Below, piece by piece: positions 1-64,000 of a stretch of 64,000 nt of DNA. This DNA is from a virus. Taxonomy: Duplodnaviria; Heunggongvirae; Uroviricota; Caudoviricetes. Made by a program: the position numbers and the translations under genes. Below the pieces are notes generated by a model, which was not told the DNA's origin, made no database searches, and saw nothing but the letters and a program-made list of their open reading frames with translations. The DNA is taken from IMG/VR virus record IMGVR_UViG_3300028886_000031, positions 216,485 to 280,484 of that record; one strand, given 5' to 3'. The number at the start of each line of letters is the position of its first letter. Within the stretch, counting starts at the first letter, position 1.

Positions 1-2
1 CA

Positions 3-185
3 TTCCAATACACATGGAGTTGTTATAAAAAAGGTGATAAACCTTGCGGACAATGCGGACCATGTTTTATGAGAAGAACAGCATTTAGACGTAATGGTCT
101 AGAGGATCCATTAGAATATCCTAAAGATATGATATATGACGAGATAGAAGATATTAAAAAGAATATTGTTAGCAAGGAAGTATAA
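3..185 (+). CDS. queC: 7-cyano-7-deazaguanine synthase QueC, C-terminal fragment (5' end cut by window edge)
   Basis: Frame 3 is open from the window edge to TAA at 183-185. The translation ...[36 protein letters not shown] matches the QueC C-terminal Zn-binding SCY..CGxCxxC..R..AF..G.EDP motif. Confidence 0.5.
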
Positions 186-186
186 G

Positions 187-270
187 ATGATTGACATACT
201 TAAGATTCTTGCTGCTATAACAGTTGGATCATTAATAAGTTTAACTATCATTAAGCTTTTTATGTTATAA
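187..270 (+). CDS. small hydrophobic peptide (27 aa, MIDILKILAAITVGSLISLTIIKLFML)
   Basis: The ATG overlaps the upstream stop (TAAGATGA) and the product is a single-TM-like peptide. It is too short to support strongly. Confidence 0.25.
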   Translation: MIDILKILAAITVGSLISLTIIKLFML

Positions 271-280
271 GGAGTTATAA

Positions 281-550
281 ATGAGAGAGCCAAATTTCTT
301 CAAAAAATGCTACGTTAAAACAAAAATATTTTTTTGGAAGTTATTTACAAAAAATCGCGGAAGTTTATTAGATAATACTCTAGAACGTCTTAATAAAAAT
401 GCTTTAATGTCTGAAGCATCTGAACTTAATAGTTTCTGTAAAAAATCTAATATGGATCCAATTAAGTTTATAAAATGTGATCATATCAACATAAATGGTG
501 ACATCAATGGGAATCGTGAATATATAGATGTAGAAAATAAGGTTGCATAA
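281..550 (+). CDS. hypothetical protein (89 aa)
   Basis: ORF track. RBS ggagttataaATG. Part of the plus-strand run. Confidence 0.45.
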   Translation: MREPNFFKKCYVKTKIFFWKLFTKNRGSLLDNTLERLNKNALMSEASELNSFCKKSNMDPIKFIKCDHININGDINGNREYIDVENKVA

Positions 551-842
551 AATGACATACGAAGAGAAAGTAGAAAAGATAAAGCAAGTATGTGAAGATA
601 TGGATTGCGAATGCCAATTATTTAACAATCCATCATACCAATCAGCGTTAATTGGATATACAGTTAAAAACGATCAAGTAAAGGCTGTATATTCAGAAAA
701 AGGTATTCTTGATGAACTCCAATGGAAAAATAATTGGAATTATCATGAAGCATATGACTGGTATGAATATAACGTTCTAGGGTCTCTTCCAGATTGTATT
801 ATAATAGAATTATTCCCAGAAGAACCTAAGAAATACCACTAG
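543..842 (+). CDS. hypothetical protein (99 aa)
   Basis: ORF track. It overlaps the upstream gene by 8 nt, as is typical of phage operons. Confidence 0.5.
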   Translation: MHKMTYEEKVEKIKQVCEDMDCECQLFNNPSYQSALIGYTVKNDQVKAVYSEKGILDELQWKNNWNYHEAYDWYEYNVLGSLPDCIIIELFPEEPKKYH

Positions 843-882
843 GTTTCGAAAGTTAAATACAATCACATCTTATTTAAAATGT

Positions 883-1521
883 ATGATACCAAAAAGATTA
901 TTTTTTATATGGATAGGTAAAGATATTCCACAATATGTAAATTTCTGTATTAATGCTTTTAGAAAAACAAATCCTGATTTTGAAATAGAATTTGTTCACG
1001 AAAACTCTATCAATAATGATAATTTAGATTTCAAAGAAGTTTCTGATATTTTAAAAGATAAAGAAAGTATATATTATAAAATATGGTCCTCTCCATTTAA
1101 AAAGAGAAATTTAAATCATTCAACAATATCTAGAAATATATGGTTTTCTGATATTTTAAGAATTTATCTTGTTAATAAATATGGCGGTATTTATTTGGAT
1201 TGTGATACTTATCCAATTAAACCATTTGATAATAAATTATTATCTTTAAAATGCTTTAATATAATGACAAAAAATAGAAAAAATGAAGGATACACAGATT
1301 GTTTCTTTATAGGATCACAAATAGGAGAATATTTCAAAAATAAACGAACACATATATTAACAAATGTATTCTCAAACTACGAAATTAAAACTGATAAGGT
1401 TAATTCTGTTTTTTACAAAAATAGAAATAATTTTTTTAATTGTATAGAGGATTTTGATTTAGACTATTGTATGAAGAATAAGTATATTATACATTTTAAA
1501 GCGTTAGAATGGATGAAATAA
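883..1521 (+). CDS. glycosyltransferase, GT32-like (DXD sugar-binding region)
   Basis: N-terminal FIWIGKDIP...NP.FE and SDILRIYLVNKYGGIYLDCD resemble the Gly_transf_sug/GT32 signature, which includes a DxD motif. Confidence 0.5.
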   Translation: MIPKRLFFIWIGKDIPQYVNFCINAFRKTNPDFEIEFVHENSINNDNLDFKEVSDILKDKESIYYKIWSSPFKKRNLNHSTISRNIWFSDILRIYLVNKYGGIYLDCDTYPIKPFDNKLLSLKCFNIMTKNRKNEGYTDCFFIGSQIGEYFKNKRTHILTNVFSNYEIKTDKVNSVFYKNRNNFFNCIEDFDLDYCMKNKYIIHFKALEWMK

Positions 1522-1543
1522 ATTAAAAGGATCTTTTATCAAT

Positions 1544-2266
1544 ATGATCTATATTAGTCGTTTTTTTGGCGGTCTGTGTAATAATTTGTTACAACTTGAT
1601 AATGCATTTAAATTGTTTTATAGATTAAAAATAGATTTAAATTATCTAAAAATTAATCCTAAAACGCGTAATCCAAAATATCGCAATAGAAATGTAAATT
1701 TTTTATTTAAAGAATTAGAAAAGCATTATATACATCCAGAAACAGATAAAATATTTGCTGGATGTAGACCTATTGCATATAGAAGGGGAAAACCGCTTCC
1801 TAAGATTAATCTACAAAAAAGATATCTTTTATCTCCGATTCTTAATCCAAATGCAGATCGTACATATAATTATCTAAATATCTTGGAAAAACAAAAAATA
1901 ATTAAAGAAAAATATAAAGATATTGCTGATGATAATACAATAACTTTCCATATAAGAAGAGGAGATTATTTCTATCACAAAGGTTATAAGAAATTTATAT
2001 TATCAGATAAGTATATTTTAAATGCTATTCATAAATATTCCAAAAATAGAATATTAATTCTTACAAATCCAGAGAGTATAGATTATGTTAAGAACTTAAC
2101 AGGTAATCTTAAAAATATAATATATGCTTATGATCTAAATTTAAATTTAGATGAAGAGTTTTTACTTGGTAGTGTAACTAATTATGTTATAATGAATCCT
2201 AGAAGTAGTTTTTCTAAATTATTAAGAAGTTTCAATGTCAAATATTTAAAAGATAAAAAGAAATAG
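1544..2266 (+). CDS. glycosyltransferase family 11 (alpha-1,2-fucosyltransferase-like)
   Basis: N-terminal FGGLCNNLLQ resembles GGLGNQ(M/L)FQ. FHIRRGDYF matches the GT11 HxRRGDY motif. Confidence 0.5.
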   Translation: MIYISRFFGGLCNNLLQLDNAFKLFYRLKIDLNYLKINPKTRNPKYRNRNVNFLFKELEKHYIHPETDKIFAGCRPIAYRRGKPLPKINLQKRYLLSPILNPNADRTYNYLNILEKQKIIKEKYKDIADDNTITFHIRRGDYFYHKGYKKFILSDKYILNAIHKYSKNRILILTNPESIDYVKNLTGNLKNIIYAYDLNLNLDEEFLLGSVTNYVIMNPRSSFSKLLRSFNVKYLKDKKK

Positions 2267-2333
2267 GTTATTTTTACCTATAATATTTTTAGACTTCTTT
2301 ATTTTCTAACAAAAAAAATTTAAAGGAGTTTTT

Positions 2334-2672
2334 ATGACAAGAAAACAGTTAAGAACATTATTAGAAAGTTTTAAAATCGATCCATCTTTTATTATTGTAG
2401 CTGTACAATATGATAAAGCAACAATTAGATGTAAAGATACAGAACACAGAGAATCTACAGAGAAAATTTTAAAGGAAAATAATTTTCGTTCCATTACACC
2501 TTATAAATACAGAGATAAAAAATGTAGTTCTGAAATTTTTAAAGATATAGAATTTGAGATTCCTGAAAAATATAGAATCAAGAATACTAAAACTTATATG
2601 GATATTTTATGCGATCTAGATAATGCTGTATTAAAGAATGGACAATCTAAAAATATTCTATGTCATGATTAA
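2334..2672 (+). CDS. hypothetical protein (112 aa)
   Basis: ORF track. RBS aaaggagtttttATG. Confidence 0.5.
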   Translation: MTRKQLRTLLESFKIDPSFIIVAVQYDKATIRCKDTEHRESTEKILKENNFRSITPYKYRDKKCSSEIFKDIEFEIPEKYRIKNTKTYMDILCDLDNAVLKNGQSKNILCHD

Positions 2673-2711
2673 AATACTATGCTTTAATAAATATAAAAAG
2701 GTTGTTTTAAT

Positions 2712-3053
2712 ATGAAAAATTTGAATCCTATGTATACACAAGTATATTTACAAGAGAGTCATGCCAATAGAGTTAAGAAATATGGGAAAAAAGCAGCTAA
2801 AAAAATGGAAGAAACATATCGAAAGATAACTGGACATATGAAGGAAATTAAACCAGGAGGAAAGATATATGCTGCAAATTATAATGCTCCAGGAGGAAAT
2901 ACATTTGATACTTTGGTAAAATCTAAAGAAGCTTCAGAAGAGGCATTTTCTGCATTGAAGAGAAATTTAAAAGAAATTAAAAAAGGTGCGGAAAAACAAA
3001 GACAAGCTAGAGAAGCATCAAAATTAAATCCAAAAATTCTCAAGAAATCTTAA
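2712..3053 (+). CDS. hypothetical basic protein (113 aa)
   Basis: ORF track. The product is Lys-rich. Confidence 0.5.
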   Translation: MKNLNPMYTQVYLQESHANRVKKYGKKAAKKMEETYRKITGHMKEIKPGGKIYAANYNAPGGNTFDTLVKSKEASEEAFSALKRNLKEIKKGAEKQRQAREASKLNPKILKKS

Positions 3054-3058
3054 TAGAA

Positions 3059-3820
3059 ATGAAGATATTAGGACTAGATATAGCTACAAATACAGGATAT
3101 TGTATCTTAAATGAAGGAAAGTTGGAAACATATGGAATGTTAAATATTCCAACGGAAATGAATTTACTTCAACGAATTGGATTTTTCGAAAACAACATTA
3201 TTAAACTTCTTTCTGATTATTCTCCAGATTATGTAGCAATAGAAGATTTAATAATGGGAATATCAGGCGTTAAAACATTATCATATTTATCTAGATTAAG
3301 TGGAGTAGCACTATCTTGTTGCTATAAAAAAGTCCAGAATAATATTGCTTTATATACACCATCAGAATGGAAAGCTAACTCATTTGATGATCTGAATGGA
3401 ACGGCAAAAAAATATGAAATACAAATTGCTGTATGTAAACATTTTAAACTGATAGACGAAAATACATTAAATTCAATTACGGAAAAACTAAAAGGTATCA
3501 CGGATAATACAAGTTCAATTAAAAAGAAGATGGAAGTATTATCTTGTGATACAAAGAAATATATAGCGTTTCTTGCTAGAAAAAGAAACGGCTGTAAAAC
3601 AGAATCTGAAAAGAACTCATTCTTAAAACAAATAGAAGAGAATAAGAAGACAATTCAGATTTATAAAAAACAAATAGACGATTCCAAAAAGAATATAGAA
3701 AACACTTATAAAAATATAAGTTTGGAAATAATGTCCAAGTGTGGTTTGACTTGTGATGTCAGTGATTCCATTGGAATTGCCTATTGTTTATGGAAAAAAC
3801 TAAAACCATCTAGGATTTAA
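3059..3820 (+). CDS. RuvC/YqgF-fold nuclease (putative Holliday junction resolvase)
   Basis: The N-terminus MKILGLDIATNTGYCIL resembles the RuvC-family first catalytic Asp motif, but the 253-aa length is longer than typical RuvC. Confidence 0.4.
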   Translation: MKILGLDIATNTGYCILNEGKLETYGMLNIPTEMNLLQRIGFFENNIIKLLSDYSPDYVAIEDLIMGISGVKTLSYLSRLSGVALSCCYKKVQNNIALYTPSEWKANSFDDLNGTAKKYEIQIAVCKHFKLIDENTLNSITEKLKGITDNTSSIKKKMEVLSCDTKKYIAFLARKRNGCKTESEKNSFLKQIEENKKTIQIYKKQIDDSKKNIENTYKNISLEIMSKCGLTCDVSDSIGIAYCLWKKLKPSRI

Positions 3821-3824
3821 ATGT

Positions 3825-4946
3825 ATGACAAACTTAACAACTAGACAACAAGATTTTTTGGATGTCTATAAGAGATGTAATCTAGATATGTCAGCTGCAG
3901 CAAATCTTATGGGCGTCAGTAGAGATGTCTTTAGAATGACAATCTACAGGATAGAAAAAAAGATTGGAAAAATAGAAGATGTGGATAGAATAGATGATAC
4001 GAACATTGTAAAATCTACATCTACACTCTATGATAAAGATGGAAACATTCTCAATAAATGGGTTAAAGCAGATACAAGCAAAAATCAACTAAAACATCTA
4101 GCTAAGAAGTTTATAGCAGAATATTCTAAACAACTCCCAAAGTACAAACCAGGACCGTATGGTAAAAAATATATCTATGATAATAAGTTGATTGTTTATC
4201 CAATTGCCGACGTACATCTTGGAATGTTATCTTGGTTTAATGAAACCAAGAATAATTATAATACGAAAATTGCAGATGATACAGTTAGAAAAGCTGTATC
4301 TGAATTAATTTCTAATTCTCCATGCTGTCAAGAATGTTTGATATGTAATTTAGGTGACTTCTTACATGTAGATAATCTGTTTAACAAAACTCCAAAGAAT
4401 GAAAATATACTAGATGTGGACTCTAGATATGCTAAGATTCTTAACATAGCAATTAAGCTAATGAGATATATTATAGAATATTCTCTTGTTAGACACAGAC
4501 ACGTTACAATTGCTAACTGTATCGGAAACCATGATCCAATAGGGTCTCTATGGTTAAATTCAGCATTACAGAATATATATGAAAAAGAAAAAAGAATTAC
4601 CATATTAGATAACTCATCTCAGAGATTATATTACAGATATGGTAATAACTTATTTGGAATGTCCCATGGATCAGAGATAAAAGAAAAAGATTTACCTCTT
4701 TTAATGGCTACAGAAGAAAGAGAAGATTGGGGTAATACGGACTATCATTATTGGTTTCTTGGTCATTGGCATCACAATAAGTCTGTAGATATATGCGGTT
4801 GTAATGTAGAAGCATTTTCACCTATATGTGCCAAAGATGCTTATGCTGTATCAAAAGGTTATAATTCAAAGAGTAAAATACAATTCATAACATATGATAA
4901 AGATGATGGTGAAAAAGAAAGATATTCTATATATCTCAAATATTAA
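3825..4946 (+). CDS. HTH domain fused to calcineurin-like metallophosphoesterase
   Basis: The N-terminus is HTH-like (AANLMGVSRDVFRMTIYRIEKK). It is followed by the metallophosphoesterase motifs DVHLG, GDFLHVDN, GNHD and GHWHH. Confidence 0.6.
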   Translation: MTNLTTRQQDFLDVYKRCNLDMSAAANLMGVSRDVFRMTIYRIEKKIGKIEDVDRIDDTNIVKSTSTLYDKDGNILNKWVKADTSKNQLKHLAKKFIAEYSKQLPKYKPGPYGKKYIYDNKLIVYPIADVHLGMLSWFNETKNNYNTKIADDTVRKAVSELISNSPCCQECLICNLGDFLHVDNLFNKTPKNENILDVDSRYAKILNIAIKLMRYIIEYSLVRHRHVTIANCIGNHDPIGSLWLNSALQNIYEKEKRITILDNSSQRLYYRYGNNLFGMSHGSEIKEKDLPLLMATEEREDWGNTDYHYWFLGHWHHNKSVDICGCNVEAFSPICAKDAYAVSKGYNSKSKIQFITYDKDDGEKERYSIYLKY

Positions 4947-4978
4947 ATAAATTTAAAACAGATTTTAGAAGGTACAGC

Positions 4979-5710
4979 ATGAATCATTATAATTTTTTAG
5001 CTGAAAATGTCTTGAAAACAAAGACACATTGGTCAAAATCTAATCAAGTCAATGCTATTAATGAACTAGTATTAAAATATCCAACAGCAAAGCAATTTAA
5101 AAATGCTGTTATAAGAAATGGTGATAGAAAATCAATTGAATTAATCCAGAATCTTCCGGATAATGCATCTAGATCTGACTATGTTGATTTCTTACAATCA
5201 GCATTTACGAAATATTCAACTATTGGAAAAAATATACTTTCTGCAGCTGCCGGAGTTGGTATTGGTGCAGCGACAGCATATGCAGCAGGAAAAGCTGTAG
5301 ATGCTAGCACTTCGCCAAGAACAAATTCAACACAAGAAGCACCGACAACGACACAACCACCTACAACTCCTCCAGCAACACCTCCGGCTCCAAATAATCA
5401 AGCACTTATTGATCCAACAAGTTATACTGGACGTGCTTTAAGAGCAATGGGTGCAAAGACAAATAGTCTAGGTGGAATTGTTGGAAATAGAATGAATGCC
5501 ATCGGTTTAAATGGACAGAGACTTTCTAGTATGGCAAGTAGAGCAGCAGCTGATACAAGAGGAGAAATCTTTAGTCAACAAAGAAGAGGTATTCAGGCTC
5601 TTGGTGGCGCAGCTGGATTTGGATTGGGAACTGCTGGAGCTCACGGAATTCAATCTTGGAGGCAGAAGAAACTTCAAGATAGGATAGAAGCACTCAAAAA
5701 TGGATATTAA
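4979..5710 (+). CDS. hypothetical protein with a Gly/Ala-rich segment and a Pro/Thr-rich linker
   Basis: ORF track. It contains low-complexity AAGVGIGAATAYAAG and TTTQPPTTPPATPPAP, so it may be structural. Confidence 0.5.
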   Translation: MNHYNFLAENVLKTKTHWSKSNQVNAINELVLKYPTAKQFKNAVIRNGDRKSIELIQNLPDNASRSDYVDFLQSAFTKYSTIGKNILSAAAGVGIGAATAYAAGKAVDASTSPRTNSTQEAPTTTQPPTTPPATPPAPNNQALIDPTSYTGRALRAMGAKTNSLGGIVGNRMNAIGLNGQRLSSMASRAAADTRGEIFSQQRRGIQALGGAAGFGLGTAGAHGIQSWRQKKLQDRIEALKNGY

Positions 5711-6593
5711 TATGAATAGTGATTATTCATTTCTAGAAGAATTCTTAATTCCTGCATTACTTACGCTTGGTGCATATTCTACTTTTAAAAATATGAGTCA
5801 ATCTGCATTAAACGCTAAAATGATGAATAGTATGCAGAAGGAATTAGGTAGATGTGATCCTAGAAATAGAAAATTAGCATTAAGCATTGTAAATAGATAT
5901 AGTACACAACTTACTCAAATTTATGCTAGAAAACTAGACAAAAAAACTTTAAAAAAATTAGCTGGTGCACAGAATTTAATCAATACTTATTTTAAAAGAC
6001 CACTTGATGAAATTATTAATAGTCCTAATCCAAATTGGAAAAGAGATTTATCGTTTTTCTTACAAAAAAATATTACATCTATTAATAGAAAACAGAATGC
6101 TTCTAATATGCTTACTCTTGCTGCACTTGGAACTGGTGCTGGTATAGCAACCGCTGGTGCCGCTACAGCAACAGGTGCAGCGCTCGGTCAAGTAAGTTTA
6201 TCTTTATTTGGATATAGAGTTATTCAATCTCAGCTTAAACATTTCAATTCTGTATATTACATAAAAAATATGTTGAAAGAAATGGAAGCATGTAATGACA
6301 GACAAACAGCATTAAAAATAGTGGATAAATATTGCTATCAGATATCTCAAGGATTAAATAGTATTGTAATTAAATCCGGAAAAAAAGTTCCTATGGATAT
6401 TCAATTAGAACTTCGAACAAGATTAGCAAAACCATTAATTGATATTATTAATAATCCAAACAACAAATACTGGAAGATATTAGCTATAGATTATATTAAA
6501 TCACATAGAGCACAAGAAACTATACAATATGTTAGCAATACTATATCACAACTCATTATTCCTACTGCAATAAGAAAATCATTAGGAAGATAA
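5700..6593 (+). CDS. hypothetical protein (297 aa) with a Gly/Ala-rich hydrophobic segment
   Basis: ORF track. It overlaps the upstream gene by 11 nt. Confidence 0.5.
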   Translation: MDINMNSDYSFLEEFLIPALLTLGAYSTFKNMSQSALNAKMMNSMQKELGRCDPRNRKLALSIVNRYSTQLTQIYARKLDKKTLKKLAGAQNLINTYFKRPLDEIINSPNPNWKRDLSFFLQKNITSINRKQNASNMLTLAALGTGAGIATAGAATATGAALGQVSLSLFGYRVIQSQLKHFNSVYYIKNMLKEMEACNDRQTALKIVDKYCYQISQGLNSIVIKSGKKVPMDIQLELRTRLAKPLIDIINNPNNKYWKILAIDYIKSHRAQETIQYVSNTISQLIIPTAIRKSLGR

Positions 6594-6645
6594 AATTAAA
6601 GTGATAAATAAAAAATTTACCACTTTAGATTTAAATATCTATTAA

Positions 6646-7047
6646 TTAGATATTGTCACCGATATTATCATCCGGCGTATTAAATGGAACAGCCATAGCT
6701 TGAGCTGTATTTAAAACTGCACTTACTGGTCCAGCAATGGCATGAAGGATATATTTACCAAATCCACTCTTGCAGATATATTTTCTAATAAGTGCTTTAT
6801 ACTCTTCGTATGATGTATCCGCATCAAGTCTCGCAGCAAGCATTTTTGCACTTATATGATTAATTTTCTGCAATCTGGCTTTTAAATCTAATGGATTAGG
6901 ATATTTTCCTATAATTTGATTGACAATTTCTATATCCTTAATCACCTTTGAACCAACGCCAGCTGCCATAGAAGGTCCATACCAGTCCCAGAAGCCTATT
7001 TCCTCTGTTACAATTCTTTTTAATGGATTTTTATTACTCTTTTTCAT
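6646..7047 (-). CDS. hypothetical protein (133 aa)
   Basis: ORF track. It is convergent with the upstream plus-strand block. Confidence 0.5.
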   Translation of the reverse strand: MKKSNKNPLKRIVTEEIGFWDWYGPSMAAGVGSKVIKDIEIVNQIIGKYPNPLDLKARLQKINHISAKMLAARLDADTSYEEYKALIRKYICKSGFGKYILHAIAGPVSAVLNTAQAMAVPFNTPDDNIGDNI

Positions 7048-7085
7048 TTTAAATTTCCTAATACATGTATTTAAAATTTATTAAT

Positions 7086-7790
7086 TTATAACATCGTAAA
7101 TCTCTTCATTAACTTGATGATTTTATTTTCAACAAGATAATCAAGGGCATTACCAGTATATGTATTTCCATTATTTAGCGTATAAAAATTTTTAGCCTCA
7201 TTAAGAATTTTTAATCCTTCTGTATGAGTTAATTCCATACACTTTCCTTCTTGTCTAACTTCTGTTACCTGAGATCCTTTATGTGAAGGTTCAGAAACAG
7301 CATCATAGCTGATAACGATTAAAGGCGCTTGAACATATTGCGCACCACCAGCATCGTTTACGTCAGCTAGACCTCTAAGAGAGAATCCTACTGGTATATG
7401 ATCAGCAATTAGACCACTTAGAATTTTTCCAGAAGCAGAATAAGGAAGGCTTTCTATTACTCCTTTAATTCTATTTCCTTCCCACCACCACTCTCTAACG
7501 ATATGTGATGCGTTTTTATATTCTACCGTTGTTTGCCTAATTTGATTATCGCTAATAGGATGGTCTAGTTCACATACAAATCGTCTATTATCTATTTTTT
7601 CCTGAATAGCTTTCATTCCTTGGTCCAAAACACTTCTTGGATAAACTCTTCTGTTTTGGTTTTTCTCATCAGCTGTTTGTAGATAACATTCGGCAATTAC
7701 TTTACCATCAGTATATTTTTTAAATCTATCAGGAACATCAAAGACTGCTCCTTCTATAACAATTGAAGGCGTTACTTTTGTTTTTGTCAT
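7086..7790 (-). CDS. hypothetical protein (234 aa)
   Basis: ORF track. Confidence 0.5.
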   Translation of the reverse strand: MTKTKVTPSIVIEGAVFDVPDRFKKYTDGKVIAECYLQTADEKNQNRRVYPRSVLDQGMKAIQEKIDNRRFVCELDHPISDNQIRQTTVEYKNASHIVREWWWEGNRIKGVIESLPYSASGKILSGLIADHIPVGFSLRGLADVNDAGGAQYVQAPLIVISYDAVSEPSHKGSQVTEVRQEGKCMELTHTEGLKILNEAKNFYTLNNGNTYTGNALDYLVENKIIKLMKRFTML

Positions 7791-8001
7791 GATTATTCTC
7801 GTTATAAAATAGTTTTAATTTTATTCGATATTAAATATTTAGCTTTTTCTATATATATTCAATATCAAGTTATTAAGGATATTTATCTTTTAAATGTCCT
7901 AAACCGACAACGGTCATAGAAATTAAAAATAAAATGCTTAAAAAAATATCAATAATCATAAATTAATCCTTATTTTGTTTTTATTAAAAAAGGAGTTTTA
8001 A
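7791..8001. promoter_or_regulatory. divergent AT-rich intergenic region (likely promoters for 7790- and 8002+)
   Basis: A 211-nt, very AT-rich spacer lies between divergently oriented genes. It also contains a possible 26-aa hydrophobic minus-strand mini-ORF (7880-7960). Confidence 0.3.
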
Positions 8002-8505
8002 ATGGCTAAACCTAGAATGCTTATTGTTCGTGGTCTTCCAGGATCAGGAAAATCTACGTATGTTAGAAATAACTATACTGGACTTTTTATTTTAGAGACA
8101 GATTGTTTCAATTGTGTTTCTGGACAGTATTATTGGACATCCGATAGAAGTACTGAAGCAATTAGACTTATAGATCGTATAAGTCTCGAGATTATGTCTA
8201 GCTCTAATACTCCAGATTTTGCTATCACTGGAGTCTTTGGTAGACCGTATAGTATGTTAAATCATATATATAGAGCTGAAGAAAATGGATATGATGTCTA
8301 TATCAAAACATTGACAAGTCAATATCCAAATATACATAATGTCCCAAAAGAAACTATTCAGATGTTTAAAAATAATTTTTTGTCAGAAGAACAATTAAAA
8401 GAAACATTTAAATCTTTCCAACATGTACATTATACAGAAATGCCAAAAATAAATTGGGAATTTCACGGAGAACCTGATAATGATTTCTCTAAGAACAAAG
8501 AATGA
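8002..8505 (+). CDS. P-loop kinase (polynucleotide kinase-like / AAA_33-type)
   Basis: Walker A MLIVRGLPGSGKST at the N-terminus, as in the T4 Pnk kinase domain and zeta-like kinases. It is a stand-alone 167-aa protein. Confidence 0.55.
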   Translation: MAKPRMLIVRGLPGSGKSTYVRNNYTGLFILETDCFNCVSGQYYWTSDRSTEAIRLIDRISLEIMSSSNTPDFAITGVFGRPYSMLNHIYRAEENGYDVYIKTLTSQYPNIHNVPKETIQMFKNNFLSEEQLKETFKSFQHVHYTEMPKINWEFHGEPDNDFSKNKE

Positions 8506-8516
8506 GGTAGTTCAGA

Positions 8517-9032
8517 ATGTTTTTGAAAGTTAAACAATGGGTAAATAATACAACAAGAAATATAACTATTAATACGGATCAAATTGCATGTTATTCGGAA
8601 TTTAAACATATAAAAAATTCCACAGAGATTTATCTTTCAAATAACCAATTAATAATAATTCTTCAGCCAGTATCATGGTTTGATGATATACTTGTATATA
8701 AAAATCAAGATCCAACTCCTGTTAAAGAAATAGACGATCATATAATAGTAGAGGGTGATGATAATCCTTTAGGATTTAGTACAGTTCCTAAGTCTGTAGA
8801 AAATGATGACCAAGATTCTAGTGAGCGTATGGCTACAGAAAAACAAATTAGTTATATGAAATCTATTCGTGAAAAGAAAGGTTTAAATGTTAAATTTCCA
8901 AATCATATAACATTTAAATTTGCTAAAGAATTTCTAGATAAATATGCACCAAAGAAAAAACAGAAATCTGAATTTGATTGGGAACAACTAGATGAAGATT
9001 CTGATGGTGAATTCCCTGGATACAGGGATTAG
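8517..9032 (+). CDS. hypothetical protein (171 aa)
   Basis: ORF track. Confidence 0.5.
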   Translation: MFLKVKQWVNNTTRNITINTDQIACYSEFKHIKNSTEIYLSNNQLIIILQPVSWFDDILVYKNQDPTPVKEIDDHIIVEGDDNPLGFSTVPKSVENDDQDSSERMATEKQISYMKSIREKKGLNVKFPNHITFKFAKEFLDKYAPKKKQKSEFDWEQLDEDSDGEFPGYRD

Positions 9033-9046
9033 GAAAGGAGTTTAAA

Positions 9047-9967
9047 ATGTCAAACAAACCATCTTTTAGAATTTTTAAAATGGTTAAAGGAAAAAAGAAA
9101 GTTGTTCATACTTTTGAATCCGATAACTATAACACAGCATATGAATATTTTAATGATTATTTTAAAAGAAATTTAGAAAAACCAGATTGTAAAGATAAAT
9201 ATTATTTTGAAATAATACATGAATACATAGGTCCAGATGGAAAGAAATATGATGATTTACATAAATTTCTTTTTGGAGGACCAGATGATAAATATGATAA
9301 AGAGTCCAGAAATTATGATATATCAAGCATAGATTGTTTTAGAAAGAATACAGATATTAATAAAACTCTTCAAGAATCAAAAGAAGCTGTTCACAAAGTT
9401 ATATCTAAATCTAAAGAAATGATAGATCATTATTGGTATCTTGTAAAACTTCTTGAAAGTACAGATATAAAAACTGCTCCAGAAGAGCAGATGGATGAAA
9501 TAACTCATGGCATTACTAAATTTTATGATCTAGAACATGATGTTGAAAATTATACAAATATGATTAATGACAAGCATCAGATATCTGAATATTGGAGTCT
9601 TGATTATCATATGCTCGAAGATTTAAAATACAATATTCCTTTATTAATTAAGAAAGGACATACATATCCAGCATGTTATGATGAAAAAGTAAAAGGTACA
9701 AATAAAAAACCTTGGGATTTATGGAAAGAAGATCTTAAAAAACTTCTTCTTAATGTAAATCTTTACTTGTATTATAAGAGTTATGGTCATATAGATAAGA
9801 GTGACAAACAATTAGTTGCTATTCATAAAAAATACAAAAATACGATTCCAATACATCCAGGAACAAAACGCGATATAGATCATACTAAATTATATGAGTT
9901 AATGCAAAAACATTGGAATTATGTATGGAATTGGATTAAAGAGTATGGTCAAGCTCTTTGGGATTAA
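9047..9967 (+). CDS. hypothetical protein (306 aa)
   Basis: ORF track. RBS ggaaaggagtttaaaATG. Confidence 0.55.
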   Translation: MSNKPSFRIFKMVKGKKKVVHTFESDNYNTAYEYFNDYFKRNLEKPDCKDKYYFEIIHEYIGPDGKKYDDLHKFLFGGPDDKYDKESRNYDISSIDCFRKNTDINKTLQESKEAVHKVISKSKEMIDHYWYLVKLLESTDIKTAPEEQMDEITHGITKFYDLEHDVENYTNMINDKHQISEYWSLDYHMLEDLKYNIPLLIKKGHTYPACYDEKVKGTNKKPWDLWKEDLKKLLLNVNLYLYYKSYGHIDKSDKQLVAIHKKYKNTIPIHPGTKRDIDHTKLYELMQKHWNYVWNWIKEYGQALWD

Positions 9968-10419
9968 GAAAGGAGTATATTATGGAACTTAAATTCGCTG
10001 GTTGGATAACATATCATGATAGTGATGGTAAGAAAAAACATCCAGAAATACATGATCTATTAGAAATTGCTGGAAAATTAAATCTAGATTCAGAAGCTAA
10101 AAAACATTTATGGTATATGACAGAGAAAATAATCAAAGAAGAAATTATTAAACATAAATATAAGTTTAGTGGTGAATATCATCAATATGGTGAATGTGGA
10201 ATTCCAGTATTTGAGTTAGATGGTGAGCTTGGATATGATATGTGGAGTTTTAGATCATGGGGAGGTATAATGGCTGATTGCTGGAATGAAATAGAACAAA
10301 AATCGGAGTATGATTATATAGATTTTTATATGTGGCCTGATAAAAAAGAATCAGTTTCAGCACATACAGAATTAGAATATTATAATTCTAATAATGGAAA
10401 GGAAATTGAAAAGGACTGA
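9958..10419 (+). CDS. hypothetical protein (153 aa)
   Basis: ORF track. RBS agaaaggagtatattATG. Confidence 0.55.
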   Translation: MGLRKEYIMELKFAGWITYHDSDGKKKHPEIHDLLEIAGKLNLDSEAKKHLWYMTEKIIKEEIIKHKYKFSGEYHQYGECGIPVFELDGELGYDMWSFRSWGGIMADCWNEIEQKSEYDYIDFYMWPDKKESVSAHTELEYYNSNNGKEIEKD

Positions 10420-10434
10420 TGTTTACATCTATCT

Positions 10435-10479
10435 AAAGGAATTCAGTTGTCTAACTTCCTATGACAACTGAATTCCTTT
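10435..10479. terminator. bidirectional hairpin terminator between convergent gene blocks
   Basis: A perfect 17-bp inverted repeat (AAAGGAATTCAGTTGTC ... GACAACTGAATTCCTTT) lies between the end of 9958-10419(+) and the end of 10506-10703(-). Confidence 0.5.
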
Positions 10480-10505
10480 AGGATATTCTTCCGTTTAAAT
10501 TCTAT

Positions 10506-10703
10506 CTATTCAATGTACTCACCTTCTGTTTTATCTAACTTAACTCCAGCAAATTTTTCTATATACATTTCATATAGTCTATCCTGAGTAGATGCAAAGT
10601 GTTTATATTCTTTCAACAATAAGATCTTATTGTTTTCTTCTATTGCTTTATGTATGTCACATAACTTATGGTATATTCTATCTAAATCATGAGGATCGAA
10701 CAT
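10506..10703 (-). CDS. hypothetical protein (65 aa)
   Basis: ORF track. First gene of a long minus-strand run. Confidence 0.45.
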   Translation of the reverse strand: MFDPHDLDRIYHKLCDIHKAIEENNKILLLKEYKHFASTQDRLYEMYIEKFAGVKLDKTEGEYIE

Positions 10704-11160
10704 TTTTTACTTCCCTTCCCGTTAATAGATCATAAGACCATAATATACGCTTTGAATATAAACTACAAATATCTATTATAGAACATTTAAATAATTTTTC
10801 TGAATATTTAAGTAGATCATTAAGTATTCTAATTCTTTCTGTAATGATTTTATGCTTTACTTCTTCAAATACTCTACCGAGAAATACTACACTAGATGAT
10901 GGAATAATACTATTAAAACCACATAAAGTATCTTCTGTTAAATTACAACGTTTTATTTTATATAATGAAAATTTAGCTATTGTTAAAACATCTAGAACCG
11001 TTAAAATTGTAATATTTTTGTGTGATATTTCATTATGAAGAGTTACGAAATAATAATCACTAATTTCTTCTTTTTTATTTTCTTTAGGTTTATCTTTTAT
11101 CTCTTCAATTTTTACGCTAAGCTCTATCTTTGGAATGGTAATTCTAAATGTTTTTGTCAT
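10687..11160 (-). CDS. hypothetical protein (157 aa)
   Basis: ORF track. Confidence 0.5.
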   Translation of the reverse strand: MTKTFRITIPKIELSVKIEEIKDKPKENKKEEISDYYFVTLHNEISHKNITILTVLDVLTIAKFSLYKIKRCNLTEDTLCGFNSIIPSSSVVFLGRVFEEVKHKIITERIRILNDLLKYSEKLFKCSIIDICSLYSKRILWSYDLLTGREVKNVRSS

Positions 11161-11483
11161 GATTTATCCTCAAAATATTCCTCATATAAATCTTCAGACA
11201 TGTATCCTGCTGCAGCATAAAAGAATAGCATAACTTCTTTCTCTAATTCTTCCATTTTTTCATCTTCATCTTTTGGAATATGAACATAAGCTGAACATTC
11301 ATCCACATCCACATCTAAATCCATTATATTTTTATATCTTTCTTTACCAGCTTCCGTTAAATTACAAGGTCCAACAAATGCAATTATGGAATCAAACCAT
11401 CTACCACCATCTTTAAATTGATCTGCATAATCATCTGAAACATCTACATCAATATCTAGTTTAAGAAGTTCTCTAAGTTTCAT
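11157..11483 (-). CDS. hypothetical acidic protein (108 aa)
   Basis: ORF track. ATGA overlap with the neighbouring gene. Confidence 0.5.
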   Translation of the reverse strand: MKLRELLKLDIDVDVSDDYADQFKDGGRWFDSIIAFVGPCNLTEAGKERYKNIMDLDVDVDECSAYVHIPKDEDEKMEELEKEVMLFFYAAAGYMSEDLYEEYFEDKS

Positions 11484-11854
11484 TTGGAGTTCTCTTTAGA
11501 TTTTTTTGGATGCATTTCTTTCATCCAATCCAATGCTAAATCATAAAATTCTTTTCCAACTTCTTGTATCTTTTCATTATTTATAATTTTTGGAATGACA
11601 TACATAGCACATGCTTGTTTTGTATTTGGTGTAAATATTACAGAAAGTGCTGTACTTAGAAAAATAAACAATGATATCTTACAACCTTTTATTTGTCTAT
11701 GATACTCATCATCTTTATCTGCTGCAGTAACTACAGATGTTATTATAAAGATAATTAATGCTATTGCTGAGAATAAACAGATTACTCCAAAGAATGATTT
11801 GATACCATCTAATCTCGTAATCCAGTATATAAAACTAGGTGTGATTTCTGTCAT
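11480..11854 (-). CDS. small membrane protein, paralog of 14758-15147
   Basis: It has two predicted TM segments. The C-terminus CAMYVIPKIINNEKIQEVGKEFYDLALDWMKE aligns with the C-terminus of 14758-15147 (CAVIIIPKIVNNEKLQDVGDKFYNLAIDWMEE). Confidence 0.55.
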   Translation of the reverse strand: MTEITPSFIYWITRLDGIKSFFGVICLFSAIALIIFIITSVVTAADKDDEYHRQIKGCKISLFIFLSTALSVIFTPNTKQACAMYVIPKIINNEKIQEVGKEFYDLALDWMKEMHPKKSKENSK

Positions 11855-11869
11855 GGTTGTTTCTCCTTT

Positions 11870-12199
11870 TTAATCAACTGTTTTTATTACGAATTCATAT
11901 TCTATTAAAAGATTATTTTGTCTTCTACTAAGATATATTTTATCTGGCATAATATTTATATCTATTTCAATAGATTCACCAATATTTGTAGTTTTAATGT
12001 CAGAATCTTTATTCTGACTGGTTTTAATTAAATCTCTGTAGACAAATTTTCTAGGAATCTTATGTAATAATACATCATTTAATATATAATCGAAACATTG
12101 TTTTTGTGTTTTAAATAGAGGGTTTGCAAAAGTATCTAATTCACCATCTATATATAAATCAAATGTGTAGGTCTTACAATTTTCAAATCCCATAATCAA
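11870..12199 (-). CDS. hypothetical protein (109 aa)
   Basis: ORF track. Confidence 0.5.
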   Translation of the reverse strand: MIMGFENCKTYTFDLYIDGELDTFANPLFKTQKQCFDYILNDVLLHKIPRKFVYRDLIKTSQNKDSDIKTTNIGESIEIDINIMPDKIYLSRRQNNLLIEYEFVIKTVD

Positions 12200-12486
12200 T
12201 TCTCCATTAGCTTAACATTCATAAGATGTGTATAAATTGCTTTACCATCTTCTGTTATAACTTGTATAGAATCTGAATTTTCCCAATCTTTCCATGCTTT
12301 AATATTTACCTTTTCCCACTTATTACTATCTCCTAAAATATAAGCAACATTAAATTTTTGATGATTAAAATCTATTATCTGTTTATTTCCAAATATATGT
12401 TTTGAGAAGAATCCAAATAGTACAAGTGCTAGGAATATTAAAATTGTTACAATTACAGCACAACCTTTAAACGATTCTTCATCCAT
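12196..12486 (-). CDS. hypothetical protein with N-terminal TM (96 aa)
   Basis: ORF track. Hydrophobic segment AVIVTILIFLALVLFGFF. Confidence 0.5.
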   Translation of the reverse strand: MDEESFKGCAVIVTILIFLALVLFGFFSKHIFGNKQIIDFNHQKFNVAYILGDSNKWEKVNIKAWKDWENSDSIQVITEDGKAIYTHLMNVKLMEN

Positions 12487-12733
12487 TTTCTCTTCCTTTC
12501 TTTAAAAATAACCAATCTTCAAATGTACAATGAAGATTAATTATAGAATTTTCTAATTCACCTACATATCTAATTGCACTATTAGTATTTCCTATATTAA
12601 TGATCTGAAGCAATTTAAGTTCACATTCTTTAATCTTTTCATTTAAACTTCTTACTAATTCAGAATTCTCCTTTGTCCAGAGACTAAATGCATCTTTAGC
12701 CGAATTTTCTCTATTGTAATTTTTAATATCCAT
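12479..12733 (-). CDS. hypothetical protein (84 aa)
   Basis: ORF track. Confidence 0.45.
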   Translation of the reverse strand: MDIKNYNRENSAKDAFSLWTKENSELVRSLNEKIKECELKLLQIINIGNTNSAIRYVGELENSIINLHCTFEDWLFLKKGRENG

Positions 12734-12735
12734 AT

Positions 12736-13038
12736 TTAAACCTCAGCAAACATCCACTCTTCTGGTGAAATTTCTCCAGCTAAATAGCTTCCCGGATTAT
12801 TTTTCTTAAATTTAAGAATACCTCTAGCAATGTTACTTCTTATAATATAATAGATATCTAACGTTAATTCAAATTCTCTATCTAAAACATCTACAACCTC
12901 TTGAGTTACTTTATCTACTTTTTGATATTTCTTTTGCCATGATTCTTTTGGATGACTGTTCTTTCCAAGAACACCGTCCACAATAACTCTAAAGGCATTC
13001 TTAACTATTCTAGTTGCTTCTTTTGGTGTCATAAACAT
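12736..13038 (-). CDS. hypothetical protein (100 aa)
   Basis: ORF track. Confidence 0.5.
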   Translation of the reverse strand: MFMTPKEATRIVKNAFRVIVDGVLGKNSHPKESWQKKYQKVDKVTQEVVDVLDREFELTLDIYYIIRSNIARGILKFKKNNPGSYLAGEISPEEWMFAEV

Positions 13039-13289
13039 TCTCCAGTAATATCCTTAGATTTACCTTCTATACATGCTTTTTCCATTAAACATACATCATG
13101 ACATGCCTTTTCATTATCATATTCTTTATTTTTATCATCTGGATAAAATGAGGCATGAAAACCTTTTAATCCAAGATGTTCTTTTTGATATTCTATAAGA
13201 TCATTAAGACGTTCTGACCATTTCTTAGAATTGTCATTAATAATTTCTAACATTTTTTGTTTATGTTCATCTGTTGCCGTTTCTATCAT
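13029..13289 (-). CDS. hypothetical protein (86 aa)
   Basis: ORF track. Confidence 0.45.
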   Translation of the reverse strand: MIETATDEHKQKMLEIINDNSKKWSERLNDLIEYQKEHLGLKGFHASFYPDDKNKEYDNEKACHDVCLMEKACIEGKSKDITGECL

Positions 13290-13615
13290 TTTTTGTCCTC
13301 ACTACATTTCATTTCAAATATAGCATCATTTAACTCATTAATTGCTAATGTTTGCTCTGGTTTAAATTCAGACATACCATTTGGAGTTACATAATCAAAT
13401 TTTCCACATAATATTATAAGATCTATATCCTTTATGTTATCGAAGTTGTATTGATGTAGTAAATGTATAAAGAATACTGTATTACTAAATGAAACTCTTC
13501 TATTCTCTATTCCGTCAATCATTAATTTGGTAACTTCAGGTTCAGGAAATTTTTTTAATAAATTCTTAAACTTTTGTATTACATTTTCTCTTACTTTTTT
13601 CTTCAGCTTTACCAT
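13286..13615 (-). CDS. hypothetical protein (about 109 aa; start moved to the internal Met)
   Basis: The ORF-track start at 13663 lacks an RBS. The internal MVKLKKK start at 13615 is preceded by GAGGAG at a good spacing. Confidence 0.45.
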   Translation of the reverse strand: MVKLKKKVRENVIQKFKNLLKKFPEPEVTKLMIDGIENRRVSFSNTVFFIHLLHQYNFDNIKDIDLIILCGKFDYVTPNGMSEFKPEQTLAINELNDAIFEMKCSEDKK

Positions 13616-14141
13616 CGGAATTCTCCTCATTTCGAAGTGATTGCCAATCTTTAAACATTTCAATAATATATTGATTATTTGGATCTTCTTTTTGTAGTAT
13701 TTCCCTAGCTTTATACGTTTTCTCTATCAACGTATCTTTAGTATCATATCTTCCACAATCATATAATACAAGATATGGTAAAGCACCAGCAATTATGGAT
13801 TTATATTTTCTTACATCAAGATCTAATTCGCGAATTTTATCTAATCTTTTAGTTTTATCGAATTCGCTTTCGTTATCTTCAACTAGCATTTTTGTATATT
13901 CTATTGGATCCATATTTTCTTTTTCTGCACAATAGTTGATAAATTTTGGTTCTACAGATGTATATAAAAATCTATATGCGTCATCTAAGAAATCATCCGT
14001 AACTACGGATTTTGAACTATTCCAGTATTCTCTGTAATATTTATATGCAGCAACTCTTTGTCTTACTTCTCTAAATATATCTCCATAACATAAACCTCTA
14101 GTCATATGAGAAATTTTATCTAATATTTCTACGTCGTTCAT
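13566..14141 (-). CDS. hypothetical protein (191 aa)
   Basis: ORF track. Confidence 0.5.
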   Translation of the reverse strand: MNDVEILDKISHMTRGLCYGDIFREVRQRVAAYKYYREYWNSSKSVVTDDFLDDAYRFLYTSVEPKFINYCAEKENMDPIEYTKMLVEDNESEFDKTKRLDKIRELDLDVRKYKSIIAGALPYLVLYDCGRYDTKDTLIEKTYKAREILQKEDPNNQYIIEMFKDWQSLRNEENSDGKAEEKSKRKCNTKV

Positions 14142-14771
14142 TTACTCACACCTCACTTCTGTCATTTTAATTTCATAACAATTTGCTTCTTCTTCATTTC
14201 CATTATCATCTGGAGTTATAAATTGAATCGTTATTTTATCTGGAGTATAATTTACATGTATCTTAGACATATATTTGTCTGGAATAGTTTTTATTGTTGT
14301 ATCATTCTGGAATATTTCCATAGGAGAATATTCAAATAATTCATAATATTCATATCCTATATAATTGCAAGATATGTTCTTCATCTTTATATAACACTCT
14401 TCTTGTGTATCAAACTTTTCGTTGGATTGATCTATAAGCTGACTATTTCTATAGATAGAATAAGAATATTTAAAATTACTATCTATCTGTTGTAAACAAT
14501 ACAAATGACCATCTAAAGTCTTATGTTTTATGAAGTTTGTTAATGACTCATAAGCATTTGTAGTTGTTCTCCATACTTTTTCTGTTGCAGCTTTATCTAT
14601 TGTATAATCTAAAACATCTTGATCCAGTCTTAAAATTCTCATTGTTAATAAGTTCATAAGATAATTTAGAGCATCTGATTTTGAATCAAATTTTTTTGTA
14701 TGAAGTTCTGGTAAAATTTCACCTTTACCGTCTTTAACTGTATATTTTGCTATAAATTCACTTCTTTTCAT
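14142..14771 (-). CDS. hypothetical protein (209 aa)
   Basis: ORF track. Confidence 0.5.
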   Translation of the reverse strand: MKRSEFIAKYTVKDGKGEILPELHTKKFDSKSDALNYLMNLLTMRILRLDQDVLDYTIDKAATEKVWRTTTNAYESLTNFIKHKTLDGHLYCLQQIDSNFKYSYSIYRNSQLIDQSNEKFDTQEECYIKMKNISCNYIGYEYYELFEYSPMEIFQNDTTIKTIPDKYMSKIHVNYTPDKITIQFITPDDNGNEEEANCYEIKMTEVRCE

Positions 14772-15147
14772 TCTTGACCTCTTTCTTTTTTGGACTCAAT
14801 TCTTCCATCCAGTCTATAGCTAGATTATAAAATTTATCTCCAACATCTTGTAGTTTTTCATTATTTACAATCTTTGGTATTATAATTACAGCACACATAT
14901 CTTTTGTGTTTGGAGTTAAAGCAACCAAGACGATAAATATCGGTAAAAATATTATAGGAAGTAATTTAATAAATTTTGGAATTCTACTAGAACACTCTTT
15001 CATATTATCATCCCATATAGCATATTCATTTAATAGAAATACAATAGATAACATAGCAAATATAGCAAATATAAATGCGAAAAGATGTAATACAACAGTT
15101 ATGGAATCTAACCTACTAATCCAATATACAGTCCATGAATCAATCAT
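14758..15147 (-). CDS. small membrane protein, paralog of 11480-11854
   Basis: It shares the TM architecture and a conserved C-terminal block with 11480-11854. Confidence 0.55.
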   Translation of the reverse strand: MIDSWTVYWISRLDSITVVLHLFAFIFAIFAMLSIVFLLNEYAIWDDNMKECSSRIPKFIKLLPIIFLPIFIVLVALTPNTKDMCAVIIIPKIVNNEKLQDVGDKFYNLAIDWMEELSPKKKEVKNEKK

Positions 15148-15451
15148 TTTGTTTCACCTTTTTTTGTTTACAAAATTTACATTCTGGATAATGTGTTATT
15201 GCATACCTACGATATCCATTAACTGTTATGTATTCATGTTTGATTCTATCTATCTCGATTGTTGTTTTATAATAATAAAATCCTTCATGACTGCAAAATA
15301 GTTTCTTATCCGTTTTAAATACGTCGTTTGTATTAATAGTGTCATTTATGGAATGTTGTGATTGAGGTCTATCACAACTTGTCATTGAGAACATCAATAT
15401 TATTGTTATACCAAGTATAAATAAATTAAATTTTGTTTGTGCATTGTTCAT
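15140..15451 (-). CDS. small lipoprotein/TM protein with C-terminal HYPECKFCK Cys motif
   Basis: The N-terminus has a hydrophobic signal with a Cys (LFILGITIILMFSMTSC). The C-terminal motif HYPECKFCKQKK recurs in 18398-18805 as HYPNCKFCKSK. Confidence 0.5.
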   Translation of the reverse strand: MNNAQTKFNLFILGITIILMFSMTSCDRPQSQHSINDTINTNDVFKTDKKLFCSHEGFYYYKTTIEIDRIKHEYITVNGYRRYAITHYPECKFCKQKKVKQND

Positions 15452-15463
15452 TCTTTTTCCTTT

Positions 15464-15664
15464 CTAAGTAATCTCTAACAAGCTAACATTAACTCTAACT
15501 ACTTTAAACTCATCTTTATCAAAACCATAGTCCGAACATCTATCTTTAATTTCATCCATTGCTGCATCTAGACTAGCCCATTGGGCATAATGATGCAATT
15601 TAGATATATCAATATTCTCATATTTTCTTGCAACTATATAAAATTCTTCTGAAGATTCTGTCAT
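15464..15664 (-). CDS. hypothetical protein (66 aa), tandem paralog of 15661-15879
   Basis: IKDRCSDYGFDKDEFKVVRVNV aligns with IKENCEIYGFKRENYTILEVDV of the next gene. Confidence 0.45.
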   Translation of the reverse strand: MTESSEEFYIVARKYENIDISKLHHYAQWASLDAAMDEIKDRCSDYGFDKDEFKVVRVNVSLLEIT

Positions 15665-15879
15665 TGTACTAACTCCTTTACGTTTACATCAACTTCCAGA
15701 ATAGTATAATTCTCTCTTTTAAATCCATATATCTCACAGTTTTCTTTAATTTTATTTTCAGCATCTTCTATTGTTGAATAAGAATCGAATATTTCATTTA
15801 AATCTAAAAGATCTCCAGAATCTAATTCATAAGAATCATTAAATTTTATAATATAATATTTAGCATTCAAATTTGTCAT
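15661..15879 (-). CDS. hypothetical protein (about 72 aa; start moved to an internal Met to avoid a 158-nt overlap)
   Basis: The longest ORF overlaps 15860-16606 extensively. The internal MTNLNAKYY start gives tidy packing. Confidence 0.4.
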   Translation of the reverse strand: MTNLNAKYYIIKFNDSYELDSGDLLDLNEIFDSYSTIEDAENKIKENCEIYGFKRENYTILEVDVNVKELVQ

Positions 15880-16606
15880 TATCCTGCTCCAACTCTTGAT
15901 CTGGTCTACAAGCGTACACAATAGTATCAGCATCAGATTTCCAAATATCTTTAATTGTTTTAAAATATCCTTTATTAACATATTCTTGTAAGATTCTCGG
16001 ATCAAATCCAGGAGCAATTATATGATAACCATTAAATGTAGGATTAATGAAAACCTGTTCTGATTTCTTAGGTTTTTTATCTTTTTTATCTTCAGATTCT
16101 TCTTGTTCTTTATCCTTATTCTTTTTATCTTCCTCTTCTTTTTTCTTTTCTATATCTTTAAACCAATTAACGATTGTATCTTCTATTTCTTTAACTTGTT
16201 CATATGTTATATCATCAAGATCCAGTATAATCCTTTTTGCTCTAGAATCATGAAATCCGCTGATTATCTCGCGTGTAAGAGTGTAGTAATTAAGATCCCA
16301 ATTATCTACCTGATCACACATGAATTTTAATAACTGTCTATTAATGGATTTACCAGATCTAACCTGTGGCTTAATATAACATCTAGCATGAAATTTTTCA
16401 CAGAACTCTTTGATTAGAGGAATCTTATTTTCAAAATATGGCATATTTCTAATATAAGTGTTATATAACATTCTAGCATTTTCATTTGCTGATGTAGATT
16501 CTGGATGATCCTTCTTTCTCTGAAGAATAGAAAGCATATAAAAATCATCCGGTTGTTCAAATTTTAGAACATGGAATTTGATGTTCTCGATGTTATTGAC
16601 TATCAT
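15860..16606 (-). CDS. hypothetical protein with a Lys/Glu-rich low-complexity segment (248 aa)
   Basis: ORF track. Contains the KKKEEEDKKNKDKEQEESEDKKDKKPKK tract. Confidence 0.5.
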   Translation of the reverse strand: MIVNNIENIKFHVLKFEQPDDFYMLSILQRKKDHPESTSANENARMLYNTYIRNMPYFENKIPLIKEFCEKFHARCYIKPQVRSGKSINRQLLKFMCDQVDNWDLNYYTLTREIISGFHDSRAKRIILDLDDITYEQVKEIEDTIVNWFKDIEKKKEEEDKKNKDKEQEESEDKKDKKPKKSEQVFINPTFNGYHIIAPGFDPRILQEYVNKGYFKTIKDIWKSDADTIVYACRPDQELEQDNDKFEC

Positions 16607-16811
16607 CTATTGACTCCATTGTTATTGTTAATTTGATTATTTTGTAATTTTCATTGAGTTTTTTATGAAATTTTACACATTCTTTAGCTTTTTCTATATT
16701 ATCGAATATTTTTCTTTTATATCTATGTGTAAATTCGATATCATTAAATTGCTGTAAGGATGTATTTTTTGGTATACAACAATATCTCTGTTGTTGTCTA
16801 ATTTTAATCAT
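16593..16811 (-). CDS. hypothetical protein (72 aa)
   Basis: ORF track. Confidence 0.4.
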   Translation of the reverse strand: MIKIRQQQRYCCIPKNTSLQQFNDIEFTHRYKRKIFDNIEKAKECVKFHKKLNENYKIIKLTITMESIDDSQ

Positions 16812-17116
16812 TTTTTTACCTCCTCTACTAAAAATACTTTTTCTATAGAATATTTTATAACATAACTCGGCATTTCTTTTCCATCTATTCTCTGATATGC
16901 TGTTATTGTAACGGAAGTTAGTCCTTTATCGTCTTTTTCTGTTTTTATATCTTTCTTTACAATAATATTTCCAGTATGTTGTATATCTATAATTTTCTGT
17001 AATTGCTTTTCAGCCAGTTCTCTTGTGGCATATATGATATAAGGATCATCTTCCCTTATGATATAGAAATGTTTTGCTTTACTTCTACTAAATTCTGTTA
17101 TTGGAAAGTATGTCAT
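16808..17116 (-). CDS. hypothetical protein (about 102 aa; start moved to the internal Met MTYFPITEF)
   Basis: The longest ORF overlaps the upstream gene 17118-17426. The internal start abuts its stop codon. Confidence 0.4.
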   Translation of the reverse strand: MTYFPITEFSRSKAKHFYIIREDDPYIIYATRELAEKQLQKIIDIQHTGNIIVKKDIKTEKDDKGLTSVTITAYQRIDGKEMPSYVIKYSIEKVFLVEEVKK

Positions 17117-17117
17117 T

Positions 17118-17426
17118 CTAGTTCTCCTCCGATGTGTAGTAAATACGGTATAAAATATCATAATCACAATCATCATTATAACATATCTCAACTTCTATTG
17201 GAATAGATTCATTAAAATCTATATACGAATTAATGGCTTTCTGTAATCCTTCTGTGCAACTATTTAAAAAATCATCAACTGTTTTTATATCATCTGAGTG
17301 ATTCTCTGTTCCACACCAAAACAACCATTTATCTCCATATCCATCATTTGTGATAAGTTTAAACCTTATTCTCCCTTTCAGGATGTCTATAGGATTAAGT
17401 GTATCAATAAATGTTCTTACTTTCAT
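17118..17426 (-). CDS. hypothetical protein (102 aa)
   Basis: ORF track. Confidence 0.5.
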   Translation of the reverse strand: MKVRTFIDTLNPIDILKGRIRFKLITNDGYGDKWLFWCGTENHSDDIKTVDDFLNSCTEGLQKAINSYIDFNESIPIEVEICYNDDCDYDILYRIYYTSEEN

Positions 17427-17980
17427 TTCAACTCAACTTCTTTCATGAGAAATTCATATGTATCTGATTTAATACCTTCTGCAAAATTATATATTTGATC
17501 GACAAGTATTTGATGTGGAAGAACAGAAGTTTTTATTTCTATACCTTTTTTTGAAACAAAGAGATGTTCTGAACCAGAATCTTTATAACTATAATTATAA
17601 ACACATTGATATAAACCTGAATGATAAAATCTATCCATCATATCTTTCAACATAGCATCAAAACAATCTTTTTGTGTAAGATATATTGGATTATCTTTGT
17701 TTTCTTTCTCCCCAGAATGCCATACATTATACGTGTATCTAACTTCTTTTAATTCACGTTTTTTAATATAATAATTCTTATTATCTTTCTTATATCCATC
17801 AAATGTGGTGAGTTTATCCTGTATTTCTGTTAATCCACGCCATGTAATTTTATCCTTGTTATCAAATAGAACAAGTTCCATTAATGTATTAACAGCATCC
17901 TCCCTACAATTACATATATTCTGAAGAACTTCACCAAGTCCATCAATTCTAGTATAAGCATTAAAATAACATTTAGCCAT
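17423..17980 (-). CDS. hypothetical protein (185 aa)
   Basis: ORF track. Confidence 0.5.
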   Translation of the reverse strand: MAKCYFNAYTRIDGLGEVLQNICNCREDAVNTLMELVLFDNKDKITWRGLTEIQDKLTTFDGYKKDNKNYYIKKRELKEVRYTYNVWHSGEKENKDNPIYLTQKDCFDAMLKDMMDRFYHSGLYQCVYNYSYKDSGSEHLFVSKKGIEIKTSVLPHQILVDQIYNFAEGIKSDTYEFLMKEVELK

Positions 17981-17991
17981 TTAGAACCTCC

Positions 17992-18414
17992 TTAAGCTTC
18001 GAATAGAATAATTTGATCCTGAACATCTTTCCAAAAATCATCTATTGGTATTTCTACCTCGTCACCATTATAATCTAACATTGTAACTTTAATAATTTTA
18101 ACATGACCATCTGCATCATTTCCCCATCCTATTGAATCTTTCCAATCATCATCTGTACATCCAACGTCACCAGGAACACATTCCTGGATGTTGCCCCAAT
18201 CTTCTTCCGTTCCAATATCTATTGTTCTTCTTCTACCATCAGCTAAGTGTATTACACATATATATGGTTTACAGGCATATCTAACATTTACATTTTCTCT
18301 AAACTGTCCAGGATATATAACAATCTCTCCATTGTTTTCATTTAATTTTTTAAACTTAATATCTCTGCCACAGAATGAAAAAGTATATTCATTTTGATCA
18401 AGTGTCTGGATCAT
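17992..18414 (-). CDS. hypothetical Trp/Cys-containing protein (start moved to MIQTLDQNEY)
   Basis: The internal Met is preceded by AAAGGAGAGG 8 nt upstream. The longer start lacks an RBS. Confidence 0.45.
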   Translation of the reverse strand: MIQTLDQNEYTFSFCGRDIKFKKLNENNGEIVIYPGQFRENVNVRYACKPYICVIHLADGRRRTIDIGTEEDWGNIQECVPGDVGCTDDDWKDSIGWGNDADGHVKIIKVTMLDYNGDEVEIPIDDFWKDVQDQIILFEA

Positions 18415-18805
18415 TCTTTTTATCCTCTCCTTTTTGATAAGCTTCATAATCTTTTATCGTCGCTTTTTGTTTTTCATCTAATTTACTTTTACAAAATTTA
18501 CAATTTGGATAATGAAGAATTTGTGGTGGAGTTTCATCTGTGATGTAAATTTGATGTTTTTCTTCTATTGTACTTGTTTTTACACGACATACTTTTTTGT
18601 TAATGTTACATGGAGGAATATGTACGTAATTCGTACAGACTGGTTCTGGATGTTCTACGAGGTATGTTTCTTGTTTAGTCTGGTTTTTATGAATATGAGA
18701 TTTTTCATATTCACGATATATTATATATCCTATAATACCAGAAATAATCAAGCATAACATTACAAATTGTAATATATCTAGTATACCTTCTTGTGTTATT
18801 TTCAT
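18398..18805 (-). CDS. TM protein with C-terminal HYPNCKFCK Cys motif, paralog of 15140-15451
   Basis: N-terminal TM segment LCLIISGIIGYIIY. Its C-terminal motif is shared with 15140-15451. Confidence 0.5.
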   Translation of the reverse strand: MKITQEGILDILQFVMLCLIISGIIGYIIYREYEKSHIHKNQTKQETYLVEHPEPVCTNYVHIPPCNINKKVCRVKTSTIEEKHQIYITDETPPQILHYPNCKFCKSKLDEKQKATIKDYEAYQKGEDKKNDPDT

Positions 18806-18820
18806 TTTCCCTCCTCACGA

Positions 18821-19189
18821 TCAAGTGTTTGAATCATCAACTATCTCCTTTAATAGCTTTGGAATAGCAATAAGTTGTTCTCTAATCTGTGTATATAAAC
18901 ATACAATATCTTCATATTGACTGTCTGTGAGTTTCTTTTTGTCGTGTAAACTTGTATATATACGTTTTAATGCTCTAAGATAATTCTTATATGATTTTAT
19001 ATCTCGACGTAACACATCTACATCTACAATACCACACATCTGTTTGTTAAAAATATAATATCTATTATATATTTCCAGTAGTATATTATAAATAGAATGA
19101 AAATTATATTTCCTTTTATAATATTTTATAAAACTTAATATTCTTAAAAAGAATAAATATGATCTGCTAGCTTTATCATACGGATGCAT
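18821..19189 (-). CDS. hypothetical protein (122 aa)
   Basis: ORF track. Confidence 0.5.
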   Translation of the reverse strand: MHPYDKASRSYLFFLRILSFIKYYKRKYNFHSIYNILLEIYNRYYIFNKQMCGIVDVDVLRRDIKSYKNYLRALKRIYTSLHDKKKLTDSQYEDIVCLYTQIREQLIAIPKLLKEIVDDSNT

Positions 19190-19204
19190 AAATAAAAACT
19201 CCTT

Positions 19205-19369
19205 TCACTCTGTTAAATCGATTTCGTATGGGATATTTTTATCTATGCAATATCCAATTGCTTCATCTTCGTAAGGACTAGAATAAATATCCTTGTTTTT
19301 ATAACAAACAACAAAATTCCATATATCGTTCTTCCATATTTTATATATGATAGCTGGTTCTTCTAACAT
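19205..19369 (-). CDS. hypothetical small protein (54 aa, MLEEPAIIYKIWKNDIWNF...)
   Basis: This ORF is not in the >=60-aa track. It fills the otherwise empty 19190-19362 gap in the tightly packed minus-strand run and overlaps the upstream stop. Confidence 0.35.
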   Translation of the reverse strand: MLEEPAIIYKIWKNDIWNFVVCYKNKDIYSSPYEDEAIGYCIDKNIPYEIDLTE

Positions 19370-19689
19370 GTTTCCCAATCCGAATTATCTGGCTCAATTC
19401 CTTGTAATAAAAAATTTATCCTTGCTAGAGATTTCGGACCATAATAAATGCTACAAAAATATTTAGTCATGTCCGGACATTTTTCCGTGTGACAATCTTC
19501 ACATATATGATCACATAGTTCATTCCCGGAAATTTCATACAGCTTCTGATGTATATTTTTAATCTCTTCTTGTAAATTTTTAATTTCCCTAAATATTCCG
19601 TTATATTGTTTTAGAAATTTATAATGCTCACCCAATCGATCTAGTCTCTTCTCGATTTGATGTTTAAGTTTTTCTTGTTCAGATGTCAT
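19363..19689 (-). CDS. hypothetical Cys-rich protein (108 aa)
   Basis: ORF track. Contains a CDHICEDCHTEKCPD cluster. Confidence 0.5.
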   Translation of the reverse strand: MTSEQEKLKHQIEKRLDRLGEHYKFLKQYNGIFREIKNLQEEIKNIHQKLYEISGNELCDHICEDCHTEKCPDMTKYFCSIYYGPKSLARINFLLQGIEPDNSDWETC

Positions 19690-19766
19690 GATATCACCTC
19701 ATTGAGAAAAATCCGACTACATCAATACATAATCAAATATTAATATATTTAGAATATCCTATAGAT

Positions 19767-20033
19767 TTAAAGTATAGGATAAGTCGGGAATGTTACGGAA
19801 AGAGGAAATACAAAAGAATATTCATAAGATTCTTTTTTTACAGTCTGTTTCTTTTTAGACTTTTTCTTGCTTGATTTCTTACCGTATGGATTTCCACTAT
19901 GCCAAAAATCATGGAATGTTCCTGGTTTCCCTTGGGCTATCCATATTCCATACACAACTTTAACAAGTTCCCCTTTTGTTTTGCGTTTTATATTTCCCCA
20001 ACGCCAATATCCATCTTCAGTCTGTTCTGGCAT
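19767..20033 (-). CDS. hypothetical protein with basic Lys/Ser tail (88 aa)
   Basis: ORF track. Confidence 0.45.
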   Translation of the reverse strand: MPEQTEDGYWRWGNIKRKTKGELVKVVYGIWIAQGKPGTFHDFWHSGNPYGKKSSKKKSKKKQTVKKESYEYSFVFPLSVTFPTYPIL

Positions 20034-20047
20034 ATAATTATCTCGAT

Positions 20048-20179
20048 TTATAATTGTGTTGTAGCATCTCCACCATCAAGAATAAGTGGCTGTGTATTAC
20101 ATGGGCAATTTGAACATTTACAAATACATCCAGTTAGGAATGTTGTTGTTATAACGATAAGATAAAAAACTGTTTTCAT
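20048..20179 (-). CDS. small Cys-rich lipoprotein (about 43 aa; internal start MKTVFYLIVITTTFLTGC)
   Basis: The internal Met gives a classic signal peptide plus lipobox LTGC. It is followed by CKCSNCPC. Confidence 0.4.
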   Translation of the reverse strand: MKTVFYLIVITTTFLTGCICKCSNCPCNTQPLILDGGDATTQL

Positions 20180-20252
20180 AATTTTATATTTTATTAGATC
20201 CAAAAGCCATGACATATAATAAATATAGTCTAAAACATTAAAGGAGAAACAA

Positions 20253-21491
20253 ATGGCAGAATCCATTCAGACATTTTTAAAATCTGTAGAAAACAATAGT
20301 CTACTCGGAACACTTGTTGGCGGTGGAATTATTGTAACAATATTTAGATATATAGGTCAGATATTCTCTTTTATATCTAGGATACTTTTAAATCTTATTA
20401 GTTTCGAAATAAATGAACGTTTTGATATGCAATATTATGGAAGCAGTCCTATTCAATTTAGAAAATTGATGTACATACTTTCTACAAGGTCTAAGATATT
20501 ATGGATGAAAAACGTAGAAGTTTCTAGTATGTCCAACTCTGAGATAGATTCAGCTTTTTCTTTTATACCGCATGGAAAATCATACCATAGATTATATGGA
20601 AAGTTTATTATGGTAGAAAAATCTTATGATACAAGTGGTATGAAAGTTGTTACTTATGTAAGGATACGTGTGTTCTTTTGTACTAAGAAAAAATTCTCCA
20701 AATTGTTTATGGCTGACATGAATACAATTAATCCAAAGGAATCCAATAACAAGGTAGAAATTAGTTCTCTATCTCTGGATTATGTAAATTCAGTTGGAAA
20801 GAATAAGAGACCAATCTCAACGATTTATAATCCAGATGGTATTCCGCAATTATTATTAGATGATGTTAAATCATTTCTCGCCAATGAAAGAAAATACAGA
20901 CAATTGGATATTCCATACAAAAGAAATTATCTCTTGTATGGACAGCCAGGAACTGGAAAAACAAGTTGTGTAATGGCGTTAGCCAGTGAAATAGATTGGA
21001 ATATTATTGAGATAGATATCAATAAGAATAAAATAGATGATATTATTAGAGCTAGTGCTGGTGCTAAGAATACCATATTCTTATTCGAAGATATAGACTC
21101 TATAGAAAGAAATTTAAAATCTAGGCAGAAGAGAAATAGAAGTTACGCTATTGATTTAAATTCTCCTGAAGTAACACTCGGACAAATTTTAAATTTAACA
21201 GATGGACTTATTACACCCGATAAATCTATCAGCATTTTTACAACAAACCATATAGAAGCTTTAGATGATGCTTTCTTACGTGATGGTAGAATGGATGTTA
21301 AAGTCGAGTTCAGAAACTTTGATTGGAAAACAACATGGAAGATGGTCACAGATAAAACAGATATAGATCTTTCTCTTTATAGCAATTTAATTATTAACAA
21401 TGATATTAAACCAGCCACATTACAAGAAAATATCTTAAAGTACAATCTTGGAAATTTATCTAAAGAAGAATTCATTGAAACAATTAAATGA
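20253..21491 (+). CDS. BCS1-like AAA+ ATPase with N-terminal TM segment
   Basis: Walker A LLYGQPGTGKTS. Walker B and sensor region IFLFEDID. SIFTTNHIEALDDAFLRDGRMDVKVEF closely resembles the BCS1/AAA signature. The N-terminus is hydrophobic (LLGTLVGGGIIVTIF). Confidence 0.65.
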   Translation: MAESIQTFLKSVENNSLLGTLVGGGIIVTIFRYIGQIFSFISRILLNLISFEINERFDMQYYGSSPIQFRKLMYILSTRSKILWMKNVEVSSMSNSEIDSAFSFIPHGKSYHRLYGKFIMVEKSYDTSGMKVVTYVRIRVFFCTKKKFSKLFMADMNTINPKESNNKVEISSLSLDYVNSVGKNKRPISTIYNPDGIPQLLLDDVKSFLANERKYRQLDIPYKRNYLLYGQPGTGKTSCVMALASEIDWNIIEIDINKNKIDDIIRASAGAKNTIFLFEDIDSIERNLKSRQKRNRSYAIDLNSPEVTLGQILNLTDGLITPDKSISIFTTNHIEALDDAFLRDGRMDVKVEFRNFDWKTTWKMVTDKTDIDLSLYSNLIINNDIKPATLQENILKYNLGNLSKEEFIETIK

Positions 21492-21501
21492 GGTATAACA
21501 C

Positions 21502-21690
21502 ATGGAAACACACATCTGTCCACAATGTAGTAAAGAATGTGCATATAAGCATGGAATTATGTGTACAATACAAGGATGTATTAAGGATGGAACGAGTAAT
21601 ACAAGCAATATATTTAGTGATATGTTTAAAATAGATGGTTCTAGAAATAGTAATCTAGATGCACTTAGAAAAATATTCGGTATGAGCTAA
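21502..21690 (+). CDS. small Cys-rich protein (62 aa)
   Basis: CPQCSKEC...CTIQGC is a zinc-ribbon-like pattern. Confidence 0.45.
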   Translation: METHICPQCSKECAYKHGIMCTIQGCIKDGTSNTSNIFSDMFKIDGSRNSNLDALRKIFGMS

Positions 21691-21701
21691 AGGAGATTCG
21701 A

Positions 21702-22226
21702 ATGGAACCGAAGAAATACGAAATGCTTAATCTCACATGGGAACAATGCCAAGATAAGTGTGAAATATTATCTAGATACATTAGTATATCTAGGCATATT
21801 AACAATGATATTGACCCAATAGATATTATTGTTTGTGTTGGTAGAGGTGGAATGATCCCATCTAGGTTAATAGCGGAGTCTTTAAATATTAAAGATATTG
21901 TCATGTACAATATATCATCCTACAACAGTATAGGATTAGAAGGAAAGAGTGAGATTAAAGAAACTATTCCTTTTAATTACTATGATATATTAAGTTATAA
22001 AAATGTATTGATTGTAGATGATGTGGCAACAACAATGTCCTCTATTAACTATATCAGACAGAAAATAATTATGAATAGAGCAGATAATGTAATGTATTGT
22101 AGAGCAATTTACTCAGCAACATTATATTGTAATAAAAACCTTTCTTCTAACAATAGACCAGATTTTATAGCAAGTGAATATGATGCTAATAATACATGGA
22201 TTGTATTTCCATGGGAGAAAAACTAA
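21702..22226 (+). CDS. type I phosphoribosyltransferase-fold protein
   Basis: VLIVDDVATTMSS matches the PRPP-binding motif of PRTases. The 174-aa size is that of a minimal PRTase. Confidence 0.5.
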   Translation: MEPKKYEMLNLTWEQCQDKCEILSRYISISRHINNDIDPIDIIVCVGRGGMIPSRLIAESLNIKDIVMYNISSYNSIGLEGKSEIKETIPFNYYDILSYKNVLIVDDVATTMSSINYIRQKIIMNRADNVMYCRAIYSATLYCNKNLSSNNRPDFIASEYDANNTWIVFPWEKN

Positions 22227-22285
22227 GAATAGATACTTTTCCATTATTACTTAAAAAATAAAAATGAGAAAGGAACTTATACTTA

Positions 22286-22636
22286 ATGGCAAGCTGCTGT
22301 AAGAGAGTTAAATGGTATATAGAAGATTGTATCTTTTGTATACGAATATGGTTTAGCGACTATATTATAGAACCTTTTTACGTATGGTACTTTAAACTTT
22401 TTGGTTGGAAAAAGAAATGGGTTCGAGGTTGCTATTCCATAGAAGATGATACAGATAATTTCTGGCTAACGTTGGGTGATGAAGATATTTATGTAACTCC
22501 AGACGATTTCTACTATAAATATTTTAAAGATTTTAAAAATGGGACGAAGTTTAAATGCCATTTGGTATGGAATTCCAATAAAAACAAACCGAAAAAGATT
22601 AGTGATATTCGAATTATAAAATCAAAGAGACATTGA
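22286..22636 (+). CDS. hypothetical Trp-rich protein (116 aa)
   Basis: ORF track. Confidence 0.5.
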   Translation: MASCCKRVKWYIEDCIFCIRIWFSDYIIEPFYVWYFKLFGWKKKWVRGCYSIEDDTDNFWLTLGDEDIYVTPDDFYYKYFKDFKNGTKFKCHLVWNSNKNKPKKISDIRIIKSKRH

Positions 22637-22642
22637 GGTTAT

Positions 22643-22993
22643 ATGGACATTAGAAAGAAACACAAAGATAATCTTAGAAAAATTTCTAAGAAATATGTTA
22701 GAGAAATATCCAAATATATTAAATCCCATAAATTATATGTATATGACTGTACATATGATTTCTTTGATGATGCCCTTGTAAATAACTTTTCAAGAAAACT
22801 TAATCCAGAATACGTATCTATTCTCTTACTAGATGATCCTATAAGTCTTCATGTTTTTAACGCAGAGGATGTAAAAAAGTCTAGAGAACAAGTTAAACAG
22901 AAGAACATTGACTCTTATAGGGATTCTATAGATTATTTGAAATCAAGAATTAAAGATTATGAAGAAAAAATAAATAAATTAAAGAAAAAATAA
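22643..22993 (+). CDS. hypothetical protein (116 aa)
   Basis: ORF track. Confidence 0.5.
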   Translation: MDIRKKHKDNLRKISKKYVREISKYIKSHKLYVYDCTYDFFDDALVNNFSRKLNPEYVSILLLDDPISLHVFNAEDVKKSREQVKQKNIDSYRDSIDYLKSRIKDYEEKINKLKKK

Positions 22994-23110
22994 ATGCTTT
23001 ATATATTATGTATAGTCTTATTATGTATTATCTTAATGATTGGTGCTGTTTTTTGTTTTTATAAATACATAGAATATTTGACATCTGACGAAAAAGATGA
23101 AGAAGAATAA
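22994..23110 (+). CDS. small single-TM peptide (38 aa, MLYILCIVLLCIILMIGAVFCFYKY...)
   Basis: TAAATG overlap with the upstream gene. The ORF is not in the track because of its size. Confidence 0.35.
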   Translation: MLYILCIVLLCIILMIGAVFCFYKYIEYLTSDEKDEEE

Positions 23111-23557
23111 ATTTTCTCTCGGTTTAAATGTTTAAGTTAGACTATATATATTATATCTCAATGATAGAGAACCCAAGTATTTCATCTTTTAGCACCGAAG
23201 ATGTGAAGGAAAAGACTTCGGAATAACCTTTCCATGATGAAATAGCAACGACTTGTTGAGTCCCTTCGTTGTTGCTGGGCTGTGTTTGAACTAGAACGTC
23301 CTTGAGACGTGTACGCTTATGGTTTAATTTACGATTACTTCACAACGTTGCATGGTAACGTTAGTCATCATAGGATTTTGTCGTAAAAACCAAAAAGACT
23401 TCAAATAGTAAAACATTCAGTTTTCAGTTGTCAAGGAACACAAATGTCTTAGCGTATGTAGTTCAGATGCAACCAATCTTGGGTTATTTTATTACATCCG
23501 ATAAGATGGCAGTCAAAAAAGAAATTTTCTTTGTGTCTACCAGAATAAATTTAAAAT

Positions 23558-23869
23558 GGCCTAGTGGCGAAATGGCATACGCAGCGGAGAATCTGAAAAA
23601 AGAAGAGTCCGCCTTAGTCAGAAATGATTAAGAAAAATGTGGTTGAATTCGGCTGAAGAGAGAAAACTCAGAGGGCGAGCCAAGCATGAGATGGATCTCA
23701 TGAAGGTGTAGAGACTACTGGAGGAATATTATTTCCTTAATTACCAGAATTAGCGACCACTACCTTAGCAAGTAATGTTGAAGGTAAAGAGATAGTCCAA
23801 TCCGAGAGGATGCTTAAAATCCGCCCGCCAGTTTTGGCGATGAGGGTTCGAGTCCCTCCTAGGCCACCA
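23558..23869 (+). ncRNA. tmRNA-like RNA with tRNA-like acceptor/T-arm and encoded CCA (candidate ssrA)
   Basis: 5' GGCCTAG (23558-23564) is exactly complementary to CTAGGCC (23859-23865). That is followed by the ACCA discriminator plus CCA and preceded by a T-arm GAGGG-TTCGAGT-CCCTC. The roughly 300 nt between them are GC-elevated and non-coding. A possible tag frame is ...AENLKKEESALVRND-stop, but it is atypical. Confidence 0.4.
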
Positions 23870-23892
23870 TTTTTTATGAAGGATGAACAATT

Positions 23893-24534
23893 ATGGAAGA
23901 TCGATTATGTGAATATGGTTGTAATCAAAAAGCAAAACATATTTTAAAAAATGGAAAATATTGTTGTTCAGAACATCATAATAAATGTCCAGCGATTAGG
24001 ATAAAAAATTCTAATGGAGTATTAAAAGCTTATAATGATGGAAGACTAAATGCAAAAGAGAATTATCAAAAATTATCCCGAGAAACGAAAGACAATATGG
24101 CTTGGAATAGAGGAAAATGTTTAATAAAACCAGAAGATTTAAAAGATAAAAAAGAAATATGTATAGATACAATAGAAAGAATGATTAAAAATAAACTTAT
24201 TGATCTAGAATATAAATGCTGTATATGTGGTAATATTGGAGAATGGAATGGAAAGCCATTGAAATTAGAAATTCATCATATAGATGGAAATCATCAAAAT
24301 AATTCCATAGAGAATTTAACTTATATATGTCCAAATTGCCATACACAAACAAGAACATATAGAAATAGAGGAACATCTAGATGGTTAAAAGAAGATCAAA
24401 TTAGAATTTTTTTAGATGAAAAATTACCTCTATATAATAATGATATAAATGAACTTCTGCAATATGAAAAAGTTAAAAATCAATCTTATGTATATAGAAA
24501 ATATATAGAATGGTATGTTAATAAAAAAGAATAA
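23893..24534 (+). CDS. HNH homing-type endonuclease with N-terminal Cys-rich zinc finger
   Basis: The HNH core is LEIHHIDGNHQNNSIENLTYICPNCHTQT. The N-terminus has CEYGC...CCSEHHNKC. It lies inside the tRNA island, as do the seg/HNH genes of T4-like phages. Confidence 0.65.
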   Translation: MEDRLCEYGCNQKAKHILKNGKYCCSEHHNKCPAIRIKNSNGVLKAYNDGRLNAKENYQKLSRETKDNMAWNRGKCLIKPEDLKDKKEICIDTIERMIKNKLIDLEYKCCICGNIGEWNGKPLKLEIHHIDGNHQNNSIENLTYICPNCHTQTRTYRNRGTSRWLKEDQIRIFLDEKLPLYNNDINELLQYEKVKNQSYVYRKYIEWYVNKKE

Positions 24535-24568
24535 AAATTAATATATCCGAATATATTATATAACATTT

Positions 24569-24643
24569 GCTGGGTTGGCTCAGTGGTTCAGCACCTTCCT
24601 TGTAAGAAGGATCACGGGGGTTCGAATCCCTCACCCAGCTCCA
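24569..24643 (+). tRNA. tRNA-Thr (anticodon UGU), CCA encoded
   Basis: Acceptor GCTGGGT/ACCCAGC. Anticodon arm CCTTC-CTTGTAA-GAAGG. T-arm GGGGG-TTCGAAT-CCCTC. Confidence 0.8.
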
Positions 24644-24646
24644 TCT

Positions 24647-24724
24647 CGGAGATTAGCTCAGTCTGGCTAGAGCGTTTGTTTTGGGTACAAAATGTCGGGG
24701 GTTCGAATCCCTCATCTCCGACCA
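24647..24724 (+). tRNA. tRNA-Pro (anticodon UGG), CCA encoded
   Basis: Acceptor CGGAGAT/ATCTCCG. D-arm GCTC-AGTCTGGCTA-GAGC. Anticodon arm TTTGT-TTTGGGT-ACAAA. It starts 3 nt after tRNA-Thr. Confidence 0.8.
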
Positions 24725-24957
24725 CTACAAAGATCTTGACCTAATTAGCTATATGTTTTCCGCTATTGTGAAAACGTATAAGGGGTACTATGTATATAAG
24801 TTGCTAAGAATGAAGCATAGTTTGTATCAATCCTATACAACAAGTCAAACTCACCATCGAGTTGGATATGTTCGCTAGAAATACAGCTGGTTCTAGTTAG
24901 AGAGAACATAATGGATTTATTTTTACGATGGTTATTTTTTTACAAGAAAGGTAAGTT

Positions 24958-25905
24958 ATGAGACACTCATCGAAAACACAGAGTATATCTGATGTAATAG
25001 AACTATCGAAAGAATATTATAAAATAGATGGTATTTTCTTTGATGATACTTCTGAACAGAAATATTATAAATTACGTTTTATAGATTCCCGTATTGAAAA
25101 TCCCAAAGAAAATCAGTTCGATATAAATGTCTTTAGAGATTTCGATTATGAATCAAATAAAGAATATGCTCTTATTCATGATTTATTTATACATCATGTT
25201 CGACCATTAAAGTTTGATGTAGTAAAAGAATTTTTTAAAGATTTTACTGTAAAATATCAGGTTGTTACAAAGTGCTCAGGAGAAGAATTTAACAAATGCT
25301 ATAGCATAGAATATCCGGAAGAAGCTAAATACAAGTTAGAGAGAATATACCCGCCTCATATATATTTCTTAGCTGATACACATTTTCATCACGGCACGAG
25401 ACTTAAGAACACTCCATATAAAAGTATGCAAGAATATAATGATAAACTTATACAAAAAATTAACGCAGTTGTTCCTGAATATGCAATTCTCGTTCTTGTT
25501 GGAGATGTTTATGTTCCTAGTGATAGTAAAATGGGAAGACAGGAACAGATAGAAGAATTGACAAATATAAGAAAACAAATTAATTGTGAAAAAATCATAA
25601 TAATTCGAGGAAACCATGATAAATTAACATTAATGGATTATTTAAAATGTGGATTTTATGATGTTAGAGATAACTTGATATTACATGATTATGATGGCAG
25701 TAAAATCATCTCAACACACGAAGAAATACAAGATGATATCGGTGAATATAAAAATATTTTTGGACATATTCACAAACCAGAAATTGCTGTTACTGAATCA
25801 ACGTTTAATTGCTCTGCAAATGTTCTAGATGGAATTCCTAAATCCTTATTAGAAATTTTGGAAATGATGAAGGAAAAGACTAAAAATAAGTTTAAAAACA
25901 TATAA
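24958..25905 (+). CDS. calcineurin-like metallophosphoesterase (paralog 1) with N-terminal extra domain
   Basis: Motifs ADTHFHHG, VGDVY, RGNHDK and GHIHKP. Located between tRNA genes. Confidence 0.6.
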   Translation: MRHSSKTQSISDVIELSKEYYKIDGIFFDDTSEQKYYKLRFIDSRIENPKENQFDINVFRDFDYESNKEYALIHDLFIHHVRPLKFDVVKEFFKDFTVKYQVVTKCSGEEFNKCYSIEYPEEAKYKLERIYPPHIYFLADTHFHHGTRLKNTPYKSMQEYNDKLIQKINAVVPEYAILVLVGDVYVPSDSKMGRQEQIEELTNIRKQINCEKIIIIRGNHDKLTLMDYLKCGFYDVRDNLILHDYDGSKIISTHEEIQDDIGEYKNIFGHIHKPEIAVTESTFNCSANVLDGIPKSLLEILEMMKEKTKNKFKNI

Positions 25906-26112
25906 ATAAATTATATGTTTATATATAAATATTTATTTTTATTTTTGTTTTTACTATTCATATTAATACATATCTTTTTATCCATAGATGATAGATCTCT
26001 GGGATTTCCAACAGATAAAACGAGAATGACTCTTGTAATATCTATAATTAGTTTATTACTTTTTATATTATCGATTTTATTTTCATAGAATAGAATACAT
26101 TGTATATAATTT

Positions 26113-26201
26113 GGAGAGTTACCGAAGTGGCTATAACGGGACGGTCTTGAAAACCGCTGACCCGAAAGGGTCCGGGGGTTCGAATCCCTCACTCTCCGCC
26201 A
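26113..26201 (+). tRNA. tRNA-Ser (anticodon UGA), class II, CCA encoded
   Basis: Acceptor GGAGAGT/ACTCTCC. Anticodon loop CTTGAAA. Long variable arm TGACCCGAAAGGGTCC, close to the E. coli tRNA-Ser(UGA) arm. Discriminator G. Confidence 0.8.
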
Positions 26202-26234
26202 TCTTATCTAAAATAATAAAAAGGAGTAATAAAC

Positions 26235-26930
26235 ATGGGTACGACATCCAGTTTTTTAAAACTTAGATCAAAGAAAACTCCAAAAGTTGGAGAATGGAAC
26301 ATTAATTATGCTGCAGCATTACAGCAGGCTAAAGCAGAAAACAAGTTTATTGTAACGCTGTGGACAAATGGTGATTGTTGTGGCTATTGCGTAACCGCTG
26401 AAAAATGTATGATGACAGACACATTTAAGAATTGGATGAAATCCGTCGATGCATACTTTGTTGTTCAATGTGGGACGGATAAAGATAAAGGTAAAACTAC
26501 TCATGATTGGATATATAAAGGTACTGGCTTGAGATATTATCCTGGATTTAGAGTCACATTATATAATTCAAAGGGTGTAGCTTTATTTGATCAGGCTATT
26601 GAAGGAAATAAACTGAGGAAAAATAAAGTTAATGATGCTGGTGCACGTGAAATGATTAATGGTTTTAATGAAATGTTTGCTAAGAAAACAGTTAAACGTA
26701 GTTTAAAATCTAAGAAGTCTAAACAAGATTATAAGATTAGGTTAAACGAAAAATTAACTGTAGCAAAAGTTAACAAGATTCTTGATGCCATTGATAAGTG
26801 TGATGGATATTGTCCTTGTCAACCAAGGTATGAAGGTTCAAAATGCCATTGTGAAGATTTCTTGGAGAACAAGGGCATTGGTGAACCTTGTATCTGTAAT
26901 ATATATGTAAAACAGAAGAAGGGCAAGTAA
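26235..26930 (+). CDS. hypothetical Cys-rich protein (CxxC near N-terminus, EGF-like Cys cluster at C-terminus)
   Basis: LWTNGDCCGYC is a thioredoxin-like CxxC context. The C-terminus has CDGYCPCQPRYEGSKCHCEDF...CICN. Confidence 0.5.
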   Translation: MGTTSSFLKLRSKKTPKVGEWNINYAAALQQAKAENKFIVTLWTNGDCCGYCVTAEKCMMTDTFKNWMKSVDAYFVVQCGTDKDKGKTTHDWIYKGTGLRYYPGFRVTLYNSKGVALFDQAIEGNKLRKNKVNDAGAREMINGFNEMFAKKTVKRSLKSKKSKQDYKIRLNEKLTVAKVNKILDAIDKCDGYCPCQPRYEGSKCHCEDFLENKGIGEPCICNIYVKQKKGK

Positions 26931-26946
26931 TTAACAATGGATATAG

Positions 26947-27405
26947 ATGTTGGAGGACAAAATAATGTTTAAAGTTATCAACATATTAATACAAAAAATT
27001 AAAAGTTTGTTTAAAGGAAAGAAGCCAGAGGCTAATTCTTCCGAACAAGTGCATTGGATCAATCATATATATGATGAGTCGAAATTCTGGCCTAATACTG
27101 GCGGAATGTATGCTAATGTTCACGGATTTGATGAAGGTCCTGGACAGGTGTATTGGGTTGGAGTTGATATTCGCTCATTCTTCATCAGATGTGCTGATTA
27201 CGTCATTAAATGTAAGAACAAGTCTACATATGATCATTATATAAATATGTGCGCAGAGGATATTCTTCACGCAATAAGGAACGACCCGCGTCTCGATTAC
27301 CACTATGGAAACGATGTGAATGTTGATTTCAAGTTCAGATGGTGTGATAATGAGAAACACTTTGATGTTCATTTGGGAACAGATTCTTACGCTGAAGAGA
27401 AATAA
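26947..27405 (+). CDS. hypothetical protein (152 aa)
   Basis: ORF track. Confidence 0.5.
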   Translation: MLEDKIMFKVINILIQKIKSLFKGKKPEANSSEQVHWINHIYDESKFWPNTGGMYANVHGFDEGPGQVYWVGVDIRSFFIRCADYVIKCKNKSTYDHYINMCAEDILHAIRNDPRLDYHYGNDVNVDFKFRWCDNEKHFDVHLGTDSYAEEK

Positions 27406-27413
27406 ATATTAAA

Positions 27414-27500
27414 CGCCAGTTGCCGGATATGGATAACGGGGCAGACTGTAAATCTGCTGGTTCTTGACCTTAGGTGGTTCAATTCCATCACTGGCGACCA
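27414..27500 (+). tRNA. tRNA-Tyr (anticodon GUA), bacterial class II type, CCA encoded
   Basis: Acceptor CGCCAGT/ACTGGCG. Anticodon arm GCAGA-CTGTAAA-TCTGC. It has a long variable arm. T-arm GGTGG-TTCAATT-CCATC. Confidence 0.75.
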
Positions 27501-27510
27501 TTTTAAAATA

Positions 27511-27544
27511 GACTGGGCAGGAAACTGTCCAGTCAGTTTTTACT
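27511..27544 (+). terminator. rho-independent terminator after tRNA-Tyr
   Basis: GACTGGGCAG-GAAA-CTGTCCAGTC hairpin followed by AGTTTTT. Confidence 0.55.
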
Positions 27545-27556
27545 CGATTTTAATGT

Positions 27557-27841
27557 ATGTCCAATAGAGTTTTAGAGTTTATAAAGAGAAGGTTTCCACA
27601 AGATAGTAATTGGCTTAATGGGAATTGTTATTATTTCGCATTGATATTAAGTGACCGTTTCGATGGTGAAATTCTATATGATGTGATAGACGGGCACTTT
27701 GTGACTTTAATTGATGGAATTAAATACGATTGGGAAGGTATTGTCCCACAAAATGGGATACATAAATACATTAAATGGAATGACTTTGATAAATATGATA
27801 AATATCAAAAGAAATCTGTTATAAGCGGTTGTATTAAGTAA
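27557..27841 (+). CDS. hypothetical protein (94 aa)
   Basis: ORF track. Confidence 0.5.
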   Translation: MSNRVLEFIKRRFPQDSNWLNGNCYYFALILSDRFDGEILYDVIDGHFVTLIDGIKYDWEGIVPQNGIHKYIKWNDFDKYDKYQKKSVISGCIK

Positions 27842-27857
27842 TTAAAAAGGAGAAGTT

Positions 27858-28016
27858 ATGCCAGAATCCAAAGAATTAGACCTTAAAAAGGACATAGAAA
27901 GCTGTATTAATATAATGTATACCCTTTTAGATGATATTTATGATTTATGTAAATACGAAAGTCCGGAAGCAGAAAATTTCCTAAAGGGACTGAAGGAAAA
28001 ATATAATTTTACTTAA
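27858..28016 (+). CDS. hypothetical small protein (52 aa)
   Basis: Strong RBS aaaaggagaagttATG. It is not in the track (<60 aa). Confidence 0.45.
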   Translation: MPESKELDLKKDIESCINIMYTLLDDIYDLCKYESPEAENFLKGLKEKYNFT

Positions 28017-28034
28017 ACATAGAATAAAAAGTAT

Positions 28035-28124
28035 GGAACCTTGGCTGAGTCTGGCTTATAGCAGCAACCTACTAAGTTGCCGAGGGGAAACCCTCCGCTG
28101 GTTCAAATCCAGCAGGTTCCGCCA
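28035..28124 (+). tRNA. class II tRNA-Ser-like with anticodon loop CUACUAA (anticodon ACU), CCA encoded
   Basis: Acceptor GGAACCT/AGGTTCC with G discriminator (Ser identity). D-arm GCTG-AGTCTGGCTTA-TAGC. Anticodon stem GCAAC/GTTGC. The loop differs from the tRNA-Ser(GCU) loop CUGCUAA only by G34 to A. It has a long variable arm. T-arm GCTGG-TTCAAAT-CCAGC. Confidence 0.65.
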
Positions 28125-28128
28125 TTTA

Positions 28129-28203
28129 GCCCTCATCGTCTAACGGTTAGGACATTAGGTTTTCATCCTGATAACAGGAGTTCGACTCTCCTTGAGGGTG
28201 CCA
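28129..28203 (+). tRNA. tRNA-Glu (anticodon UUC), CCA encoded
   Basis: Acceptor GCCCTCA/TGAGGGT. Anticodon arm TTAGG-TTTTCAT-CCTGA. T-arm AGGAG-TTCGACT-CTCCT. Confidence 0.8.
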
Positions 28204-28223
28204 TGATTTCGTAAAGGAGAAAC

Positions 28224-28469
28224 ATGATAGACGAGAAAACAATAGATAATTATTTATCTATATATAGAAATTTACGTCTCACGATGGAAATTTGTGGAAA
28301 TGAAACTATATCATTAGAACCATATAAATGCAGTTTTATTGTCACAATATATAAAAATGATATAGCAATTAACCAGTCCATTTTCACGGACTGGAAAGAA
28401 GCGTATCAAGATTTTGAGAAATTAATTGAAACTGAGATGGTTGACTTTATTCGTAGCAAAAAATACTAG
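28224..28469 (+). CDS. hypothetical protein (81 aa)
   Basis: ORF track. RBS aaaggagaaacATG. Confidence 0.5.
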   Translation: MIDEKTIDNYLSIYRNLRLTMEICGNETISLEPYKCSFIVTIYKNDIAINQSIFTDWKEAYQDFEKLIETEMVDFIRSKKY

Positions 28470-28574
28470 TCGATTTTAAAAACTCATCTAATTCTATATA
28501 TATTAAAAAATGTAGAGTGTTGTAATTTACAGATAAACATTCTACTTTTTGTTTTCTAATCAAACGGAGAAATT

Positions 28575-29201
28575 ATGAGTAAGTTCTTCATTACGAGTGA
28601 TGATCACTTCTACCATAAAAATATAATCAAATATTGTAACAGACCATGGAATCATGGTTTTGATAAAGATGGAAATATGATTATAACAGATGAAGATGTT
28701 CAAAACATGAACAATGAATTAATAGAGAACTGGAATTCTGTTGTAAATAAAGATGATATTGTTTTTAACCTTGGAGACTTTTGTTTCCTTGGCAAGAAAA
28801 CAAGTCCTAAATATTATTCTGAATACTCAAAGATATTCAATTGTTTAAATGGAGTAAAATATCTACTTATTGGAAATCACGATATTCCAGATGTACATGT
28901 TCATTATAAAATTGGATGGAAAGCAGTTTATGACAGACCAATTCTATGGTCAGGGAATATTATATTCTCACATAGACCTTTATGTACAAAATTAAAATGT
29001 GATGTTTCAAAACTTCCATTTATAAACATTTTTGGTCATATACATAACAACGGTTGTGATTTTGTTAATGGTGAATCTGTGGTAATTCCTTCCATTACAA
29101 AAAATACATTTTGTGCCTGTGTAGAATTAACGAACTATAAGCCGATTTTATTAAGTGAAATAGAAGATCGTATAAAAGAAAAGAGTCTGGAGAATGAATA
29201 G
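28575..29201 (+). CDS. calcineurin-like metallophosphoesterase (paralog 2)
   Basis: Motifs SDDHFYH, LGDFCF, IGNHD and GHIHNN. Confidence 0.6.
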   Translation: MSKFFITSDDHFYHKNIIKYCNRPWNHGFDKDGNMIITDEDVQNMNNELIENWNSVVNKDDIVFNLGDFCFLGKKTSPKYYSEYSKIFNCLNGVKYLLIGNHDIPDVHVHYKIGWKAVYDRPILWSGNIIFSHRPLCTKLKCDVSKLPFINIFGHIHNNGCDFVNGESVVIPSITKNTFCACVELTNYKPILLSEIEDRIKEKSLENE

Positions 29202-30018
29202 ATTCTTTACTGCAGATTGGCATCTATTCTCTGAGTCCGTTCGAAAACTTGGAGATAGACCTTATGCTGATATTTTTGCCATGAACAAGGCATTGATTAG
29301 AAATGCTAATCAAAGAACTCATTGTACATATAAAGAGGTATCTATTAAAGATGTTAATGGCAACAATGTTGCTATAAAAGTCCCGATTAAAGAAGATGTA
29401 ATATATCATTTAGGTGATTTCTATAAATATGATTCCCAATTCAAAGTAAAACCGGATGAGATTCTATCACATATAAACTCTAAAGTAATTCTCTTGGAAG
29501 GAAACCATGATAAGAACAATAGAGTAAAGATATTGGCAAATGCACTCACGATGGATATAGGTCCGTTTAAAAACGTTACATTATCACATTATCCATCTTA
29601 CTATGAAGAATCTAAGTTTCTTAATATTCCAAATCATTCTATACATATTTGTGGTCATGTCCACAAACTTTATAAATGGGCATACGATAAGTATAGGGAC
29701 GTTCTTAATATAAATGTTGGTGTAGATGTATGGAATTATAGAATAGTGTCAGAGCGGGAACTTATTACATATATCACATTTATACTTCAAAGATTAGATA
29801 ATAGTTTTATAACAGAGAATATAAATACAACATGTCATAAAGATTTTGTGCTAACAAACAACACTATAGAGCCAAAAAATCTGGAAAAGGAGAAAGATAA
29901 TGGCAAAAGAAAAGCAAGAAAATTCAAACTCGGAATCCAAGATAAACAACAAGAAATGTTGTCGCTGTATTTACAGGCACGAGAAAAAGTGCTCAAACAA
30001 GAAGTCACCGAACTTTGA
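29194..30018 (+). CDS. calcineurin-like metallophosphoesterase (paralog 3)
   Basis: Motifs TADWHLF, HLGDFYKYD, EGNHDKNN and GHVHK. It overlaps the upstream paralog by 8 nt. Confidence 0.6.
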   Translation: MNRFFTADWHLFSESVRKLGDRPYADIFAMNKALIRNANQRTHCTYKEVSIKDVNGNNVAIKVPIKEDVIYHLGDFYKYDSQFKVKPDEILSHINSKVILLEGNHDKNNRVKILANALTMDIGPFKNVTLSHYPSYYEESKFLNIPNHSIHICGHVHKLYKWAYDKYRDVLNINVGVDVWNYRIVSERELITYITFILQRLDNSFITENINTTCHKDFVLTNNTIEPKNLEKEKDNGKRKARKFKLGIQDKQQEMLSLYLQAREKVLKQEVTEL

Positions 30019-30084
30019 TAAGTTTGTTGCTAGAAAAAAGACATGTAATTGTTTTAAATATGATGAATAAAATATACAACAGAA

Positions 30085-30162
30085 GTGGATGTATATCAGC
30101 TGGCTAAGATAGTCGCTCTGATAAAGCGAAGGTCGATGGTTCGAATCCATCCATCCACACCA
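30085..30162 (+). tRNA. tRNA-Ile (anticodon GAU), CCA encoded
   Basis: Acceptor GTGGATG/CATCCAC. D-arm TATC-AGCTGGCTAA-GATA. Anticodon arm TCGCT-CTGATAA-AGCGA. T-arm GATGG-TTCGAAT-CCATC. Confidence 0.8.
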
Positions 30163-30312
30163 GAAAACAATTTTACACAATCGCTTAGAGATTTACAATA
30201 GAGTTTGGATCGTAGAATCTTCTTACACAAGAAGCATTTCACATCCAGAGATAGGATTCTCTCTACCTATACACTCTAAAGCGATTGTGTATTTTTCCAC
30301 GAAAGGAAACTT

Positions 30313-30432
30313 ATGGAAAAACGTAATGTAATGCCATGGCAGAAACAAAATGTACGCATAACATGTGGTTGTAATACAATCTTACTTTTTATAATTGTTA
30401 TCTTGTTAATAGTACTCATCAACAAACGCTAA
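30313..30432 (+). CDS. small TM peptide (39 aa, MEKRNVMPWQKQNVRITCGCNTILLFIIVILLIVLINKR)
   Basis: RBS gaaaggaaacttATG. The C-terminal half is hydrophobic. Confidence 0.35.
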   Translation: MEKRNVMPWQKQNVRITCGCNTILLFIIVILLIVLINKR

Positions 30433-30446
30433 CGAAAGGAACAGCA

Positions 30447-30662
30447 ATGGATAGTCGTGCAGCAACAGATTTTAAAATTAAATATGATTATCGTTTTGCA
30501 CCAAAAAGCAAAAACACATGTGATAAATGTAAGAGACATTATAAAGGTGTTGAGAGAATGATATGCAATGGCAGAACAGAATCAGAATGTTCTAGTACAG
30601 AATACCCTGTTACATTTACAACATACGAAAACCATACATGTAAGAGATTTAAAAGGCAGTAA
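30447..30662 (+). CDS. small Cys-rich protein (71 aa)
   Basis: CDKCKRHYKG...CNGRTESEC...HTCKRFK pattern. Confidence 0.45.
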   Translation: MDSRAATDFKIKYDYRFAPKSKNTCDKCKRHYKGVERMICNGRTESECSSTEYPVTFTTYENHTCKRFKRQ

Positions 30663-31309
30663 TGTTCAGGATACTTGGAAAAATCCCAAATAATTTCTAC
30701 TTAGCATGTTCCGGTGGAACGGACTCAATGGTGTTTTTGGATTTTCTCATGAAATATCCAAAAAATAAAATTACAATTTTACATTTTGATCATGGAACAC
30801 AATATTGTAAGGAAGCACATGAGTTCGTATATCGTTTCTGCATCGAACATAGATTATCTTTTGTAATACAATCTATATTACCTCAAGATAAAAAAGAGAA
30901 GAATGAATCATGGGAAGTTTACTGGAGAAGATGTAGATATAAATTCTTATCAGAATTTAAAGATAAACCGATCGTAATGTGTCATCAATTAAATGACTGC
31001 ATTGAAACTTGGATAATGACGTCTATGTCAGGTCATCCAAGACTGATACCTTATTATAATAGTAAATATAACATTATCAGACCGTTTCTGTGTGTTTCTA
31101 AATCACAGGTGGATGAATGGAGAAAACGACATAATGTGAAATGTGTGATTGATGGATCTAACTATGATCTCAGAGCAAAAAGAAATTATGTTCGACATGT
31201 CATGATGAAGAACATATATGAACTCAATCCTGGAATAGAGAAAACTATAAAAAGACTCATCACAAAACAATATAGTTTAGCTTTGGAGAATGAGTATGAC
31301 AATTCTTAA
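30662..31309 (+). CDS. PP-loop ATPase, tRNA(Ile)-lysidine synthetase (TilS) N-terminal-domain-like
   Basis: The SGGTDS PP-loop, HFDHG and CHQLNDCIETWIMTSMSGHP...IIRPFL parallel the TilS motifs SGGxDS, VDHGLR and HHxDDQAET...RPLL. It has no C-terminal Zn motif, so it is unlike QueC. Confidence 0.5.
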   Translation: MFRILGKIPNNFYLACSGGTDSMVFLDFLMKYPKNKITILHFDHGTQYCKEAHEFVYRFCIEHRLSFVIQSILPQDKKEKNESWEVYWRRCRYKFLSEFKDKPIVMCHQLNDCIETWIMTSMSGHPRLIPYYNSKYNIIRPFLCVSKSQVDEWRKRHNVKCVIDGSNYDLRAKRNYVRHVMMKNIYELNPGIEKTIKRLITKQYSLALENEYDNS

Positions 31310-31445
31310 CATAGTTCTATTTCTAATTATTATAGGAATAATTCTTTACTCGAATAGATCTTTTCTAACATGGTTGGATGATATTGTTGTTAAAATTCAC
31401 AAGTTTCTAGAAGAAAGGATTTCTAAATGCAACAAAAGACCATAA
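31296..31445 (+). CDS. small TM peptide (49 aa, MTILNIVLFLIIIGIILYSN...)
   Basis: It overlaps the end of the upstream gene and the start of the next one. It is not in the track. Confidence 0.3.
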   Translation: MTILNIVLFLIIIGIILYSNRSFLTWLDDIVVKIHKFLEERISKCNKRP

Positions 31446-31609
31446 CAAAAGAACAATTTATGGCGTATAGAAAAGTACAATCTAGTGGAAAATATAACAT
31501 GTTGACGGAATCTGTAAAAGCAGCACAAGCTGCTGGATTACCGCATGATGTATATATGGATATTATATGGAATTATACAGCTTTATATAACAAGTATGTA
31601 AGATACTAA
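31427..31609 (+). CDS. hypothetical protein (60 aa)
   Basis: ORF track. Confidence 0.4.
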   Translation: MQQKTITKEQFMAYRKVQSSGKYNMLTESVKAAQAAGLPHDVYMDIIWNYTALYNKYVRY

Positions 31610-31628
31610 AAACGAAAGGAAACAAACA

Positions 31629-32402
31629 ATGAAAACAATCAAAATTCTTGCAATAATATTATCAACATGTATCATAACTGGATGTTCTCAAGTAGATCTT
31701 GGTGAAGTTGGTATTAAAACAGAATTTGGTAAAATTAAAGAAGGTCCTCTTAAAGAAGGTCTATATTGGTATACATGGTTTGGACAGAATATAGAGACAT
31801 ACAATATTAAGAATCAAACATTTGATACTACAGAAATAGTTTTCTCTAAAGATGCTCAGGAAGCAACAATGATGATATCATTGTTGTATAACTTGGATAG
31901 TTCTAAAATAGTTGATCTACACAAAAACACAGGTATTAAATATTCCGATATTCTAATTAAGCCAAACTTTTCTGATACATTAAAGAATGTTTCTGGAAAG
32001 TGGGAAGCAATGGATATGATTGGAAACAGACAAAGACTTTCTGTTGAAGTCTATACAAATATGGTTGCTTTATTAAAGCCTTATGGTATCAATGTACAGA
32101 AAGTCAATATTACAAATATAGACTTTAAAGATGCGTTTGAAGCTGCTGTAGAAGAAAAACAAGTTGCACTTCAAAAAGCACTTAAAGCAAAGAATGATAC
32201 TGTTCGTATTAAAGAGGAAGCTGAACAGAAATTGTTAACAGCTGAAGCTGAAGCCAAAGCAATGTCTGTTCGTGCCAAGGCTCTTGAACAAAATAAGAGT
32301 TTGGTAGAATACGAAGCTGTTATGAAATGGAATGGAGTTCTGCCTCATTACATGATGGGACAATCTGTTCCATTTATTAACATAGGGAGTATTCAGAAAT
32401 GA
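31629..32402 (+). CDS. SPFH/band-7 (prohibitin-like) domain lipoprotein
   Basis: The signal peptide plus lipobox ITGC at the N-terminus. The C-terminal coiled Ala/Glu-rich segment EEAEQKLLTAEAEAKAMSVRAKALEQN is typical of the SPFH family. Confidence 0.55.
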   Translation: MKTIKILAIILSTCIITGCSQVDLGEVGIKTEFGKIKEGPLKEGLYWYTWFGQNIETYNIKNQTFDTTEIVFSKDAQEATMMISLLYNLDSSKIVDLHKNTGIKYSDILIKPNFSDTLKNVSGKWEAMDMIGNRQRLSVEVYTNMVALLKPYGINVQKVNITNIDFKDAFEAAVEEKQVALQKALKAKNDTVRIKEEAEQKLLTAEAEAKAMSVRAKALEQNKSLVEYEAVMKWNGVLPHYMMGQSVPFINIGSIQK

Positions 32403-32524
32403 TAGGAGTTGCTTGGTTTGTGGCGGTTGTTGTTCTTGGGATTGCTATCTGGCGCTGGCATGTTTCCGATAAGAGATATGAAGAAGAATTTAAGATAAGA
32501 CACGGGAAAAAAGACAGCGAATAA
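32399..32524 (+). CDS. small TM peptide (41 aa, MIGVAWFVAVVVLGIAIWRWHVSDKRYEEEFKIRHGKKDSE)
   Basis: ATGA overlap with the SPFH gene stop. Its local GC is higher than the surroundings. Confidence 0.4.
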   Translation: MIGVAWFVAVVVLGIAIWRWHVSDKRYEEEFKIRHGKKDSE

Positions 32525-32621
32525 AAATTCGTTTTGGGGAACTGGATACATAAATTCCAGTTCCTCAAAACATTTAGAATAATATTAAGTATGATATAAT
32601 AAATCATATAAGATTTTCCAT

Positions 32622-32795
32622 ATGAAGACATATCTCAAAAAGGTTAGAAATTTTTTCCAAGTCTGTCAAGAACAAGAAAATGGAAAAAATAGAGTAATTT
32701 GTACTGTATATAGGGAATCTGATGCCATAGCAATTGCTAAGATGTTTGAATTGCAAAATTTTGTACAGAATAATTATTGTTGTAAATCAACTTAA
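32622..32795 (+). CDS. hypothetical small protein (57 aa)
   Basis: Open frame in an otherwise empty 300-nt stretch before tRNA-Lys. RBS is weak. Confidence 0.3.
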   Translation: MKTYLKKVRNFFQVCQEQENGKNRVICTVYRESDAIAIAKMFELQNFVQNNYCCKST

Positions 32796-32836
32796 AAAGT
32801 TATATGTAAAGTATATATATTAATTTCTGTACTAAT

Positions 32837-32915
32837 GGGAGTGTAGCTCAGTTGGTAGTTTAGCACGATCCTTTTAAGATCGGGGTCGCGGGTTCGATCC
32901 CCGCCACTCCCACCA
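32837..32915 (+). tRNA. tRNA-Lys (anticodon UUU), CCA encoded
   Basis: Acceptor GGGAGTG/CACTCCC. Anticodon arm CGATC-CTTTTAA-GATCG. T-arm GCGGG-TTCGATC-CCCGC. Confidence 0.8.
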
Positions 32916-32927
32916 TTAGTTCTTTAC

Positions 32928-33103
32928 CGCGGTGCTAGTGTAATTGGAAGCACGCTTCATATTCATTCTGTCTGAATCTGCAGATAACGGACAGTTTGGA
33001 AACACGAAGAGGAATGGGAGAGACGATAAGGATGTTCGAAAGAACGCCAGTCTCCAGCGCTTATGTACAAGGCGTTGAGGTTCGAATCCACCCACCGCGA
33101 CCA
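32928..33103 (+). ncRNA. tRNA-like RNA 1 (176 nt) with about 100-nt insertion between D-arm and T-arm, CCA encoded
   Basis: 5' CGCGGTG pairs with 3' CACCGCG, followed by A and CCA. It has a D-arm AGTG-TAATTGGAA-GCAC and a TTCGAAT T-loop. The T-stem is imperfect. Confidence 0.35.
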
Positions 33104-33115
33104 TTGTTCTTTTTA

Positions 33116-33270
33116 CGGGAGACTGGTGTAATGGTAGCACGTCAGGAAGGTACACCCTGAAGGAGTCCGATTGTCGAATTACCCAAACGGATATTCGATA
33201 ATAACAGTTCGTCCGGAAGTTCTGTTATACGGAAGTACTAATCGAGGTTCGAATCCTCATCTCCTGACCA
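33116..33270 (+). ncRNA. tRNA-like RNA 2 (155 nt) with about 80-nt insertion after the anticodon arm, CCA encoded
   Basis: Acceptor CGGGAGA/TCTCCTG (one G-U pair), then A and CCA. D-arm GGTG-TAATGGTA-GCAC. There is a stem TCAGG/CCTGA with a 9-nt loop. The insert has internal hairpins (TCGAAT/ATTCGA, AACAG/CTGTT). T-arm GAGG-TTCGAAT-CCTC. Confidence 0.4.
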
Positions 33271-33273
33271 TAT

Positions 33274-33388
33274 TGCGAGGTAGTGTAACGGTAGCACATC
33301 TCTTAAGGTCATAACCTGCTGCTGGTTGGCAGTGATATATGACACGACATAGAGATAGAGACAGTTCAATTCTGTGCCCTCGCAACCA
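33274..33388 (+). ncRNA. tRNA-like RNA 3 (115 nt) with about 45-nt insertion in the anticodon region, CCA encoded
   Basis: Acceptor TGCGAGG/CCTCGCA, then A and CCA. D-arm GTGT-AACGGTA-GCAC, near-identical to RNA 2. TCTCT pairs with AGAGA across the insert. T-loop TTCAATT. Confidence 0.4.
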
Positions 33389-33435
33389 CAAAAAGTCTAT
33401 GACTTTTTTTTCAAAGTTTTTAGAAAGGAGTAATT

Positions 33436-33747
33436 ATGAATTCAGATATTTCCATAGAAATGACTCATATTTTTAAACCTAGATATCCAAAACTTTCTGG
33501 GAAGAATGAACATCTTGTTTTTAATGCAGATTGTGATGATAAACCTTTCACAATATTTCCAGAAATGCCAGGTTATAAAACTTTATCTAAATTAATATTT
33601 TTAACTGCCACAAATGTAGAATGTAAAATTAGATGGAAACCAATTAATAAAAAATTCAATAGATGTGAAGGATTGGAATTCGATATTGATTTAGAAAGAA
33701 AAATAGATTCTAAATATAACTCGGTAAAAGGTACTAGACCAAAATGA
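33436..33747 (+). CDS. hypothetical protein (103 aa)
   Basis: ORF track. RBS agaaaggagtaattATG. Confidence 0.5.
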   Translation: MNSDISIEMTHIFKPRYPKLSGKNEHLVFNADCDDKPFTIFPEMPGYKTLSKLIFLTATNVECKIRWKPINKKFNRCEGLEFDIDLERKIDSKYNSVKGTRPK

Positions 33748-34355
33748 GCATTGGTTCATCTGATACAAGAAAATTTGGAAAATGGTTTCAAATTAGATGG
33801 GCTGAAAAACTTGGAGATCCAGAGAATCCATATTTAATAAGATGGACGTTAATTTTATTTGGATACTCTATTAGATTACATCATTGGTTGAGGTCAGATG
33901 ATAGAAGATATTTTCATGATCATAGTTCAAATCTTTTAAGCATTGTATTAAAAGGATGGTACATTAACGTAACTCCAAAAGACCCATCAAAAGTACCAGA
34001 CTATAAATATTCGGATAGAAAATATTGGCATACTTTTAGATCTTTAACTGGTGATTTGTATACATCTTTTTATCTTGACGATGATAATAGGGAATTACAT
34101 TTTGTAGAAGGTATATTTAATTCCTTCAAGAATTTTCTTAACATGTTTAAATACTCTATCTGGTATTCTAAAGCCACAGATAGACATTATCTATCTATTC
34201 CAAAAAGTGGAGCATGGACTCTATTGTTTGAGGGTAGAAAATATCATAAATGGGGTTTTTATGTTCCAAAAAATAAACAATCAGAAGTTAGAAAATTAAG
34301 ACCTCTAAGATATTTTCATAAATTCGGAATAATCCAGACAAAAGATTATCAATGA
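33744..34355 (+). CDS. hypothetical protein (203 aa)
   Basis: ORF track. ATGA overlap with the neighbouring gene. Confidence 0.5.
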   Translation: MSIGSSDTRKFGKWFQIRWAEKLGDPENPYLIRWTLILFGYSIRLHHWLRSDDRRYFHDHSSNLLSIVLKGWYINVTPKDPSKVPDYKYSDRKYWHTFRSLTGDLYTSFYLDDDNRELHFVEGIFNSFKNFLNMFKYSIWYSKATDRHYLSIPKSGAWTLLFEGRKYHKWGFYVPKNKQSEVRKLRPLRYFHKFGIIQTKDYQ

Positions 34356-34828
34356 AAGTTTTATTTTTGGATATAGATGGAGTCATTAATAGATTTAAGT
34401 ATTATGATGATGGAAAACTCGACAATGAGTTAGATGAAGATTGTATTAAAAGATTAAGCAACATTATAGAATCTACAAATTGTAAGATTGTTATAAGTTC
34501 TACATGGAAGGCTTCTCCTCATCTAATGGATATTCTAGAAGACGATTTATTTCCACACTTACCCGCTGGCTGTGTCGCTGGATGTACAAAGACACATATT
34601 CCACAAGTGCAACGAGAGACGGAAATTAGGGAGTATTTAGCCGAGCATAAAGACGAGATAGAGAATTATGTTATAGTGGATGATTATGATTTTGAATTAA
34701 AATCCTTCTTAAATGGCGGTCATTGTGTTATCACAGACGCGTTAGATGGACTAACAAAAGAGGATATGGATGAATGTATCAAAATTCTAAACAAAGAAAG
34801 GAATCAAAATGACAGAAGTAAAAAGTGA
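34352..34828 (+). CDS. HAD-superfamily phosphatase (T4 Pnkp phosphatase-domain-like)
   Basis: HAD motif I FLDIDGV at residues 5-11, motif II VISSTW and motif IV YVIVDDYD. It is a stand-alone 158-aa protein. Confidence 0.6.
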   Translation: MKVLFLDIDGVINRFKYYDDGKLDNELDEDCIKRLSNIIESTNCKIVISSTWKASPHLMDILEDDLFPHLPAGCVAGCTKTHIPQVQRETEIREYLAEHKDEIENYVIVDDYDFELKSFLNGGHCVITDALDGLTKEDMDECIKILNKERNQNDRSKK

Positions 34829-35264
34829 ATTATATAACAAGATCTATGAAGATCTTAAAAATTCGATGAAAGAAAAGAATATTCAAAAAAGAGATGTTCT
34901 TAAAATAATTATCTCCGGAGTTAAAAATGAAACAATTAACAACGGGAAAGATATCACAGATGACGCATGTAAATCCGTTCTAAGAAAACTTGTAAAACAA
35001 CATGAAGATTCTATACAGCAGTTCACAGATGCAAATAGAATGGATCTTGTTTCAAAGGAAGCCTTGGAACTTACATATTTGAGGTTTTACCTTCCCAAGA
35101 TGATGTCTGACGAAGAAATGAAATCAGAAATTAATAATATTATTAAGGTAAACAATATACCTTTAGCTAGGCAAAATATGGGTCAGATCATGAAAATTGT
35201 CAAGCAGTATGATAATATAGATATGAAAAAGGCTTCAGAGTATATTAAGTCAATCATGAACTGA
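34809..35264 (+). CDS. GatB/YqeY-domain protein (tRNA-binding helical domain)
   Basis: LKNSMKEKNIQKRDVLKIIISGVKN...LRKLVKQHEDSIQQF...DLVSKEALELTYLRFYLPKMMSDEEM follows the YqeY/GatB C-terminal-domain pattern (K..D..RL..LR.L...IKN...YLP..LSEEE). Confidence 0.5.
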   Translation: MTEVKSELYNKIYEDLKNSMKEKNIQKRDVLKIIISGVKNETINNGKDITDDACKSVLRKLVKQHEDSIQQFTDANRMDLVSKEALELTYLRFYLPKMMSDEEMKSEINNIIKVNNIPLARQNMGQIMKIVKQYDNIDMKKASEYIKSIMN

Positions 35265-35276
35265 AAGAATGTAGTT

Positions 35277-36293
35277 ATGGCTAAGTACACAGACAATCCA
35301 TCTATACACATAGATGAATTTGGACATCCGCATCTAAATATATTCTTGCACTTCTTTTACGAAAAAGATCTACCAAAATATATCCCTGTTCCAAAGGATC
35401 CGGCTGTCGCGGATGAAAAATCCATGGCTGAGGCAGGTTTTGATTCTGAGATAACCTCAGCTATGAGTCCTTCTAGAATTACAAGTTCTGAATGGGGTTA
35501 TAGAAATGCTTTATTGCGAGAAATACAGGAAGAAAACAATAGAAAAAAGAAAAATGTATTTTCTAGGTTGTTCCACAAAATTAAAAGCAAATTTCATAGA
35601 GGTATTCCTGTAGAAGAGATTTTTAGTCAAGCTAAAGATAAACTTAGACTTCCAGTAACGAAAGATCTAGAACAAGCTAGAAAGAGTGCTGAAGCTTTAG
35701 AGAAGTTTTTAGCGTCTAGCGGACAGAAAAAACAAGCTGAGAAAGTTAGACAATATTGTGATATACTTGCTGGTGAGATTATACTTCTCAAGAATGGTAT
35801 AGATAAATATCTTTTAGAAGAAGATATAATTGATTTTATGCTTAAATCCGAAAAAGGTGTTTTTATAGACTTCCTTCGGAATTTCAGCAACATACTTCCG
35901 TTAGATGTAGCCAAGAAGAAGATTGATATAGATAAACTTCTTGTATTTGATAATTATTGCGTAATGTATTACGATCCATCAATAGATCCATTTAGAGAAT
36001 TAAAGGATGAAGAAACAAGACGTAAAACAACCGCTGATCCGATTCTGTTCGGAATGATATTGGGTAGTAATAAACTGTATTACATTACAGATTGGATATA
36101 TAAGGATGACGATCTTACAATGGAAAAGGTAGAGGAAGTAATGGGACGTAAGTCTAGAGCATTACAGAATGCTGAGATCGCTGACACAACATATAACCTA
36201 CATCAGTATATTACAGAAATGTCTGACCAAATAATACTTTCTATAAATTCTAAACCAGCATCATCGGATATAAGTACACAAAAATCAGAATAG
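35277..36293 (+). CDS. hypothetical protein (338 aa)
   Basis: ORF track. Confidence 0.5.
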   Translation: MAKYTDNPSIHIDEFGHPHLNIFLHFFYEKDLPKYIPVPKDPAVADEKSMAEAGFDSEITSAMSPSRITSSEWGYRNALLREIQEENNRKKKNVFSRLFHKIKSKFHRGIPVEEIFSQAKDKLRLPVTKDLEQARKSAEALEKFLASSGQKKQAEKVRQYCDILAGEIILLKNGIDKYLLEEDIIDFMLKSEKGVFIDFLRNFSNILPLDVAKKKIDIDKLLVFDNYCVMYYDPSIDPFRELKDEETRRKTTADPILFGMILGSNKLYYITDWIYKDDDLTMEKVEEVMGRKSRALQNAEIADTTYNLHQYITEMSDQIILSINSKPASSDISTQKSE

Positions 36294-36316
36294 CATCTCT
36301 TTCCAAAAAACCATGT

Positions 36317-36356
36317 AAAACAGGCTCTAATAAGATGTTAGAGCCTGTTTTTTATT
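36317..36356 (+). terminator. rho-independent terminator
   Basis: AAAACAGGCTCTAA-TAAGATGT-TAGAGCCTGTTTT followed by TTATT. Confidence 0.55.
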
Positions 36357-36538
36357 CGATTTACTTAAAATGGAGTGAGAAATACGATATATATAAATGT
36401 TTAGATATAGTGAGAAACTTGACATTGGTGTCTAGTGATTATTATATCTATGGTAATTTTACATTAGAGAAATCTGATGTTCTTGGTGCCATGACATAGT
36501 GTCAAAAAACCAAGATAAGCTTACGAAAGGAGCTAAAA

Positions 36539-36943
36539 ATGAAAATAGAGATCAACATCAGATGGGGTATGGGATCGTGTCGGTGTGGTGATGTAAACGG
36601 TAAGTTTGTCGTAGAAAATGGCTCTATCTTGGAGGATAGGGCGTGGGGAAACGAGCGGTGGCAAAATGGTAAAGCCACAGAAAACCGCTCGTATAATGCG
36701 CACATAATGAATGGCGATAGAATAACGCGCTTCTCGAAAAGTAAATACTTTGCTGCTCTGGATAAGGAAATGCAAAGGATGCTCATCGCGGAGGCGATCG
36801 AATGTCCGCGTGTCAAAGGGGACGGCACCGACCCGCGTCAAAATCACTTCTGGTATCTGATAGCTAAAAAAGATTGCAACTACAATTCTCTGCCTGAATT
36901 AAACGACTACTGGAAATCTGATGAGCACATTAAGATTTCCTAA
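36539..36943 (+). CDS. hypothetical Trp-rich protein in GC-elevated island
   Basis: ORF track. The region is visibly more GC-rich than its flanks (runs such as GGCACCGACCCGCGTC). Both minus-strand ORFs that overlap it are artefacts of the higher GC. Confidence 0.45.
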   Translation: MKIEINIRWGMGSCRCGDVNGKFVVENGSILEDRAWGNERWQNGKATENRSYNAHIMNGDRITRFSKSKYFAALDKEMQRMLIAEAIECPRVKGDGTDPRQNHFWYLIAKKDCNYNSLPELNDYWKSDEHIKIS

Positions 36944-37140
36944 ATGTTGTGCGTCCAGCATGTCCAGCGTATCCTTCCCAAAGGTGCGCTGGATTTTGTT
37001 TGCCAAAAAATATACTATATATTCTACTAACACTATAATGCCACACCATATATAGTGGTATACATTAAATATTTAACAAAATCTAAATATATTAATATTT
37101 AGAAAACGGAAAAACTGGCTTGATGAAAGGAGTGATTGAA

Positions 37141-37284
37141 ATGATTGACGAATCTAATGAACAACTAAAAAACAGATGGCAGGTTATTAAAGACCACATG
37201 CCAATACAGATATGCAATACGATAGAAGAAGCTGAAAAAGTTTATCAAGAGTATGATGCAGATGAAATCAGAAGAGTTGAATAA
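37141..37284 (+). CDS. hypothetical small acidic protein (47 aa)
   Basis: Excellent RBS gaaaggagtgattgaaATG. It is not in the track. Confidence 0.45.
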   Translation: MIDESNEQLKNRWQVIKDHMPIQICNTIEEAEKVYQEYDADEIRRVE

Positions 37285-37300
37285 AGAAAGCAACAAGAAT

Positions 37301-37774
37301 ATGAAATCAAAACTATATGCTACAATTGGAAATTATGAGCAACCTTTATGGTTTGTTATGGTGAAATGTATAGGGACTGGTTTTTTATCCGCTATTCTCT
37401 GTAAAGTTTTAGACATAGAAAACCAATATGGACTTATCTTTACAATAATATTTTGCTGTATCACAATTTTAACAATTGATACTGTTTATTTCCTAATTAA
37501 AAAGTTCATACTTAATAAGAAGTTAAGTTATACTGCTAAGATATACAACGATTTTATTAAAAAAGATCCTGAATACAAAAAATACAATTCAAAGAAATAT
37601 AATGTTTACATGGTATATGCTATGTGTAAGAAAGACGGATTTAAGTTCAAGTTTCCACAATATGGAAACAGTTCAGAAGAGATTTTAAATTTCTGGAACA
37701 GAGATGATTTAGAAGGTGTAAAGGAAAACTATGAAATATATGATTGTGAACTAATACACATGAAAGAAGAGTAA
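37301..37774 (+). CDS. membrane protein (start uncertain; ORF track begins at 37253)
   Basis: Two hydrophobic segments (LWFVMVKCIGTGFLSAILC, LIFTIIFCCITILTI). A start at the internal Met avoids overlap with the upstream mini-gene. Confidence 0.4.
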   Translation: MKSKLYATIGNYEQPLWFVMVKCIGTGFLSAILCKVLDIENQYGLIFTIIFCCITILTIDTVYFLIKKFILNKKLSYTAKIYNDFIKKDPEYKKYNSKKYNVYMVYAMCKKDGFKFKFPQYGNSSEEILNFWNRDDLEGVKENYEIYDCELIHMKEE

Positions 37775-37873
37775 TTTGACTAGAGAATAAAAATATATCT
37801 TTCAAACAATAACCTTAGAGAAAGGAGTTCTACCATGCATTGAATACCTTAACCTAAAAAAAGGAAATTAACC

Positions 37874-38167
37874 ATGAGTAGATCATACAAGAAAAAGAAT
37901 ATAGGCTGGATGGGTTGTAATTCTGAAAAAGAATACAAACAACAGTACCATAGACGTTTTCGTCGTATATATAATCAACTTCTATCTGAAGGTGAAGAGG
38001 AGAATTTTCCACATAGAAACAAATACTATGATTCTTGGTGTAGTCCTGGAGATGGAAAATTCAGAGTAGATGATGATTGGATAATGAGACTTTTAGTAGA
38101 AGAACCAGAATGGATTCTGAAAAAATACAAGAAAGATCCACTTGGACGTTATCGTATGAGAAAATAG
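37874..38167 (+). CDS. hypothetical basic Trp-rich protein (97 aa)
   Basis: ORF track. Confidence 0.5.
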   Translation: MSRSYKKKNIGWMGCNSEKEYKQQYHRRFRRIYNQLLSEGEEENFPHRNKYYDSWCSPGDGKFRVDDDWIMRLLVEEPEWILKKYKKDPLGRYRMRK

Positions 38168-38187
38168 ACTTCAGTTTCCAATAGAGT

Positions 38188-38230
38188 ATGACAGTCACAA
38201 TTTTCTATATTGTGACTGTCATATTTTTTA
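38188..38230 (+). terminator. rho-independent terminator
   Basis: ATGACAGTCACAAT-TTTCTAT-ATTGTGACTGTCAT followed by ATTTTTTA. Confidence 0.6.
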
Positions 38231-38435
38231 ATTTTTTTTCGTTACTTTAATAAATAAAAAGGATTAATCCTTAATTAATAAATGGAGATAAAAATTATGT
38301 CAGATGATAGAAATGCTGTACCAGCAGACGTTCCTGAATCAGAAGACGATCGTCCAGCTAATTCTTAATAACTGGGATTCAGACAAAATAAAACTATAAC
38401 ATAGAAATATGTTATAGTTTTTTAATCTTTTACAG

Positions 38436-39182
38436 TTGAAAGTTGTCATGAGTTGTTTTAATAAAAAGATTAAAAAACTTGTATCCAAAGATATCGTTAC
38501 AGAAGAAAAATGTATTTGTTCTGATAAATTGAAAGCCAAGGAATATGTTAAAAACTTAAATATCAAAGTTGTAAATATTCCAAAGGTTATAGATATCCTA
38601 GGAAAAGAAATAGTTCCAGAGAAAATAGATTTTACAAAATATAATTATCCTATGATGCTTAAATGTAATCATGGATGTAAATTCAATGTTCTATGCAGAA
38701 CAATTAAAAATGTAAATAAAAAAAATATAAAATATCTCAACAACTGTATAAAAATGAATTTCTCTAAAGTTAATGGAGAATTCCAATATTATAATATAGA
38801 TAGAAAAATATTTATAGAAGAATTTCTACCAATAGAGATGACAATTAAATTTCATTGTTTTCATGGTAATCCAATGTTTGTAGAAATTTTTAAAATGTCT
38901 TTTCTAAAACCAATTTGCTGTAACGAATATGATATAAATTTTAATAAATTCGAATTTACAAATGCTTTTAAAAGATATGATTTAACACCAAGAGTTCCAA
39001 GTTATCCTAAGTTGGTGGAAGATACAAAAAAACTATGTCAAAATTTCGATTATGTTAGAGTAGATTACTATATAGATGTATTGAAGAAAATTTGGTTTAG
39101 CGAATTCACTTTTAGTCCAGCAGCTGGAAATTTACATTTTATAAATCGTAAAATGGATCAATATTTTGGAAGTTTAATATGA
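38436..39182 (+). CDS. TupA-like ATP-grasp protein (capsule/teichuronic-acid-locus family)
   Basis: PMMLKCNHGCKFNVLC, EFQYYNIDRKIFIEEFL and IKFHCFHGNPMFVEI parallel the ATPgrasp_TupA blocks (fVlKpnHGsG, EwqYk..p.i.vEe.L, DyKffcFnG.p.f). Confidence 0.45.
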   Translation: MKVVMSCFNKKIKKLVSKDIVTEEKCICSDKLKAKEYVKNLNIKVVNIPKVIDILGKEIVPEKIDFTKYNYPMMLKCNHGCKFNVLCRTIKNVNKKNIKYLNNCIKMNFSKVNGEFQYYNIDRKIFIEEFLPIEMTIKFHCFHGNPMFVEIFKMSFLKPICCNEYDINFNKFEFTNAFKRYDLTPRVPSYPKLVEDTKKLCQNFDYVRVDYYIDVLKKIWFSEFTFSPAAGNLHFINRKMDQYFGSLI

Positions 39183-39856
39183 CGTTGACAAAAGAAGATA
39201 TTTTAAAACATGCTTTTGTTATTTCTATTAGTAATAAAAGATTGAGAACATTCTATGAGAGAATGAATAGTATTGGCTTTAATAACATTCAGCATGTAAT
39301 TGGTTCACAATATTCGGACGATAAAGTTAAGAATATTAATATTACAACAATAAATATTATAAAATATGCTATTAAAAACAATTATAGTAAAATAACAATA
39401 TTTGAAGATGATGCTTTTCCAGTTAAGGATTTTAATAATAGATTTCTAGAAGTTATACAGAATATCCCGGATGATGCTAGATGCTTAGCATTAGGATACA
39501 ATGCTGTAAATAGCATATTTAATAAAAATAAAGATAAAAAATACGATCTTTTAAATCAAGAAGAACTTAAAAATAAAATATTTGTTAATAGAAAATATAT
39601 TAAATCATTCTGGGGTGGTCATAGCTATATTATGTTCAAAAAAGATTATTGGAGATATATAAATCTATTATCAAAATATACTCCAGACAATTCTAAATAT
39701 GAAGTAGATAAATGTATATGGATGAGAAATAATTATTTCTATACTATAAGAATTCCATTATTTGTACAAAAAAATTTTGATGACATACATAATGTTCATA
39801 AATCAGAAGGAAACAAATGTGCTGATATGATTAATAAAGAATATAATATTCTCTAG
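39179..39856 (+). CDS. glycosyltransferase family 25-like (LPS/LOS-type)
   Basis: N-terminal AFVISISNKRLRTFYERMNSIGFNNIQHVIGSQ plus TIFEDDAFP match the GT25 signature. It is a paralog of 42714-43523. Confidence 0.5.
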   Translation: MTLTKEDILKHAFVISISNKRLRTFYERMNSIGFNNIQHVIGSQYSDDKVKNINITTINIIKYAIKNNYSKITIFEDDAFPVKDFNNRFLEVIQNIPDDARCLALGYNAVNSIFNKNKDKKYDLLNQEELKNKIFVNRKYIKSFWGGHSYIMFKKDYWRYINLLSKYTPDNSKYEVDKCIWMRNNYFYTIRIPLFVQKNFDDIHNVHKSEGNKCADMINKEYNIL

Positions 39857-40166
39857 TTTCAATTTCATTTGGAGTTATATAAGAAATATCTCCAGAATAT
39901 AAAATTTCAGTTAGAATAACTTTCTGTGCTTCTGTATAGTCCTCTGGAACCACAGGTCTAGAATATGTATTAGTACCATCTTCTAATTGATAGTATTTTT
40001 TTAAGTCCATAATTACATTTTCATTAGTATTTGTTATATTATTAGCAAATGTATATATGTTCTCGTTTGAATTATCTATTTGCCAATATAATATATCACA
40101 GAAACAGATCATATAAAATAGAATACAAGTTATAAACAATAGAATTTTTTTCATAAACTTCTCCAT
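39831..40166 (-). CDS. hypothetical secreted/TM protein (111 aa)
   Basis: N-terminal hydrophobic segment ILLFITCILFYMICFC. Confidence 0.45.
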   Translation of the reverse strand: MEKFMKKILLFITCILFYMICFCDILYWQIDNSNENIYTFANNITNTNENVIMDLKKYYQLEDGTNTYSRPVVPEDYTEAQKVILTEILYSGDISYITPNEIETREYYILY

Positions 40167-40227
40167 TTGGTAATTAATGAACCATTGTTTATTAAGGCTG
40201 ACATGTAATAATTCTATAATCTAACGA

Positions 40228-40980
40228 TTATATCTTTTCTCCCCATAAAACACAGATCTTATTGTGTTTACTTAAGAATTTCTTTTGATCTTCTGTTAGC
40301 TCATTATAATAAGGATGTTTTTTGATGTTATCTATATTAACTCTTTTAATAATTCTATATTTAACATTCCATGGAGTTTCAACAATATCACCTTCGTAAT
40401 ATCTATCATAATCATTAGAAACTCTTGTAGTAACAAACTTATTCTTTTTAGATAATTCTTCTATTTCATTTTTAGGAAATTCTATCATCTTTACTTTCTG
40501 TTTAACTATAGAATTTGCCAAATATTCACAGAATGATTCTTCTTCCATTTTGTTTGGTCTAACATGATCTAAATATACAGTATGGAAAGCTTCTTTTCTA
40601 ACTTTTACTTTAATTAATCTTTTAAACCATTTATCACAAATATTATTATAAACTTCATGAGCTAGTTCGTGTGCTATAATAATCTTATTGAATACATCTT
40701 TTGAATCTTTTATTTTGTAAAAATCCATTACATCTTCTATATTGGGATTAATTTGAATGTATTTTAACTTTGTCCAAGATCCACCAGATTCTTCTTGTTT
40801 TAATTCATGACATTGTTTTCCATTATTGTAAATTGGTTGAGAATTTATCTTTAATTTCATGTAAGATAAGTCAAAATTGTATACTTGTTTGTAAGCATTA
40901 ATACAATATCTAAAATTCTTTTTAATGAGATCGATATTAGAGTTATTTATAGATTCCATTAAAAAAGAGTATTGTTTCAT
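40228..40980 (-). CDS. CTS-tagged internal-protein candidate with HExxH metallopeptidase motif
   Basis: The true N-terminus is probably the internal MKQYSFLMESINN. It contains IIAHELAHEVYNN (HExxH). Confidence 0.55.
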   Translation of the reverse strand: MKQYSFLMESINNSNIDLIKKNFRYCINAYKQVYNFDLSYMKLKINSQPIYNNGKQCHELKQEESGGSWTKLKYIQINPNIEDVMDFYKIKDSKDVFNKIIIAHELAHEVYNNICDKWFKRLIKVKVRKEAFHTVYLDHVRPNKMEEESFCEYLANSIVKQKVKMIEFPKNEIEELSKKNKFVTTRVSNDYDRYYEGDIVETPWNVKYRIIKRVNIDNIKKHPYYNELTEDQKKFLSKHNKICVLWGEKI

Positions 40981-41306
40981 AACCATTCCTTTAATGATTT
41001 GATTGCACATTTAACATCATTTTCTGTACAATCACGAGATAAAGGACCATTTCTATGTCCTAATAAACCAAATTGTGAAGCACTACTTTGTGCCTTATCT
41101 GGATAAAATGTAAATCCACATCTATGTTTTGTTGGTTCACCTCTATATACAATAATGTATGTTTCTCCTCTAGCATTGTGTTCTGATATATGAACATCCT
41201 TATGGTTAGATATAATATTTTTAATTTCAGAAACACCTTTATCATAAATTGGAAATTCTGATTCTTGTGATGTTACAGATTCTAAAAGGAAAGAGTATTG
41301 TTTCAT
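40977..41306 (-). CDS. CTS-tagged internal-protein candidate (109 aa)
   Basis: N-terminus MKQYSFLLESV. Confidence 0.55.
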   Translation of the reverse strand: MKQYSFLLESVTSQESEFPIYDKGVSEIKNIISNHKDVHISEHNARGETYIIVYRGEPTKHRCGFTFYPDKAQSSASQFGLLGHRNGPLSRDCTENDVKCAIKSLKEWL

Positions 41307-42097
41307 ACATTTTTACCCCATTTTTCACTCATTATCTTTTTATAATTCTCTTCATTGGAACATCCATATAACTCTTTACACTTTTTATCACTTATCTTTT
41401 TCATCTTCGGAGTCATTAATTCCCAATTTTTTCTAACCCTTATCTGTTCTTCTATAGATGGTTCTGGATGTACTAATTCTATTCCTGTTCTTGCACGCCA
41501 TTTATGAACTTTTACTCCAGTAGAATCCTTATCATTTATTTTAAATATATCAGGACCATATGAACCAAGCATTTTTATAATAGTTTCTTTAGGATATTTT
41601 TCTAATATTTGATTTATACAATATGGTGGATCATATTTATTTGATATCCATTCCCATTCATAACTAAAATCCTTGAATTTTTCAAAACCAGTATCAATCA
41701 TTTTAGTTAATTCTTTCGTTTTATCTGGTATTTTGAATATTAATCCAATATATTGGACTTTAACTGGTTTTAAAATCCATACTTCATTTGTACCATCTAT
41801 ATTAAAAACTTGTTTTTTAGATGGTTTATATATGGATTCTGGATCTACATTAATTGCTTTGTGTACATAATATACATTAGATCTATATGGAGGAGCACCA
41901 TGTAAAGCTCTTGATATTGATGTAGAGAAACAAATTCTTTTTGTCACATGATCTTCATCTTTATGATATAAAGATTTTGGAACTCTTGGTGTTAAAATTT
42001 TATTATTTAAATTTTCATAACTCAAATGATAAAGTGTACTTTTTCCATCATTATATTTATAAAATAGATCTTCTGTTAAAAATGAATAATGTTTCAT
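41303..42097 (-). CDS. CTS-tagged internal-protein candidate (264 aa)
   Basis: N-terminus MKHYSFLTEDL. Confidence 0.55.
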   Translation of the reverse strand: MKHYSFLTEDLFYKYNDGKSTLYHLSYENLNNKILTPRVPKSLYHKDEDHVTKRICFSTSISRALHGAPPYRSNVYYVHKAINVDPESIYKPSKKQVFNIDGTNEVWILKPVKVQYIGLIFKIPDKTKELTKMIDTGFEKFKDFSYEWEWISNKYDPPYCINQILEKYPKETIIKMLGSYGPDIFKINDKDSTGVKVHKWRARTGIELVHPEPSIEEQIRVRKNWELMTPKMKKISDKKCKELYGCSNEENYKKIMSEKWGKNV

Positions 42098-42717
42098 TAT
42101 TTATCCTTCTTCCATTCTGTACATTTTATTAAAAACTTTACAGAGATCTTATCAACTTTAAATGGTTTTACATTATCTTTAATGACAAATTCCCAAGGTA
42201 TATCATTATCTTGAAAAGCCTTATCTCTATACTTATTATAATCTATATAATAAACATATCCTGTAAATGTTCTTACGAAATCTTTAAATAGAATTTGTTT
42301 TTTATTTGTGTCAAACATAAAAATATCCACTATACTCTTTTGTGGATATGTTGTTTGCATTTTCTTTTTAAATTCTGGATTATGAACTTTTTCACGTAAT
42401 TTTTGTCTCATTCCATTAGTCTTGAATCCCCAGATAAATTTATCTAACTTAATCTTTTTAAGTTCTGGATATTCTTTTATAATTTCATTATATAGAATCT
42501 TACTATCAAAAATAAAATGTGCTGCTGACCATTTAAAAGGAGTTACAAATACACAATCATAACCAAGTCTTCTATCATGAGTTCTACTTCCTTTGATAAG
42601 TTTCATATTTCCATTCTGACTGCCATGATAAACAGTATTATTAAGAATATAAGATTCCTTATCTTGAGTAATACTCAATTGATTTAAAGACTCTGTTAAA
42701 AATGAATAGTGTTTCAT
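42097..42717 (-). CDS. CTS-tagged internal-protein candidate (206 aa)
   Basis: N-terminus MKHYSFLTESL. Confidence 0.55.
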   Translation of the reverse strand: MKHYSFLTESLNQLSITQDKESYILNNTVYHGSQNGNMKLIKGSRTHDRRLGYDCVFVTPFKWSAAHFIFDSKILYNEIIKEYPELKKIKLDKFIWGFKTNGMRQKLREKVHNPEFKKKMQTTYPQKSIVDIFMFDTNKKQILFKDFVRTFTGYVYYIDYNKYRDKAFQDNDIPWEFVIKDNVKPFKVDKISVKFLIKCTEWKKDK

Positions 42718-43523
42718 AATTTTGATGTATTTATCAATATTGGATCCATAAAAGTTTTATGATTTATTTTATCGAATTGTAATTCATGGTTGAATTCTGG
42801 GAACTTTTTAAATATGGAATTATATAACATATCTATATTCTTTATATGATGAATATGACTTGTTCCAAACCGTCCTGTTTTAAACCATTTTGTTCCATCT
42901 TTCATAAAATCATTTTTAATATAAAAGAATTTCTTTTTATTTATATCAAGCTGTGCAAAATAAGATTCTTTTGTATAATAAATATTTTTACATGATGATA
43001 AAGTAATATCAATAAATATAGGAGCTATTTTTTTCATATATCTCATGTTATTATATGGATATATATGCTTCCTGTTTTTCATTATATCACATACTTCATT
43101 ATAGCAATCTGATGTAATGAGATAAGCCTGTGAACCACCTAATCTTATATAATTATCAGAATAGATACAGCCGCACTCATTATCATGTATTAATGTTTTA
43201 GGATCAAAACCAATCTTTACATACCCAAAAGATAACACTCCTTTAAAATTTTTATTAGATAATATATCTAATGTATTATATAATCCACTTAGGTCATTAC
43301 ATGGCCAAGCATCATCTTCATACATTATAAAATAATCTAATTTATTAGGAATTGCATATCTTTTTATAAAATCATATATATTTTGCGAAAGACCTTTTGC
43401 TGCATATAATATTTTCGGGACCGGAATACCACTCTGTGTAAATACAGTTTTTAAAACATTATATTTATAAGCATTTCTTGTTAAAACAAAAGAATTCTTT
43501 CCTAAACTAAACATATTTAACAA
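42714..43523 (-). CDS. glycosyltransferase family 25-like (paralog of 39179-39856), no CTS
   Basis: SFVLTRNAYKYNVLKTVFTQSGIPVPKILYAAKG and FIMYEDDAWP parallel the 39179-39856 motifs. Confidence 0.45.
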   Translation of the reverse strand: MLNMFSLGKNSFVLTRNAYKYNVLKTVFTQSGIPVPKILYAAKGLSQNIYDFIKRYAIPNKLDYFIMYEDDAWPCNDLSGLYNTLDILSNKNFKGVLSFGYVKIGFDPKTLIHDNECGCIYSDNYIRLGGSQAYLITSDCYNEVCDIMKNRKHIYPYNNMRYMKKIAPIFIDITLSSCKNIYYTKESYFAQLDINKKKFFYIKNDFMKDGTKWFKTGRFGTSHIHHIKNIDMLYNSIFKKFPEFNHELQFDKINHKTFMDPILINTSKL

Positions 43524-43534
43524 TCTTTCTAATT

Positions 43535-43915
43535 TTACACTACATGTCTTCGTTTAATACTATTAACAACATGCTTCACATAATCCGGTGCAAAACATTT
43601 AACCCATCTTTCCTTATCGATATATCCGCACCAAGCATCCAAGCACATTAAATGCGAAACATGCTCTTTAAACACTTTAATAATTTCTTTTAAGAATTCT
43701 TTCTTTGAGTCAGGTAAATTTTTGAAAGAATCTGATCTTGTATAATTATTCTCTAAATAATCAATAGCGTTTCTAATATCTCCTGTACAATCATCTTCGC
43801 TATTAGAATTCTTAATATCATTAGCAACTTTTGCAAATGGAATCATTTCACAATCTTCTTCTGTACAAAAATTAGAGAATGAACTAGATTCTGTTATAAA
43901 TGAATATTGTTTCAT
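43535..43915 (-). CDS. CTS-tagged internal-protein candidate (126 aa)
   Basis: N-terminus MKQYSFITESS. Confidence 0.55.
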   Translation of the reverse strand: MKQYSFITESSSFSNFCTEEDCEMIPFAKVANDIKNSNSEDDCTGDIRNAIDYLENNYTRSDSFKNLPDSKKEFLKEIIKVFKEHVSHLMCLDAWCGYIDKERWVKCFAPDYVKHVVNSIKRRHVV

Positions 43916-43916
43916 A

Positions 43917-44153
43917 TTACTTATTTTCCTTTAAAAAATTTCTATATGATTCTGAAATATCTATCCAACTTGTTCCACTTCTACCAAAATATTGGTTAGA
44001 ATCAGATTTTAGAACAATATATCCAATATTATCCTTGAAATTTGAGGATTCTATCAGTTTATCAAATTCGTCCCAATCTTTAATAGCTCTAAAGAATTCT
44101 GGAGCACCATTTAGATCTTTAAGAGTATATGCCTTATTACTTTCCATTTTCAA
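43917..44153 (-). CDS. hypothetical protein (78 aa), no CTS
   Basis: ORF track. It sits between CTS genes. Confidence 0.45.
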   Translation of the reverse strand: MKMESNKAYTLKDLNGAPEFFRAIKDWDEFDKLIESSNFKDNIGYIVLKSDSNQYFGRSGTSWIDISESYRNFLKENK

Positions 44154-44544
44154 TCTCCTTATTCAACTTAACAATCATCTTATGCATCCAATCAAAATCA
44201 ATATCTTTCCAAGTTTTGCCGGATGGTATTGTTAAATTTCTTTCTATTGGTTTAATGTAATGTTGTACTTCTTTTTCATCACCATGTAAATATGGATTAT
44301 CTTCTGGTGTTTTATACATGTAGAATTTTACATTTAAAGTGTTACCGTTAATACGAATAGAAATTTCTGCTCTATTATGACCTTTTGTTTTGGTGTATGA
44401 ACAATAAGTTTCACCACCATCTCCACCAGAAGAACATTTCCAACCTTTAATGCTTCCTAATGCTTTATCTACAATATCAGTAGTAATTGGAAAATCACCA
44501 AACCAAAGTTTTTCTGATTCCGTTAAAAATGAGTAATATTTCAT
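44137..44544 (-). CDS. CTS-tagged internal-protein candidate (135 aa)
   Basis: N-terminus MKYYSFLTESE. Confidence 0.55.
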   Translation of the reverse strand: MKYYSFLTESEKLWFGDFPITTDIVDKALGSIKGWKCSSGGDGGETYCSYTKTKGHNRAEISIRINGNTLNVKFYMYKTPEDNPYLHGDEKEVQHYIKPIERNLTIPSGKTWKDIDFDWMHKMIVKLNKEIENGK

Positions 44545-44915
44545 ATCGGTATCTCTCCATGTATAGCATCAGAAGCATTTTTTATAAAACCTCTTTTGCC
44601 TTTAGCAGTTTTTAAAATAACATCACCAAGTTCTTTCGTATGCACTACATCTTCCGGTATTATTGTTTCCATACCCATTTTCATCCCTTTTTGTAATTGT
44701 TCTTTCCAATTTACTTTTTTTGTTGGATTTAAGACTCTATGTACAACAGCTGGTCCCAATCTTGTAGGCATATCTGGATGATTCTTTAGATATGATTGAG
44801 GAACTTTAACAGATCCAGCACCAATAGCCCCAAGAAGAGATAATATTCCAGCTACACCACTTTTAATTTTTCCTTCTTCTAATATTGTAGGATCTAAGAA
44901 TGAATATTGTTTCAT
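44541..44915 (-). CDS. CTS-tagged internal-protein candidate (about 124 aa; start at the internal MKQYSFLDPT)
   Basis: The ORF track begins MKAMKQYSFL. The conserved block starts at the second Met. Confidence 0.5.
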   Translation of the reverse strand: MKQYSFLDPTILEEGKIKSGVAGILSLLGAIGAGSVKVPQSYLKNHPDMPTRLGPAVVHRVLNPTKKVNWKEQLQKGMKMGMETIIPEDVVHTKELGDVILKTAKGKRGFIKNASDAIHGEIPI

Positions 44916-44948
44916 AGCTTTCAATCTATAATATAATTTTATAGTATT

Positions 44949-45695
44949 TTAATTTATTTTAGATATTCTTTCTATTTCATTCAGAATAATTTTACAATAA
45001 TCTTCATTTTTATATATTTGACACATTTCACATGGACATTCTGAGATATCCATTCGATATTTATTATTTTTATAATGATATATTATGAATTTCTCAATTT
45101 CTAAACTTTTATATTTATCAAAATCCTTAACAGAAATAACATATCTAAAGTTATTTAAATTAAAATTATTATTTTTTAAATATTGTTCCCATTCTTTTAA
45201 CTGATCTACAGTATAATAATTAAATGGTTTTTGTATTAAATCGATTGTATAAAAAAATTTATACTTATTATCCTGAAAATATTGATATCTCATATTTATA
45301 TATTTAGCTTTAGATAAATATTTTGTTGGAAATGGTGATTTATCTAAATGACAAATATAATAATCAGCATCTAAATTAACGGATGCATTATCATATCTGC
45401 AACGTCTCCATACACATTTTTTAGTTAGTCTTTTTATAAATTCACCGTTAAAAAATTCCATTAACATAAAAATTTTATGTATATAATTCATTTCTATTCT
45501 ATAAAAGAAACTCATTTCGCCAGGAACTAAATATGATTGTAATTTATCAATCATTTCACCATGTTTTATTTTTTTTTGAGTATCTTCTTTATAATTATAT
45601 CTCATAAGATGAAATTGTTTGCATGTATTACCAATAGGATAATAAACATTATAATCTGTATTTATTTTATAACAATCTGGTTTTATTACATACAT
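44949..45695 (-). CDS. hypothetical protein (248 aa)
   Basis: ORF track. Confidence 0.5.
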   Translation of the reverse strand: MYVIKPDCYKINTDYNVYYPIGNTCKQFHLMRYNYKEDTQKKIKHGEMIDKLQSYLVPGEMSFFYRIEMNYIHKIFMLMEFFNGEFIKRLTKKCVWRRCRYDNASVNLDADYYICHLDKSPFPTKYLSKAKYINMRYQYFQDNKYKFFYTIDLIQKPFNYYTVDQLKEWEQYLKNNNFNLNNFRYVISVKDFDKYKSLEIEKFIIYHYKNNKYRMDISECPCEMCQIYKNEDYCKIILNEIERISKIN

Positions 45696-45739
45696 AATTT
45701 AGAAACTTTATTAATTTTAATTTATTTTAAAAAATTAAA

Positions 45740-46378
45740 ATGTATAAAATAACTTTACTTATCCTTTTTCCACTTATTCTATTTGGAAATGAATATTATC
45801 TTCCTACCAATAATCTAATTATTTTGAAACATAATACGTATACTATTGGCTATAATACCAATACACTTCAAGCAGCATGGGTGCAATATGTTTTAACATC
45901 AAATCAACTATGTTCTACAGTTAAATTCAAAAGAACTGATGATTTTAGACCGGATCCTTTATTAACAAACATAAATTGTTTTGTTGTAAAACCTTCTTAT
46001 TATAATAAAACTGGATATGATAAAGGACATTTATGTCCAGCACAAGATAGATCTTATAATAAAGAGGCGACATCAGAAACATTTTACATGTCCAATATGA
46101 GTCCACAACTTCCTGGATTTAACAGAGGGTCTTGGAAAAAATTAGAAGAATGGACTAGACAATATGCAATCACAAACGGAAATCCTGTTACAGTTGTAAC
46201 AGGACCAGTTTTTATGGAATATGAAATACATGATTTACATAAACACATTGAATTAAGAGATGGTCACAAGATATGTGTTCCAAATCAATATTTTAAAATA
46301 TTGTTAACAAAAGAATTGGTAAATGAAAGTGAATGTATTACAAACAAGATTATGTTTCTAATGGAGAATAAACAATGA
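45740..46378 (+). CDS. DNA/RNA non-specific endonuclease (NucA/EndoG beta-beta-alpha-Me family) with signal peptide
   Basis: YDKGHLCPAQD matches the (F/Y)DRGH(L/Q)xPA active-site motif. SNMSPQ resembles the SN(I/M)xPQ block. The N-terminus LLILFPLILFG is hydrophobic. Confidence 0.65.
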   Translation: MYKITLLILFPLILFGNEYYLPTNNLIILKHNTYTIGYNTNTLQAAWVQYVLTSNQLCSTVKFKRTDDFRPDPLLTNINCFVVKPSYYNKTGYDKGHLCPAQDRSYNKEATSETFYMSNMSPQLPGFNRGSWKKLEEWTRQYAITNGNPVTVVTGPVFMEYEIHDLHKHIELRDGHKICVPNQYFKILLTKELVNESECITNKIMFLMENKQ

Positions 46379-47082
46379 CAACATTGCCAATAACATTCAG
46401 TACGCATAACAGAACAGAATATGCAACAACATGTCTTAAAAAATTAATAGAAAATTTGAAATTTGATGGAGATATTTATCTTTATATATGTGACGATAGA
46501 TCCACAAAAGAACACATTAATTCATTAATAGAAACATTAAGAACATGTAATTTTTCAAATTATGAAATAATATCTTGTACAGAAGAACATTATGGTTATG
46601 GATATGTTTTAAATACAGCTTTAGATAAAGCATATTCTTATAGTGACGTAGCATTAACAATGGAAGATGATTGGCTTCTCCAAACTAAAACAGATTTTAA
46701 TATACCAGTTAATATGTTACTTAATAACAGTGATAAATATGCTGGAATTAGATTATGTGTAAAAGAAATAGATGGATTAATTCATAACAATTTACCAAAT
46801 AATTTTTTTATGTTTAAAAATGTTCCGAGATTATATTTTGCACATTATGTTTTTCAATGTATGCTAAGACATAAAAAAATATTTGAAAAAATAAGATTCC
46901 TAGAAAATACATTTCCACAACGTGCAGAGTTAGATTTAAAAGACAAATATAAAAAAATAGTTTTAAAACCTAAATTAAATCATTTATTAATGTTAAATTA
47001 TATTCTTCCCGATGGATCTCCTATATTTAAACATATAGGAAAAATTTCGACAATGCCAGGCAATAGAAATAATTATAGATAA
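46375..47082 (+). CDS. glycosyltransferase family 2-like
   Basis: PITFSTHNRTEY...LYICDDRSTKEH resembles the GT2 N-terminal pattern (xxIPxYN....DDGSTD). Confidence 0.45.
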   Translation: MTTLPITFSTHNRTEYATTCLKKLIENLKFDGDIYLYICDDRSTKEHINSLIETLRTCNFSNYEIISCTEEHYGYGYVLNTALDKAYSYSDVALTMEDDWLLQTKTDFNIPVNMLLNNSDKYAGIRLCVKEIDGLIHNNLPNNFFMFKNVPRLYFAHYVFQCMLRHKKIFEKIRFLENTFPQRAELDLKDKYKKIVLKPKLNHLLMLNYILPDGSPIFKHIGKISTMPGNRNNYR

Positions 47083-47101
47083 CAAATTAAAATTTGAACT
47101 T

Positions 47102-48778
47102 ATGAAAATAGCTGTAATTACTCATTTTAATTATAATTCTAATTATGGACAGAGATTACAAAATATATCTCTTGTTACATATCTTAAAAATATTTATCAA
47201 ACAGAAGATATATATACATTTGCATATGATATTCGCGGCTATAAATTAGAAAAAATAAGACATACGGATATAGAAGATAAATATCTAAAATTAATACAAT
47301 TAGATTTTAAAGATCCAAATACATTTATTAATTATGATTTATATGTATTTGGAAGTGATCAAGTTTTTGCATATGCGAAATGGATGTCACAAAATATTAA
47401 AGATATGTTTTATGGAAATTTATTTATAAGATATGGATTTAAACATTTTATATCATATTCATCATCTGCTAATTCACATTTAGATAATTATAAGAAATAT
47501 GTATGCAGTAATTTTAAATATATTTCATTTAGAGAAAAAAATGATGTATTAAAATATAATATTCCAAATAGTATTTATAATATAGATCCTGTATTTTTAC
47601 AGTCTAAAGAATTCTGGGAAAGTTTAGAAAAGAAACCGAATTTTATTAATGAAAATGAAATATTTGATTTTGAATATTCTATAGGAAGAAAAGATTTTGA
47701 GATTACAAAAAAAGATGGTATAAAATACATACATATTTATTTTAATAATTATATTAAATCTAATTGGGTTGGTTATGGTGAATTCCTTTGGTTGATACAT
47801 CATTGCAGAAAATTAATAACATCTAGTTTTCATGGTTTTGCATTTGGTATCATATATCAAAAACCATATATAGAATTTAAACATAATTATAGAATAGATG
47901 ATTTAATAGAAATTTTAAATATAAAATTTGATAATAATGTTATTAATTATGACGAAATACAAGAGAATATTAAAAAAGAACAAGAACGTTCAAAAGAATA
48001 CTTTTTGAAATCTTCTGTTTTTAATTATTGTTGTTACTCTAAAGATAAATATATACATGATAATTCTACATCTGGTGGAGTTTGCCCAGAATTGGCTAAA
48101 TATGTTTTTAATAACAATGGTATTGTTTATGCTGCTAGATATAATAATGATTTTACAAAAGTAATAATAGATTCTGTGGATAATTTGGAAGATTATTTTA
48201 AATATTTTGTTAAATCAAAATATAATTTTAGTTATATGCCTAAATTATCAATTATTAAAGAACAATTAGAAAATGGAAAATTAATTCTGTATATTGGTAG
48301 TCCATGTCAAATTCTAGCATTAAAAACATATCTTAAAAAAGATTATGATAATTTAATACTTGTAGATTTTGAATGCCGAGGTTTTTCTACATCTAAAAAA
48401 TTAGAAAATTTTACCAAAAATATAGAATCGAAATATGGATCTAAAATTAAAAATATTGATTTTAGACCAGATCATAGAGTTGATGGAGTATTAGTTGAAT
48501 TAAATGATGGTAGAACTATTAAATACAAAGTCTCTGTATTTAGAGACTTTGTATTTAGAAGTTTAGAAAAATGCCAAGAATGTAAATTTGATCATGGAAC
48601 AATATCTTATTCAGATATTACTGTAAGTGATTTTTGGTCTAATTCTAAAAATAAATGGAAGCTCGGCAAAGAATTTACACCAGAAAATGGATGTAATCAT
48701 GTAAGAACAAATACATTAAAAGGTTTTATTTTCTTTAATAAAATCAAAGATAAGATATTCTACAAACAATTAAAATAA
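47102..48778 (+). CDS. polysaccharide pyruvyl transferase-like protein (558 aa, two-domain)
   Basis: N-terminal MKIAVITHFNYNSNYGQRLQNISL resembles the PS_pyruv_trans N-terminus. The C-terminal half has a CxxGF/Cys-containing domain. Confidence 0.4.
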   Translation: MKIAVITHFNYNSNYGQRLQNISLVTYLKNIYQTEDIYTFAYDIRGYKLEKIRHTDIEDKYLKLIQLDFKDPNTFINYDLYVFGSDQVFAYAKWMSQNIKDMFYGNLFIRYGFKHFISYSSSANSHLDNYKKYVCSNFKYISFREKNDVLKYNIPNSIYNIDPVFLQSKEFWESLEKKPNFINENEIFDFEYSIGRKDFEITKKDGIKYIHIYFNNYIKSNWVGYGEFLWLIHHCRKLITSSFHGFAFGIIYQKPYIEFKHNYRIDDLIEILNIKFDNNVINYDEIQENIKKEQERSKEYFLKSSVFNYCCYSKDKYIHDNSTSGGVCPELAKYVFNNNGIVYAARYNNDFTKVIIDSVDNLEDYFKYFVKSKYNFSYMPKLSIIKEQLENGKLILYIGSPCQILALKTYLKKDYDNLILVDFECRGFSTSKKLENFTKNIESKYGSKIKNIDFRPDHRVDGVLVELNDGRTIKYKVSVFRDFVFRSLEKCQECKFDHGTISYSDITVSDFWSNSKNKWKLGKEFTPENGCNHVRTNTLKGFIFFNKIKDKIFYKQLK

Positions 48779-48846
48779 ACAAGATTTGCCATTAGTGATG
48801 GACATAATGAAAACGACTAAATCTAATTAAAATCAACTATGCTCCA

Positions 48847-50652
48847 CTATTGCATTTCATATAAACATTCTAATAATTTATCATTATTATCTTTAGAATT
48901 TATTGCTAATCTTATAAACTCGGAATTAGAAAAACCTTTTTTATGAGAACAATCTTTTATAAGAAATGATTTTTTCCATAATCTTTTTAATAATGATTTT
49001 ACATTAAAAGGTTTATTTACTCTACATAAAACATAATTTCCTTCTGATGGGAAAACAGTTAAGAACTTAATTTTAGAAAGTTCATTAATAAACCTATAGC
49101 GTTCATATATAAGTTTTTTACAACTTATTTTATATTCACTATCATATCTATCTAAAATTTGAAGGAAAAATTCACCTATAGAATTAATATTCCATATAGA
49201 AAGATGTTTTTTTATTGTGGATATTATCTCTTTATTACCGCTTGCTATAAATCCTAATCGTACTCCTGGGATACCATAACTCTTAGATATAGATTTTATA
49301 ATACTGACGTGTTTATTAGCATACAAAAAAACATTATTTAATAATGTATAATTATCAATAGCAAAATCCATAAAAGATTCATCTATTAAAATAGATATAT
49401 TATTATTTTTAGCCCATATTACAAGTTTAAAAATATCTTTTTTAGATATAAAATTTCCAGATGGATTATCTGGATTTATTAGAATAATAGAAGATAATGA
49501 CTTATTATTAAAATATTGTATAATATCATCTACTGTATATCTAAATCCATTAGATTGTGGGGCGTTAAATACAATTTTACGATCGTCACTAATTCTGTTA
49601 GAATATTCTTCAAATGTAGGATATATAAAGCCAACTTTACCTTTGCTATTATTCATCCATATATTAATTATTTCAGATGCGCCATTTCCAACAGCAACAA
49701 ATTCATTTTTTAAATTAAAAATTTTAGATACTAATAAAGAGTTAATGTTTTGACCAGATGGATATTTTCTAATAAGATCATCTAGAGAATTTTTAACTTC
49801 CAAAATCATTTTCTCTGATGGATAATATGGATTAACGAGATACGTATAATCTTTAATATTTGGATATCTCCAATAGCCACCATAACGTTCTGATATTTTT
49901 TTAATTTGTGTATCTGGTTTACAAAATATAGATTCCGCAATATTTAAGTCTTGTATATCATCGATTTCATACCATTTCTCATCATTTAATGGCAATGCTT
50001 TAATTAACTTTTTATCTATAGACGTAATTATTTTTAAAACTTGTTCATAATATTCATTATTACTAATAGACTTAATATATACATCTAAAAATGGTACAAG
50101 ATTATTTTTAGAAAATTCTTTAGAAAATTTATATATATTTACAGTTTTATAATAAGAATCTAAATAATTATAATCAAATTTTGTTTTATCTATAAAATTT
50201 ATAATATTATAATCGTTATCCATTTGAATACAAGTACCATCCATCCAGTTCTGATACTTATCTACAACGGCAACATTTTCATATTTAGATTGAATAAGAT
50301 TTGTAATTATACTATCTTGAAAAATAATATCACTTTCCAATAAAATTGTATCATCTTTAATTAATTCATCAGAAGCTATTTTTAAGGAATATATATTATT
50401 TGTTTTGTGATAATCTAAATTTGAAATATATTGTATTGGAATATTGTTCCATTTATTACCTAGATATTTTTCAAGATTTTCTTTTTTATATCCATCTACT
50501 ATTATTATCTTATCTAGGTTAATTTTGGACAATTGATTTAGCATTCTATCTATTAATCTAACGCCATTAATTTTTACCATACATTTTGTATTATTTTTGG
50601 TAAAATTCTTTAAGCGTTTTCCCATTCCAGCTGCTAATATTAATGCTTGCAT
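48847..50652 (-). CDS. bifunctional sugar-phosphate nucleotidyltransferase / class I-II PLP aminotransferase-fold fusion
   Basis: N-terminal MQALILAAGMGKRL is the nucleotidyltransferase signature. C-terminal AVGNGASEIINIW...KSISKSYGIPGVRLGF is aminotransferase/CobD-like. Confidence 0.5.
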   Translation of the reverse strand: MQALILAAGMGKRLKNFTKNNTKCMVKINGVRLIDRMLNQLSKINLDKIIIVDGYKKENLEKYLGNKWNNIPIQYISNLDYHKTNNIYSLKIASDELIKDDTILLESDIIFQDSIITNLIQSKYENVAVVDKYQNWMDGTCIQMDNDYNIINFIDKTKFDYNYLDSYYKTVNIYKFSKEFSKNNLVPFLDVYIKSISNNEYYEQVLKIITSIDKKLIKALPLNDEKWYEIDDIQDLNIAESIFCKPDTQIKKISERYGGYWRYPNIKDYTYLVNPYYPSEKMILEVKNSLDDLIRKYPSGQNINSLLVSKIFNLKNEFVAVGNGASEIINIWMNNSKGKVGFIYPTFEEYSNRISDDRKIVFNAPQSNGFRYTVDDIIQYFNNKSLSSIILINPDNPSGNFISKKDIFKLVIWAKNNNISILIDESFMDFAIDNYTLLNNVFLYANKHVSIIKSISKSYGIPGVRLGFIASGNKEIISTIKKHLSIWNINSIGEFFLQILDRYDSEYKISCKKLIYERYRFINELSKIKFLTVFPSEGNYVLCRVNKPFNVKSLLKRLWKKSFLIKDCSHKKGFSNSEFIRLAINSKDNNDKLLECLYEMQ

Positions 50653-50697
50653 TTATATCACCTGTATATATTTCTGATGATTTAGCCCATGAAATAT

Positions 50698-51846
50698 TTA
50701 TATTATATAATCTTTATATTCTTCTTGACCCAATATCAAATTAATAATATTATCTGTTGGAGTTTTTCCATTTGGATATTTTTTACAGTATTTTTCTATG
50801 TGTTCTTTTCTAATATCACGCTTTATATCATTTCCATCTATAACATTTTGAACGAATGTTCTTAAACTATCGTTCGGACCACATAATTCATGACTGTTAA
50901 TAGCATCTTTGCATATTTCTGTATGATTAGTTTTTAAGATATTCATAGACAAATCATTTGTCATATAACAAACTGGTTTATCCATATAAAGATATTCACA
51001 TTTAAATGATCCACAATCATGAATCATTGCATCTGAATATCTGAAATATGGAACATAATTTTCGGAACAATCTATAGTGAATAATTCAGCTAAATAATCT
51101 AACTTATTAAATATATCTTTTACAATATTCATTGGCAAAAATTTATATATTCTATTTGTTAGTCTACACCAACTATAATATAATAAAGGATGTGGTCTTA
51201 TTATAAAATCAACTTCTGAGTTAAATTCTTTTAATGAACAAATATCTTTATATCTGTTTAAAAAGTCACTCTTGTCGACTTTGTTACTACGGCCTAATGT
51301 CCAATGAGGACAAATCAATATACGCTTTTTTGTACTTGGTTCTAGTGCATATTCATCTTTCCAAGGATCTTCAAGATGTTCTTTGGGAATATTAAGGACT
51401 TCTTCGAAAGGATTTCCTGTTTCTACTATATGATTAGGTTTTTGATTATAATCTCCTTTTCTACATATACCAATTAAACAATCCTTAAACATCTTATAGT
51501 AAGAGCTATCTGTATCAAAAGCATATGGAACAAATAGAAATTTTCTATTCTTAAGAATAGTATTCATTGTAGAAATATCACAATATCTTTCTTTATGAGG
51601 ATCCGATGGAATTATCAAATCAAAATCATTATAATTATCTATTGTAATATCATATATAGATTTTGTTTCTATAACATTAAAACGCTTATGTTTCTTTAAC
51701 TTTTCAACTAATGGCTCAATTTTAGATTTGAGTTTATCATAAACAAATTGTGTTCCATCTACCTTCGTATTTCCTTTATATCTAATTACACAAACATTGA
51801 TTTTATCTTTAGAACGAATATTGTCTAATATTTCAGATCTTGTCAT
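50698..51846 (-). CDS. CDP-alcohol/glycerophosphotransferase-like (TagB/TagF family?) protein
   Basis: ILICPHWTLG resembles the IL(Y/F)APTWR motif of Glyphos_transf. The start was moved to the internal Met MTRSEILD, which has RBS TGAGGTA 8 nt upstream and avoids an 83-nt overlap. Confidence 0.4.
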   Translation of the reverse strand: MTRSEILDNIRSKDKINVCVIRYKGNTKVDGTQFVYDKLKSKIEPLVEKLKKHKRFNVIETKSIYDITIDNYNDFDLIIPSDPHKERYCDISTMNTILKNRKFLFVPYAFDTDSSYYKMFKDCLIGICRKGDYNQKPNHIVETGNPFEEVLNIPKEHLEDPWKDEYALEPSTKKRILICPHWTLGRSNKVDKSDFLNRYKDICSLKEFNSEVDFIIRPHPLLYYSWCRLTNRIYKFLPMNIVKDIFNKLDYLAELFTIDCSENYVPYFRYSDAMIHDCGSFKCEYLYMDKPVCYMTNDLSMNILKTNHTEICKDAINSHELCGPNDSLRTFVQNVIDGNDIKRDIRKEHIEKYCKKYPNGKTPTDNIINLILGQEEYKDYII

Positions 51847-51862
51847 TTTAAGTACCTCATTT

Positions 51863-52681
51863 TTAACATCTATTAAAGAGTTTATTACATAAATTATGTA
51901 ATTCGTTATGAACATCTGATCCATTGCCAAATATTTCATGTTCAAAATTTTGAATTAATAATGGCTGTATATATTTTATTGTTTGTTTATTAATAATTTT
52001 AACAATGGCAGTTCTTCCATCTATTTTTCCTACATATTTAACTGGTATTCCCATAGCAATACAAGGTAAATATATATGCAATCTAGATGTATATACAATC
52101 TTAGCATTCTCTTTGAGATATTTCAAACGATTATATGCTACACTTTCCATTTCTAATTCTGTTCTATTATGGTGATGAACTAATTGAGTTAAAGAAACAG
52201 AATTTTTTTCTGAATGTGATTTTACAAAATTATTTCCACAATCAATAAAAATAATCTTATCATTTTTCTGATTGATATTTGAAAAATCTAATAAATTAGC
52301 CATTAATGATGGACATAATGAAACATACGAATTCGGACATTGATCCTTAAATAATTCATACGTTTTAAAGTCTCGACAACCAAATCTTTTATTAGTTCTA
52401 AGATCTTTTATTTTATTAGAGCAATGAAATCCTATATAATTATATACATCTTTCTTATTATTCCAAAATTTTGTATTTGAAGTTTCTACAGTTGAAAAAA
52501 ATCCACTCATAATCATTACATCGTTGTCTTTAAAATCAAAACGATCTATTTTATCTCTTCTTACATAATTAGAGTCTATATTATGTTTTTTTATAAAATT
52601 ACGAAGGCATAATATATAAATGAAATCACCTAAATTATGATGACGATACCTGTAATTAGTACATGAAATTGTATATATCAT
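51863..52681 (-). CDS. polysaccharide pyruvyl transferase-like protein
   Basis: YTSRLHIYLPCIAMGIPVKYVG resembles the PS_pyruv_trans C-terminal block (TSRLHAaI.Al..G.P). Confidence 0.4.
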   Translation of the reverse strand: MIYTISCTNYRYRHHNLGDFIYILCLRNFIKKHNIDSNYVRRDKIDRFDFKDNDVMIMSGFFSTVETSNTKFWNNKKDVYNYIGFHCSNKIKDLRTNKRFGCRDFKTYELFKDQCPNSYVSLCPSLMANLLDFSNINQKNDKIIFIDCGNNFVKSHSEKNSVSLTQLVHHHNRTELEMESVAYNRLKYLKENAKIVYTSRLHIYLPCIAMGIPVKYVGKIDGRTAIVKIINKQTIKYIQPLLIQNFEHEIFGNGSDVHNELHNLCNKLFNRC

Positions 52682-52995
52682 AAATCGATCTTCTTAATTA
52701 ATTCACAAAGTCTGTTGTAAACATTATCTTCTTTATATCTCAGACATTCGTTATTGTTATATTTAATACTCAATACACATTGTTTATCATGTTCATTTAA
52801 TGTACATTCTCTAGGTTTTCCGTTTACAACCTCATAACAATGTGGATCATCACATAACAAACTTCTCAAGTGTGCTTGGTTGTTTCCACACAAACCATAC
52901 ACATCTCCTAATCCAATCCACTTTAGAACTTGTCTAATTTCTTTGAGAAGTTCTACATCTTTTTTATTAAAACTTTTCTTTTTAAACCAAAACAT
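52678..52995 (-). CDS. hypothetical Cys-containing protein (105 aa)
   Basis: ORF track. Confidence 0.45.
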   Translation of the reverse strand: MFWFKKKSFNKKDVELLKEIRQVLKWIGLGDVYGLCGNNQAHLRSLLCDDPHCYEVVNGKPRECTLNEHDKQCVLSIKYNNNECLRYKEDNVYNRLCELIKKIDL

Positions 52996-53033
52996 ATTAA
53001 ACTCCTTTTTTTTATTTTTTTTAAAAAGAAAAA

Positions 53034-53339
53034 TTAGAAATCCATACTAATACCAACAACTACGGACGGCTTTTCTTTATAACATTGATTATCAGTTACA
53101 TTAGAACTTGTTTCATCCCACCATTTTTCCTTTTCTGGTTTATTTAAGTCTACAACTTTAACAAATGGTTTAATTTTTAAATCTTTATACCAATCTATAG
53201 CCTTTTTTAATACATTCTTTTCTTTTTTCTCTTTTTTAACAGGTTCTTTAACTAAAGTGAAAATAGTTGTTCCATCAGAATGCTCTGTGATTTTAACACC
53301 ATCTTTTATGGTTTCTTTAATTATCTTTTTCTCTTCCAT
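53034..53339 (-). CDS. hypothetical Lys-rich protein (start moved to the internal MEEKKIIKE)
   Basis: The track ORF extends to 53546 and would overlap tRNA-Gln on the other strand. The internal Met avoids this. Confidence 0.4.
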   Translation of the reverse strand: MEEKKIIKETIKDGVKITEHSDGTTIFTLVKEPVKKEKKEKNVLKKAIDWYKDLKIKPFVKVVDLNKPEKEKWWDETSSNVTDNQCYKEKPSVVVGISMDF

Positions 53340-53475
53340 ATAAATTATGTATTTTATATTTTTTCGATCTAAACTTTTTTGACTTATCATTGAATTTACA
53401 TAATAAATAAAAATATTAAAAGACTTTAAAACATATATAGAGATTATATATATTAATAAATGTTGAATAACAGAT

Positions 53476-53549
53476 TGTCCAGTGATGTAATGGCAGCATA
53501 GGGGTTTTTGATACCCTTCGAGACCGTTCAAATCGGTCCTGGACAACCA
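53476..53549 (+). tRNA. tRNA-Gln (anticodon UUG), CCA encoded
   Basis: Acceptor TGTCCAG/CTGGACA. Anticodon arm GGGGT-TTTTGAT-ACCCT. T-arm GACCG-TTCAAAT-CGGTC. Confidence 0.75.
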
Positions 53550-53696
53550 TTTTTCAAAGGTTATTTACATTTGGATGAGAAAACAAGTTTAACATGTTTT
53601 TGACCCAGCATTGTTAACTCTAATCTAATGAGTTAGATTAGATTTCTCAAAATGGGTCTCTATTTTTTGTCGAAAAATTAATGAAAGGATAATCAC

Positions 53697-54308
53697 ATGA
53701 AAGCTAAAGATTCATTTATAGAGATATTGAAAAAAGTAGATCGTTTTGCTATAAATACAGTAATAGAAAATTTAACAAATGGAGGTTTCTTTGAAGCACC
53801 AGCATCAACAAAATATCATGGTGACTACCCAGGAGGTCTCGTTGAACATTCTTTAAATGTATATGAACAAGCTATGTATCTGTGGAAAGTAGAACAGAAA
53901 GTTAGAAAAGATGTTGTTAAAGATATAACAGAAGAGAACATTATTGTAGCATCATTGCTACATGATGTTTGCAAAATGGATCTTTATCATCTTACAAAGA
54001 AGTGGAAAAAGGATGAAAACAATAAATGGATTCAATATGATGCCTATGAAAAGAAATATGAGGAAATGCCTGTTGGACATGGAGAAAAAAGTGTCATTAG
54101 GTTATTGTCTTGGGGTCTCACATTAATGGAACAAGAAATATTGGCAATTAGATGGCACATGGGAGGATTTGATTTATCGGACTATCAAGACGCTAGAAGA
54201 TGTTTTGAGACAGCTGCAGATAAATATGCTTTAGTTCCAATTATTGTCTCTGCTGATTGGTTAGCAAGTAGAATTAAAGAAAGAGACGACAAAAAAGAAG
54301 GAGAATAA
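53697..54308 (+). CDS. HD-domain phosphohydrolase (YfbR-like)
   Basis: GGLVEHSLNV and ASLLHDVCKMD are the H...HD motifs of the HD superfamily. Confidence 0.55.
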   Translation: MKAKDSFIEILKKVDRFAINTVIENLTNGGFFEAPASTKYHGDYPGGLVEHSLNVYEQAMYLWKVEQKVRKDVVKDITEENIIVASLLHDVCKMDLYHLTKKWKKDENNKWIQYDAYEKKYEEMPVGHGEKSVIRLLSWGLTLMEQEILAIRWHMGGFDLSDYQDARRCFETAADKYALVPIIVSADWLASRIKERDDKKEGE

Positions 54309-54310
54309 CA

Positions 54311-54643
54311 ATGGAAAAGTTCACTTATAAAACACAATATGGTGATTATGAAAATTGTTTCTTTCGAGTTGGTAAATATCCAAATGGCAATATAGCAATC
54401 TCTATCATTAGTGAAAATGATGGTCCAATTACACATTGTACAACAAATACAGGAATGAAACTTTCTGATGATAGAATTGCTGTTAAATATTGGTCAGAAA
54501 ATGAAGGAATGGAAGAATTTCTAATCCAAATGGGAATTATAGAACCAGACCCATGTGATATAGATATAAACTCTCCAATGACTCCAGATATATATAAACT
54601 CACAGAAAAAGGCATAAATCTAATTAAAGAACAACTTAGTTGA
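54311..54643 (+). CDS. hypothetical protein (110 aa)
   Basis: ORF track. It lies between the HD and NMNAT genes. Confidence 0.5.
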   Translation: MEKFTYKTQYGDYENCFFRVGKYPNGNIAISIISENDGPITHCTTNTGMKLSDDRIAVKYWSENEGMEEFLIQMGIIEPDPCDIDINSPMTPDIYKLTEKGINLIKEQLS

Positions 54644-54695
54644 ATAAATGTTCAATAACATTTCAAGTATTTCGTTAACTTGTTAGGAGAAAGAA

Positions 54696-55655
54696 ATGGA
54701 AAACAACAAAGAAAAGATTGCCGTGATAGTCGGCAGATTCCAAGTAGCTGAACTTACTCAAGGTCACTTGGATTTATTTAGAAAAGTTATAGATGATGAC
54801 TATGGAAGTATACTTCTTGTCCTAGGTTTATCACCTACAAAATGTACACAAAGAAATCCATTAGATTTCGAATCTCGTAGATTAATGTTCGAGGAAGAAT
54901 TTCCTGGGAAACTTACTATACAATATCTAAGAGATGAAGCTAGTGATTCTGTATGGTCTGTTAATTTAGATCGTATAATAGATGATATACGCGGAAATAG
55001 AGATGTTGTTCTTATAGGAAGTAGAGATTGTTTCTATGATTGCTATGATGGATGTTATAAAAATAATTTTATAGAATATGTTCCTAAAGTATATACAAGT
55101 GGAAGTGAACAGAGAAAATCACTTTCAAGACAGATTAAATCCAATAAGTATTGGAGAGCTGGTTGTATTTATGCCACAATGAACCAGTATCCATCAGTAT
55201 ATGCTACAGTAGATTGTGCTATATTTAACGATATGTCTCTAGATAAAATTTATTTAGCTAGAAAGGAAAATGAATATTCATATAGATTTGTAGGTGGATT
55301 TAGTTCTCCCACGGATTCTAGTTTTGAAGCAGCAGCTAGAAGAGAGGCAGCAGAGGAAACAAAACTAGAGACTACAATCATTCAATATATTGGAAGTCGT
55401 AAAATAGATGATTGGCGTTATAGATCAGAGACTAATAAAATTATTACCAATTTCTATGCTATGGTAAAGAATTGGGGTAGAGCACAACCTAGTGATGATA
55501 TTAAGGAATTATATCTCGTAGATTTTAATACATTGAGTGAGAATGATATTATGCCAGAGCATAGAGAGTTATTTAATATGCTCTGCAATTGGAGAACCGC
55601 ATATATACTTAAAAATCCAAGTATAAAAGATGCAGTTATTAAACAACTCGATTAA
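54696..55655 (+). CDS. natV: bifunctional NMN adenylyltransferase / Nudix hydrolase (NadM-Nudix, NatV-type)
   Basis: N-terminal IAVIVGRFQVAELTQGH is the archaeal-type NMNAT motif. The C-terminal Nudix box is GGFSSPTDSSFEAAARREAAEETKLE. Confidence 0.7.
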   Translation: MENNKEKIAVIVGRFQVAELTQGHLDLFRKVIDDDYGSILLVLGLSPTKCTQRNPLDFESRRLMFEEEFPGKLTIQYLRDEASDSVWSVNLDRIIDDIRGNRDVVLIGSRDCFYDCYDGCYKNNFIEYVPKVYTSGSEQRKSLSRQIKSNKYWRAGCIYATMNQYPSVYATVDCAIFNDMSLDKIYLARKENEYSYRFVGGFSSPTDSSFEAAARREAAEETKLETTIIQYIGSRKIDDWRYRSETNKIITNFYAMVKNWGRAQPSDDIKELYLVDFNTLSENDIMPEHRELFNMLCNWRTAYILKNPSIKDAVIKQLD

Positions 55656-55700
55656 GTATCTTGTTAAGGTTAATTCGTTACAAAGACAAGGAGAAAAACA

Positions 55701-57149
55701 ATGGAAAATGAATTCAATATTATGTTAGCCAGTGATAGCTATAAGTTCGGTCACTGGAAGGCGTACATGCCAGATACAGAATATGTATATTCTTACTTAG
55801 AAGCACGTAAAGGTGCCAAGTTTAATAAAACATTATGGTTTGGACTTCAATCAATTATTCTAAAATATCTTAGTGGAACAGTTGTAACAGATCAGAAAAT
55901 TAGAGAAGCTAAAAGTTATATTGATTTACATCTTGGTAAAGGTGTTTTTAATGAAGATGGTTGGAGATACGTATTAAACAACTATAACGGTCGCTTACCA
56001 ATTCGTATAAATGCAGTAGAAGAAGGTAAACTTGTAGATGTTGGAAATGTTTTGATGACTGTAGAAAATACAGATCCAAATGTTCCATGGCTTACAAATT
56101 ATCTAGAAACTATATTAATGCAGGTTTGGTATCCTACAACTGTTGCAACACAAGATTGGGAAACAAAACAATTGTTGAAATATTATCTTCAACGTACTGG
56201 ATGTTCTGAAAAAGGACTTCCATTCATGTTGCATGGTTTTGGTATGAGAGCAGCAACTTCTTACGAAAGTTGTGCTCTTGCTGATGCTGCACACTTAATT
56301 AACTTTAAAGGTACAGATACAGTTCCAGCATTAAAATTTATATGCGAATATTATGGAAAAACTTTAACATGTAGAAATATTCAAGAAATACAAGAGAATC
56401 CAAGTATTGATTTTCCCGGATATAGTGTTTTTGCTACAGAACACAGCATTATGACTTCTAGAGGTGAAGCTGGTGAATGGGATGTAGTAGAAAACATATT
56501 TAAGGCATGTCCATCTGGCATATGCAGCATTGTTATTGATAGTTATGATTATAGAAGATTTATCAATACATGTGGTCAAAGATTTTACGAAACAATTATG
56601 AATAGGGATGGCAAAACCGTATTTAGACCGGACTCCGGCGATCCCATTTCTACTACATTAGACGTATTGGAATTGCTAGATAGTCATTTTGGATCCACAA
56701 AAAATGCTGCTGGATTTAAAGTTTTAAATCCAAAAATTGGCGTTTTGTGGGGTGATGGAATAGATTACAATGGTGTTCGTGATATTCTCTTTGCAATGTT
56801 TAATGCTGGATGGGCAGCAGAAAACATTGTATTTGGCATGGGTGGTCACATGGTTCAATCCGGATTAACAAGAGATACAATGCGTTTTGCATTTAAGTGT
56901 TCAGCACAATACTATAAAGGTGAATGGCATGATGTTTGGAAACATCCAATAGATATTACTAAAGCATCTAAGCGTGGTCGTTTAGCATTATTACATGTTA
57001 AAGGACAAGATGGAAATATGTTCTATAAAACCATTAGGGATTTTGAATTAAAGAATCCAAATGATAATCAGTTAAGATGTATATTTGAAAACGGATATTT
57101 ACGTGAGCGTGTATCATTTGATGATGTAAAGATAAATTCTACATTATAG
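55701..57149 (+). CDS. nadV: nicotinamide phosphoribosyltransferase (NAMPT)
   Basis: N-terminus MLASDSYKFGHWKAY and internal GFGMRAATSYESCALADAAHLINFKGTDT are NAMPT family signatures. Length is 482 aa. Confidence 0.75.
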   Translation: MENEFNIMLASDSYKFGHWKAYMPDTEYVYSYLEARKGAKFNKTLWFGLQSIILKYLSGTVVTDQKIREAKSYIDLHLGKGVFNEDGWRYVLNNYNGRLPIRINAVEEGKLVDVGNVLMTVENTDPNVPWLTNYLETILMQVWYPTTVATQDWETKQLLKYYLQRTGCSEKGLPFMLHGFGMRAATSYESCALADAAHLINFKGTDTVPALKFICEYYGKTLTCRNIQEIQENPSIDFPGYSVFATEHSIMTSRGEAGEWDVVENIFKACPSGICSIVIDSYDYRRFINTCGQRFYETIMNRDGKTVFRPDSGDPISTTLDVLELLDSHFGSTKNAAGFKVLNPKIGVLWGDGIDYNGVRDILFAMFNAGWAAENIVFGMGGHMVQSGLTRDTMRFAFKCSAQYYKGEWHDVWKHPIDITKASKRGRLALLHVKGQDGNMFYKTIRDFELKNPNDNQLRCIFENGYLRERVSFDDVKINSTL

Positions 57150-57329
57150 TAGAGTAAAGACAATTTCACTTAGGTTCCCTGCTGTAGTTTAATTAAAACA
57201 TCATTGTCCTTCAATAAACCATGGAGTGTTGAAGGACGGTGAAGATGTCGGTACGATTGCAATCCAGCTGGCTCTGATCGAGTTAATCCAGACTGGCAGG
57301 GAATCTATCTAAAAGAAGGAGAGTGTGGA

Positions 57330-57887
57330 ATGATTCATTTGATAACTGGAGATGGATTAGGTGAAGATTATGAAAAAGAATTACGTTCATATATACAAGA
57401 AACAGATACTTTTGATTTTGAAGAAGTAGAAAAACATTCTATTGAATATATAAATAGATTTTTTGATGTAGAGGATACTAAAGAATTGAAATTTTGTTGT
57501 TTATCACCTTATGGTGATTTAATTACAAAAGCACAGATTCTTGACCTTTGCGTACTTGAAAATTTGCAAAATAAAAAGGCTGTTCTATTTGATCCAATGA
57601 ATTTTGTACATCCATATTATAAAAGAAAATTTACAAATAAAGTATGTGAATTATGTTCTAAGAACAAGCATAATTTTACAATCGTTACAAATGATGTAAA
57701 TATTATGACGGAAATTAGATTATGTGTTAAAGATAAAATTCTAAATTCAACTGATGTAAAAACAACATTCTATTGGAAAGATGAAAAGATAGATCTTAGG
57801 ATTTCTGAATATGGTTGTTATCAAGATTATCCAGACCATTTTTATGATCATGATTATGTAGATCAGTTAACAAGGTTATTTGACTAA
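57330..57887 (+). CDS. hypothetical protein (185 aa)
   Basis: ORF track. RBS aagaaggagagtgtggaATG. Confidence 0.5.
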   Translation: MIHLITGDGLGEDYEKELRSYIQETDTFDFEEVEKHSIEYINRFFDVEDTKELKFCCLSPYGDLITKAQILDLCVLENLQNKKAVLFDPMNFVHPYYKRKFTNKVCELCSKNKHNFTIVTNDVNIMTEIRLCVKDKILNSTDVKTTFYWKDEKIDLRISEYGCYQDYPDHFYDHDYVDQLTRLFD

Positions 57888-57901
57888 TTAGGAGGTAAAG
57901 A

Positions 57902-58459
57902 ATGTTTGATTTTCTATTCAAAAAGAAAGATTCAAAACCTGTAGACAATAATATTGTAAAAGTTGAATTAATTGGGTGTGATGATCAAAATAGATGTAAT
58001 TTATATTATGATTCAAAACAAGATAGATTTTATGATTTTGTAATACCATATAGAGAAGATTGTACTCTGGATATTTTAAAGAAATATTTTTTGGGAATAC
58101 TTCCAATACCATTTGTAAATGGTAGAAGTTATCCTTGGAGGGATCTTATTGGACATAGGGTAGATGATATTAGAAATTTAAAAGTTTTAGATCAAGATAT
58201 TATACAAGAATATTGTAATAAACATCTTGGTGAAAAGATATTTTTAAATAATGGCTGTATGATATTGTCTAGCTGTATAATTGGAAAATGTACTTATAGT
58301 ACATACAGTCGTTCAAAAGAAACAGATTTCTTTAATTATTGGAATTTGAATGGCAATTATCCATTCTCTATGATTCTTAATAAAATGCGCAATCAAGAAG
58401 AAAAAGATAATTTAATGAAAAAACTTCGCGGTATAGAGTATAAAATGGTATACGAATGA
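57902..58459 (+). CDS. hypothetical protein (185 aa)
   Basis: ORF track. RBS ttaggaggtaaagaATG. Confidence 0.5.
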   Translation: MFDFLFKKKDSKPVDNNIVKVELIGCDDQNRCNLYYDSKQDRFYDFVIPYREDCTLDILKKYFLGILPIPFVNGRSYPWRDLIGHRVDDIRNLKVLDQDIIQEYCNKHLGEKIFLNNGCMILSSCIIGKCTYSTYSRSKETDFFNYWNLNGNYPFSMILNKMRNQEEKDNLMKKLRGIEYKMVYE

Positions 58460-58472
58460 AGAGGAGTAAATT

Positions 58473-58700
58473 GTGCAAATTGGTACAAATTACTATAATG
58501 TAAAGTTGGAAAATGATAAAGGTATAGAAGTAAAAGTGAATAATGTATATACAGAAAAGGGTTTTTTTGATGCTGGAGAGAAAGCATTAAAATATGTTAA
58601 TTCCGTGAATAATGAAAATTGTAAAGTAATAGAAATTACAAGAGTTTTAAGAGATGCAACATTAACAGAATGTATGTTAGAAAACGGAAAGGAAAATTAA
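58473..58700 (+). CDS. hypothetical protein (75 aa, GTG start)
   Basis: RBS agaggagtaaattGTG. Confidence 0.45.
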   Translation: MQIGTNYYNVKLENDKGIEVKVNNVYTEKGFFDAGEKALKYVNSVNNENCKVIEITRVLRDATLTECMLENGKEN

Positions 58701-58701
58701 A

Positions 58702-58941
58702 ATGTTGAGAACGTGTGATCGATGTGGTATAGGCGATGATTATTACATGATGTATTTTGGTTTTAATAAAGATGATGTTGTAAATGTTATTTGTGATGAA
58801 TGTGCGATGAATCACAAAGACGAATATACAAATATAGTTTCTGTTCATACAATAGCAAAACTCGTTCCGCCAGTAGAAAATAAAATAAGAAAGGAAGTTT
58901 TAAATGACGATACAGGAAGTGTTCAAAAATCAGGGTCTTAA
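58702..58941 (+). CDS. hypothetical Cys-containing protein (79 aa)
   Basis: CDRC...CDEC pattern. Confidence 0.45.
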   Translation: MLRTCDRCGIGDDYYMMYFGFNKDDVVNVICDECAMNHKDEYTNIVSVHTIAKLVPPVENKIRKEVLNDDTGSVQKSGS

Positions 58942-59485
58942 GGTAGAATCATTTGAAATTAAACAAGAACATGTAGATATTAGAGATTTTAAAAATTTTG
59001 CTATTTATATTCCAGATGCTGGTATGAGTCGTATTTATGTGCTTAAGGCTTTAATTGGTGATAGATTATATACAAAATGTTATGGAGTTATTCCAACACA
59101 TTATACTAAAGAAATTGTTTTTAATTGTATGGTTGGAGACTATGAAGACTATAGAACAAGGATATTAATTAAAAAACCAGATATAGATCCAAGAACGAAT
59201 GTATATAACGAAGTAGTAATAACAGATCGTTGTGGAAGACTTACACAATTTAATGCCAATATATGTTACTGTAATGTAGATGGTATATATTCTACAACAG
59301 TGAGTGATAATTATATAGACAAATTTGTCAAATATGATAATGAATACATTGGTTATTTTCATACGTATGAAAAAGCCAAACATGCCATTTTAAAAATAAG
59401 AGAGGAATATCTCTTAGATTTAGAGATAAAAAAGAAACTTGTATTTTCTGACGAAGACGTAGAAATGGCTCTAAATGGAAATTGA
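58904..59485 (+). CDS. hypothetical protein (193 aa)
   Basis: RBS gaaaggaagttttaaATG. Overlaps the upstream gene by 38 nt. Confidence 0.45.
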   Translation: MTIQEVFKNQGLKVESFEIKQEHVDIRDFKNFAIYIPDAGMSRIYVLKALIGDRLYTKCYGVIPTHYTKEIVFNCMVGDYEDYRTRILIKKPDIDPRTNVYNEVVITDRCGRLTQFNANICYCNVDGIYSTTVSDNYIDKFVKYDNEYIGYFHTYEKAKHAILKIREEYLLDLEIKKKLVFSDEDVEMALNGN

Positions 59486-59644
59486 AGCATTTCGAATCCC
59501 ATATCATAATGGATTAACACACGTAAATGAAGTCATGAAGGTGTTTGCCACGGATAAAAAAACAGCAGAGCATATAGTCGAACATTCATTCACAAACAAA
59601 AACTCATACATTATAAAGGATGAACAAAGAAAGGAAGCAATACG

Positions 59645-59929
59645 ATGAATATTCATTTTACAAATGTCAAATGGGACTGTGATAATAAAAATGATTTAAA
59701 AAAATTAGATAAAGAGTTTACTGTAGACTTATACGATATTATTCCTCAAGATGAATTTGATGATATATTATCCGATTTTATATCAGAAAAATATGGATTC
59801 TGCCACGAAGGTTTCGAATATGACTTTACATCCTCTGAGATAGAACTTGGAAAACAGTTCAAAAAGTTAATTAAGGATGTTGTCAATGAGTTAAAAGGAG
59901 ATCAAAATGAATCAACTCACACAAAATGA
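59645..59929 (+). CDS. hypothetical acidic protein (94 aa)
   Basis: ORF track. Confidence 0.5.
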   Translation: MNIHFTNVKWDCDNKNDLKKLDKEFTVDLYDIIPQDEFDDILSDFISEKYGFCHEGFEYDFTSSEIELGKQFKKLIKDVVNELKGDQNESTHTK

Positions 59930-60500
59930 TATATATCTCGTAACGACAGATTGTGAGAATATTATTAGGAATTTACGCTTAGAGTATAAACAAAAAATAA
60001 AAGAAATTGTCGATAAACAAAATGGCTTAAAACACAAACTCCTTAAACGAGTTTGTGATATAATTAATATGACATATTTAAAAAATATTGATCCAAAAAT
60101 ATTCACATATGAAGACTGCAAAGAAAATCCAGCACTTCTTGATAGGTACTTAGATGAGTCCGATGAAATTAAATATACCAAAGATGGAAAATATATGGTA
60201 TTTAAAGAAAACGGTAATTACGCTTTCAGCTCTTATGTAATACCAATTGAAGTTATATGTAATCCAGAATTGGATGAAAAGTTCTCCAAATATATAGAAG
60301 CAATGCTTAGTAAAACAGATCTAGACTTTTTAGAAAATAGATACCTTACAACTAAAAAAGATTTTGCAAACACTGAGTATGAGTACAACAAAGCAAAATC
60401 CAAATTCATAACACAATACGAAAGTATATTAGAAAATACAAAATGGTATCATCGTTGGGATGAAGTTATAACACAAGATGGTGAAAAGATATTCACATGA
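59907..60500 (+). CDS. A-type module protein (C-terminal-region motif YxxSSYVIPIEV)
   Basis: The internal block FSSYVIPIEVICNPELDEKF parallels YYVFPVEVFRYSNNIKIRDKIF in 62154-62759 and YWIFPVEVFKYPNNYKK in 63578+. Confidence 0.5.
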   Translation: MNQLTQNDIYLVTTDCENIIRNLRLEYKQKIKEIVDKQNGLKHKLLKRVCDIINMTYLKNIDPKIFTYEDCKENPALLDRYLDESDEIKYTKDGKYMVFKENGNYAFSSYVIPIEVICNPELDEKFSKYIEAMLSKTDLDFLENRYLTTKKDFANTEYEYNKAKSKFITQYESILENTKWYHRWDEVITQDGEKIFT

Positions 60501-60787
60501 GTAATAAATCTATAGAAAATTCTATATATAGAGTTTATAAAAAAGATTTACTAAAAGCATTAGAAGATAAAATAGAACGCATTAAAAAACACATAGAAGA
60601 TTTTCCCGAATCTTTCGATTATTGTGTGAGAATTAATACAAATGTATTTATGTTAGATAACAAAGTAACTTATACATCATATAAGGCTCCAACTCAAAAA
60701 GATATAGATATGTTGCTAGAACCTGATATACATATAATTTATGATAGTGTAAACAAGTGTTACATGAGGGAGGTAGTTTTTGACTAG
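60497..60787 (+). CDS. hypothetical protein (96 aa)
   Basis: ORF track. ATGA overlap. Confidence 0.45.
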   Translation: MSNKSIENSIYRVYKKDLLKALEDKIERIKKHIEDFPESFDYCVRINTNVFMLDNKVTYTSYKAPTQKDIDMLLEPDIHIIYDSVNKCYMREVVFD

Positions 60788-61181
60788 GAATGATTTTGTT
60801 TCAAATAGTTCGTCTTGTAGTTTTGTTGTTTATATTGAAACACAACAGGACTTGGATGAACTTTCTAAAATATGGAAAGATGTTAGAAAATTAACAAATA
60901 ACCATGTGGAAGTATATGATAACTTAGAAGATGCCTGCAATAGATGTGGAATGTATTTCACAACTGGATATCTAGATAATAATGATTGGAACATGATAGA
61001 AGTTGGTGAAGCCATCAATGTTTCTAGTGGTGATGATCATTATCTATATTTCGAAAAAAAATTTGATGAATTACGTGATTTGTTTACTAATAATTATAAG
61101 TTTAAATTATATCGGGACTATGATGCCCATTATTCAACAGGAATGGATTACAAAGAAAAGGAGAAAAAATCATGTTCGTAA
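60780..61181 (+). CDS. B-type module protein 1 (N-terminus MTRNDFVSNSSSCSFVV)
   Basis: Shares the N-terminal DFVSNSSS(S/C)SF block with 61384-62142 and 62756-63283. Confidence 0.55.
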   Translation: MTRNDFVSNSSSCSFVVYIETQQDLDELSKIWKDVRKLTNNHVEVYDNLEDACNRCGMYFTTGYLDNNDWNMIEVGEAINVSSGDDHYLYFEKKFDELRDLFTNNYKFKLYRDYDAHYSTGMDYKEKEKKSCS

Positions 61182-61387
61182 AATTCGAAACAGATGAAGG
61201 ATTTATACATATAGAAACATTTCAAAAAATTACGACTGGAGTTGTAGATGCAAAAAGATATACTGAAATTAATGGAATTTGTGTGAGTTCGAAATATTAT
61301 AATGATTACATTAATGCTATAGAAGACGCAATTATTTCAAAACGTCCAATGGTTGATTTAACACCAGAAGGAATGGGAATAATATGA
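61172..61387 (+). CDS. hypothetical protein (71 aa)
   Basis: ORF track. Overlaps its neighbours by a few nt. Confidence 0.4.
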   Translation: MFVKFETDEGFIHIETFQKITTGVVDAKRYTEINGICVSSKYYNDYINAIEDAIISKRPMVDLTPEGMGII

Positions 61388-62142
61388 TTAGAACAGACTT
61401 TGTTTCCAATAGTTCTAGTAGTTCATTTGTGTTAAAAACCACAAAGGACATGACTGATAAAAGTACATATGAGCAGTTTTTAAAATATTTCTCTAGCGGA
61501 AATGTTCTTGATGGATATAATGTAGAGGAATATGAAAATGCTATTGCCGATCGAACTGTATTTAGTATATTTGAGTTTGAATTCTTTACTAAATATGATG
61601 AAAAACAAAAAGTATATGATAAGTATTATAACATTCCACCAATGGAATGTTTAACGGATGGTGAAGATATAGATACAATTATAGAAAATATTTTTAAAGA
61701 TCAGAATGGTGGTTTCGAAAGCAATGGATATTTCTTCGTACACGAGGATTTTGTTTTTGAACATAGAGGGATATCTGTTATAACTCCAAAATCTATAGAA
61801 TATACTAGAAAAATACTTAAATTGATTAGAGACCAAAAATGGCAACCAGAATTATATAAAGAAAATTATTATGTTATTAAAAATCATTTTGATAGATATA
61901 AAGATGATAAAGGAAAAAGTCGTTGTAGAACTCTTAATGTAGATGAAGCAGAAACTGTTCTAAACAAAATAGAAAAAGAACTTAAAAATGGTATAAACTA
62001 CATTGTTATAGCCATGTCTTATTCTGGTGACGGAATGGGTGCTGGAAAGTTATGGTATGACAAAGATTGGGATAAAGAAAAGAGTTGTTATAAAGAAATA
62101 GAAGAAAATAATTTTGGTGAAACTTTCTTCATAGACTGGTAG
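61384..62142 (+). CDS. B-type module protein 2 (N-terminus MIRTDFVSNSSSSSFVL)
   Basis: Conserved N-terminal block. Confidence 0.55.
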   Translation: MIRTDFVSNSSSSSFVLKTTKDMTDKSTYEQFLKYFSSGNVLDGYNVEEYENAIADRTVFSIFEFEFFTKYDEKQKVYDKYYNIPPMECLTDGEDIDTIIENIFKDQNGGFESNGYFFVHEDFVFEHRGISVITPKSIEYTRKILKLIRDQKWQPELYKENYYVIKNHFDRYKDDKGKSRCRTLNVDEAETVLNKIEKELKNGINYIVIAMSYSGDGMGAGKLWYDKDWDKEKSCYKEIEENNFGETFFIDW

Positions 62143-62153
62143 GAGGTGATAGC

Positions 62154-62759
62154 ATGACAAAGAAAACAGAACAAGAACTAGAAAGTTTAAGATGTACTAA
62201 TATTGTATTAAGCATATTACGTGATAGAAGGTCTGAAAAAATTAGACATGAACGTGCTGTCAAAGCATTAGAAATAGACATGTCGAATAAGTATATGGTA
62301 AAGATAGTATCTACAATGTATGAGCTATTAACAAAATTTAAGGTCAAAGAAGATATCTCAAATCCAGTATCCGGAAACGGATTTCTTGCTAATGACAATG
62401 GATATTATACCATACTATATAATACAATAGAATTATCATGTGATGAGAAATATATTAGAATAGACGATACTTGCGGTGATTATTACGTATTTCCAGTCGA
62501 AGTATTTAGATATTCTAACAACATAAAGATAAGAGATAAAATATTTCGTGATTTTCTAGATAGATGTCGAATTGTAACGCTACAGCAATCTATAGGTGAG
62601 TCAAATCGTAGAATAAAATTCTGGGATGAAACTATAACAGATGAAATTAAAAAGAGAAATAAAAACATAGCAAAATTAGACAGACTTACAAAAAAGAAGA
62701 TCGAACCTTTATATTTAACAGAGATTAAATTCGATAACAAAAAAAGGAGAGGAACATGA
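62154..62759 (+). CDS. A-type module protein 2 (FPVEVFRY motif)
   Basis: Shares ...ILYNTIELSCDEKYIRIDDTCGDYYVFPVEVFRYSNN with the partial gene at 63578+. Confidence 0.55.
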   Translation: MTKKTEQELESLRCTNIVLSILRDRRSEKIRHERAVKALEIDMSNKYMVKIVSTMYELLTKFKVKEDISNPVSGNGFLANDNGYYTILYNTIELSCDEKYIRIDDTCGDYYVFPVEVFRYSNNIKIRDKIFRDFLDRCRIVTLQQSIGESNRRIKFWDETITDEIKKRNKNIAKLDRLTKKKIEPLYLTEIKFDNKKRRGT

Positions 62760-63283
62760 TTAGACTGGATTTTGTATCAAATAGCTCATCTAGTAGTCAT
62801 ATTGTTATTGCACATGAAATAAACAATGAGCATTTACCAATAATTATGAATATTAAAAAGATATATGTTCCATCAAAAGATTATGGCACTCATAAATTTG
62901 GCTGGGAATGGATAGATTATAAAGATTTCTGGTCTAAGTTAAACTTCTGTGCTATTCAATTACATGATTTAAAGAAATATTGTAAAGAATGGAATCAATA
63001 CGATATAAAATATTACAGAGAATATTATAAAAGATATAGATTTGATAAATGTTTAAAAATGTTACAGAAGGTATGTAAAGAGAAATTCAATTTGGATGTA
63101 AAACTTAAATTGGAATATGAGAAAAATGAAGAATGGGAATATTATATAGATCATCAATCTTCGATTGTTGAAGCTACTAATATGGACATGTTTGAAAATG
63201 AAGATACATTATATAGGTTTTTGGGTAACGAGAGAGATTCTTATATAGAAGGTGGAAATGACAATGACTGTGGAGGTTATTAA
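62756..63283 (+). CDS. B-type module protein 3 (N-terminus MIRLDFVSNSSSSSHIV)
   Basis: Conserved N-terminal block. Confidence 0.55.
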   Translation: MIRLDFVSNSSSSSHIVIAHEINNEHLPIIMNIKKIYVPSKDYGTHKFGWEWIDYKDFWSKLNFCAIQLHDLKKYCKEWNQYDIKYYREYYKRYRFDKCLKMLQKVCKEKFNLDVKLKLEYEKNEEWEYYIDHQSSIVEATNMDMFENEDTLYRFLGNERDSYIEGGNDNDCGGY

Positions 63284-63285
63284 TT

Positions 63286-63567
63286 ATGAGAAAGTTATCT
63301 AAAATAATAATTTCTATTTCTATTATATTAACAACATTTCATCATGTAAAAAATTTACATCCTACTAATATACATTACCATAATCATCCGGAAACTAATT
63401 ATAATGGCATATATTATAAACAACTTAAACTTAAATGTATAAATTGTAAAGCTACATTCTGGGAAGTTCTGCCACATGAATATGATCCTATCTTACAAAA
63501 ATATGTCTGTATAGTACCAATTCCATTATATTGTAAAAAATGTCGTGGTGAATCTATTAATATGTAG
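63286..63567 (+). CDS. hypothetical Cys-rich protein (93 aa) with N-terminal hydrophobic segment
   Basis: CINCKAT...CKKCRGES zinc-ribbon-like. N-terminal IIISISIILTTF. Confidence 0.45.
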   Translation: MRKLSKIIISISIILTTFHHVKNLHPTNIHYHNHPETNYNGIYYKQLKLKCINCKATFWEVLPHEYDPILQKYVCIVPIPLYCKKCRGESINM

Positions 63568-63577
63568 AAAGGATGTT

Positions 63578-64000
63578 ATGAGTAAGACTTTAATGCCAGC
63601 ACATAAATCTTTCAATTGGACTTCACCATCTGAAGTTTTAGATAAACCAATTCCTGATATAGATGTAGTTCAGAAAATACTTATAGAAAAGAAATGTGTA
63701 GAAGATAGATATAAAAAAGAATGTGAGAATATCAACAATAGTTTAAAAAAGAAATATGTGGCTAATGTTTTATATATAATGTGGGAACTTATTACAACAA
63801 ATAAAGATATTAAATCTAATTTCCTTATACCAATTGATGATAATGGTGAATTGCTAGAATATAGATCTGGAAGATATTTTGATTTTACGTCATTAGAATT
63901 TTCTAAAAACGGTAGATATGTACGAGTTTATGATTCATGGGGAAGTTATTGGATATTTCCAGTAGAAGTATTTAAATATCCAAATAACTATAAAAAAATG
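63578..64000 (+). CDS. A-type module protein 3 (3' end truncated by window edge)
   Basis: Open to the window end. Paralog of 62154-62759 (YWIFPVEVFKYPNNYKK). Confidence 0.5.
   Translation, partial: MSKTLMPAHKSFNWTSPSEVLDKPIPDIDVVQKILIEKKCVEDRYKKECENINNSLKKKYVANVLYIMWELITTNKDIKSNFLIPIDDNGELLEYRSGRYFDFTSLEFSKNGRYVRVYDSWGSYWIFPVEVFKYPNNYKKM

Follow-up and report, generated by a model that had tools for sequence, protein, structure and literature searches.

In a 64-kb stretch of the genome of an uncultivated 321-kb phage, referred to below as the window, seven minus-strand ORFs located between positions 40228 and 44915 begin with MK[QHY]YSF[LI] (Table 1). A six-frame regular-expression search of the 64-kb window for MK.YSF[LI] yielded no matches outside the seven, and the window's own amino-acid frequencies predict about 3e-4 ORFs with such a start by chance, versus the seven observed. 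The mechanically called ORFs begin slightly upstream (g1 at 41010, g8 at a TTG at 44924); the methionine of MKQYSF is the start in homologs and in an independent gene call. The genes form a co-oriented, translationally coupled block in a region of glycan-biosynthesis and auxiliary genes, 33 kb from a prohead protease gene. A preliminary description had listed them as seven consecutive genes with nearly identical starts. The shared starts are real, but two ORFs lacking the leader are interleaved. The larger of these resembles a GT25-like protein (39179..39856) only weakly (BLASTP E = 2e-4 for a 36-residue alignment at an EDDA[WF]P motif) and was not found in the arrays of the relatives seen, whereas the smaller has a conserved counterpart of 101-116 aa beside g7 in relatives.

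Table 1. Tagged genes, interleaved ORFs and the prohead protease gene in the window; a slash marks the end of the leader
Feature	Position	Strand	Length (aa)	N-terminus	Remark
Tagged gene beside protease	4979..5710	+	243	MNHYNFLAE/N	
Tagged gene beside protease	5712..6593	+	293	MNSDYSFLEE/F	
Prohead maturation protease, T4 gp21 family	7086..7790	-			Pfam PF03420 Peptidase_S77
g1	40228..40980	-	250	MKQYSFLME/S	
g2	40977..41306	-	109	MKQYSFLLE/S	
g3	41303..42097	-	264	MKHYSFLTE/D	
g4	42097..42717	-	206	MKHYSFLTE/S	
Interleaved ORF	42714..43514	-	266	no leader	weakly glycosyltransferase-like
g6	43535..43915	-	126	MKQYSFITE/S	
Interleaved ORF	43917..44147	-	76	no leader	
g7	44137..44544	-	135	MKYYSFLTE/S	
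g8	44541..44915	-	124	MKQYSFLDPT	variant leader MKQYSFLDPTILE/E

All seven leaders have Y4 and F6; position 7 is Leu in six and Ile in one, and E9 is present in six. The F-L/I-x-E motif had been credited to six of the seven genes, which agrees with the distribution of E9; however, g8 is not without an (L/I)xE site: it contains ILE at residues 11-13, the only such site near its N-terminus. The other exception is a g4 homolog with Lys in place of E9. The leader has no defined structure in either AlphaFold model (pLDDT below 50). The mean pairwise nucleotide identity of the seven genes is 0.77 over nucleotides 1-27, compared with 0.32 in the 27 nucleotides upstream and 0.36 in nucleotides 28-54. 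Identity in the leader is 0.90, 1.00 and 0.64 at codon positions 1, 2 and 3, respectively, and the synonymous pairs TAT/TAC, TCA/TCT, TTT/TTC and TTA/CTT occur. Selection on the tag acts at the level of the peptide, not of the DNA. With the first 10 residues removed, no pair of the seven bodies scored below E = 0.2 in an all-versus-all BLASTP comparison; at this sensitivity the bodies are therefore unrelated downstream of the block, as originally reported.

The body of g1 comprises an HExxH (zincin-like) domain at approximately residues 15-165 and a C-terminal module of about 80 aa, which are encoded by separate genes in the related contig L315. H104 and E105 are invariant in an alignment of 20 homologs, 90% or more of which also retain H108, E109, E148 and E152, so that the HExxH motif noted at the outset in one member is borne out; g1 homologs have weak Pfam matches to YgjP-like, WLM, Reprolysin and SprT-like families. 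The remaining members had been called orphans, which holds in part: neither g2, which has a tagged homolog in L315, nor g8 matches a Pfam or PHROG family, but g3 and g4 model with moderate confidence as ADP-ribosyltransferase (ART)-like folds. In g3 the predicted ART-like fold occupies the N-terminal domain (approximately residues 20-150) and is followed by a helical C-terminal module. The N-terminal domain is assigned to a very large, uncharacterised family and is also a module of multidomain proteins of 1000-2400 aa that contain GNAT, SNF2, NUDIX, transglutaminase and deamidase domains. The g4 protein contains the motifs YHGS (30-33), CVFVT (55-59) and WEFVI (175-179). The g6 protein is Cys-rich and acidic and has homologs of about 90% identity in L186, L192 and L315; in L124 and L164 its slot is taken by an unrelated tagged gene of 122 aa. 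Homologs of g7 that carry the leader (85-89% identity) are found in L124, L186, L192 and L315. The predicted mature part of g8 is basic (pI 9.8) and includes a hydrophobic stretch rich in Gly and Ala, GVAGILSLLGAIGAGSV.

Across related metagenomic contigs, no fewer than 18 types of cargo start with the tag, among them the NUDIX (E = 4e-10) and GNAT (E = 6e-12) enzymes of L315. In L112, tagged coiled-coil, scaffold-like genes lie directly upstream of a major head protein gene (phrog_20655, E = 2.5e-11), whose product itself begins with MGSIKSLLQE/S. Some homologs of g1, g3 and g4 are tagged, some have variant (L/I)xE leaders (MILSKILLE, MSNINKLLLE) and some are untagged. These comparisons directly show that the tag is portable across unrelated cargos. 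They show equally directly a rapid turnover of array content, which varies between relatives whose common genes are 85-90% identical; the hypervariability initially attributed to the locus is thus confirmed. The array might instead consist of tandem paralogs that arose by repeated duplication, with the shared start as a relic or as a nucleotide element such as a translation enhancer or a recombination site. The genes are indeed tandem, co-oriented and tightly packed, the 27-nucleotide coding sequence of the leader is the only conserved DNA and could serve as a recombination joint, and homology between relatives stops right after the Glu codon. This origin is nevertheless very unlikely, since the bodies share no detectable similarity and fall into two or more architectures, the amino acids stay the same although third codon positions change, the upstream DNA is not conserved, the tag is also carried by genes remote from the array and by other phages, and the same cargo domain is found with and without it.

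A homolog of the T4 prohead protease gp21, proposed as a check in the preliminary description, is encoded in the same window. It scores 50.5 bits on Peptidase_S77 (cutoff 27; E = 2.3e-13), matches the structure of T4 gp21 (PDB 5JBL, E = 4.2e-8) and keeps the catalytic His and Ser, as ELDHP and GFSLRG align with ELNHP and GVSSRG of T4; its N-terminal PSIVIE aligns with PQLLIE of T4. There is also a weak score on Peptidase_S80, and identity to the proteases of T4-like phages is only about 30%. We predict that this protease removes the leaders. Two tagged genes lie beside it. The product of the 243-aa gene is basic, contains a Gly/Ala-rich hydrophobic segment and is a candidate head-core or ejection protein; that of the 293-aa gene is 43-47% identical to proteins of L159 and L207, the latter of which starts with MKQYSFLHE/S. 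A third outlying tagged gene (76 aa), 5.3 kb upstream of the window, starts with MKSYSFLSE. In the 84 kb of this genome that were examined, no gp22-type scaffold homolog, portal gene or capsid gene was found. Staphylococcus phage SA1 and Bacillus phage Goe21 are among the cultured phages whose proteases are most similar, and in neither was such a leader found in the 40 kb that surround the protease gene. The 321-kb phage belongs to a giant-phage lineage without a cultured relative.

In T4, the tag of IPII and IPIII is MKTYQEFIAE/A and that of IPI is cut later, at ITE/A (ITE-19). Mutagenesis of the T4 tag assigned residues 4 and 7 to targeting and residues 8 and 10 to processing (PMC9026906). 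Once one residue is deleted, the leader aligns with MKTYQEFIAE, and the functional residues Y4, F7, I8 and E10 of T4 correspond to Y4, F6, L/I7 and E9; all four are kept. As in T4, otherwise unrelated proteins have in common a short N-terminal propeptide, here a predicted one, that reads M-K-x-Y...F-(I/L)-x-E and stands before a small residue (PMC3012670, PMC9026906), an S77-family protease is encoded and the loci are polymorphic between relatives. The delayed site of g8 recalls IPI, and the ART-type cargo predicted in the array recalls Alt. The systems also differ. The array tag has 9 residues instead of 10, Glu6 of T4 has no counterpart, and the match extends to about six of 10 positions with the one-residue gap, such that the resemblance could be a convergence on the requirements of a Glu-specific protease. 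Instead of three scattered IP genes there are seven tagged genes in an operon-like array and at least three elsewhere, in a 321-kb giant phage with a divergent protease. Most of the cargos have the size of enzymes (11-30 kDa), and neutral or acidic ones occur among them, unlike the small, basic proteins of T4; none is homologous to a T4 IP.

A leader of this kind could also have a role apart from the capsid, either as a pro-sequence that is cleaved off or as a regulatory tag. It might silence potentially toxic enzymes (ART-like, peptidase) or mark them for timed degradation in the infected cell, and might be removed by the phage protease, a host protease or the HExxH protein of the array. Several of the cargos are enzymes that could harm the producing cell, a zincin-like protein lies within the array, and polyvalent effectors are proposed to be processed by zincin peptidases (PMC5512222). 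We consider this proposal unlikely. The tag ends in (L/I)-x-E, the type of site recognized by the gp21 family, of which a member is encoded in the window; it is also found on small non-enzymatic and on scaffold-like proteins that adjoin protease and capsid genes; and Y4 and F6, conserved beyond the cleavage site, are needed in T4 for targeting and not for cleavage. A role of the leader in secretion, as a lipoprotein signal or in membrane targeting, sending the proteins out of the infected cell or to its envelope, is barely credible. The block is N-terminal and opens with Met-Lys, and two neighbors (45740..46378 and 39831..40166) have signal-peptide-like N-termini. However, none of the features of such signals is seen in the leader: the block has just 9 residues, a mean hydropathy of -0.34 and neither a hydrophobic core nor a lipobox Cys, and the acidic residue fixed at position 9 is followed by polar sequence. 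Of the nine tagged proteins analysed, just g8 and the two protease neighbors contain hydrophobic segments, and in all three the segment comes after the predicted cleavage site.

Among giant phages, the ejection and inner-body proteins of phiKZ, 201phi2-1 and SPN3US, processed by proteases of the gp175/gp245 type, offer a comparison. There too a distant relative of gp21 cuts many head-internal proteins after Glu, at an x-X-E motif, and paralogs can have identical N-termini, as in gp53 and gp54 of SPN3US; the known giant-phage head proteins have long propeptides and not short shared ones (PMC5694885). The propeptides of the phiKZ group are usually 80-130 residues long, with the motif (S/A/G)-x-E, and are not a common tag for unrelated cargos, whereas the tag described here has the length of that of T4 and L/I at P3. 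With regard to content, polyvalent proteins, for which delivery into the host is predicted, typically contain ART, zincin, GNAT, NUDIX and SNF2 modules (PMC5512222). The tagged proteins share with these and with MuF-fused effectors the ART-like, zincin-like peptidase, GNAT and NUDIX modules, the shuffling of modules between proteins and a predicted entry into the host along with the invading DNA (Iyer et al. 2017, PMC5512222). Each is encoded by a small gene of its own and bears an individual address tag, unlike a single giant polypeptide anchored by MuF or a portal domain; no MuF domain was found.

Taken together, the Peptidase_S77 protease, the retention of the functional residues of the T4 tag, the portability of the tag and the turnover of the array make it likely that MK-x-Y-S-F-(L/I)-x-E is a T4-type capsid-targeting propeptide, as first suggested; each computational check put forward in the preliminary description favored this reading. 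The array would then be a cassette collection of injected early effectors and would hold two ART-fold enzymes, one zincin-type HExxH protein and four small proteins, as judged in part from models. In the proposed sequence of events, the tagged proteins would be made during prohead assembly, the aromatic pair Y4/F6 would dock the tag onto the scaffolding core and the shell would close around the core. The gp21-family serine protease would then cut after Glu9 of the (L/I)-x-E site, and the mature proteins would stay beside the DNA inside the head and be delivered together with it into the host cell. By analogy with T4 we infer that the proteins are physically packaged and ejected, where they are cleaved, when they are expressed, and what the cargos do and act upon.

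Because the tag closely matches the head-loading signal of T4, the seven genes are probably a swappable set of host-injected enzymes. The strategy itself is already known, and the array is a further example of it. The types of cargo (ART-like, zincin-like, GNAT and NUDIX) fit those of known injected effectors.

Seven minus-strand genes of the window, g1 to g4 and g6 to g8, start with nearly the same nine-residue block, MK-x-Y-S-F-(L/I)-x-E, here called the leader or tag. Tyr4 and Phe6 are invariant in all seven, position 7 is Leu in six and Ile in one, and Glu9 is present in six, as expected from the preliminary description, which had credited six of the seven with F-L/I-x-E. A six-frame translation of the window contained MK.YSF[LI] in these seven genes only; by chance approximately 3e-4 ORFs of at least 90 aa would be expected to start in this way. 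The bodies are as unrelated as had been claimed, since no pair of the seven fell below E = 0.2 in BLASTP after removal of the first ten residues. Comparison of the family profiles of g3 and g4 gave no support to their supposed homology: hhalign aligned the leader and YH.S alone, with 23% probability. The genes had also been described as consecutive; seven tagged genes on the minus strand were indeed found, interleaved with two untagged ORFs such that the series is not strictly consecutive. Most junctions in the array overlap by 1-4 nt, which makes it one translationally coupled gene block. The G+C content is about 25-26% over the array and 24-35% in 2-kb steps along the gene-dense window; the GC skew is negative across 40-46 kb, as expected from minus-strand coding.

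Features of the window and of its upstream flank (coordinates prefixed L072); arrows mark predicted cleavage points
Feature	Coordinates	Strand	N-terminus	Length	Remark
Tagged array, seven genes	40228-44915	-			
g1		-	MKQYSFLMES	250 aa	
g2		-	MKQYSFLLES	109 aa	
g3		-	MKHYSFLTED	264 aa	
g3 domain	41648-42040	-			residues about 20-150
g4		-	MKHYSFLTES	206 aa	
g6		-	MKQYSFITES	126 aa	
g7		-	MKYYSFLTES	135 aa	
g8		-	MKQYSFLDPT	124 aa	
Untagged interleaved ORF (GT)	42714-43514			266 aa	weak similarity to GT25-like neighbour
Untagged interleaved ORF (x)	43917-44147	-		76 aa	
Prohead protease, T4 gp21 family	7086-7790				Pfam Peptidase_S77
Tagged gene adjoining protease	4979-5710		MNHYNFLAE↓N	243 aa	
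Tagged gene adjoining protease	5712-6593		MNSDYSFLEE↓F	293 aa	
ORF just downstream of protease gene	6646-7047	-	MKKSNKNPLKRIVTEE	133 aa	V-T-E site near N-terminus
Tagged gene in upstream flank	L072:3560-3790	-	MKSYSFLSE	76 aa	about 5.3 kb upstream of window position 1
DNA/RNA non-specific endonuclease	45740-46378	+	MYKITLLILFPLILFG		signal-peptide-like N-terminus
Glycan / surface-polymer biosynthesis	38436-39856, 46375-52681; also 883-2266				surrounds array
NAD+ salvage pair	54696-57149	+			
tRNA genes, nine	24569-32915 and 53476-53549				
tRNA-Ser	28035-28124				called with unusual anticodon ACT
HNH endonuclease-like ORF	23893-24534				adjoins tRNA cluster
Transposase-like ORF	35277-36293				phrog_10081
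Upstream flank	L072:1-9303				metabolic genes, see text

The conservation resides in the peptide. Among the seven genes, mean pairwise nucleotide identity rises from 0.32 over the 27 nt that precede the ATG to 0.77 in nucleotides 1-27 and falls back to 0.36 in nucleotides 28-54. Within the conserved leader codons, identity at codon positions 1, 2 and 3 amounts to 0.90, 1.00 and 0.64, and synonymous alternatives (TAT/TAC, TCA/TCT, TTT/TTC, TTA/CTT) are used, indicative of selection on the amino acid sequence of the leader. With only nine residues, a mean hydropathy of -0.34, no Cys and Glu fixed at position 9, the leader is not a secretion or lipoprotein signal, a reading that would have spoken against the preliminary description: it has neither the hydrophobic core of at least 7-10 residues that follows the basic N-region of a Sec signal peptide nor the Cys of a lipobox. 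AlphaFold2 leaves the leader unstructured in its models of g4 and g3 (pLDDT below 50). As for expression signals, sigma-70-like sites are about as frequent as expected (54, against 57), and the 37 occurrences of the AR9 early-promoter motif in the window, where 27 are expected, do not amount to a clear enrichment; an AR9-early-like sequence, TATATTAT, lies upstream of g8, and a terminator scan returned none.

The closest parallel is the capsid-targeting sequence (CTS) of T4. The propeptides of the T4 internal proteins (IPs) direct proteins to the prohead core and are then removed by gp21 (PMC9026906, PMC3012670, PMC5694885). In IPIII, residues 4 and 7 serve targeting and residues 8 and 10 processing (PMC9026906). 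In the T4 record, IPII and IPIII start with MKTYQEFIAE↓A and IPI with MKTFKEFTSTTTPVSTITE↓A; the core and shell proteins gp22, gp67 and gp24 start with MLKEQLIAE, MEGLIE and MAKINELLRE. Aligned with MKTYQEFIAE, the leader requires a gap of one residue, because one residue between Tyr and Phe is deleted, yet it keeps all four functional positions of IPIII, so that the alignment proposed in the preliminary description retains both targeting and processing sites. The delayed I-L-E site of g8 resembles that of IPI. The parallel extends to the placement of a short N-terminal block, of about 10-19 aa in the T4 type, on otherwise unrelated proteins, here the seven array genes and three others. The head proteins of phiKZ/SPN3US-type giant phages are likewise cut after Glu, as predicted here, but they carry long propeptides and an (S/A/G)xE motif (PMC5694885).

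As in T4, the genome encodes a prohead protease of the gp21 family, the homolog that the preliminary description had suggested looking for. The protein matches PF03420 (Peptidase_S77) with E = 2.3e-13 and 50.5 bits, compared with a cutoff of 27, and the solved structure of T4 gp21, 5JBL, with E = 4e-8. Alignment with wild-type T4 gp21 reveals that the catalytic His (ELDHP, ELNHP in T4) and Ser (GFSLRG, GVSSRG in T4) are kept and that an N-terminal PSIVIE is aligned with PQLLIE, the autocleavage-type site of gp21. In tblastn searches its closest relatives, with 33-41% identity, were from the giant phages Staphylococcus SA1 and PALS_2, Bacillus Goe21, Listeria LPJP1 and Yersinia phiR1-37; counterparts in T4-like phages were approximately 30% identical. 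The 40 kb around the protease genes of SA1 and Goe21 showed no common short leader, only scattered N-terminal LxE sites. Two tagged genes adjoin the protease gene in the window, encoding basic proteins with Gly/Ala-rich hydrophobic segments, and a third lies in the upstream flank. The tag is thus not a by-product of local tandem duplication and, since the last gene is far from the array, the number of tagged genes in the genome exceeds that visible in the window. The ORF just downstream of the protease gene has no family match; judging from its N-terminal V-T-E site, it is possibly a further protease substrate or core protein.

Relatives of the array were sought by scanning metagenome contigs with a degenerate leader-coding pattern, and the set was extended by protein searches and context look-ups. 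Besides many single matches, mostly ordinary chance ones in frame, there were about fourteen low-GC contigs with one to four MKQYSFLxE starts, most with two or more in tandem. The gene order g8-g7-x-g6-GT-g4-g3-g2-g1 in the window, where x and GT are the untagged ORFs, is replaced by g7-g6-new-new-g1 in contig L192, g7-x-new-new in L124 and L164, and g6-g3-g1 in L314, while L315 carries a NUDIX gene and, further on, GNAT-g3-g7-x-g6-g2, after which the two g1 modules appear in reverse order, each as a gene of its own. Genes common to these arrays are 85-90% identical and the content nonetheless varies between close relatives, which bears out the description of the locus as hypervariable. The GT-like ORF is absent from the relatives' arrays. 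The x product of the window, lacking about 40 N-terminal residues, is shorter than the 101-116 aa versions in L124, L186 and L315, in which there is an internal V-I-L-E↓S site. On the related contigs the tag stands at the front of at least 18 types of unrelated cargo, among them a NUDIX hydrolase (PF00293, E = 4e-10) and a GNAT acetyltransferase (PF13508, E = 6e-12). The same cargo domains were seen with the tag, with other short (L/I)xE leaders (MILSKILLE, MSNINKLLLE, MIYYSFLTE), and leaderless or within larger fusions, so that the tag is a portable module. In both respects, a portable tag and cargo loci polymorphic between related phages, the system resembles that of T4; the IP genes of T-even phages are poorly conserved except for the tag (PMC9026906, PMC3012670, PMC5694885).

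Scans of IMG/VR with the leader DNA pattern yielded no arrays but only single, out-of-frame chance matches. Those of GTDB genomes likewise gave single chance matches and no arrays, and hence no prophage or host clue. The array DNA matched none of 50,697 phage records, tblastn with g1 and g4 found nothing in cultured phages, and a search of cultured phages with g3 gave only a weak match, in Burkholderia phage BCSR5.

On contig L112, tagged genes for coiled-coil, scaffold-like proteins rich in Gly/Met/Pro or Gln are located just upstream of the gene for a major head protein (phrog_20655, E = 2.5e-11). The N-terminus of the latter is MGSIKSLLQE↓S and its best cultured match is the capsid precursor of phiR1-37. 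The main rival explanation, that the leader is a regulatory pro-sequence which can be cleaved off but has nothing to do with the capsid, fits less well: it has to contend with a tag on scaffold-like proteins beside protease and capsid genes and with the conservation of Tyr and Phe upstream of the cleavage site. In the simplest account, the leader would direct proteins to the capsid as a propeptide that the S77 protease removes, and the array would be a fast-evolving set of injected effectors. The T4-type capsid-targeting architecture is supported as far as sequence analysis goes. We infer the physical packaging of the tagged proteins, the position of their cleavage, their ejection and the timing of their expression; by analogy with T4, they would enter the host with the DNA.

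The cargos were described as orphans apart from one with a metallopeptidase motif, which stands for g2, g6, g7 and g8, whose products, like those of the interleaved ORFs, match nothing in Pfam or PHROGs. It does not stand for g3 and g4, which model as the ADP-ribosyltransferase (ART) fold, defined by a split beta-sheet NAD-binding core. With moderate confidence, and at the level of the fold, both can be regarded as ART-like, on the evidence of models (for g4, pLDDT 76.5 and pTM 0.74). In g4, YHGS, CV[FY]VT and [WY]EFVI are invariant or nearly so among seven sequences and are reminiscent of the H-Y-E class, H-Y-E and R-S-E being the catalytic motifs of the superfamily. In g3, R38, R54 and E105 are invariant in alignments of both 7 and 36 sequences; in LYHLS, the 7 close homologs alone share an invariant His, whereas at least 90% of the 36 distant ones retain the Ser. 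For g3, g4 and the 36 relatives of g3, searches of Pfam, PHROG functions and PDB sequences gave no match that would place them in a described ART family, and Foldseek comparison of the g4 model with viral structures gave nothing below E = 0.06. Alt of T4 is an ADP-ribosyltransferase that is packaged and processed like the IPs (PMC9026906, PMC3012670, PMC5694885).

The g3 domain (consensus LYHLS..PRVP..RxCFSxSI..ExW), for which there is neither a Pfam family nor a PDB sequence match, defines a very large uncharacterised family, with 2678 representative clusters at E <= 1e-3 in a full HMMER search. It occurs alone or, often, inside multidomain proteins of 1000-2400 aa together with GNAT, SNF2 helicase, NUDIX, transglutaminase, deamidase and NTPase modules. 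This is the architecture of polyvalent proteins, which has been described for effectors delivered with invading DNA (PMC5512222).

The member said to carry HExxH is g1, and the motif proved to be conserved: in the signature HExxH...E...E, H104 and E105 are invariant among 20 homologs, at least 90% of which retain each of H108, E109, E148 and E152. HExxH with a conserved downstream third ligand is the mark of a zincin. g1 itself matches no curated peptidase family; some homologs have sub-threshold matches to YgjP-like (E = 3e-4), WLM, Reprolysin_3 and SprT-like families, and a PDB profile search retrieved the HExxH helix of ERAP2 only (E = 0.5). As for the unassigned C-terminal module, Pfam lent no support to the idea that it is an ASCH domain. 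The modules of g1 recombine with GNAT, the C-module of g3 and other bodies. In one metagenomic homolog, P0025, the g1-like sequence breaks off after approximately 85 residues and a TnpB-type OrfB_Zn_ribbon domain (PF07282) takes over, suggestive of an IS having inserted into one of the array genes; a transposase-like ORF is also present in the window.

Exact protein matches placed the window on the 321,653-bp ENA contig ena:ERZ27256887:k141_2997416, whose ends it spans with an overlap of 141 bp, equal to the k of the assembler, and it is contiguous in the independent 321,631-bp JGI assembly Ga0310695_10000037. The genome of this giant phage therefore assembles as a circle of about 321.5 kb. 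The glycan region surrounding the array encodes TupA-like ATP-grasp and GT25-like proteins, polysaccharide pyruvyl transferases, a glycerophosphotransferase-like protein and a fusion of an NTP-transferase with an aminotransferase. The endonuclease gene (PF01223, E = 9e-39) is transcribed divergently from the array. The NAD+ salvage pair combines a nicotinamide phosphoribosyltransferase (phrog_448, E = 8e-143) with a NUDIX/cytidylyltransferase-like protein; it may matter if NAD+ is consumed by the tagged ART-like enzymes, or it may counter NAD-depleting defences. In the upstream flank, the anaerobic ribonucleotide reductase NrdD and its radical-SAM activase suggest an anaerobic host, a 428-aa fusion of QueC with a glutamine amidotransferase hints at 7-deazaguanine chemistry, and a GDP-mannose dehydratase/epimerase is also encoded.

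The principle of a CTS, a gp21-type protease and polymorphic internal-protein loci is already well known for T4, and the finding reveals no new one. What is new is the lineage, an uncultivated 321-kb giant phage with head genes nearest those of phiR1-37 and AR9-type phages, the number of tagged genes, their enzymatic, polyvalent-protein-like cargo repertoire and, on clear evidence, the recombination of tag and cargos as modules. A more far-reaching proposal, which we regard as rather doubtful, is that the tag is a readable address label for the complete injected repertoire of an uncultivated giant-phage clade, that its 27-nt coding sequence also acts as an integron-like recombination joint where phages exchange cargo cassettes and single domains with one another, and that the cargos include undescribed ART-like families, one of which, the N-domain of g3 with about 2700 representative clusters, is a major, uncharacterised polyvalent conflict-protein module.

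Without proteomics of a cultured phage, it is difficult to find out which proteins accompany phage DNA into the cell. Should the tag work like the T4 CTS, sequence alone would suffice to list the effectors injected by a whole clade of uncultivated giant phages, and the resulting catalogue of candidate anti-defence and host-takeover proteins would comprise the 18 or more cargo types seen so far, NUDIX, GNAT, zincin-like and ART-like enzymes among them. There would also be a second natural pair of tag and protease for loading foreign proteins into capsids, and the short T4-type targeting logic would reach well beyond the T4-like phages, into a giant-phage lineage in which only long propeptides were known before.

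What the first reader, a model, noticed from the sequence alone, without database searches (positions are those of the whole stretch)
53697..57149. NAMPT (NadV) + NMNAT-Nudix (NatV) NAD+ salvage pair with an upstream HD hydrolase, followed by a GC-rich structured intergenic element
The 482-aa NAMPT and the bifunctional NMNAT/Nudix enzyme are the same two-enzyme set as KVP40 NadV/NatV. This pair has been described as a NAD+ reconstitution pathway (NARP2-type) that lets phages survive NAD+-depleting defense systems such as Thoeris, DSR and SEFIR effectors.

Here they are preceded by a YfbR-like HD phosphohydrolase and a 110-aa unknown. These may extend the pathway, for example by processing ADPR or (deoxy)nucleotides.

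Downstream, 57150-57329 is ORF-free and GC-elevated. It has nested inverted repeats: GGTTCCCTGC...GCAGGGAATC enclose CCTTCAA...TTGAAGG and duplicated AATCCAGCTGG/AATCCAGACTGG. That suggests an sRNA, riboswitch-like element or complex terminator.
Basis: partly seen in the sequence, partly recalled or inferred. Interest (0 to 1): 0.6.

Follow-up and report, generated by a model that had tools for sequence, protein, structure and literature searches.

The report
Phage NAD salvage genes plus new RNA
An uncultured giant phage carries the already-known two-enzyme NAD+ rebuilding pair, the neighbouring HD gene is a nuclease-like passenger rather than part of that pathway, and the GC-rich spacer after the pair is a real, conserved, about 137-base folded RNA of unknown function that matches no described RNA family.

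Summary

NadV (482 aa) is a clear NAMPT. NatV (319 aa) is an NMNAT-Nudix fusion of the NadM-Nudix type. Together they form an ordinary NARP2-type pair, on a 322-kb metagenomic phage contig.

The surprise is the spacer. A covariance model built from 57171-57307 found diverged full-length copies in two related phages, in different gene contexts. One copy lies directly upstream of a NadK-like-NatV-NadV operon. A fourth relative carries an internally deleted copy. Of 41 base pairs, 17 show changes on both sides (0 of 500 shuffles reach this). The unpaired junctions and loops are nearly invariant, and the fold is specific to the + strand. There is no Rfam match, no U-tract, no SD sequestration and no conserved ORF.

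The element is most likely a cis-acting or processed intercistronic RNA. Its function is unproven.

The parts
53476..53549 (+). tRNA-Gln(ttg). It is the first feature of the co-directional + strand block that contains the NAD genes (context).
   Evidence: ARAGORN. Sequence.
53697..54308 (+). Stand-alone HD-domain protein (203 aa) with a YhaM-type HD fold. Probably a nucleic-acid 3'-end nuclease or phosphodiesterase. Not YfbR-like.
54311..54643 (+). 110-aa DUF4313-like protein of unknown function. It travels with the HD gene.
54696..55655 (+). NatV: bifunctional NMN adenylyltransferase (N-terminal, GRFQ...TQGH motif) plus a Nudix hydrolase domain.
   Evidence: Pfam NUDIX 7.6e-10. Weak NCBIfam hit to the bifunctional NMNAT/Nudix model. 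A profile of 6 relatives hits NadM-Nudix 2qjt and 2qjo in both domains.
55701..57149 (+). NadV: nicotinamide phosphoribosyltransferase (NAMPT).
   Evidence: Pfam NAMPT_N 2.6e-34 and NAPRTase 2e-33. NCBIfam NF006629, 525 bits against a cut-off of 405. PHROG 448 8e-143. PDB NAMPT 5e-114.
57171..57307 (+). Conserved structured RNA motif, about 137 nt.
- P1: 57171-57183 with 57295-57307.
- P1a: 57187-57190 with 57196-57199.
- P2: 57201-57216 with 57227-57242.
- P3: 57247-57252 with 57267-57272, and 57255-57257 with 57262-57264.
- Alternative P4: 57273-57276 with 57289-57292.
- Conserved single strands: 57184-57200, the P2 loop 57217-57226, and 57273-57294.
   Evidence: Folding. Covariance-model hits in L006, L007, L010, L018, L019 and L004. 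Covariation count. Independent RNAalifold run. No Rfam match.
57315..57321 (+). Shine-Dalgarno sequence GAAGGAG of the next gene. It begins 7 nt after the 3' end of P1 and is not paired in the predicted structures.
   Evidence: Sequence. Pairing probabilities of 0.12 or less. Consensus structure.
57330..57887 (+). 185-aa protein of unknown function, the gene that follows the RNA motif here. In relatives the motif is followed by unrelated genes.
   Evidence: No Pfam, PHROG or NCBIfam hit. Only 3 clusters of relatives. Contexts.

Best explanation
The window is part of a 322-kb uncultured jumbo phage, 28.6% GC and rich in tRNA genes.

NAD genes. NadV converts nicotinamide and PRPP to NMN. The N-terminal domain of NatV adenylylates NMN to NAD+. 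Its Nudix domain probably hydrolyses ADP-ribose or a related dinucleotide. This is the KVP40-type NARP2 route, which in tested phages refills NAD+ that Thoeris, DSR and similar defences destroy. The enzyme identities are shown here. The anti-defence role is inferred from KVP40.

Passenger genes. The HD gene (YhaM-type nuclease-like fold) and the DUF4313-like gene travel as accessory genes in the same variable island. They are not steps of the pathway.

The RNA. The spacer encodes a genuine structured RNA of about 137 nt on the + strand. A 13-bp closing stem (P1) encloses a small hairpin, a 16-bp hairpin (P2), a sequence-invariant hairpin (P3) and a conserved single-stranded segment, CUCUGRUCG(A)GUUAAUCCA.
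- It is co-transcribed with the flanking genes. In L007 only 6 nt separate it from the preceding stop codon.
- It ends 16-22 nt before the next start codon in every context.

My best reading is that it acts at the RNA level. It may be an intercistronic processing, stability or translation element for the transcript it sits in. Or it may be cut out as a small stable RNA, in the way the scattered tRNA genes of this genome are laid out.

Shown: the RNA is real, conserved and strand-specific. Inferred: what it does.
For: Enzymes. The NatV-NadV pair is adjacent in all nine fetched loci that show both genes. NARP2 is defined and tested in bioRxiv 10.1101/2024.02.11.579819.

HD gene:
- YhaM is a 3'-exonuclease on RNA and ssDNA (PMC12107432 and PMC11347170).
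- Of 80 IMG/VR loci with an HD relative, 1 has NadV and 0 have NatV. The neighbours there are RecT, SSB, ERF and VRR-NUC genes.
- More distant NARP2 loci lack HD and u110.

RNA motif:
- z = -5.9.
- Covariance-model hits: L006 9615-9750 at 143 bits, L007 2880-3014 at 72 bits rising to 128 bits with the second model, and L004 as a truncated copy.
- 17 of 41 pairs changed on both sides, against 6.4 +/- 1.8 in shuffles (0 of 500). 94% of cells are paired, against 32-47% when partners are slid.
- A MAFFT plus RNAalifold run that was not fitted to the model recovers P1, P1a, P2 and P3, with 12 compensatory pairs.
- Many conserved G-U pairs, a weaker fold on the - strand (-44.9 against -56.5 kcal/mol) and much weaker model hits on the - strand all point to a + strand RNA.
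- Between the window and L018 there is 1 substitution in 57160-57312. NadV shows 123 of 1449 and the next gene 22 of 558 (binomial P of about 0.01 to 1e-4 depending on the baseline).
- Single-base indels in L006 and L007 break the only + strand ORF, so the element is not coding.
Against: - No transcript data exist. No promoter or terminator is predicted at the element.
- Only four distinct full-length sequences and one truncated copy are known, all from one phage clade. The first covariation count used an alignment fitted to the structure.
- L004 lost the inner 75 nt yet keeps the same flanking genes, so the inner part is dispensable at least there.
- L018 and L019 carry an uncompensated C-A mismatch in P2.
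- The anti-defence role of NARP2 is extrapolated from KVP40, whose NAMPT is only about 39-42% identical.
- The host is unknown.
Confidence: 0.6

Rival explanations
1. The RNA is a riboswitch or protein-binding leader. It senses a metabolite, possibly NAD-related such as NAD+, NMN, ADPR, nicotinamide or PRPP, and controls the gene immediately downstream.
For: - It has a multi-helix junction with nearly invariant unpaired nucleotides and covarying stems.
- In all four contexts it ends 16-22 nt before the next start codon.
- In L007 it lies directly upstream of a NadK-like-NatV-NadV operon.
- In all three lineages it lies within about 3 kb of the NAD genes.
Against: - The downstream genes are unrelated to each other: a 185-aa unknown, a 101-aa unknown and a NadK-like gene.
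- In the window it lies after the NAD genes, not before them.
- The SD is unpaired in the MFE and consensus folds. No alternative terminator or antiterminator pairing is conserved: the CCUUC/GAAGG alternative in the window (I3) is lost in L006.
- There is no match to the NAD+-I, NAD+-II or any other Rfam riboswitch.
- tRNA genes of this genome sit 21-57 nt before ORFs too, so closeness to the next start codon does not discriminate.
Confidence: 0.17
2. It is only an elaborate transcription terminator or RNase III site that closes the NAD gene cassette.
For: - Relatives have plain strong hairpins, several with U-tracts, at the same place after the NAD module (L006, L014, L016).
- The truncated L004 version is a 16-bp hairpin followed by UUAUUU (z = -8.3).
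- P1 is followed by a weakly U-rich AUUUA or AUUUU in L006, L007 and L004.
Against: - The window copy has no U-tract, and the terminator scan finds nothing there.
- A terminator does not need about 60 nt of invariant single-stranded sequence and an invariant P3.
- In L006 and L007 the element does not follow the NAD genes at all. In L007 it precedes them.
Confidence: 0.13
3. The element acts as DNA. It would be a recombination or mobile-element site, or an operator with palindromes (CCATGG, TTAATTAA, CAGCTG), and that would explain its presence in different gene contexts.
For: - It occurs in three different gene contexts.
- It is nearly identical between the window and L018 although the flanks differ by 4-9%.
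- It contains several palindromes and a direct repeat of AATCCAG.
Against: - The stems covary through G-U intermediates, and conserved G-U pairs would be C-A mismatches on the other strand.
- The fold and the model scores are clearly better on the + strand.
- There is only one copy per locus, no second copy in the 64-kb window and no flanking duplications.
- No recombinase or transposase gene lies next to it.
Confidence: 0.06
4. The HD and 110-aa proteins extend the NAD pathway, for example by processing ADPR, NMN or nucleotides.
For: - HD (and u110 in L006 and L018) stays within about 2 kb of NatV and NadV in three rearranged gene orders within this clade.
Against: - The best fold match by a wide margin is the nuclease YhaM.
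- The family has more than 7,500 members. In 80 IMG/VR loci it is almost never next to NAD genes and is often next to recombination genes.
- NARP2 loci with 56-64% identical NadV lack it.
- The described pathway extension, for NARP1, uses a Macro-domain phosphatase, not an HD protein.
Confidence: 0.08

Closest known systems
NARP2 (Vibrio phage KVP40 NadV/Nampt + NatV/Nmnat-Nudix)
   Same: It has the same two enzymes, the same domain architecture (NAMPT_N + NAPRTase; NMNAT + Nudix) and adjacent, co-directional genes.
   Different: - NAMPT is only about 39-42% identical to those of cultured phages.
- The first Glu of the Nudix box is replaced (Gx6S instead of Gx5E) in most of this clade.
- Some relatives add a NAD-kinase-like gene.
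- The host is unknown and no function was tested.
YhaM (3'-5' exonuclease of Firmicutes, PDB 9h3f), HD domain
   Different: The phage protein lacks YhaM's N-terminal OB-fold domain. Sequence similarity is marginal (E 0.02) and 16% identical. Its activity is unknown.
Scattered tRNA genes and small stable RNAs of large phages (for example T4 rnaC and rnaD, recalled from my own knowledge)
   Same: It is a GC-rich, compact RNA closed by a terminal stem. It sits between co-directional ORFs in a tRNA-rich accessory region. The helix order around the junction recalls a class II tRNA cloverleaf.
   Different: It is not a tRNA by ARAGORN or Rfam. It has no D-loop or T-loop signatures and no CCA. There is no sequence similarity to any INPHARED phage.
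Known NAD+ riboswitches (nadA motif, class I; pnuC motif, class II) and other Rfam cis-regulators
   Same: It is a structured RNA in the neighbourhood of NAD genes and close to a ribosome-binding site.
   Different: There is no covariance-model match even at E<=10. The size and architecture differ, and no expression platform was detected.

Membership tests
NARP2 (phage NAD+ reconstitution pathway 2) | A Nampt homologue of the KVP40 clade (NAMPT_N plus the NAPRTase catalytic domain) | tested here: met
   The LHxFG and NFKGTDT motifs align with solved NAMPTs.
NARP2 (phage NAD+ reconstitution pathway 2) | An Nmnat homologue encoded in the same phage, here fused to Nudix as in KVP40 NatV | tested here: met
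   The profile hits NadM-Nudix 2qjt and 2qjo in both domains. GRFQ...TQGH and SGSEQR motifs are present. The gene is adjacent to NadV.
NARP2 (phage NAD+ reconstitution pathway 2) | No NARP1 (Adps) in the same genome | tested here: inconclusive
   A Pfam scan of 82 window ORFs found one type I PRTase of 174 aa (21702-22223) but no Prs-like protein. Only 64 kb of the 322-kb contig was seen.
NARP2 (phage NAD+ reconstitution pathway 2) | Restores NAD+ and overcomes NAD+-depleting defence | not testable with these tools
   This needs infection or co-expression assays. It is known only for KVP40 genes.
YfbR-type HD 5'-deoxynucleotidase | Closest sequence or fold relationship to YfbR (Pfam HD_3, PDB 2paq) | tested here: not met
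YhaM 3'-5' exonuclease | N-terminal OB-fold followed by the HD domain | tested here: not met
   The HD domain matches. The 203-aa protein has no OB-fold domain: the model is helical with a single beta-hairpin. It works like a YhaM HD domain at most and is not a YhaM orthologue.
DUF4313 (PF14190) | Match to the Pfam model | tested here: inconclusive
   The window protein itself gives no hit. 12 of 55 relatives do, the best at 7.8e-8.
Intrinsic (Rho-independent) terminator | A GC-rich hairpin followed directly by a U-tract | tested here: not met
   P1 is followed by UCUAAAAG. The scan finds no terminator in 57150-57329.
Riboswitch | A conserved aptamer plus an expression platform with mutually exclusive pairings; membership of a described class | tested here: inconclusive
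   An aptamer-like conserved junction is present. No conserved SD or terminator alternative was found. No Rfam class matches. Ligand binding is not testable here.
tRNA / tRNA-like gene | A cloverleaf with D- and T-loop signatures, detectable by ARAGORN or Rfam RF00005 | tested here: not met
   No call was made, even with introns allowed and a relaxed score.

The most novel reading that the evidence does not exclude
The 137-nt RNA is the founding member of a new class of phage RNA tied to the NAD+ arms race. It would be either a riboswitch for an NAD-related metabolite that tunes genes next to the NARP2 module, or a processed trans-acting RNA that acts on host defence.

It may also sit in a jumbo virus whose host is a rumen methanogen. 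Two things hint at this: intron-bearing tRNA genes, and Methanobrevibacter proteins as the closest named cellular NAMPT relatives.
Probability: 0.12. Interest if true: 0.8.

Novelty: new variant of a known kind. Interest (0 to 1): 0.5.

Why it matters
The NAD+ salvage pair is a routine new member of NARP2. It adds only that very large, AT-rich, uncultured rumen or gut phages carry it, sometimes together with a NAD-kinase-like gene.

There are two useful corrections. First, HD genes next to NAD genes should not be read as pathway extensions without a test of co-occurrence. Second, the spacer is not noise. It is a conserved, covarying, strand-specific RNA that no library describes, and it moves among gene contexts inside the accessory island that holds the NAD genes.

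Orphan structured RNAs in phages are few, and most have led to new regulation or counter-defence biology once studied. This one is short enough for direct biochemical testing.

Tried and rejected
- blastn of the region and of the element against INPHARED phages found no real match.
- Exact or degenerate pattern scans of IMG/VR and of JGI metagenomes found nothing.
- One IMG/VR scan gave 4 hits, which the covariance model rejected as chance.
- One 20-mer scan of 185,579 genomes gave a single chance hit, in a coding region of a Chitinophagaceae MAG.
- The search for related loci with NadV and with the downstream protein found no IMG/VR relatives.
- No second copy was found in the window, by blastn-short or by either covariance model.
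- Rfam gave no real match at gathering score or at E<=10 on two diverged copies. The only hits were weak chance matches to miRNA and snoRNA families.
- A protein-fragment origin was rejected. Three stop-free frames gave no Pfam hit, and single-base indels break the frame in relatives.
- A hammerhead or other ribozyme, and a tRNA or tmRNA, were considered from motifs such as CUGAUCGAG and GUUAAUCC. Neither has support from Rfam or ARAGORN.
- Pairing of the AAUCCAG repeats with GAUGGAUU in the next gene (I6 and I8) was judged to be chance-level 7-mers in a constrained coding sequence.
- My initial reading from L004 alone was 'terminator hairpin with a lineage-specific 75-nt insertion'. I dropped it once full-length diverged copies turned up. 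L004 is better seen as an internal deletion.
Full report
**1. What is there**

The ORF list confirms four co-directional genes.
- 53697-54308: 203 aa, with a weak Pfam HD hit.
- 54311-54643: 110 aa, with no family hit.
- 54696-55655: 319 aa, with a Nudix domain at residues 171-293.
- 55701-57149: 482 aa, with NAMPT_N and NAPRTase domains.

These are followed by a 180-nt gap and then a 185-aa ORF at 57330. A tRNA-Gln gene (53476-53549) precedes the block.

The window is 28.6% GC. The gap is 41.7% GC and its inner 75 nt are 49.3% GC.

**2. Source**

Exactly this NAMPT is encoded on a 321.6-kb contig that was assembled independently in ENA and JGI data.
- Nothing in INPHARED matches at the DNA level.
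- The best cultured-phage NAMPTs are 39-42% identical.
- IMG/VR holds no close relative.

The source is therefore an uncultured jumbo phage. Several record names point to rumen studies. That reading is mine and is not verified.

**3. The NAD genes**

NadV matches several independent resources:
- the NCBIfam NAMPT/NAPRT equivalog, at 525 bits against a cut-off of 405;
- PHROG 448, at 8e-143;
- solved NAMPTs, at 5e-114, with the LHxFG and NFKGTDT regions aligned.

NatV alone gives only a Nudix hit. A profile of six relatives matches the two solved NadM-Nudix enzymes, 2qjt and 2qjo, in both the adenylyltransferase and the Nudix halves. The GRFQ...TQGH and SGSEQR motifs are invariant or nearly so.

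The pair stays adjacent in every relative fetched, down to 56% NadV identity, in either gene order.

This is the NARP2 pair. Osterman et al. defined it from KVP40 and showed that it defeats Thoeris and DSR2 (bioRxiv 10.1101/2024.02.11.579819). The enzyme identities are shown here. The counter-defence role is inferred.

**4. The HD and 110-aa genes**

The HD protein belongs to a very large family of stand-alone proteins of about 200 aa: more than 7,500 clusters, PHROG 28876.

Within this phage clade the HD gene stays within about 2 kb of the NAD genes in three different orders. Outside the clade the link disappears.
- NARP2 loci with 56-64% identical NadV have no HD or u110 within 8 kb.
- Among 80 IMG/VR loci with HD relatives, one has a NadV homologue and none has NatV or u110.
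- The neighbours in those loci are RecT, ERF, SSB, VRR-NUC, ERCC4 and RecA genes. That fits a nuclease that works on nucleic-acid ends (YhaM function: PMC12107432 and PMC11347170).

The 110-aa protein belongs to a family with 533 representatives. 12 of 55 scanned relatives hit DUF4313. Its confident model has no solved relative.

I conclude that both genes are passengers in the same accessory island.

**5. The spacer: first pass**

The gap folds better than shuffles. It matches no Rfam family and has no second copy in the window. It has no terminator-like U-tract.

The first relatives I found misled me.
- L004 has only a 16-bp hairpin at this position and lacks the inner 75 nt.
- L006, L014 and L016 have plain terminators after the NAD module.
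- L018 and L019 carry the element almost unchanged. There is 1 substitution in 57160-57312, while NadV differs at 123 of 1449 sites and the next gene at 22 of 558. The deficit is significant, with P of about 0.01 to 1e-4 depending on the baseline.

With only these sequences, covariation could not be tested.

**6. The spacer: decisive result**

A covariance model built from 57171-57307 found full-length diverged copies elsewhere in loci I already held:
- L006 9615-9750, at 143 bits;
- L007 2880-3014 and L010 802-936, at 72 bits, rising to 128 bits for L007 with the second model;
- the truncated L004 copy.

Covariation is strong. On the five-sequence alignment, 17 of 41 pairs change on both sides, against a shuffle mean of 6.4 (0 of 500 shuffles reach 17). 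94% of cells are paired, against 32-47% when partners are slid. P1 has 7 compensatory pairs and P2 has 10.

That alignment was fitted to the model, so I repeated the analysis with plain MAFFT plus RNAalifold on longer stretches. The same P1, P1a, P2 and P3 came back, with 12 compensatory pairs.

The unpaired parts are nearly invariant: GUAGUUUAAnnAAAACA, the P2 loop CAUGG, P3 with ACGAUUGnAAUC, and CUCUGRUCG(A)GUUAAUCCA.

Three observations show that it works as a + strand RNA and is not coding. Conserved G-U pairs are numerous. The - strand folds and scores worse. Single-base indels destroy the only + strand ORF.

**7. Context of the RNA**

- Window, L018 and L019: NadV | RNA | 185-aa unknown.
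- L006: methyltransferase-like 272 aa | RNA | 101-aa unknown. NadV lies 3.2 kb upstream and a NadK-like gene about 1.3 kb downstream.
- L007: a homologous methyltransferase-like 312 aa | RNA | NadK-like 257 aa, then NatV and NadV.

The RNA is always on the coding strand. It begins 6-41 nt after the preceding stop codon and ends 16-22 nt before the next start codon. The SD is left unpaired.

With only 6 nt of upstream spacer in L007, the RNA must be co-transcribed with the preceding gene. tRNA genes in this genome have a similar layout, lying 21-57 nt before the next ORF.

**8. Interpretation**

The data establish a new structured RNA motif in the accessory island that holds the NAD genes and tRNAs in this phage clade. 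They do not establish its function.

I rank the possibilities as follows.
- A cis-acting or processed intercistronic RNA comes first. It would act in stability, processing or translation, or be excised as a stable small RNA.
- A ligand- or protein-sensing leader comes second. The L007 placement before the NAD(P) operon is suggestive. Against it, the downstream genes differ and no expression platform is conserved.
- A mere terminator comes third.
- A DNA-level site comes last.

**9. Limits**

- There are only four distinct full-length sequences, all from one clade.
- There are no expression data.
- Only 64 kb of the genome was seen.
- The host is unknown.

Noticed in passing
window 32916-33436 and 23678-23869: These GC-rich, ORF-free stretches hold tRNA-like genes with encoded CCA and 42-100-nt insertions at or near the canonical intron position.

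At a relaxed score it also calls tRNA-Gly 32928-33103, tRNA-Leu 33274-33388 and tRNA-Tyr 23678-23869. Default ARAGORN and Rfam miss them.

Small introns of this kind are typical of archaea and eukaryotes, not bacteria or their phages.
   Followed up: partly
whole window; one search hit list: The host may be a methanogen. The best named cellular relatives of the NAMPT are Methanobrevibacter proteins (50-54% identity). The genome is 28.6% GC and carries the intron-bearing tRNA genes noted above. A 322-kb virus of a methanogen would be remarkable. This was not tested.
   Followed up: no
L014 5786-6478; L007 3033-3806; L006 11089-11449: A NAD-kinase-like gene (weak PF20143 hits; 37% identity between the L007 and L014 proteins) lies next to NatV and NadV in some relatives. 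This suggests a three-gene NadK-NatV-NadV variant that would also supply NADP+.
   Followed up: partly
window 21702-22223 (+): A 174-aa type I phosphoribosyltransferase (PF00156, 7e-9), another PRPP-using enzyme, lies about 32 kb from the NAD genes.
   Followed up: no
window 36539-36943 (+): A 134-aa ORF of about 47% GC sits in a 28.6% GC genome and looks recently acquired. Strong hairpins lie on both sides.
   Followed up: no
window 57102-57111 (3' end of NadV): There are 8 substitutions within 10 nt between the window and L018, right before a nearly invariant stretch. NadV is also equally distant (about 9% at the nucleotide level) from L018 and L004, although the downstream genes group the window with L018. 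This points to mosaic recombination at the cassette edge.
   Followed up: partly
window 54696-55655 (NatV Nudix box, residues about 200-224): The first glutamate of the Nudix signature is replaced (GGFSSPTDSS...RREAAEETKL), with one extra residue in the spacer. Among the relatives aligned, only L014 keeps the Glu. The REx2EE catalytic core is intact.
   Followed up: no
window about 40200-52700 and 880-2270: The window holds a large set of polysaccharide-modification genes: pyruvyl transferases, glycosyltransferases, an aminotransferase, nucleotidyl transferases and a TupA-like ATP-grasp. It also holds RNA-repair-like genes (HAD_SAK_2 at 34352-34825, a PP-loop ATPase at 30662-31306, YqeY at 34809-35261). 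All are in the same phage window.
   Followed up: no
L007 6500-6600: A different long GC-rich extended hairpin (20-bp stem) follows NadV in L007-L010. It is followed by two apparent tRNA genes (recognised by eye from the sequence) in a 670-nt ORF-free stretch.
   Followed up: no

What the first reader, a model, noticed from the sequence alone, without database searches (positions are those of the whole stretch)
59907..64000. Tandem array of two alternating paralog families (A: ...FP[VI]EVF... ; B: M[IT]RxDFVSNSSSSSF N-terminus)
Three genes start with an almost identical 17-residue block: MTRNDFVSNSSSCSFVV, MIRTDFVSNSSSSSFVL and MIRLDFVSNSSSSSHIV. The rest of each sequence diverges.

They alternate with three genes of a second family that shares a motif in its C-terminal region: YAFSSYVIPIEVICNPEL, YYVFPVEVFRYSNN and YWIFPVEVFKYPNN. 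The last copy runs off the window.

A conserved N-terminal tag on otherwise diverged bodies is the same pattern as the CTS island, which suggests a second targeting or processing signal. Repeated A/B pairs suggest a diversifying two-component cassette, for example effector plus partner or immunity. No such family is known to me.
Basis: seen in the sequence. Interest (0 to 1): 0.6.

Follow-up and report, generated by a model that had tools for sequence, protein, structure and literature searches.

The report
Serine-box phage proteins, radical-SAM linked
Three genes here (at least nine in this phage) belong to a very large, unnamed family of phage proteins that all begin with the same serine-rich 17-residue block; in other phages these genes sit beside, or co-occur with, a radical-SAM enzyme of the kind that chemically matures peptides and proteins, which points to an undescribed protein-modification system in large phages.

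Summary
Three ORFs start with M[IT]RxDFVSNSSS[SC]S[FH], against 0.0016 matches expected by chance. Their serine codons switch between AGY and TCN, so selection acts on the peptide, not the DNA.

The "alternating A/B cassette" reading does not hold. Six more B genes lie just outside the window with no A gene beside them. Family A has only 16 close homologs and is absent from other B arrays.

B is one instance of a very large, unnamed, almost purely viral family:
- It has over 5,000 clusters at 50% identity.
- Its logo is MK[IVT]Rx[GD][FY]VSNSSSSS[FY][IV][VI], always at residue 1.
- The box is fused to at least eight body types with no detectable mutual similarity.
- It has no Pfam or NCBIfam model, and the B3 body matches no PDB fold.

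The new result is a two-way link to a radical-SAM/SPASM enzyme (phrog_7293):
- 23 of 36 B-picked loci carry the enzyme within 6 kb.
- 65 of 80 enzyme-picked loci carry 1 to 13 B genes on the same strand.
- Among cultured phages the enzyme is in 173 records and one B type in 175, with almost identical genus counts, including RB43.

My best reading is that the box is the site this maturase recognises and modifies. This is an inference. No maturase gene lies in the 81 kb readable of this roughly 321 kb phage genome.

The parts
60780..61181 (+). B1, a serine-box protein of 133 aa with a TTG start and a small, rare body type
   Evidence: A GGAGG-type ribosome-binding site lies upstream.
61384..62142 (+). 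B2, a serine-box protein of 252 aa. The C-terminal part of its body is related to the B6 type.
   Evidence: 8 close homologs. hhalign of cluster 3 against cluster 1 gives 92.5% probability.
62756..63283 (+). B3, a serine-box protein of 175 aa. It belongs to the commonest body type, with motifs FGW, KxN, IDHQS and a C-terminal GGNDN.
   Evidence: The AlphaFold2 model has pLDDT 87 and pTM 0.85, with residues 1-10 below 50. No PDB fold match.
60780..60830 (+). Serine box of B1 (MTRNDFVSNSSSCSFVV)
61384..61434 (+). Serine box of B2 (MIRTDFVSNSSSSSFVL)
62756..62806 (+). Serine box of B3 (MIRLDFVSNSSSSSHIV)
59907..60500 (+). A1, 197 aa, a distant member of the lineage-specific family A (..IPIEVI..)
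62154..62759 (+). A2, 201 aa, family A (..FPVEVF..). The model shows helices, a three-strand meander and one long C-terminal helix.
   Evidence: The AlphaFold2 model has pLDDT 73.5. No fold match.
63578..64000 (+). A3, family A, cut by the window end. The full gene encodes 215 aa and ends 225 bases past the window (L001 12195-12842).
60497..60787 (+). Interleaved small ORF of 96 aa, function unknown, in neither family A nor B
   Evidence: A homolog lies in the relative L040.
61172..61387 (+). Interleaved small ORF of 71 aa, function unknown
63286..63567 (+). Interleaved small ORF of 93 aa, with a hydrophobic N-terminus and a Cys-rich C-terminus, function unknown

Best explanation
The B genes are members of a very large, phage-specific family of small proteins. 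The family is defined by a near-invariant N-terminal 'serine box', M-K-[IVT]-R-x-[GD]-[FY]-V-S-N-S-S-S-S-S-[FY]-[IV]-[VI]; in this phage lineage it reads M-I-R-x-D-F-V-S-N-S-S-S-S-S-F. The box is fused to many unrelated bodies.

I propose that the box is the element recognised, and most likely chemically modified, by a phage-encoded radical-SAM/SPASM maturase (PHROG 7293). That enzyme would install one common post-translational modification on a whole set of different accessory proteins. The closest parallels are radical-SAM maturases that act on tandem precursor paralogs, and the anaerobic sulfatase maturase that acts on sulfatases.

How firm each step is:
- Shown: the family, its invariant box, selection on the peptide, and the diversity of bodies.
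- Strongly supported by comparative genomics: functional coupling between the family and the radical-SAM/SPASM gene.
- Inferred: an enzyme-substrate relation with the box as the site.
- Unknown: the chemistry, and what the bodies do. They are probably host-takeover or accessory functions, since the genes lie in blocks of small co-directional genes of large phages.
- Inferred: in this phage the maturase gene would lie in the roughly 240 kb that I could not read.

Family A is an unrelated, lineage-specific paralog family that happens to be interleaved here.
For: Size and specificity of the family:
- A B3-type profile finds 5,183 representatives of 50%-identity clusters at E <= 1e-3, and 803 at E <= 1e-10.
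One genome from each of 185,579 prokaryotic species gave 89 stretches; 4 were confirmed, and all 4 are metagenome-assembled genomes.

Conservation of the box:
- In 361 distinct N-termini: R 99%, V 98%, S 98%, N and SSS (fixed by how I selected the sequences), S 92%, S 99%, F/Y 97%.
- The box starts at residue 1 or 2 in 449 of the 455 sequences counted.
- Ser codons interchange AGY and TCN.

Portability of the box:
- 453 box proteins fall into 75 BLAST clusters of bodies.
- hhalign among the 13 largest clusters relates only clusters {4, 7, 10} and {1, 3}. All other pairs score below 7% probability.
- AlphaFold2 models the B3 body confidently but leaves residues 1-10 below pLDDT 50.

The partner enzyme:
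- 23 of 36 loci picked by a B gene hold a 330-410 aa protein with a CxxxCxxC motif, Pfam Radical_SAM and SPASM, within 6 kb on the same strand, mostly at the head of the array. One of the 23 (L031) is a distant hit at E = 1e-6.
- Of 80 IMG/VR loci picked by that enzyme alone, 65 hold 1 to 13 box genes within 8 kb, all on the enzyme's strand and often starting right after its stop codon.
- 22 of 38 metagenome loci hold box genes too; many of those contigs are tiny.
- No third gene family is conserved in these neighbourhoods.

Co-occurrence where the genes are not adjacent:
- In Klebsiella phage KM3 and coliphage RB43 the enzyme and two box genes lie about 20 kb apart on one strand.
- Among 50,697 phage records the enzyme is in 173 and that B type in 175, with almost identical genus counts.

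Same lineage as the window:
- L129 (GC 0.29, MIRNDFVSN boxes) has the enzyme 2 kb upstream of five box genes. These include relatives of B3, B5, B6 and B7 at 29-43% identity.
- L130, L150 and L155 have the same arrangement.

SPASM radical-SAM enzymes are, as a class, peptide and protein maturases. That rests on established knowledge, plus weak NCBIfam matches to sactipeptide, mycofactocin and tungsten-enzyme maturases.
Against: - No modification has been observed; everything rests on gene neighbourhood and co-occurrence.
- No homolog of the enzyme is found in the 81 kb I hold for this phage: the window, 8.1 kb downstream and 9.1 kb upstream.
- None is found in 20 kb stretches of its relatives L040, L041, L127 and L128.
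- In four other phages the order is NUDIX, NAMPT, maturase, B array. Here the maturase slot is filled by small genes.
- The box contains no Cys, and no known SPASM target motif matches it.
- The B3-type body has its own invariant polar residues (IDHQS, GGNDN). That would also fit an enzyme whose N-terminal loop is part of an active site.
- 15 of the 80 enzyme-picked loci showed no box gene within 8 kb. At least the enterobacterial ones have box genes further away.
- Some loci are redundant copies of the same phage, so the counts overstate the number of independent observations.
Confidence: 0.55

Rival explanations
1. The serine box is an intrinsic structural or catalytic element of one extremely divergent superfamily, for example a first beta-hairpin with a Ser-rich ligand- or phosphate-binding loop that packs against the conserved C-terminal strand. 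It is not a tag or a substrate site. On this reading the radical-SAM enzyme is linked in another way: the same pathway, a shared small-molecule substrate, or the B proteins acting as its accessory or carrier subunits.
For: - Conservation is near-invariant over thousands of clusters, which is more typical of an active site than of a sorting signal.
- Many body types end in a short conserved polar C-terminal motif: GGNDN, SHH, HEG, DGG or RNG.
- The B3 type has invariant FGW, KxN and IDHQS.
- The strand right after the box (FIVI) is modelled as part of the fold.
Against: - With the box removed, most body types show no profile-profile similarity.
- Bodies range from about 70 to 300 aa.
- AlphaFold2 does not place residues 1-10 in the B3 fold.
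- Five consecutive invariant serines are unusual for a binding loop, and the box has no invariant Gly.
- The partner belongs to the SPASM class, whose characterised members act on peptides and proteins.
Confidence: 0.2
2. The box is a targeting or processing signal that has nothing to do with the radical-SAM enzyme. It could direct packaging into the capsid (like T4 internal proteins), export, a host hub protein, or timed proteolysis.
For: - The box is always at the extreme N-terminus.
- It sits on unrelated bodies and its first 10 residues are modelled as disordered in B3.
- The arrays resemble the internal-protein loci of T4-like phages.
- The leading MK-x-R-x-G-F superficially recalls a prepilin leader.
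Against: - The phage already has a separate CTS-like island with a different tag, MK[QH]YSF[LI]TES.
- The box has no Glu for an L/I-x-E cleavage site.
- It has no hydrophobic helix, no Glu at +5, and Gly at -1 is replaced by Asp in this lineage. Prepilin or Sec signals are therefore not met.
- Sorting tags are rarely this invariant across phages with GC from 0.21 to 0.51.
- This reading leaves the two-way radical-SAM linkage unexplained.
Confidence: 0.12
3. A and B form a diversifying two-component cassette, such as effector plus immunity or partner.
For: A and B genes are interleaved in 59.9-64.2 kb, on the same strand and tightly packed.
Against: - A is found only in close relatives: 16 proteins.
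- A is absent from 37 other B-bearing loci.
- B4-B7 and the two upstream B genes have no A neighbour.
- There is no 1:1 pairing, because other small ORFs intervene.
- B subtypes are old orthologous groups, not recent variants.
Confidence: 0.03
4. The shared blocks are an artefact of AT-rich, low-complexity coding sequence.
For: The window has 28% GC, and Ser and Asn are common.
Against: - 3 hits were observed against 0.0016 expected, and 1 hit arose in 200 shuffles.
- Synonymous codon turnover occurs with the amino acids held constant.
- The same box occurs in phages with GC up to 0.51.
Confidence: 0.01

Closest known systems
Radical-SAM/SPASM maturases with tandem precursor paralogs (RiPP systems such as sactipeptides, ranthipeptides/SCIFF and streptide; also PqqE/PqqA and MftC/MftA)
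   Same: A SPASM-type radical-SAM gene heads, or sits inside, an array of several co-directional genes. Their products share one short, highly conserved segment and are otherwise variable. The two-component neighbourhood has no other conserved gene.
   Different: - The 'precursors' are whole proteins of 70-300 aa with folded, unrelated bodies, not peptides of 20-60 aa.
- The conserved segment is Cys-free and Ser-rich, so thioether chemistry is excluded.
- No protease or exporter gene accompanies the array.
- The system is viral.
- The enzyme matches known maturase families only weakly (E from 1e-10 to 1e-3, far below their cut-offs). Its best solved relative is SkfB at E = 0.007.
Anaerobic sulfatase-maturating enzyme (anSME/AtsB) acting on sulfatases, and QhpD acting on the gamma subunit of quinohemoprotein amine dehydrogenase
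   Same: A SPASM radical-SAM enzyme modifies a full-length protein at a short conserved motif near the N-terminus. In anSME that change is Ser or Cys to formylglycine. One enzyme can serve many paralogous clients scattered over a genome, as with the roughly 20 kb separation in RB43.
   Different: - The sulfatase motif (C/S)-x-(P/A)-x-R is absent from the box.
- The resemblance in chemistry is a lead from memory, not a test.
T4 internal proteins with an N-terminal capsid-targeting sequence
   Same: Arrays of small, fast-evolving phage proteins that share only a short N-terminal tag. The host phage is T4-like and has such an island of its own.
   Different: - The tag sequence is different.
- There is no Glu cleavage site.
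- The box is conserved across very distant phages, whereas capsid-targeting sequences are lineage-specific.
- The box is linked to a radical-SAM enzyme, not to the prohead protease.
PHROG 7397 (unknown function) and PHROG 7293 (unknown function)
   Same: Box proteins match the first 20 to 76 positions of phrog_7397 (E from 1e-5 to 1e-2). The partner enzyme matches phrog_7293 over its full length (E = 3e-93).
   Different: Neither PHROG carries a functional annotation or a link to the other. phrog_7397 covers only one body type.
Polymorphic toxin / immunity cassettes
   Same: A conserved N-terminal part with variable C-terminal parts, in tandem arrays.
   Different: There is no conserved partner gene, no trafficking domain, and bodies fall into old orthologous groups. 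This is not supported.

Membership tests
Serine-box protein family (unnamed; partly PHROG 7397) | N-terminal box [MK][IVT]Rx[GD][FY]VSNSSS[ST]S[FY] starting at residue 1 or 2 | tested here: met
   B1, B2 and B3 all carry it at residue 1. The logo comes from 361 N-termini.
Serine-box protein family (unnamed; partly PHROG 7397) | Significant profile match to other members | tested here: met
   A profile of the seven paralogs finds 258 proteins at E <= 0.01. A B3-type profile finds 5,183 cluster representatives at E <= 1e-3.
Substrate of a radical-SAM/SPASM maturase (RiPP-like or anSME-like system) | The maturase gene is adjacent to, or co-occurs in the same genome with, the substrate genes | tested here: inconclusive
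   Met for the family as a whole: 23 of 36, 65 of 80 and 22 of 38 loci, plus RB43 and KM3 at genome level. Met for the relative L129. Not seen in the 81 kb held of this 321 kb phage genome.
Substrate of a radical-SAM/SPASM maturase (RiPP-like or anSME-like system) | A conserved recognition or modification segment shared by several paralogous substrates | tested here: met
   The serine box, with up to 13 box genes per locus.
Substrate of a radical-SAM/SPASM maturase (RiPP-like or anSME-like system) | A covalent, enzyme-dependent modification of the substrate | not testable with these tools
   Needs mass spectrometry of co-expressed or phage-produced protein.
Radical-SAM/SPASM enzyme (the partner gene; not in the window) | CxxxCxxC cluster motif plus a C-terminal Cys-rich SPASM domain | tested here: met
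   Invariant C60, C68 and C71, plus C254, C279, C297 and C349. Pfam Radical_SAM scores 33.8-35.5 bits in two of three proteins tested (cut-off 29.5). SPASM scores 23.3 bits in one (cut-off 21.5) and 19.2 bits in another.
T4-type internal proteins (capsid-targeting sequence) | An N-terminal tag of about 10-19 aa ending in an L/I-x-E site for the prohead protease (feature recalled from the T4 literature) | tested here: not met
   The box has no Glu. A different CTS-like tag, MK[QH]YSF[LI]TES, is used by another gene island in the same window.
Type IV prepilin-like leader | Gly at -1, Phe at +1, Glu at +5, then a hydrophobic helix of about 20 residues (recalled from memory) | tested here: not met
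   Position -1 is Asp in all copies of this phage and Gly in only 56% of the family. Position +5 is Ser, and the following stretch is SNSSSSS.
Anaerobic sulfatase maturase clients (sulfatases) | A (C/S)-x-(P/A)-x-R motif and an alkaline-phosphatase fold | tested here: not met
   The motif is absent. The B3 model has no PDB fold match.
Glycyl-radical proteins | An R-V-x-G-[FYW] fingerprint near the C-terminus and a non-SPASM activase (recalled from memory) | tested here: not met
   The box is N-terminal, its spacing is R-x-G-F, Gly is not conserved, and the partner has a SPASM domain.
Polymorphic toxin / immunity pair (A with B) | A conserved, specific partner gene next to each variable gene | tested here: not met
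   A is absent from 37 other B loci and from six of the nine B genes here. No third family is conserved.

The most novel reading that the evidence does not exclude
Large phages, including cultured T4-like phages such as RB43 and the Klebsiella KP15-type group, encode a dedicated radical-SAM/SPASM protein maturase. It installs a so far unknown modification in a Cys-free, serine-run N-terminal box. The change could be Ser oxidation to an aldehyde, epimerisation, or an aromatic-to-C-beta or ether crosslink between the flanking Phe residues and the Ser/Asn stretch. The box is carried by up to a dozen or more unrelated accessory proteins per genome. This would be a virus-encoded protein-level analogue of RiPP maturation, and the box would be a portable modification tag.
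Probability: 0.45. Interest if true: 0.85.

Novelty: new variant of a known kind. Interest (0 to 1): 0.72.

Why it matters
If the inference holds, one enzyme and one 17-residue tag define a post-translational modification system that is widespread in large phages. It has over 5,000 protein clusters, arrays of up to 13 genes, and spans phage GC from 0.21 to 0.51. It has gone unnoticed because the proteins are short, have a low-complexity start, and carry no Pfam or NCBIfam model.

- It would assign a common biochemical handle to a large slice of phage 'dark matter' genes.
- It would add a new substrate class, and probably new chemistry, to SPASM radical-SAM enzymes.
- It would offer a portable tag for enzymatic protein modification.

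The idea is directly testable, because both components exist in cultured phages of E. coli and Klebsiella.

For this window specifically, it replaces an 'effector/immunity cassette' reading with membership of that family. It also shows that family A is only a local paralog family.

Tried and rejected
- Pfam, PHROGs and NCBIfam scans of all nine ORFs of the region gave nothing above noise. The only exception was a weak N-terminal match of B2 to phrog_7397.
- Diverse family members also have no Pfam hit.
- PDB sequence searches with B2 and with the B3-type profile gave nothing significant.
- The AFDB50 library was not available.
- The A2 model (pLDDT 73.5) had no Foldseek hit.
- megablast and tblastn of the region, B2, B3 and a typical member against 50,697 phage records found nothing. 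This is probably because the low-complexity filter masks the box and the bodies are divergent. A later search with a Klebsiella-phage member found 175 records.
- Literature searches for the motif string and for phage radical-SAM/SPASM systems found nothing relevant.
- I tried to find the maturase gene in this phage and failed each time. An HMM search and a CxxxCxxC scan of the window plus L001 were negative. The 9 kb upstream extension was negative. IMG/VR has no copy of this phage. A metagenome scan with the L129 enzyme found relatives of the lineage (L130, L150, L155) but not this phage.
- I considered and rejected a DNA- or RNA-level signal (synonymous turnover), a prepilin leader, a T4 capsid-targeting sequence, a glycyl-radical site, a sulfatase motif, a PP-loop or flavodoxin-like phosphate loop (resemblance from memory only), and an N-glycosylation sequon or amyloid-type zipper (no evidence either way).
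- The promoter and terminator scan of 57-64 kb was at the level of shuffled sequence.

Full report
CONTEXT. The window is AT-rich (about 28% GC). It is part of a large T4-like phage genome.
- It carries nine tRNA genes and an NAD-salvage pair, a NUDIX/NMNAT-like gene and NAMPT.
- It has a RuvC-like gene, a prohead-protease-like Peptidase_S77 gene, and NrdD/NrdG just upstream.
- It holds a group of seven minus-strand genes that all start MK[QH]YSF[LI]TES.
- The exact sequence lies on ENA contig ERZ27256887:k141_2997416, 321,653 bp.
- From that contig I could read 8.1 kb beyond the window end (L001) and 9.1 kb before its start (L173), which makes 81 kb in all.

THE OBSERVATION. It is correct.
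- B1 (60780-61181, TTG start), B2 (61384-62142) and B3 (62756-63283) begin MTRNDFVSNSSSCSFVV, MIRTDFVSNSSSSSFVL and MIRLDFVSNSSSSSHIV. After that they share essentially nothing.
- A1 (59907-60500), A2 (62154-62759) and A3 (63578 to past the window end) share the ..FP[VI]EV.. region.
- A2 against A3 gives BLASTP E = 1e-18. A1 is only weakly related.
- [FY]VSNSSS occurs 3 times in the six-frame translation, against 0.0016 expected and 1 hit in 200 shuffles. Every hit is at an ORF start.
- Selection is on the peptide. In the 17-codon block the seven local copies differ at 108 synonymous and 81 non-synonymous codon pairs, against 5 and 338 in the next 17 codons.
- In 161 copies from 37 loci, each Ser position uses both AGY and TCN codons. 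That rules out a DNA or RNA signal and a low-complexity artefact.

THE A/B ALTERNATION DOES NOT HOLD.
- The gene order is A1, x, B1, x, B2, A2, B3, x, A3.
- Past the window end four more B genes (B4-B7, L001 14705-17342) lie side by side with no A gene.
- Two more B genes lie 5.5 to 6.6 kb before the window start, next to NrdD.
- Family A has 16 homologs in 5.8 billion proteins, all in close relatives.
- An A profile hits nothing in 37 other B-bearing loci.
- The A2 model (pLDDT 73.5) shows helices, a three-strand meander holding the FPVEVF strand, and one long helix. It has no structural match.
- I treat A as a local paralog family of unknown function, not as a partner of B.

WHAT B IS.
- A profile of the seven paralogs retrieves 258 proteins.
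- A profile of B3 and 43 relatives retrieves 5,183 representatives of 50%-identity clusters at E <= 1e-3 and 803 at E <= 1e-10.
- None carries a name, a Pfam domain or an NCBIfam model. Only the first 20 to 76 positions of phrog_7397 match.
- The logo from 361 distinct N-termini is M, K 84%, [IVT], R 99%, x, G 56% or D 35%, F 90% or Y 7%, V 98%, S 98%, N, S, S, S, S 92%, S 99%, F 90% or Y 7%, [IV], [VI]. It starts at residue 1 or 2 in 449 of the 455 sequences counted.
- The family is viral. One genome from each of 185,579 prokaryotic species gave 89 stretches, of which 4 were confirmed, all in metagenome-assembled genomes.
- Box genes form co-directional arrays of up to 11 to 13 genes.

THE BODIES ARE UNRELATED.
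- 453 box proteins fall into 75 BLAST clusters once the box is removed.
- hhalign among the 13 largest clusters links only the B5-type clusters with each other, and B2 with B6 through their C-terminal parts. All other pairs score below 7% probability.
- The subtypes recur in distant phages, so they are old.
- B3 belongs to the commonest type, with invariant FGW, KxN, IDHQS and a C-terminal GGNDN.
- Its AlphaFold2 model is confident (pLDDT 87, pTM 0.85), yet residues 1-10 are below pLDDT 50.

THE PARTNER ENZYME. I clustered all ORFs of the loci that had been fetched through a B3-type gene.
- Only one other family turned out to be widely shared: a 330-410 aa protein.
- It has invariant CxxxCxxC and further conserved cysteines, and Pfam Radical_SAM plus SPASM.
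- It has weak NCBIfam matches to tungsten-enzyme, mycofactocin and sactipeptide maturases, and a full-length match to phrog_7293, of unknown function.
- It lies on the same strand within 6 kb in 23 of 36 such loci, usually at the head of the array.

THE REVERSE TEST.
- 80 IMG/VR loci were fetched with the enzyme alone. Of these, 65 carry 1 to 13 box genes within 8 kb, all on the enzyme's strand and often starting right after its stop codon.
- 22 of 38 metagenome loci do too, although many of those contigs are tiny.
- No third family is conserved in these neighbourhoods.
- Some loci are duplicates of the same phage, so the counts overstate independence.
- The phages range from GC 0.21 to 0.51, and the enzymes share 31-53% identity with the query enzyme.

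CO-OCCURRENCE WITHOUT ADJACENCY. The enzyme-picked loci without a nearby box gene were mostly enterobacterial T4-like phages of about 175-180 kb.
- I scanned a whole Klebsiella phage genome (PV833086.1). It has two canonical box genes, XYH46911.1 and XYH46906.1, 19 to 23 kb from the enzyme gene XYH46953.1.
- In coliphage RB43 the enzyme is CCK74014.1 and the box genes are CCK73969.1 and CCK73964.1, about 20 kb away on the same strand.
- Among 50,697 phage records the enzyme occurs in 173 and that box protein in 175.
- The genus counts almost coincide: Klebsiella 110 and 115, Enterobacter 20 and 20, Cronobacter 14 and 14, Citrobacter 11 and 11, Escherichia 9 and 9, Raoultella 2 and 2, Pseudotevenvirus 2 and 2.
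- Vibrio phage D479 has a box gene 1.4 kb upstream of the enzyme gene.

THIS PHAGE'S OWN LINEAGE (low GC, boxes reading MIRxDFVSN).
- L129 has the enzyme 2 kb upstream of five box genes. These include relatives of B3, B5, B6 and B7 at 29-43% identity.
- L130, L150 and L155 show a box gene directly upstream of an enzyme 61-66% identical to that of L129.
- In the 81 kb I hold of the window phage itself there is no homolog.
- There is none in 20 kb stretches of L040, L041, L127 and L128 either.
- Four other phages have the order NUDIX, NAMPT, 2 to 5 kb, enzyme, B array. Here NUDIX (54696) and NAMPT (55701) are followed by small genes and then the B genes, with no enzyme in that slot.
- In RB43-type phages the two components lie 20 kb apart. 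In one IMG/VR contig, box genes lie about 55 kb from the enzyme (L031 and L070).
- So a location elsewhere in the unread 240 kb is plausible but unproven.

INTERPRETATION. Three lines of evidence show functional coupling between the box family and the radical-SAM/SPASM enzyme.
- Gene neighbourhood is conserved in both directions across very divergent phages.
- The phyletic distribution among cultured phages is nearly identical.
- No other partner is conserved.

The further step is inference: that the box is the site the enzyme recognises and modifies. It rests on three points.
- The box is the only thing the client proteins share.
- It is exposed at the N-terminus and is not placed in the fold by AlphaFold2.
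- Characterised SPASM enzymes act on short conserved segments of peptides or proteins (established knowledge: sactipeptide, PQQ and mycofactocin maturases; anSME on sulfatases; QhpD).

The chemistry is open. The box has no Cys, so thioether formation is excluded. The candidates below are leads from memory, not tests.
- Ser oxidation to formylglycine.
- Epimerisation.
- An ether or aromatic-to-C-beta crosslink involving the flanking Phe/Tyr residues; the segment F-V-S fits an aromatic-x-x pattern.

What the bodies do is unknown. Their position in blocks of small co-directional genes of large phages suggests accessory or host-takeover roles. The B3 type has the look of an enzyme or ligand binder.

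RIVALS.
- The main rival is that the box is an intrinsic structural or active-site element of one hyper-divergent superfamily. The extreme invariance and the conserved C-terminal motifs favour it. The lack of any body-to-body similarity and the unplaced N-terminus argue against it.
- A sorting or degradation tag independent of the enzyme is possible, but it leaves the linkage unexplained. The phage already has a distinct CTS-like island.
- The A/B cassette and the artefact readings are contradicted by the data.

NOVELTY. I found no description of the box, of the family, or of a phage radical-SAM/SPASM protein maturase in the searchable literature. The literature library is incomplete. I rate this a new variant of a known kind: a radical-SAM/SPASM maturase with tandem clients, but here viral, acting on whole proteins, with a Cys-free serine box.

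Noticed in passing
window 40228-44924 (minus strand): Seven adjacent genes all begin MK[QH]YSF[LI]TES and then diverge. From memory this resembles the T4 capsid-targeting sequence MKTYQEFIAE of internal proteins.
   Followed up: partly
window 54696-55655 and 55701-57149: A NUDIX-domain protein (annotated as a bifunctional NMN adenylyltransferase/nudix hydrolase in a Klebsiella phage) lies next to nicotinamide phosphoribosyltransferase, forming a phage NAD+ salvage pair. The same pair lies 2 to 5 kb upstream of the radical-SAM gene and box array in L056, L068, L069 and L142.
   Followed up: partly
L011 2168-4480; L036 2490-4710; L002 start: The radical-SAM gene is interrupted exactly inside its CxxxCxxC motif (..CAF | CSPAGTMV ... 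LVHN | CYKGN..). The insert begins with Cys and ends His-Asn before a Cys, which is the signature of an intein.
   Followed up: partly
L173 2493-3023 and 3010-3591 (5.5-6.6 kb before the window start); L001 14705-17342 (2.1-4.7 kb after the window end): Six further serine-box genes of the same phage lie outside the window, in at least two clusters roughly 60 kb apart. The upstream pair sits next to the anaerobic ribonucleotide reductase genes NrdD/NrdG.
   Followed up: yes
HE858210.2 (RB43) 68049-68516, 71933-72445, 92307-93452; PV833086.1 129626-130096, 133481-133996, 152825-154027: Cultured T4-like phages of E. coli and Klebsiella carry two serine-box genes and the radical-SAM/SPASM gene about 20 kb apart on one strand. 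All are annotated as hypothetical or only generically. These are ready experimental systems.
   Followed up: yes
window 24569-32915 and 53476-53549: Nine tRNA genes (Thr, Pro, Ser x2, Tyr, Glu, Ile, Lys, Gln) are interspersed with small genes and three paralogous metallophosphoesterase-like genes (24958-25905, 28575-29201, 29194-30018).
   Followed up: no
window 46375-52681: A block of polysaccharide-type genes: a pyruvyl transferase fused to an F420-hydrogenase-beta-like domain, a nucleotidyltransferase-aminotransferase fusion, and a glycerophosphotransferase-like gene. More glycosyltransferase-like genes lie at 883-2266.
   Followed up: no
window about 20,878: By coordinate arithmetic, the 321,653 bp ENA contig ends at this window position. 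L173 places window positions before it at the other end of the record. The window therefore spans the junction of a circular or terminally redundant assembly.
   Followed up: partly
B3-type proteins (e.g. window 62756-63283): This body type has its own invariant polar set (FGW, KxN, IDHQS and GGNDN at the very C-terminus). Its model is confident but has no PDB counterpart, so it may be a new fold or a new enzyme family in its own right.
   Followed up: partly
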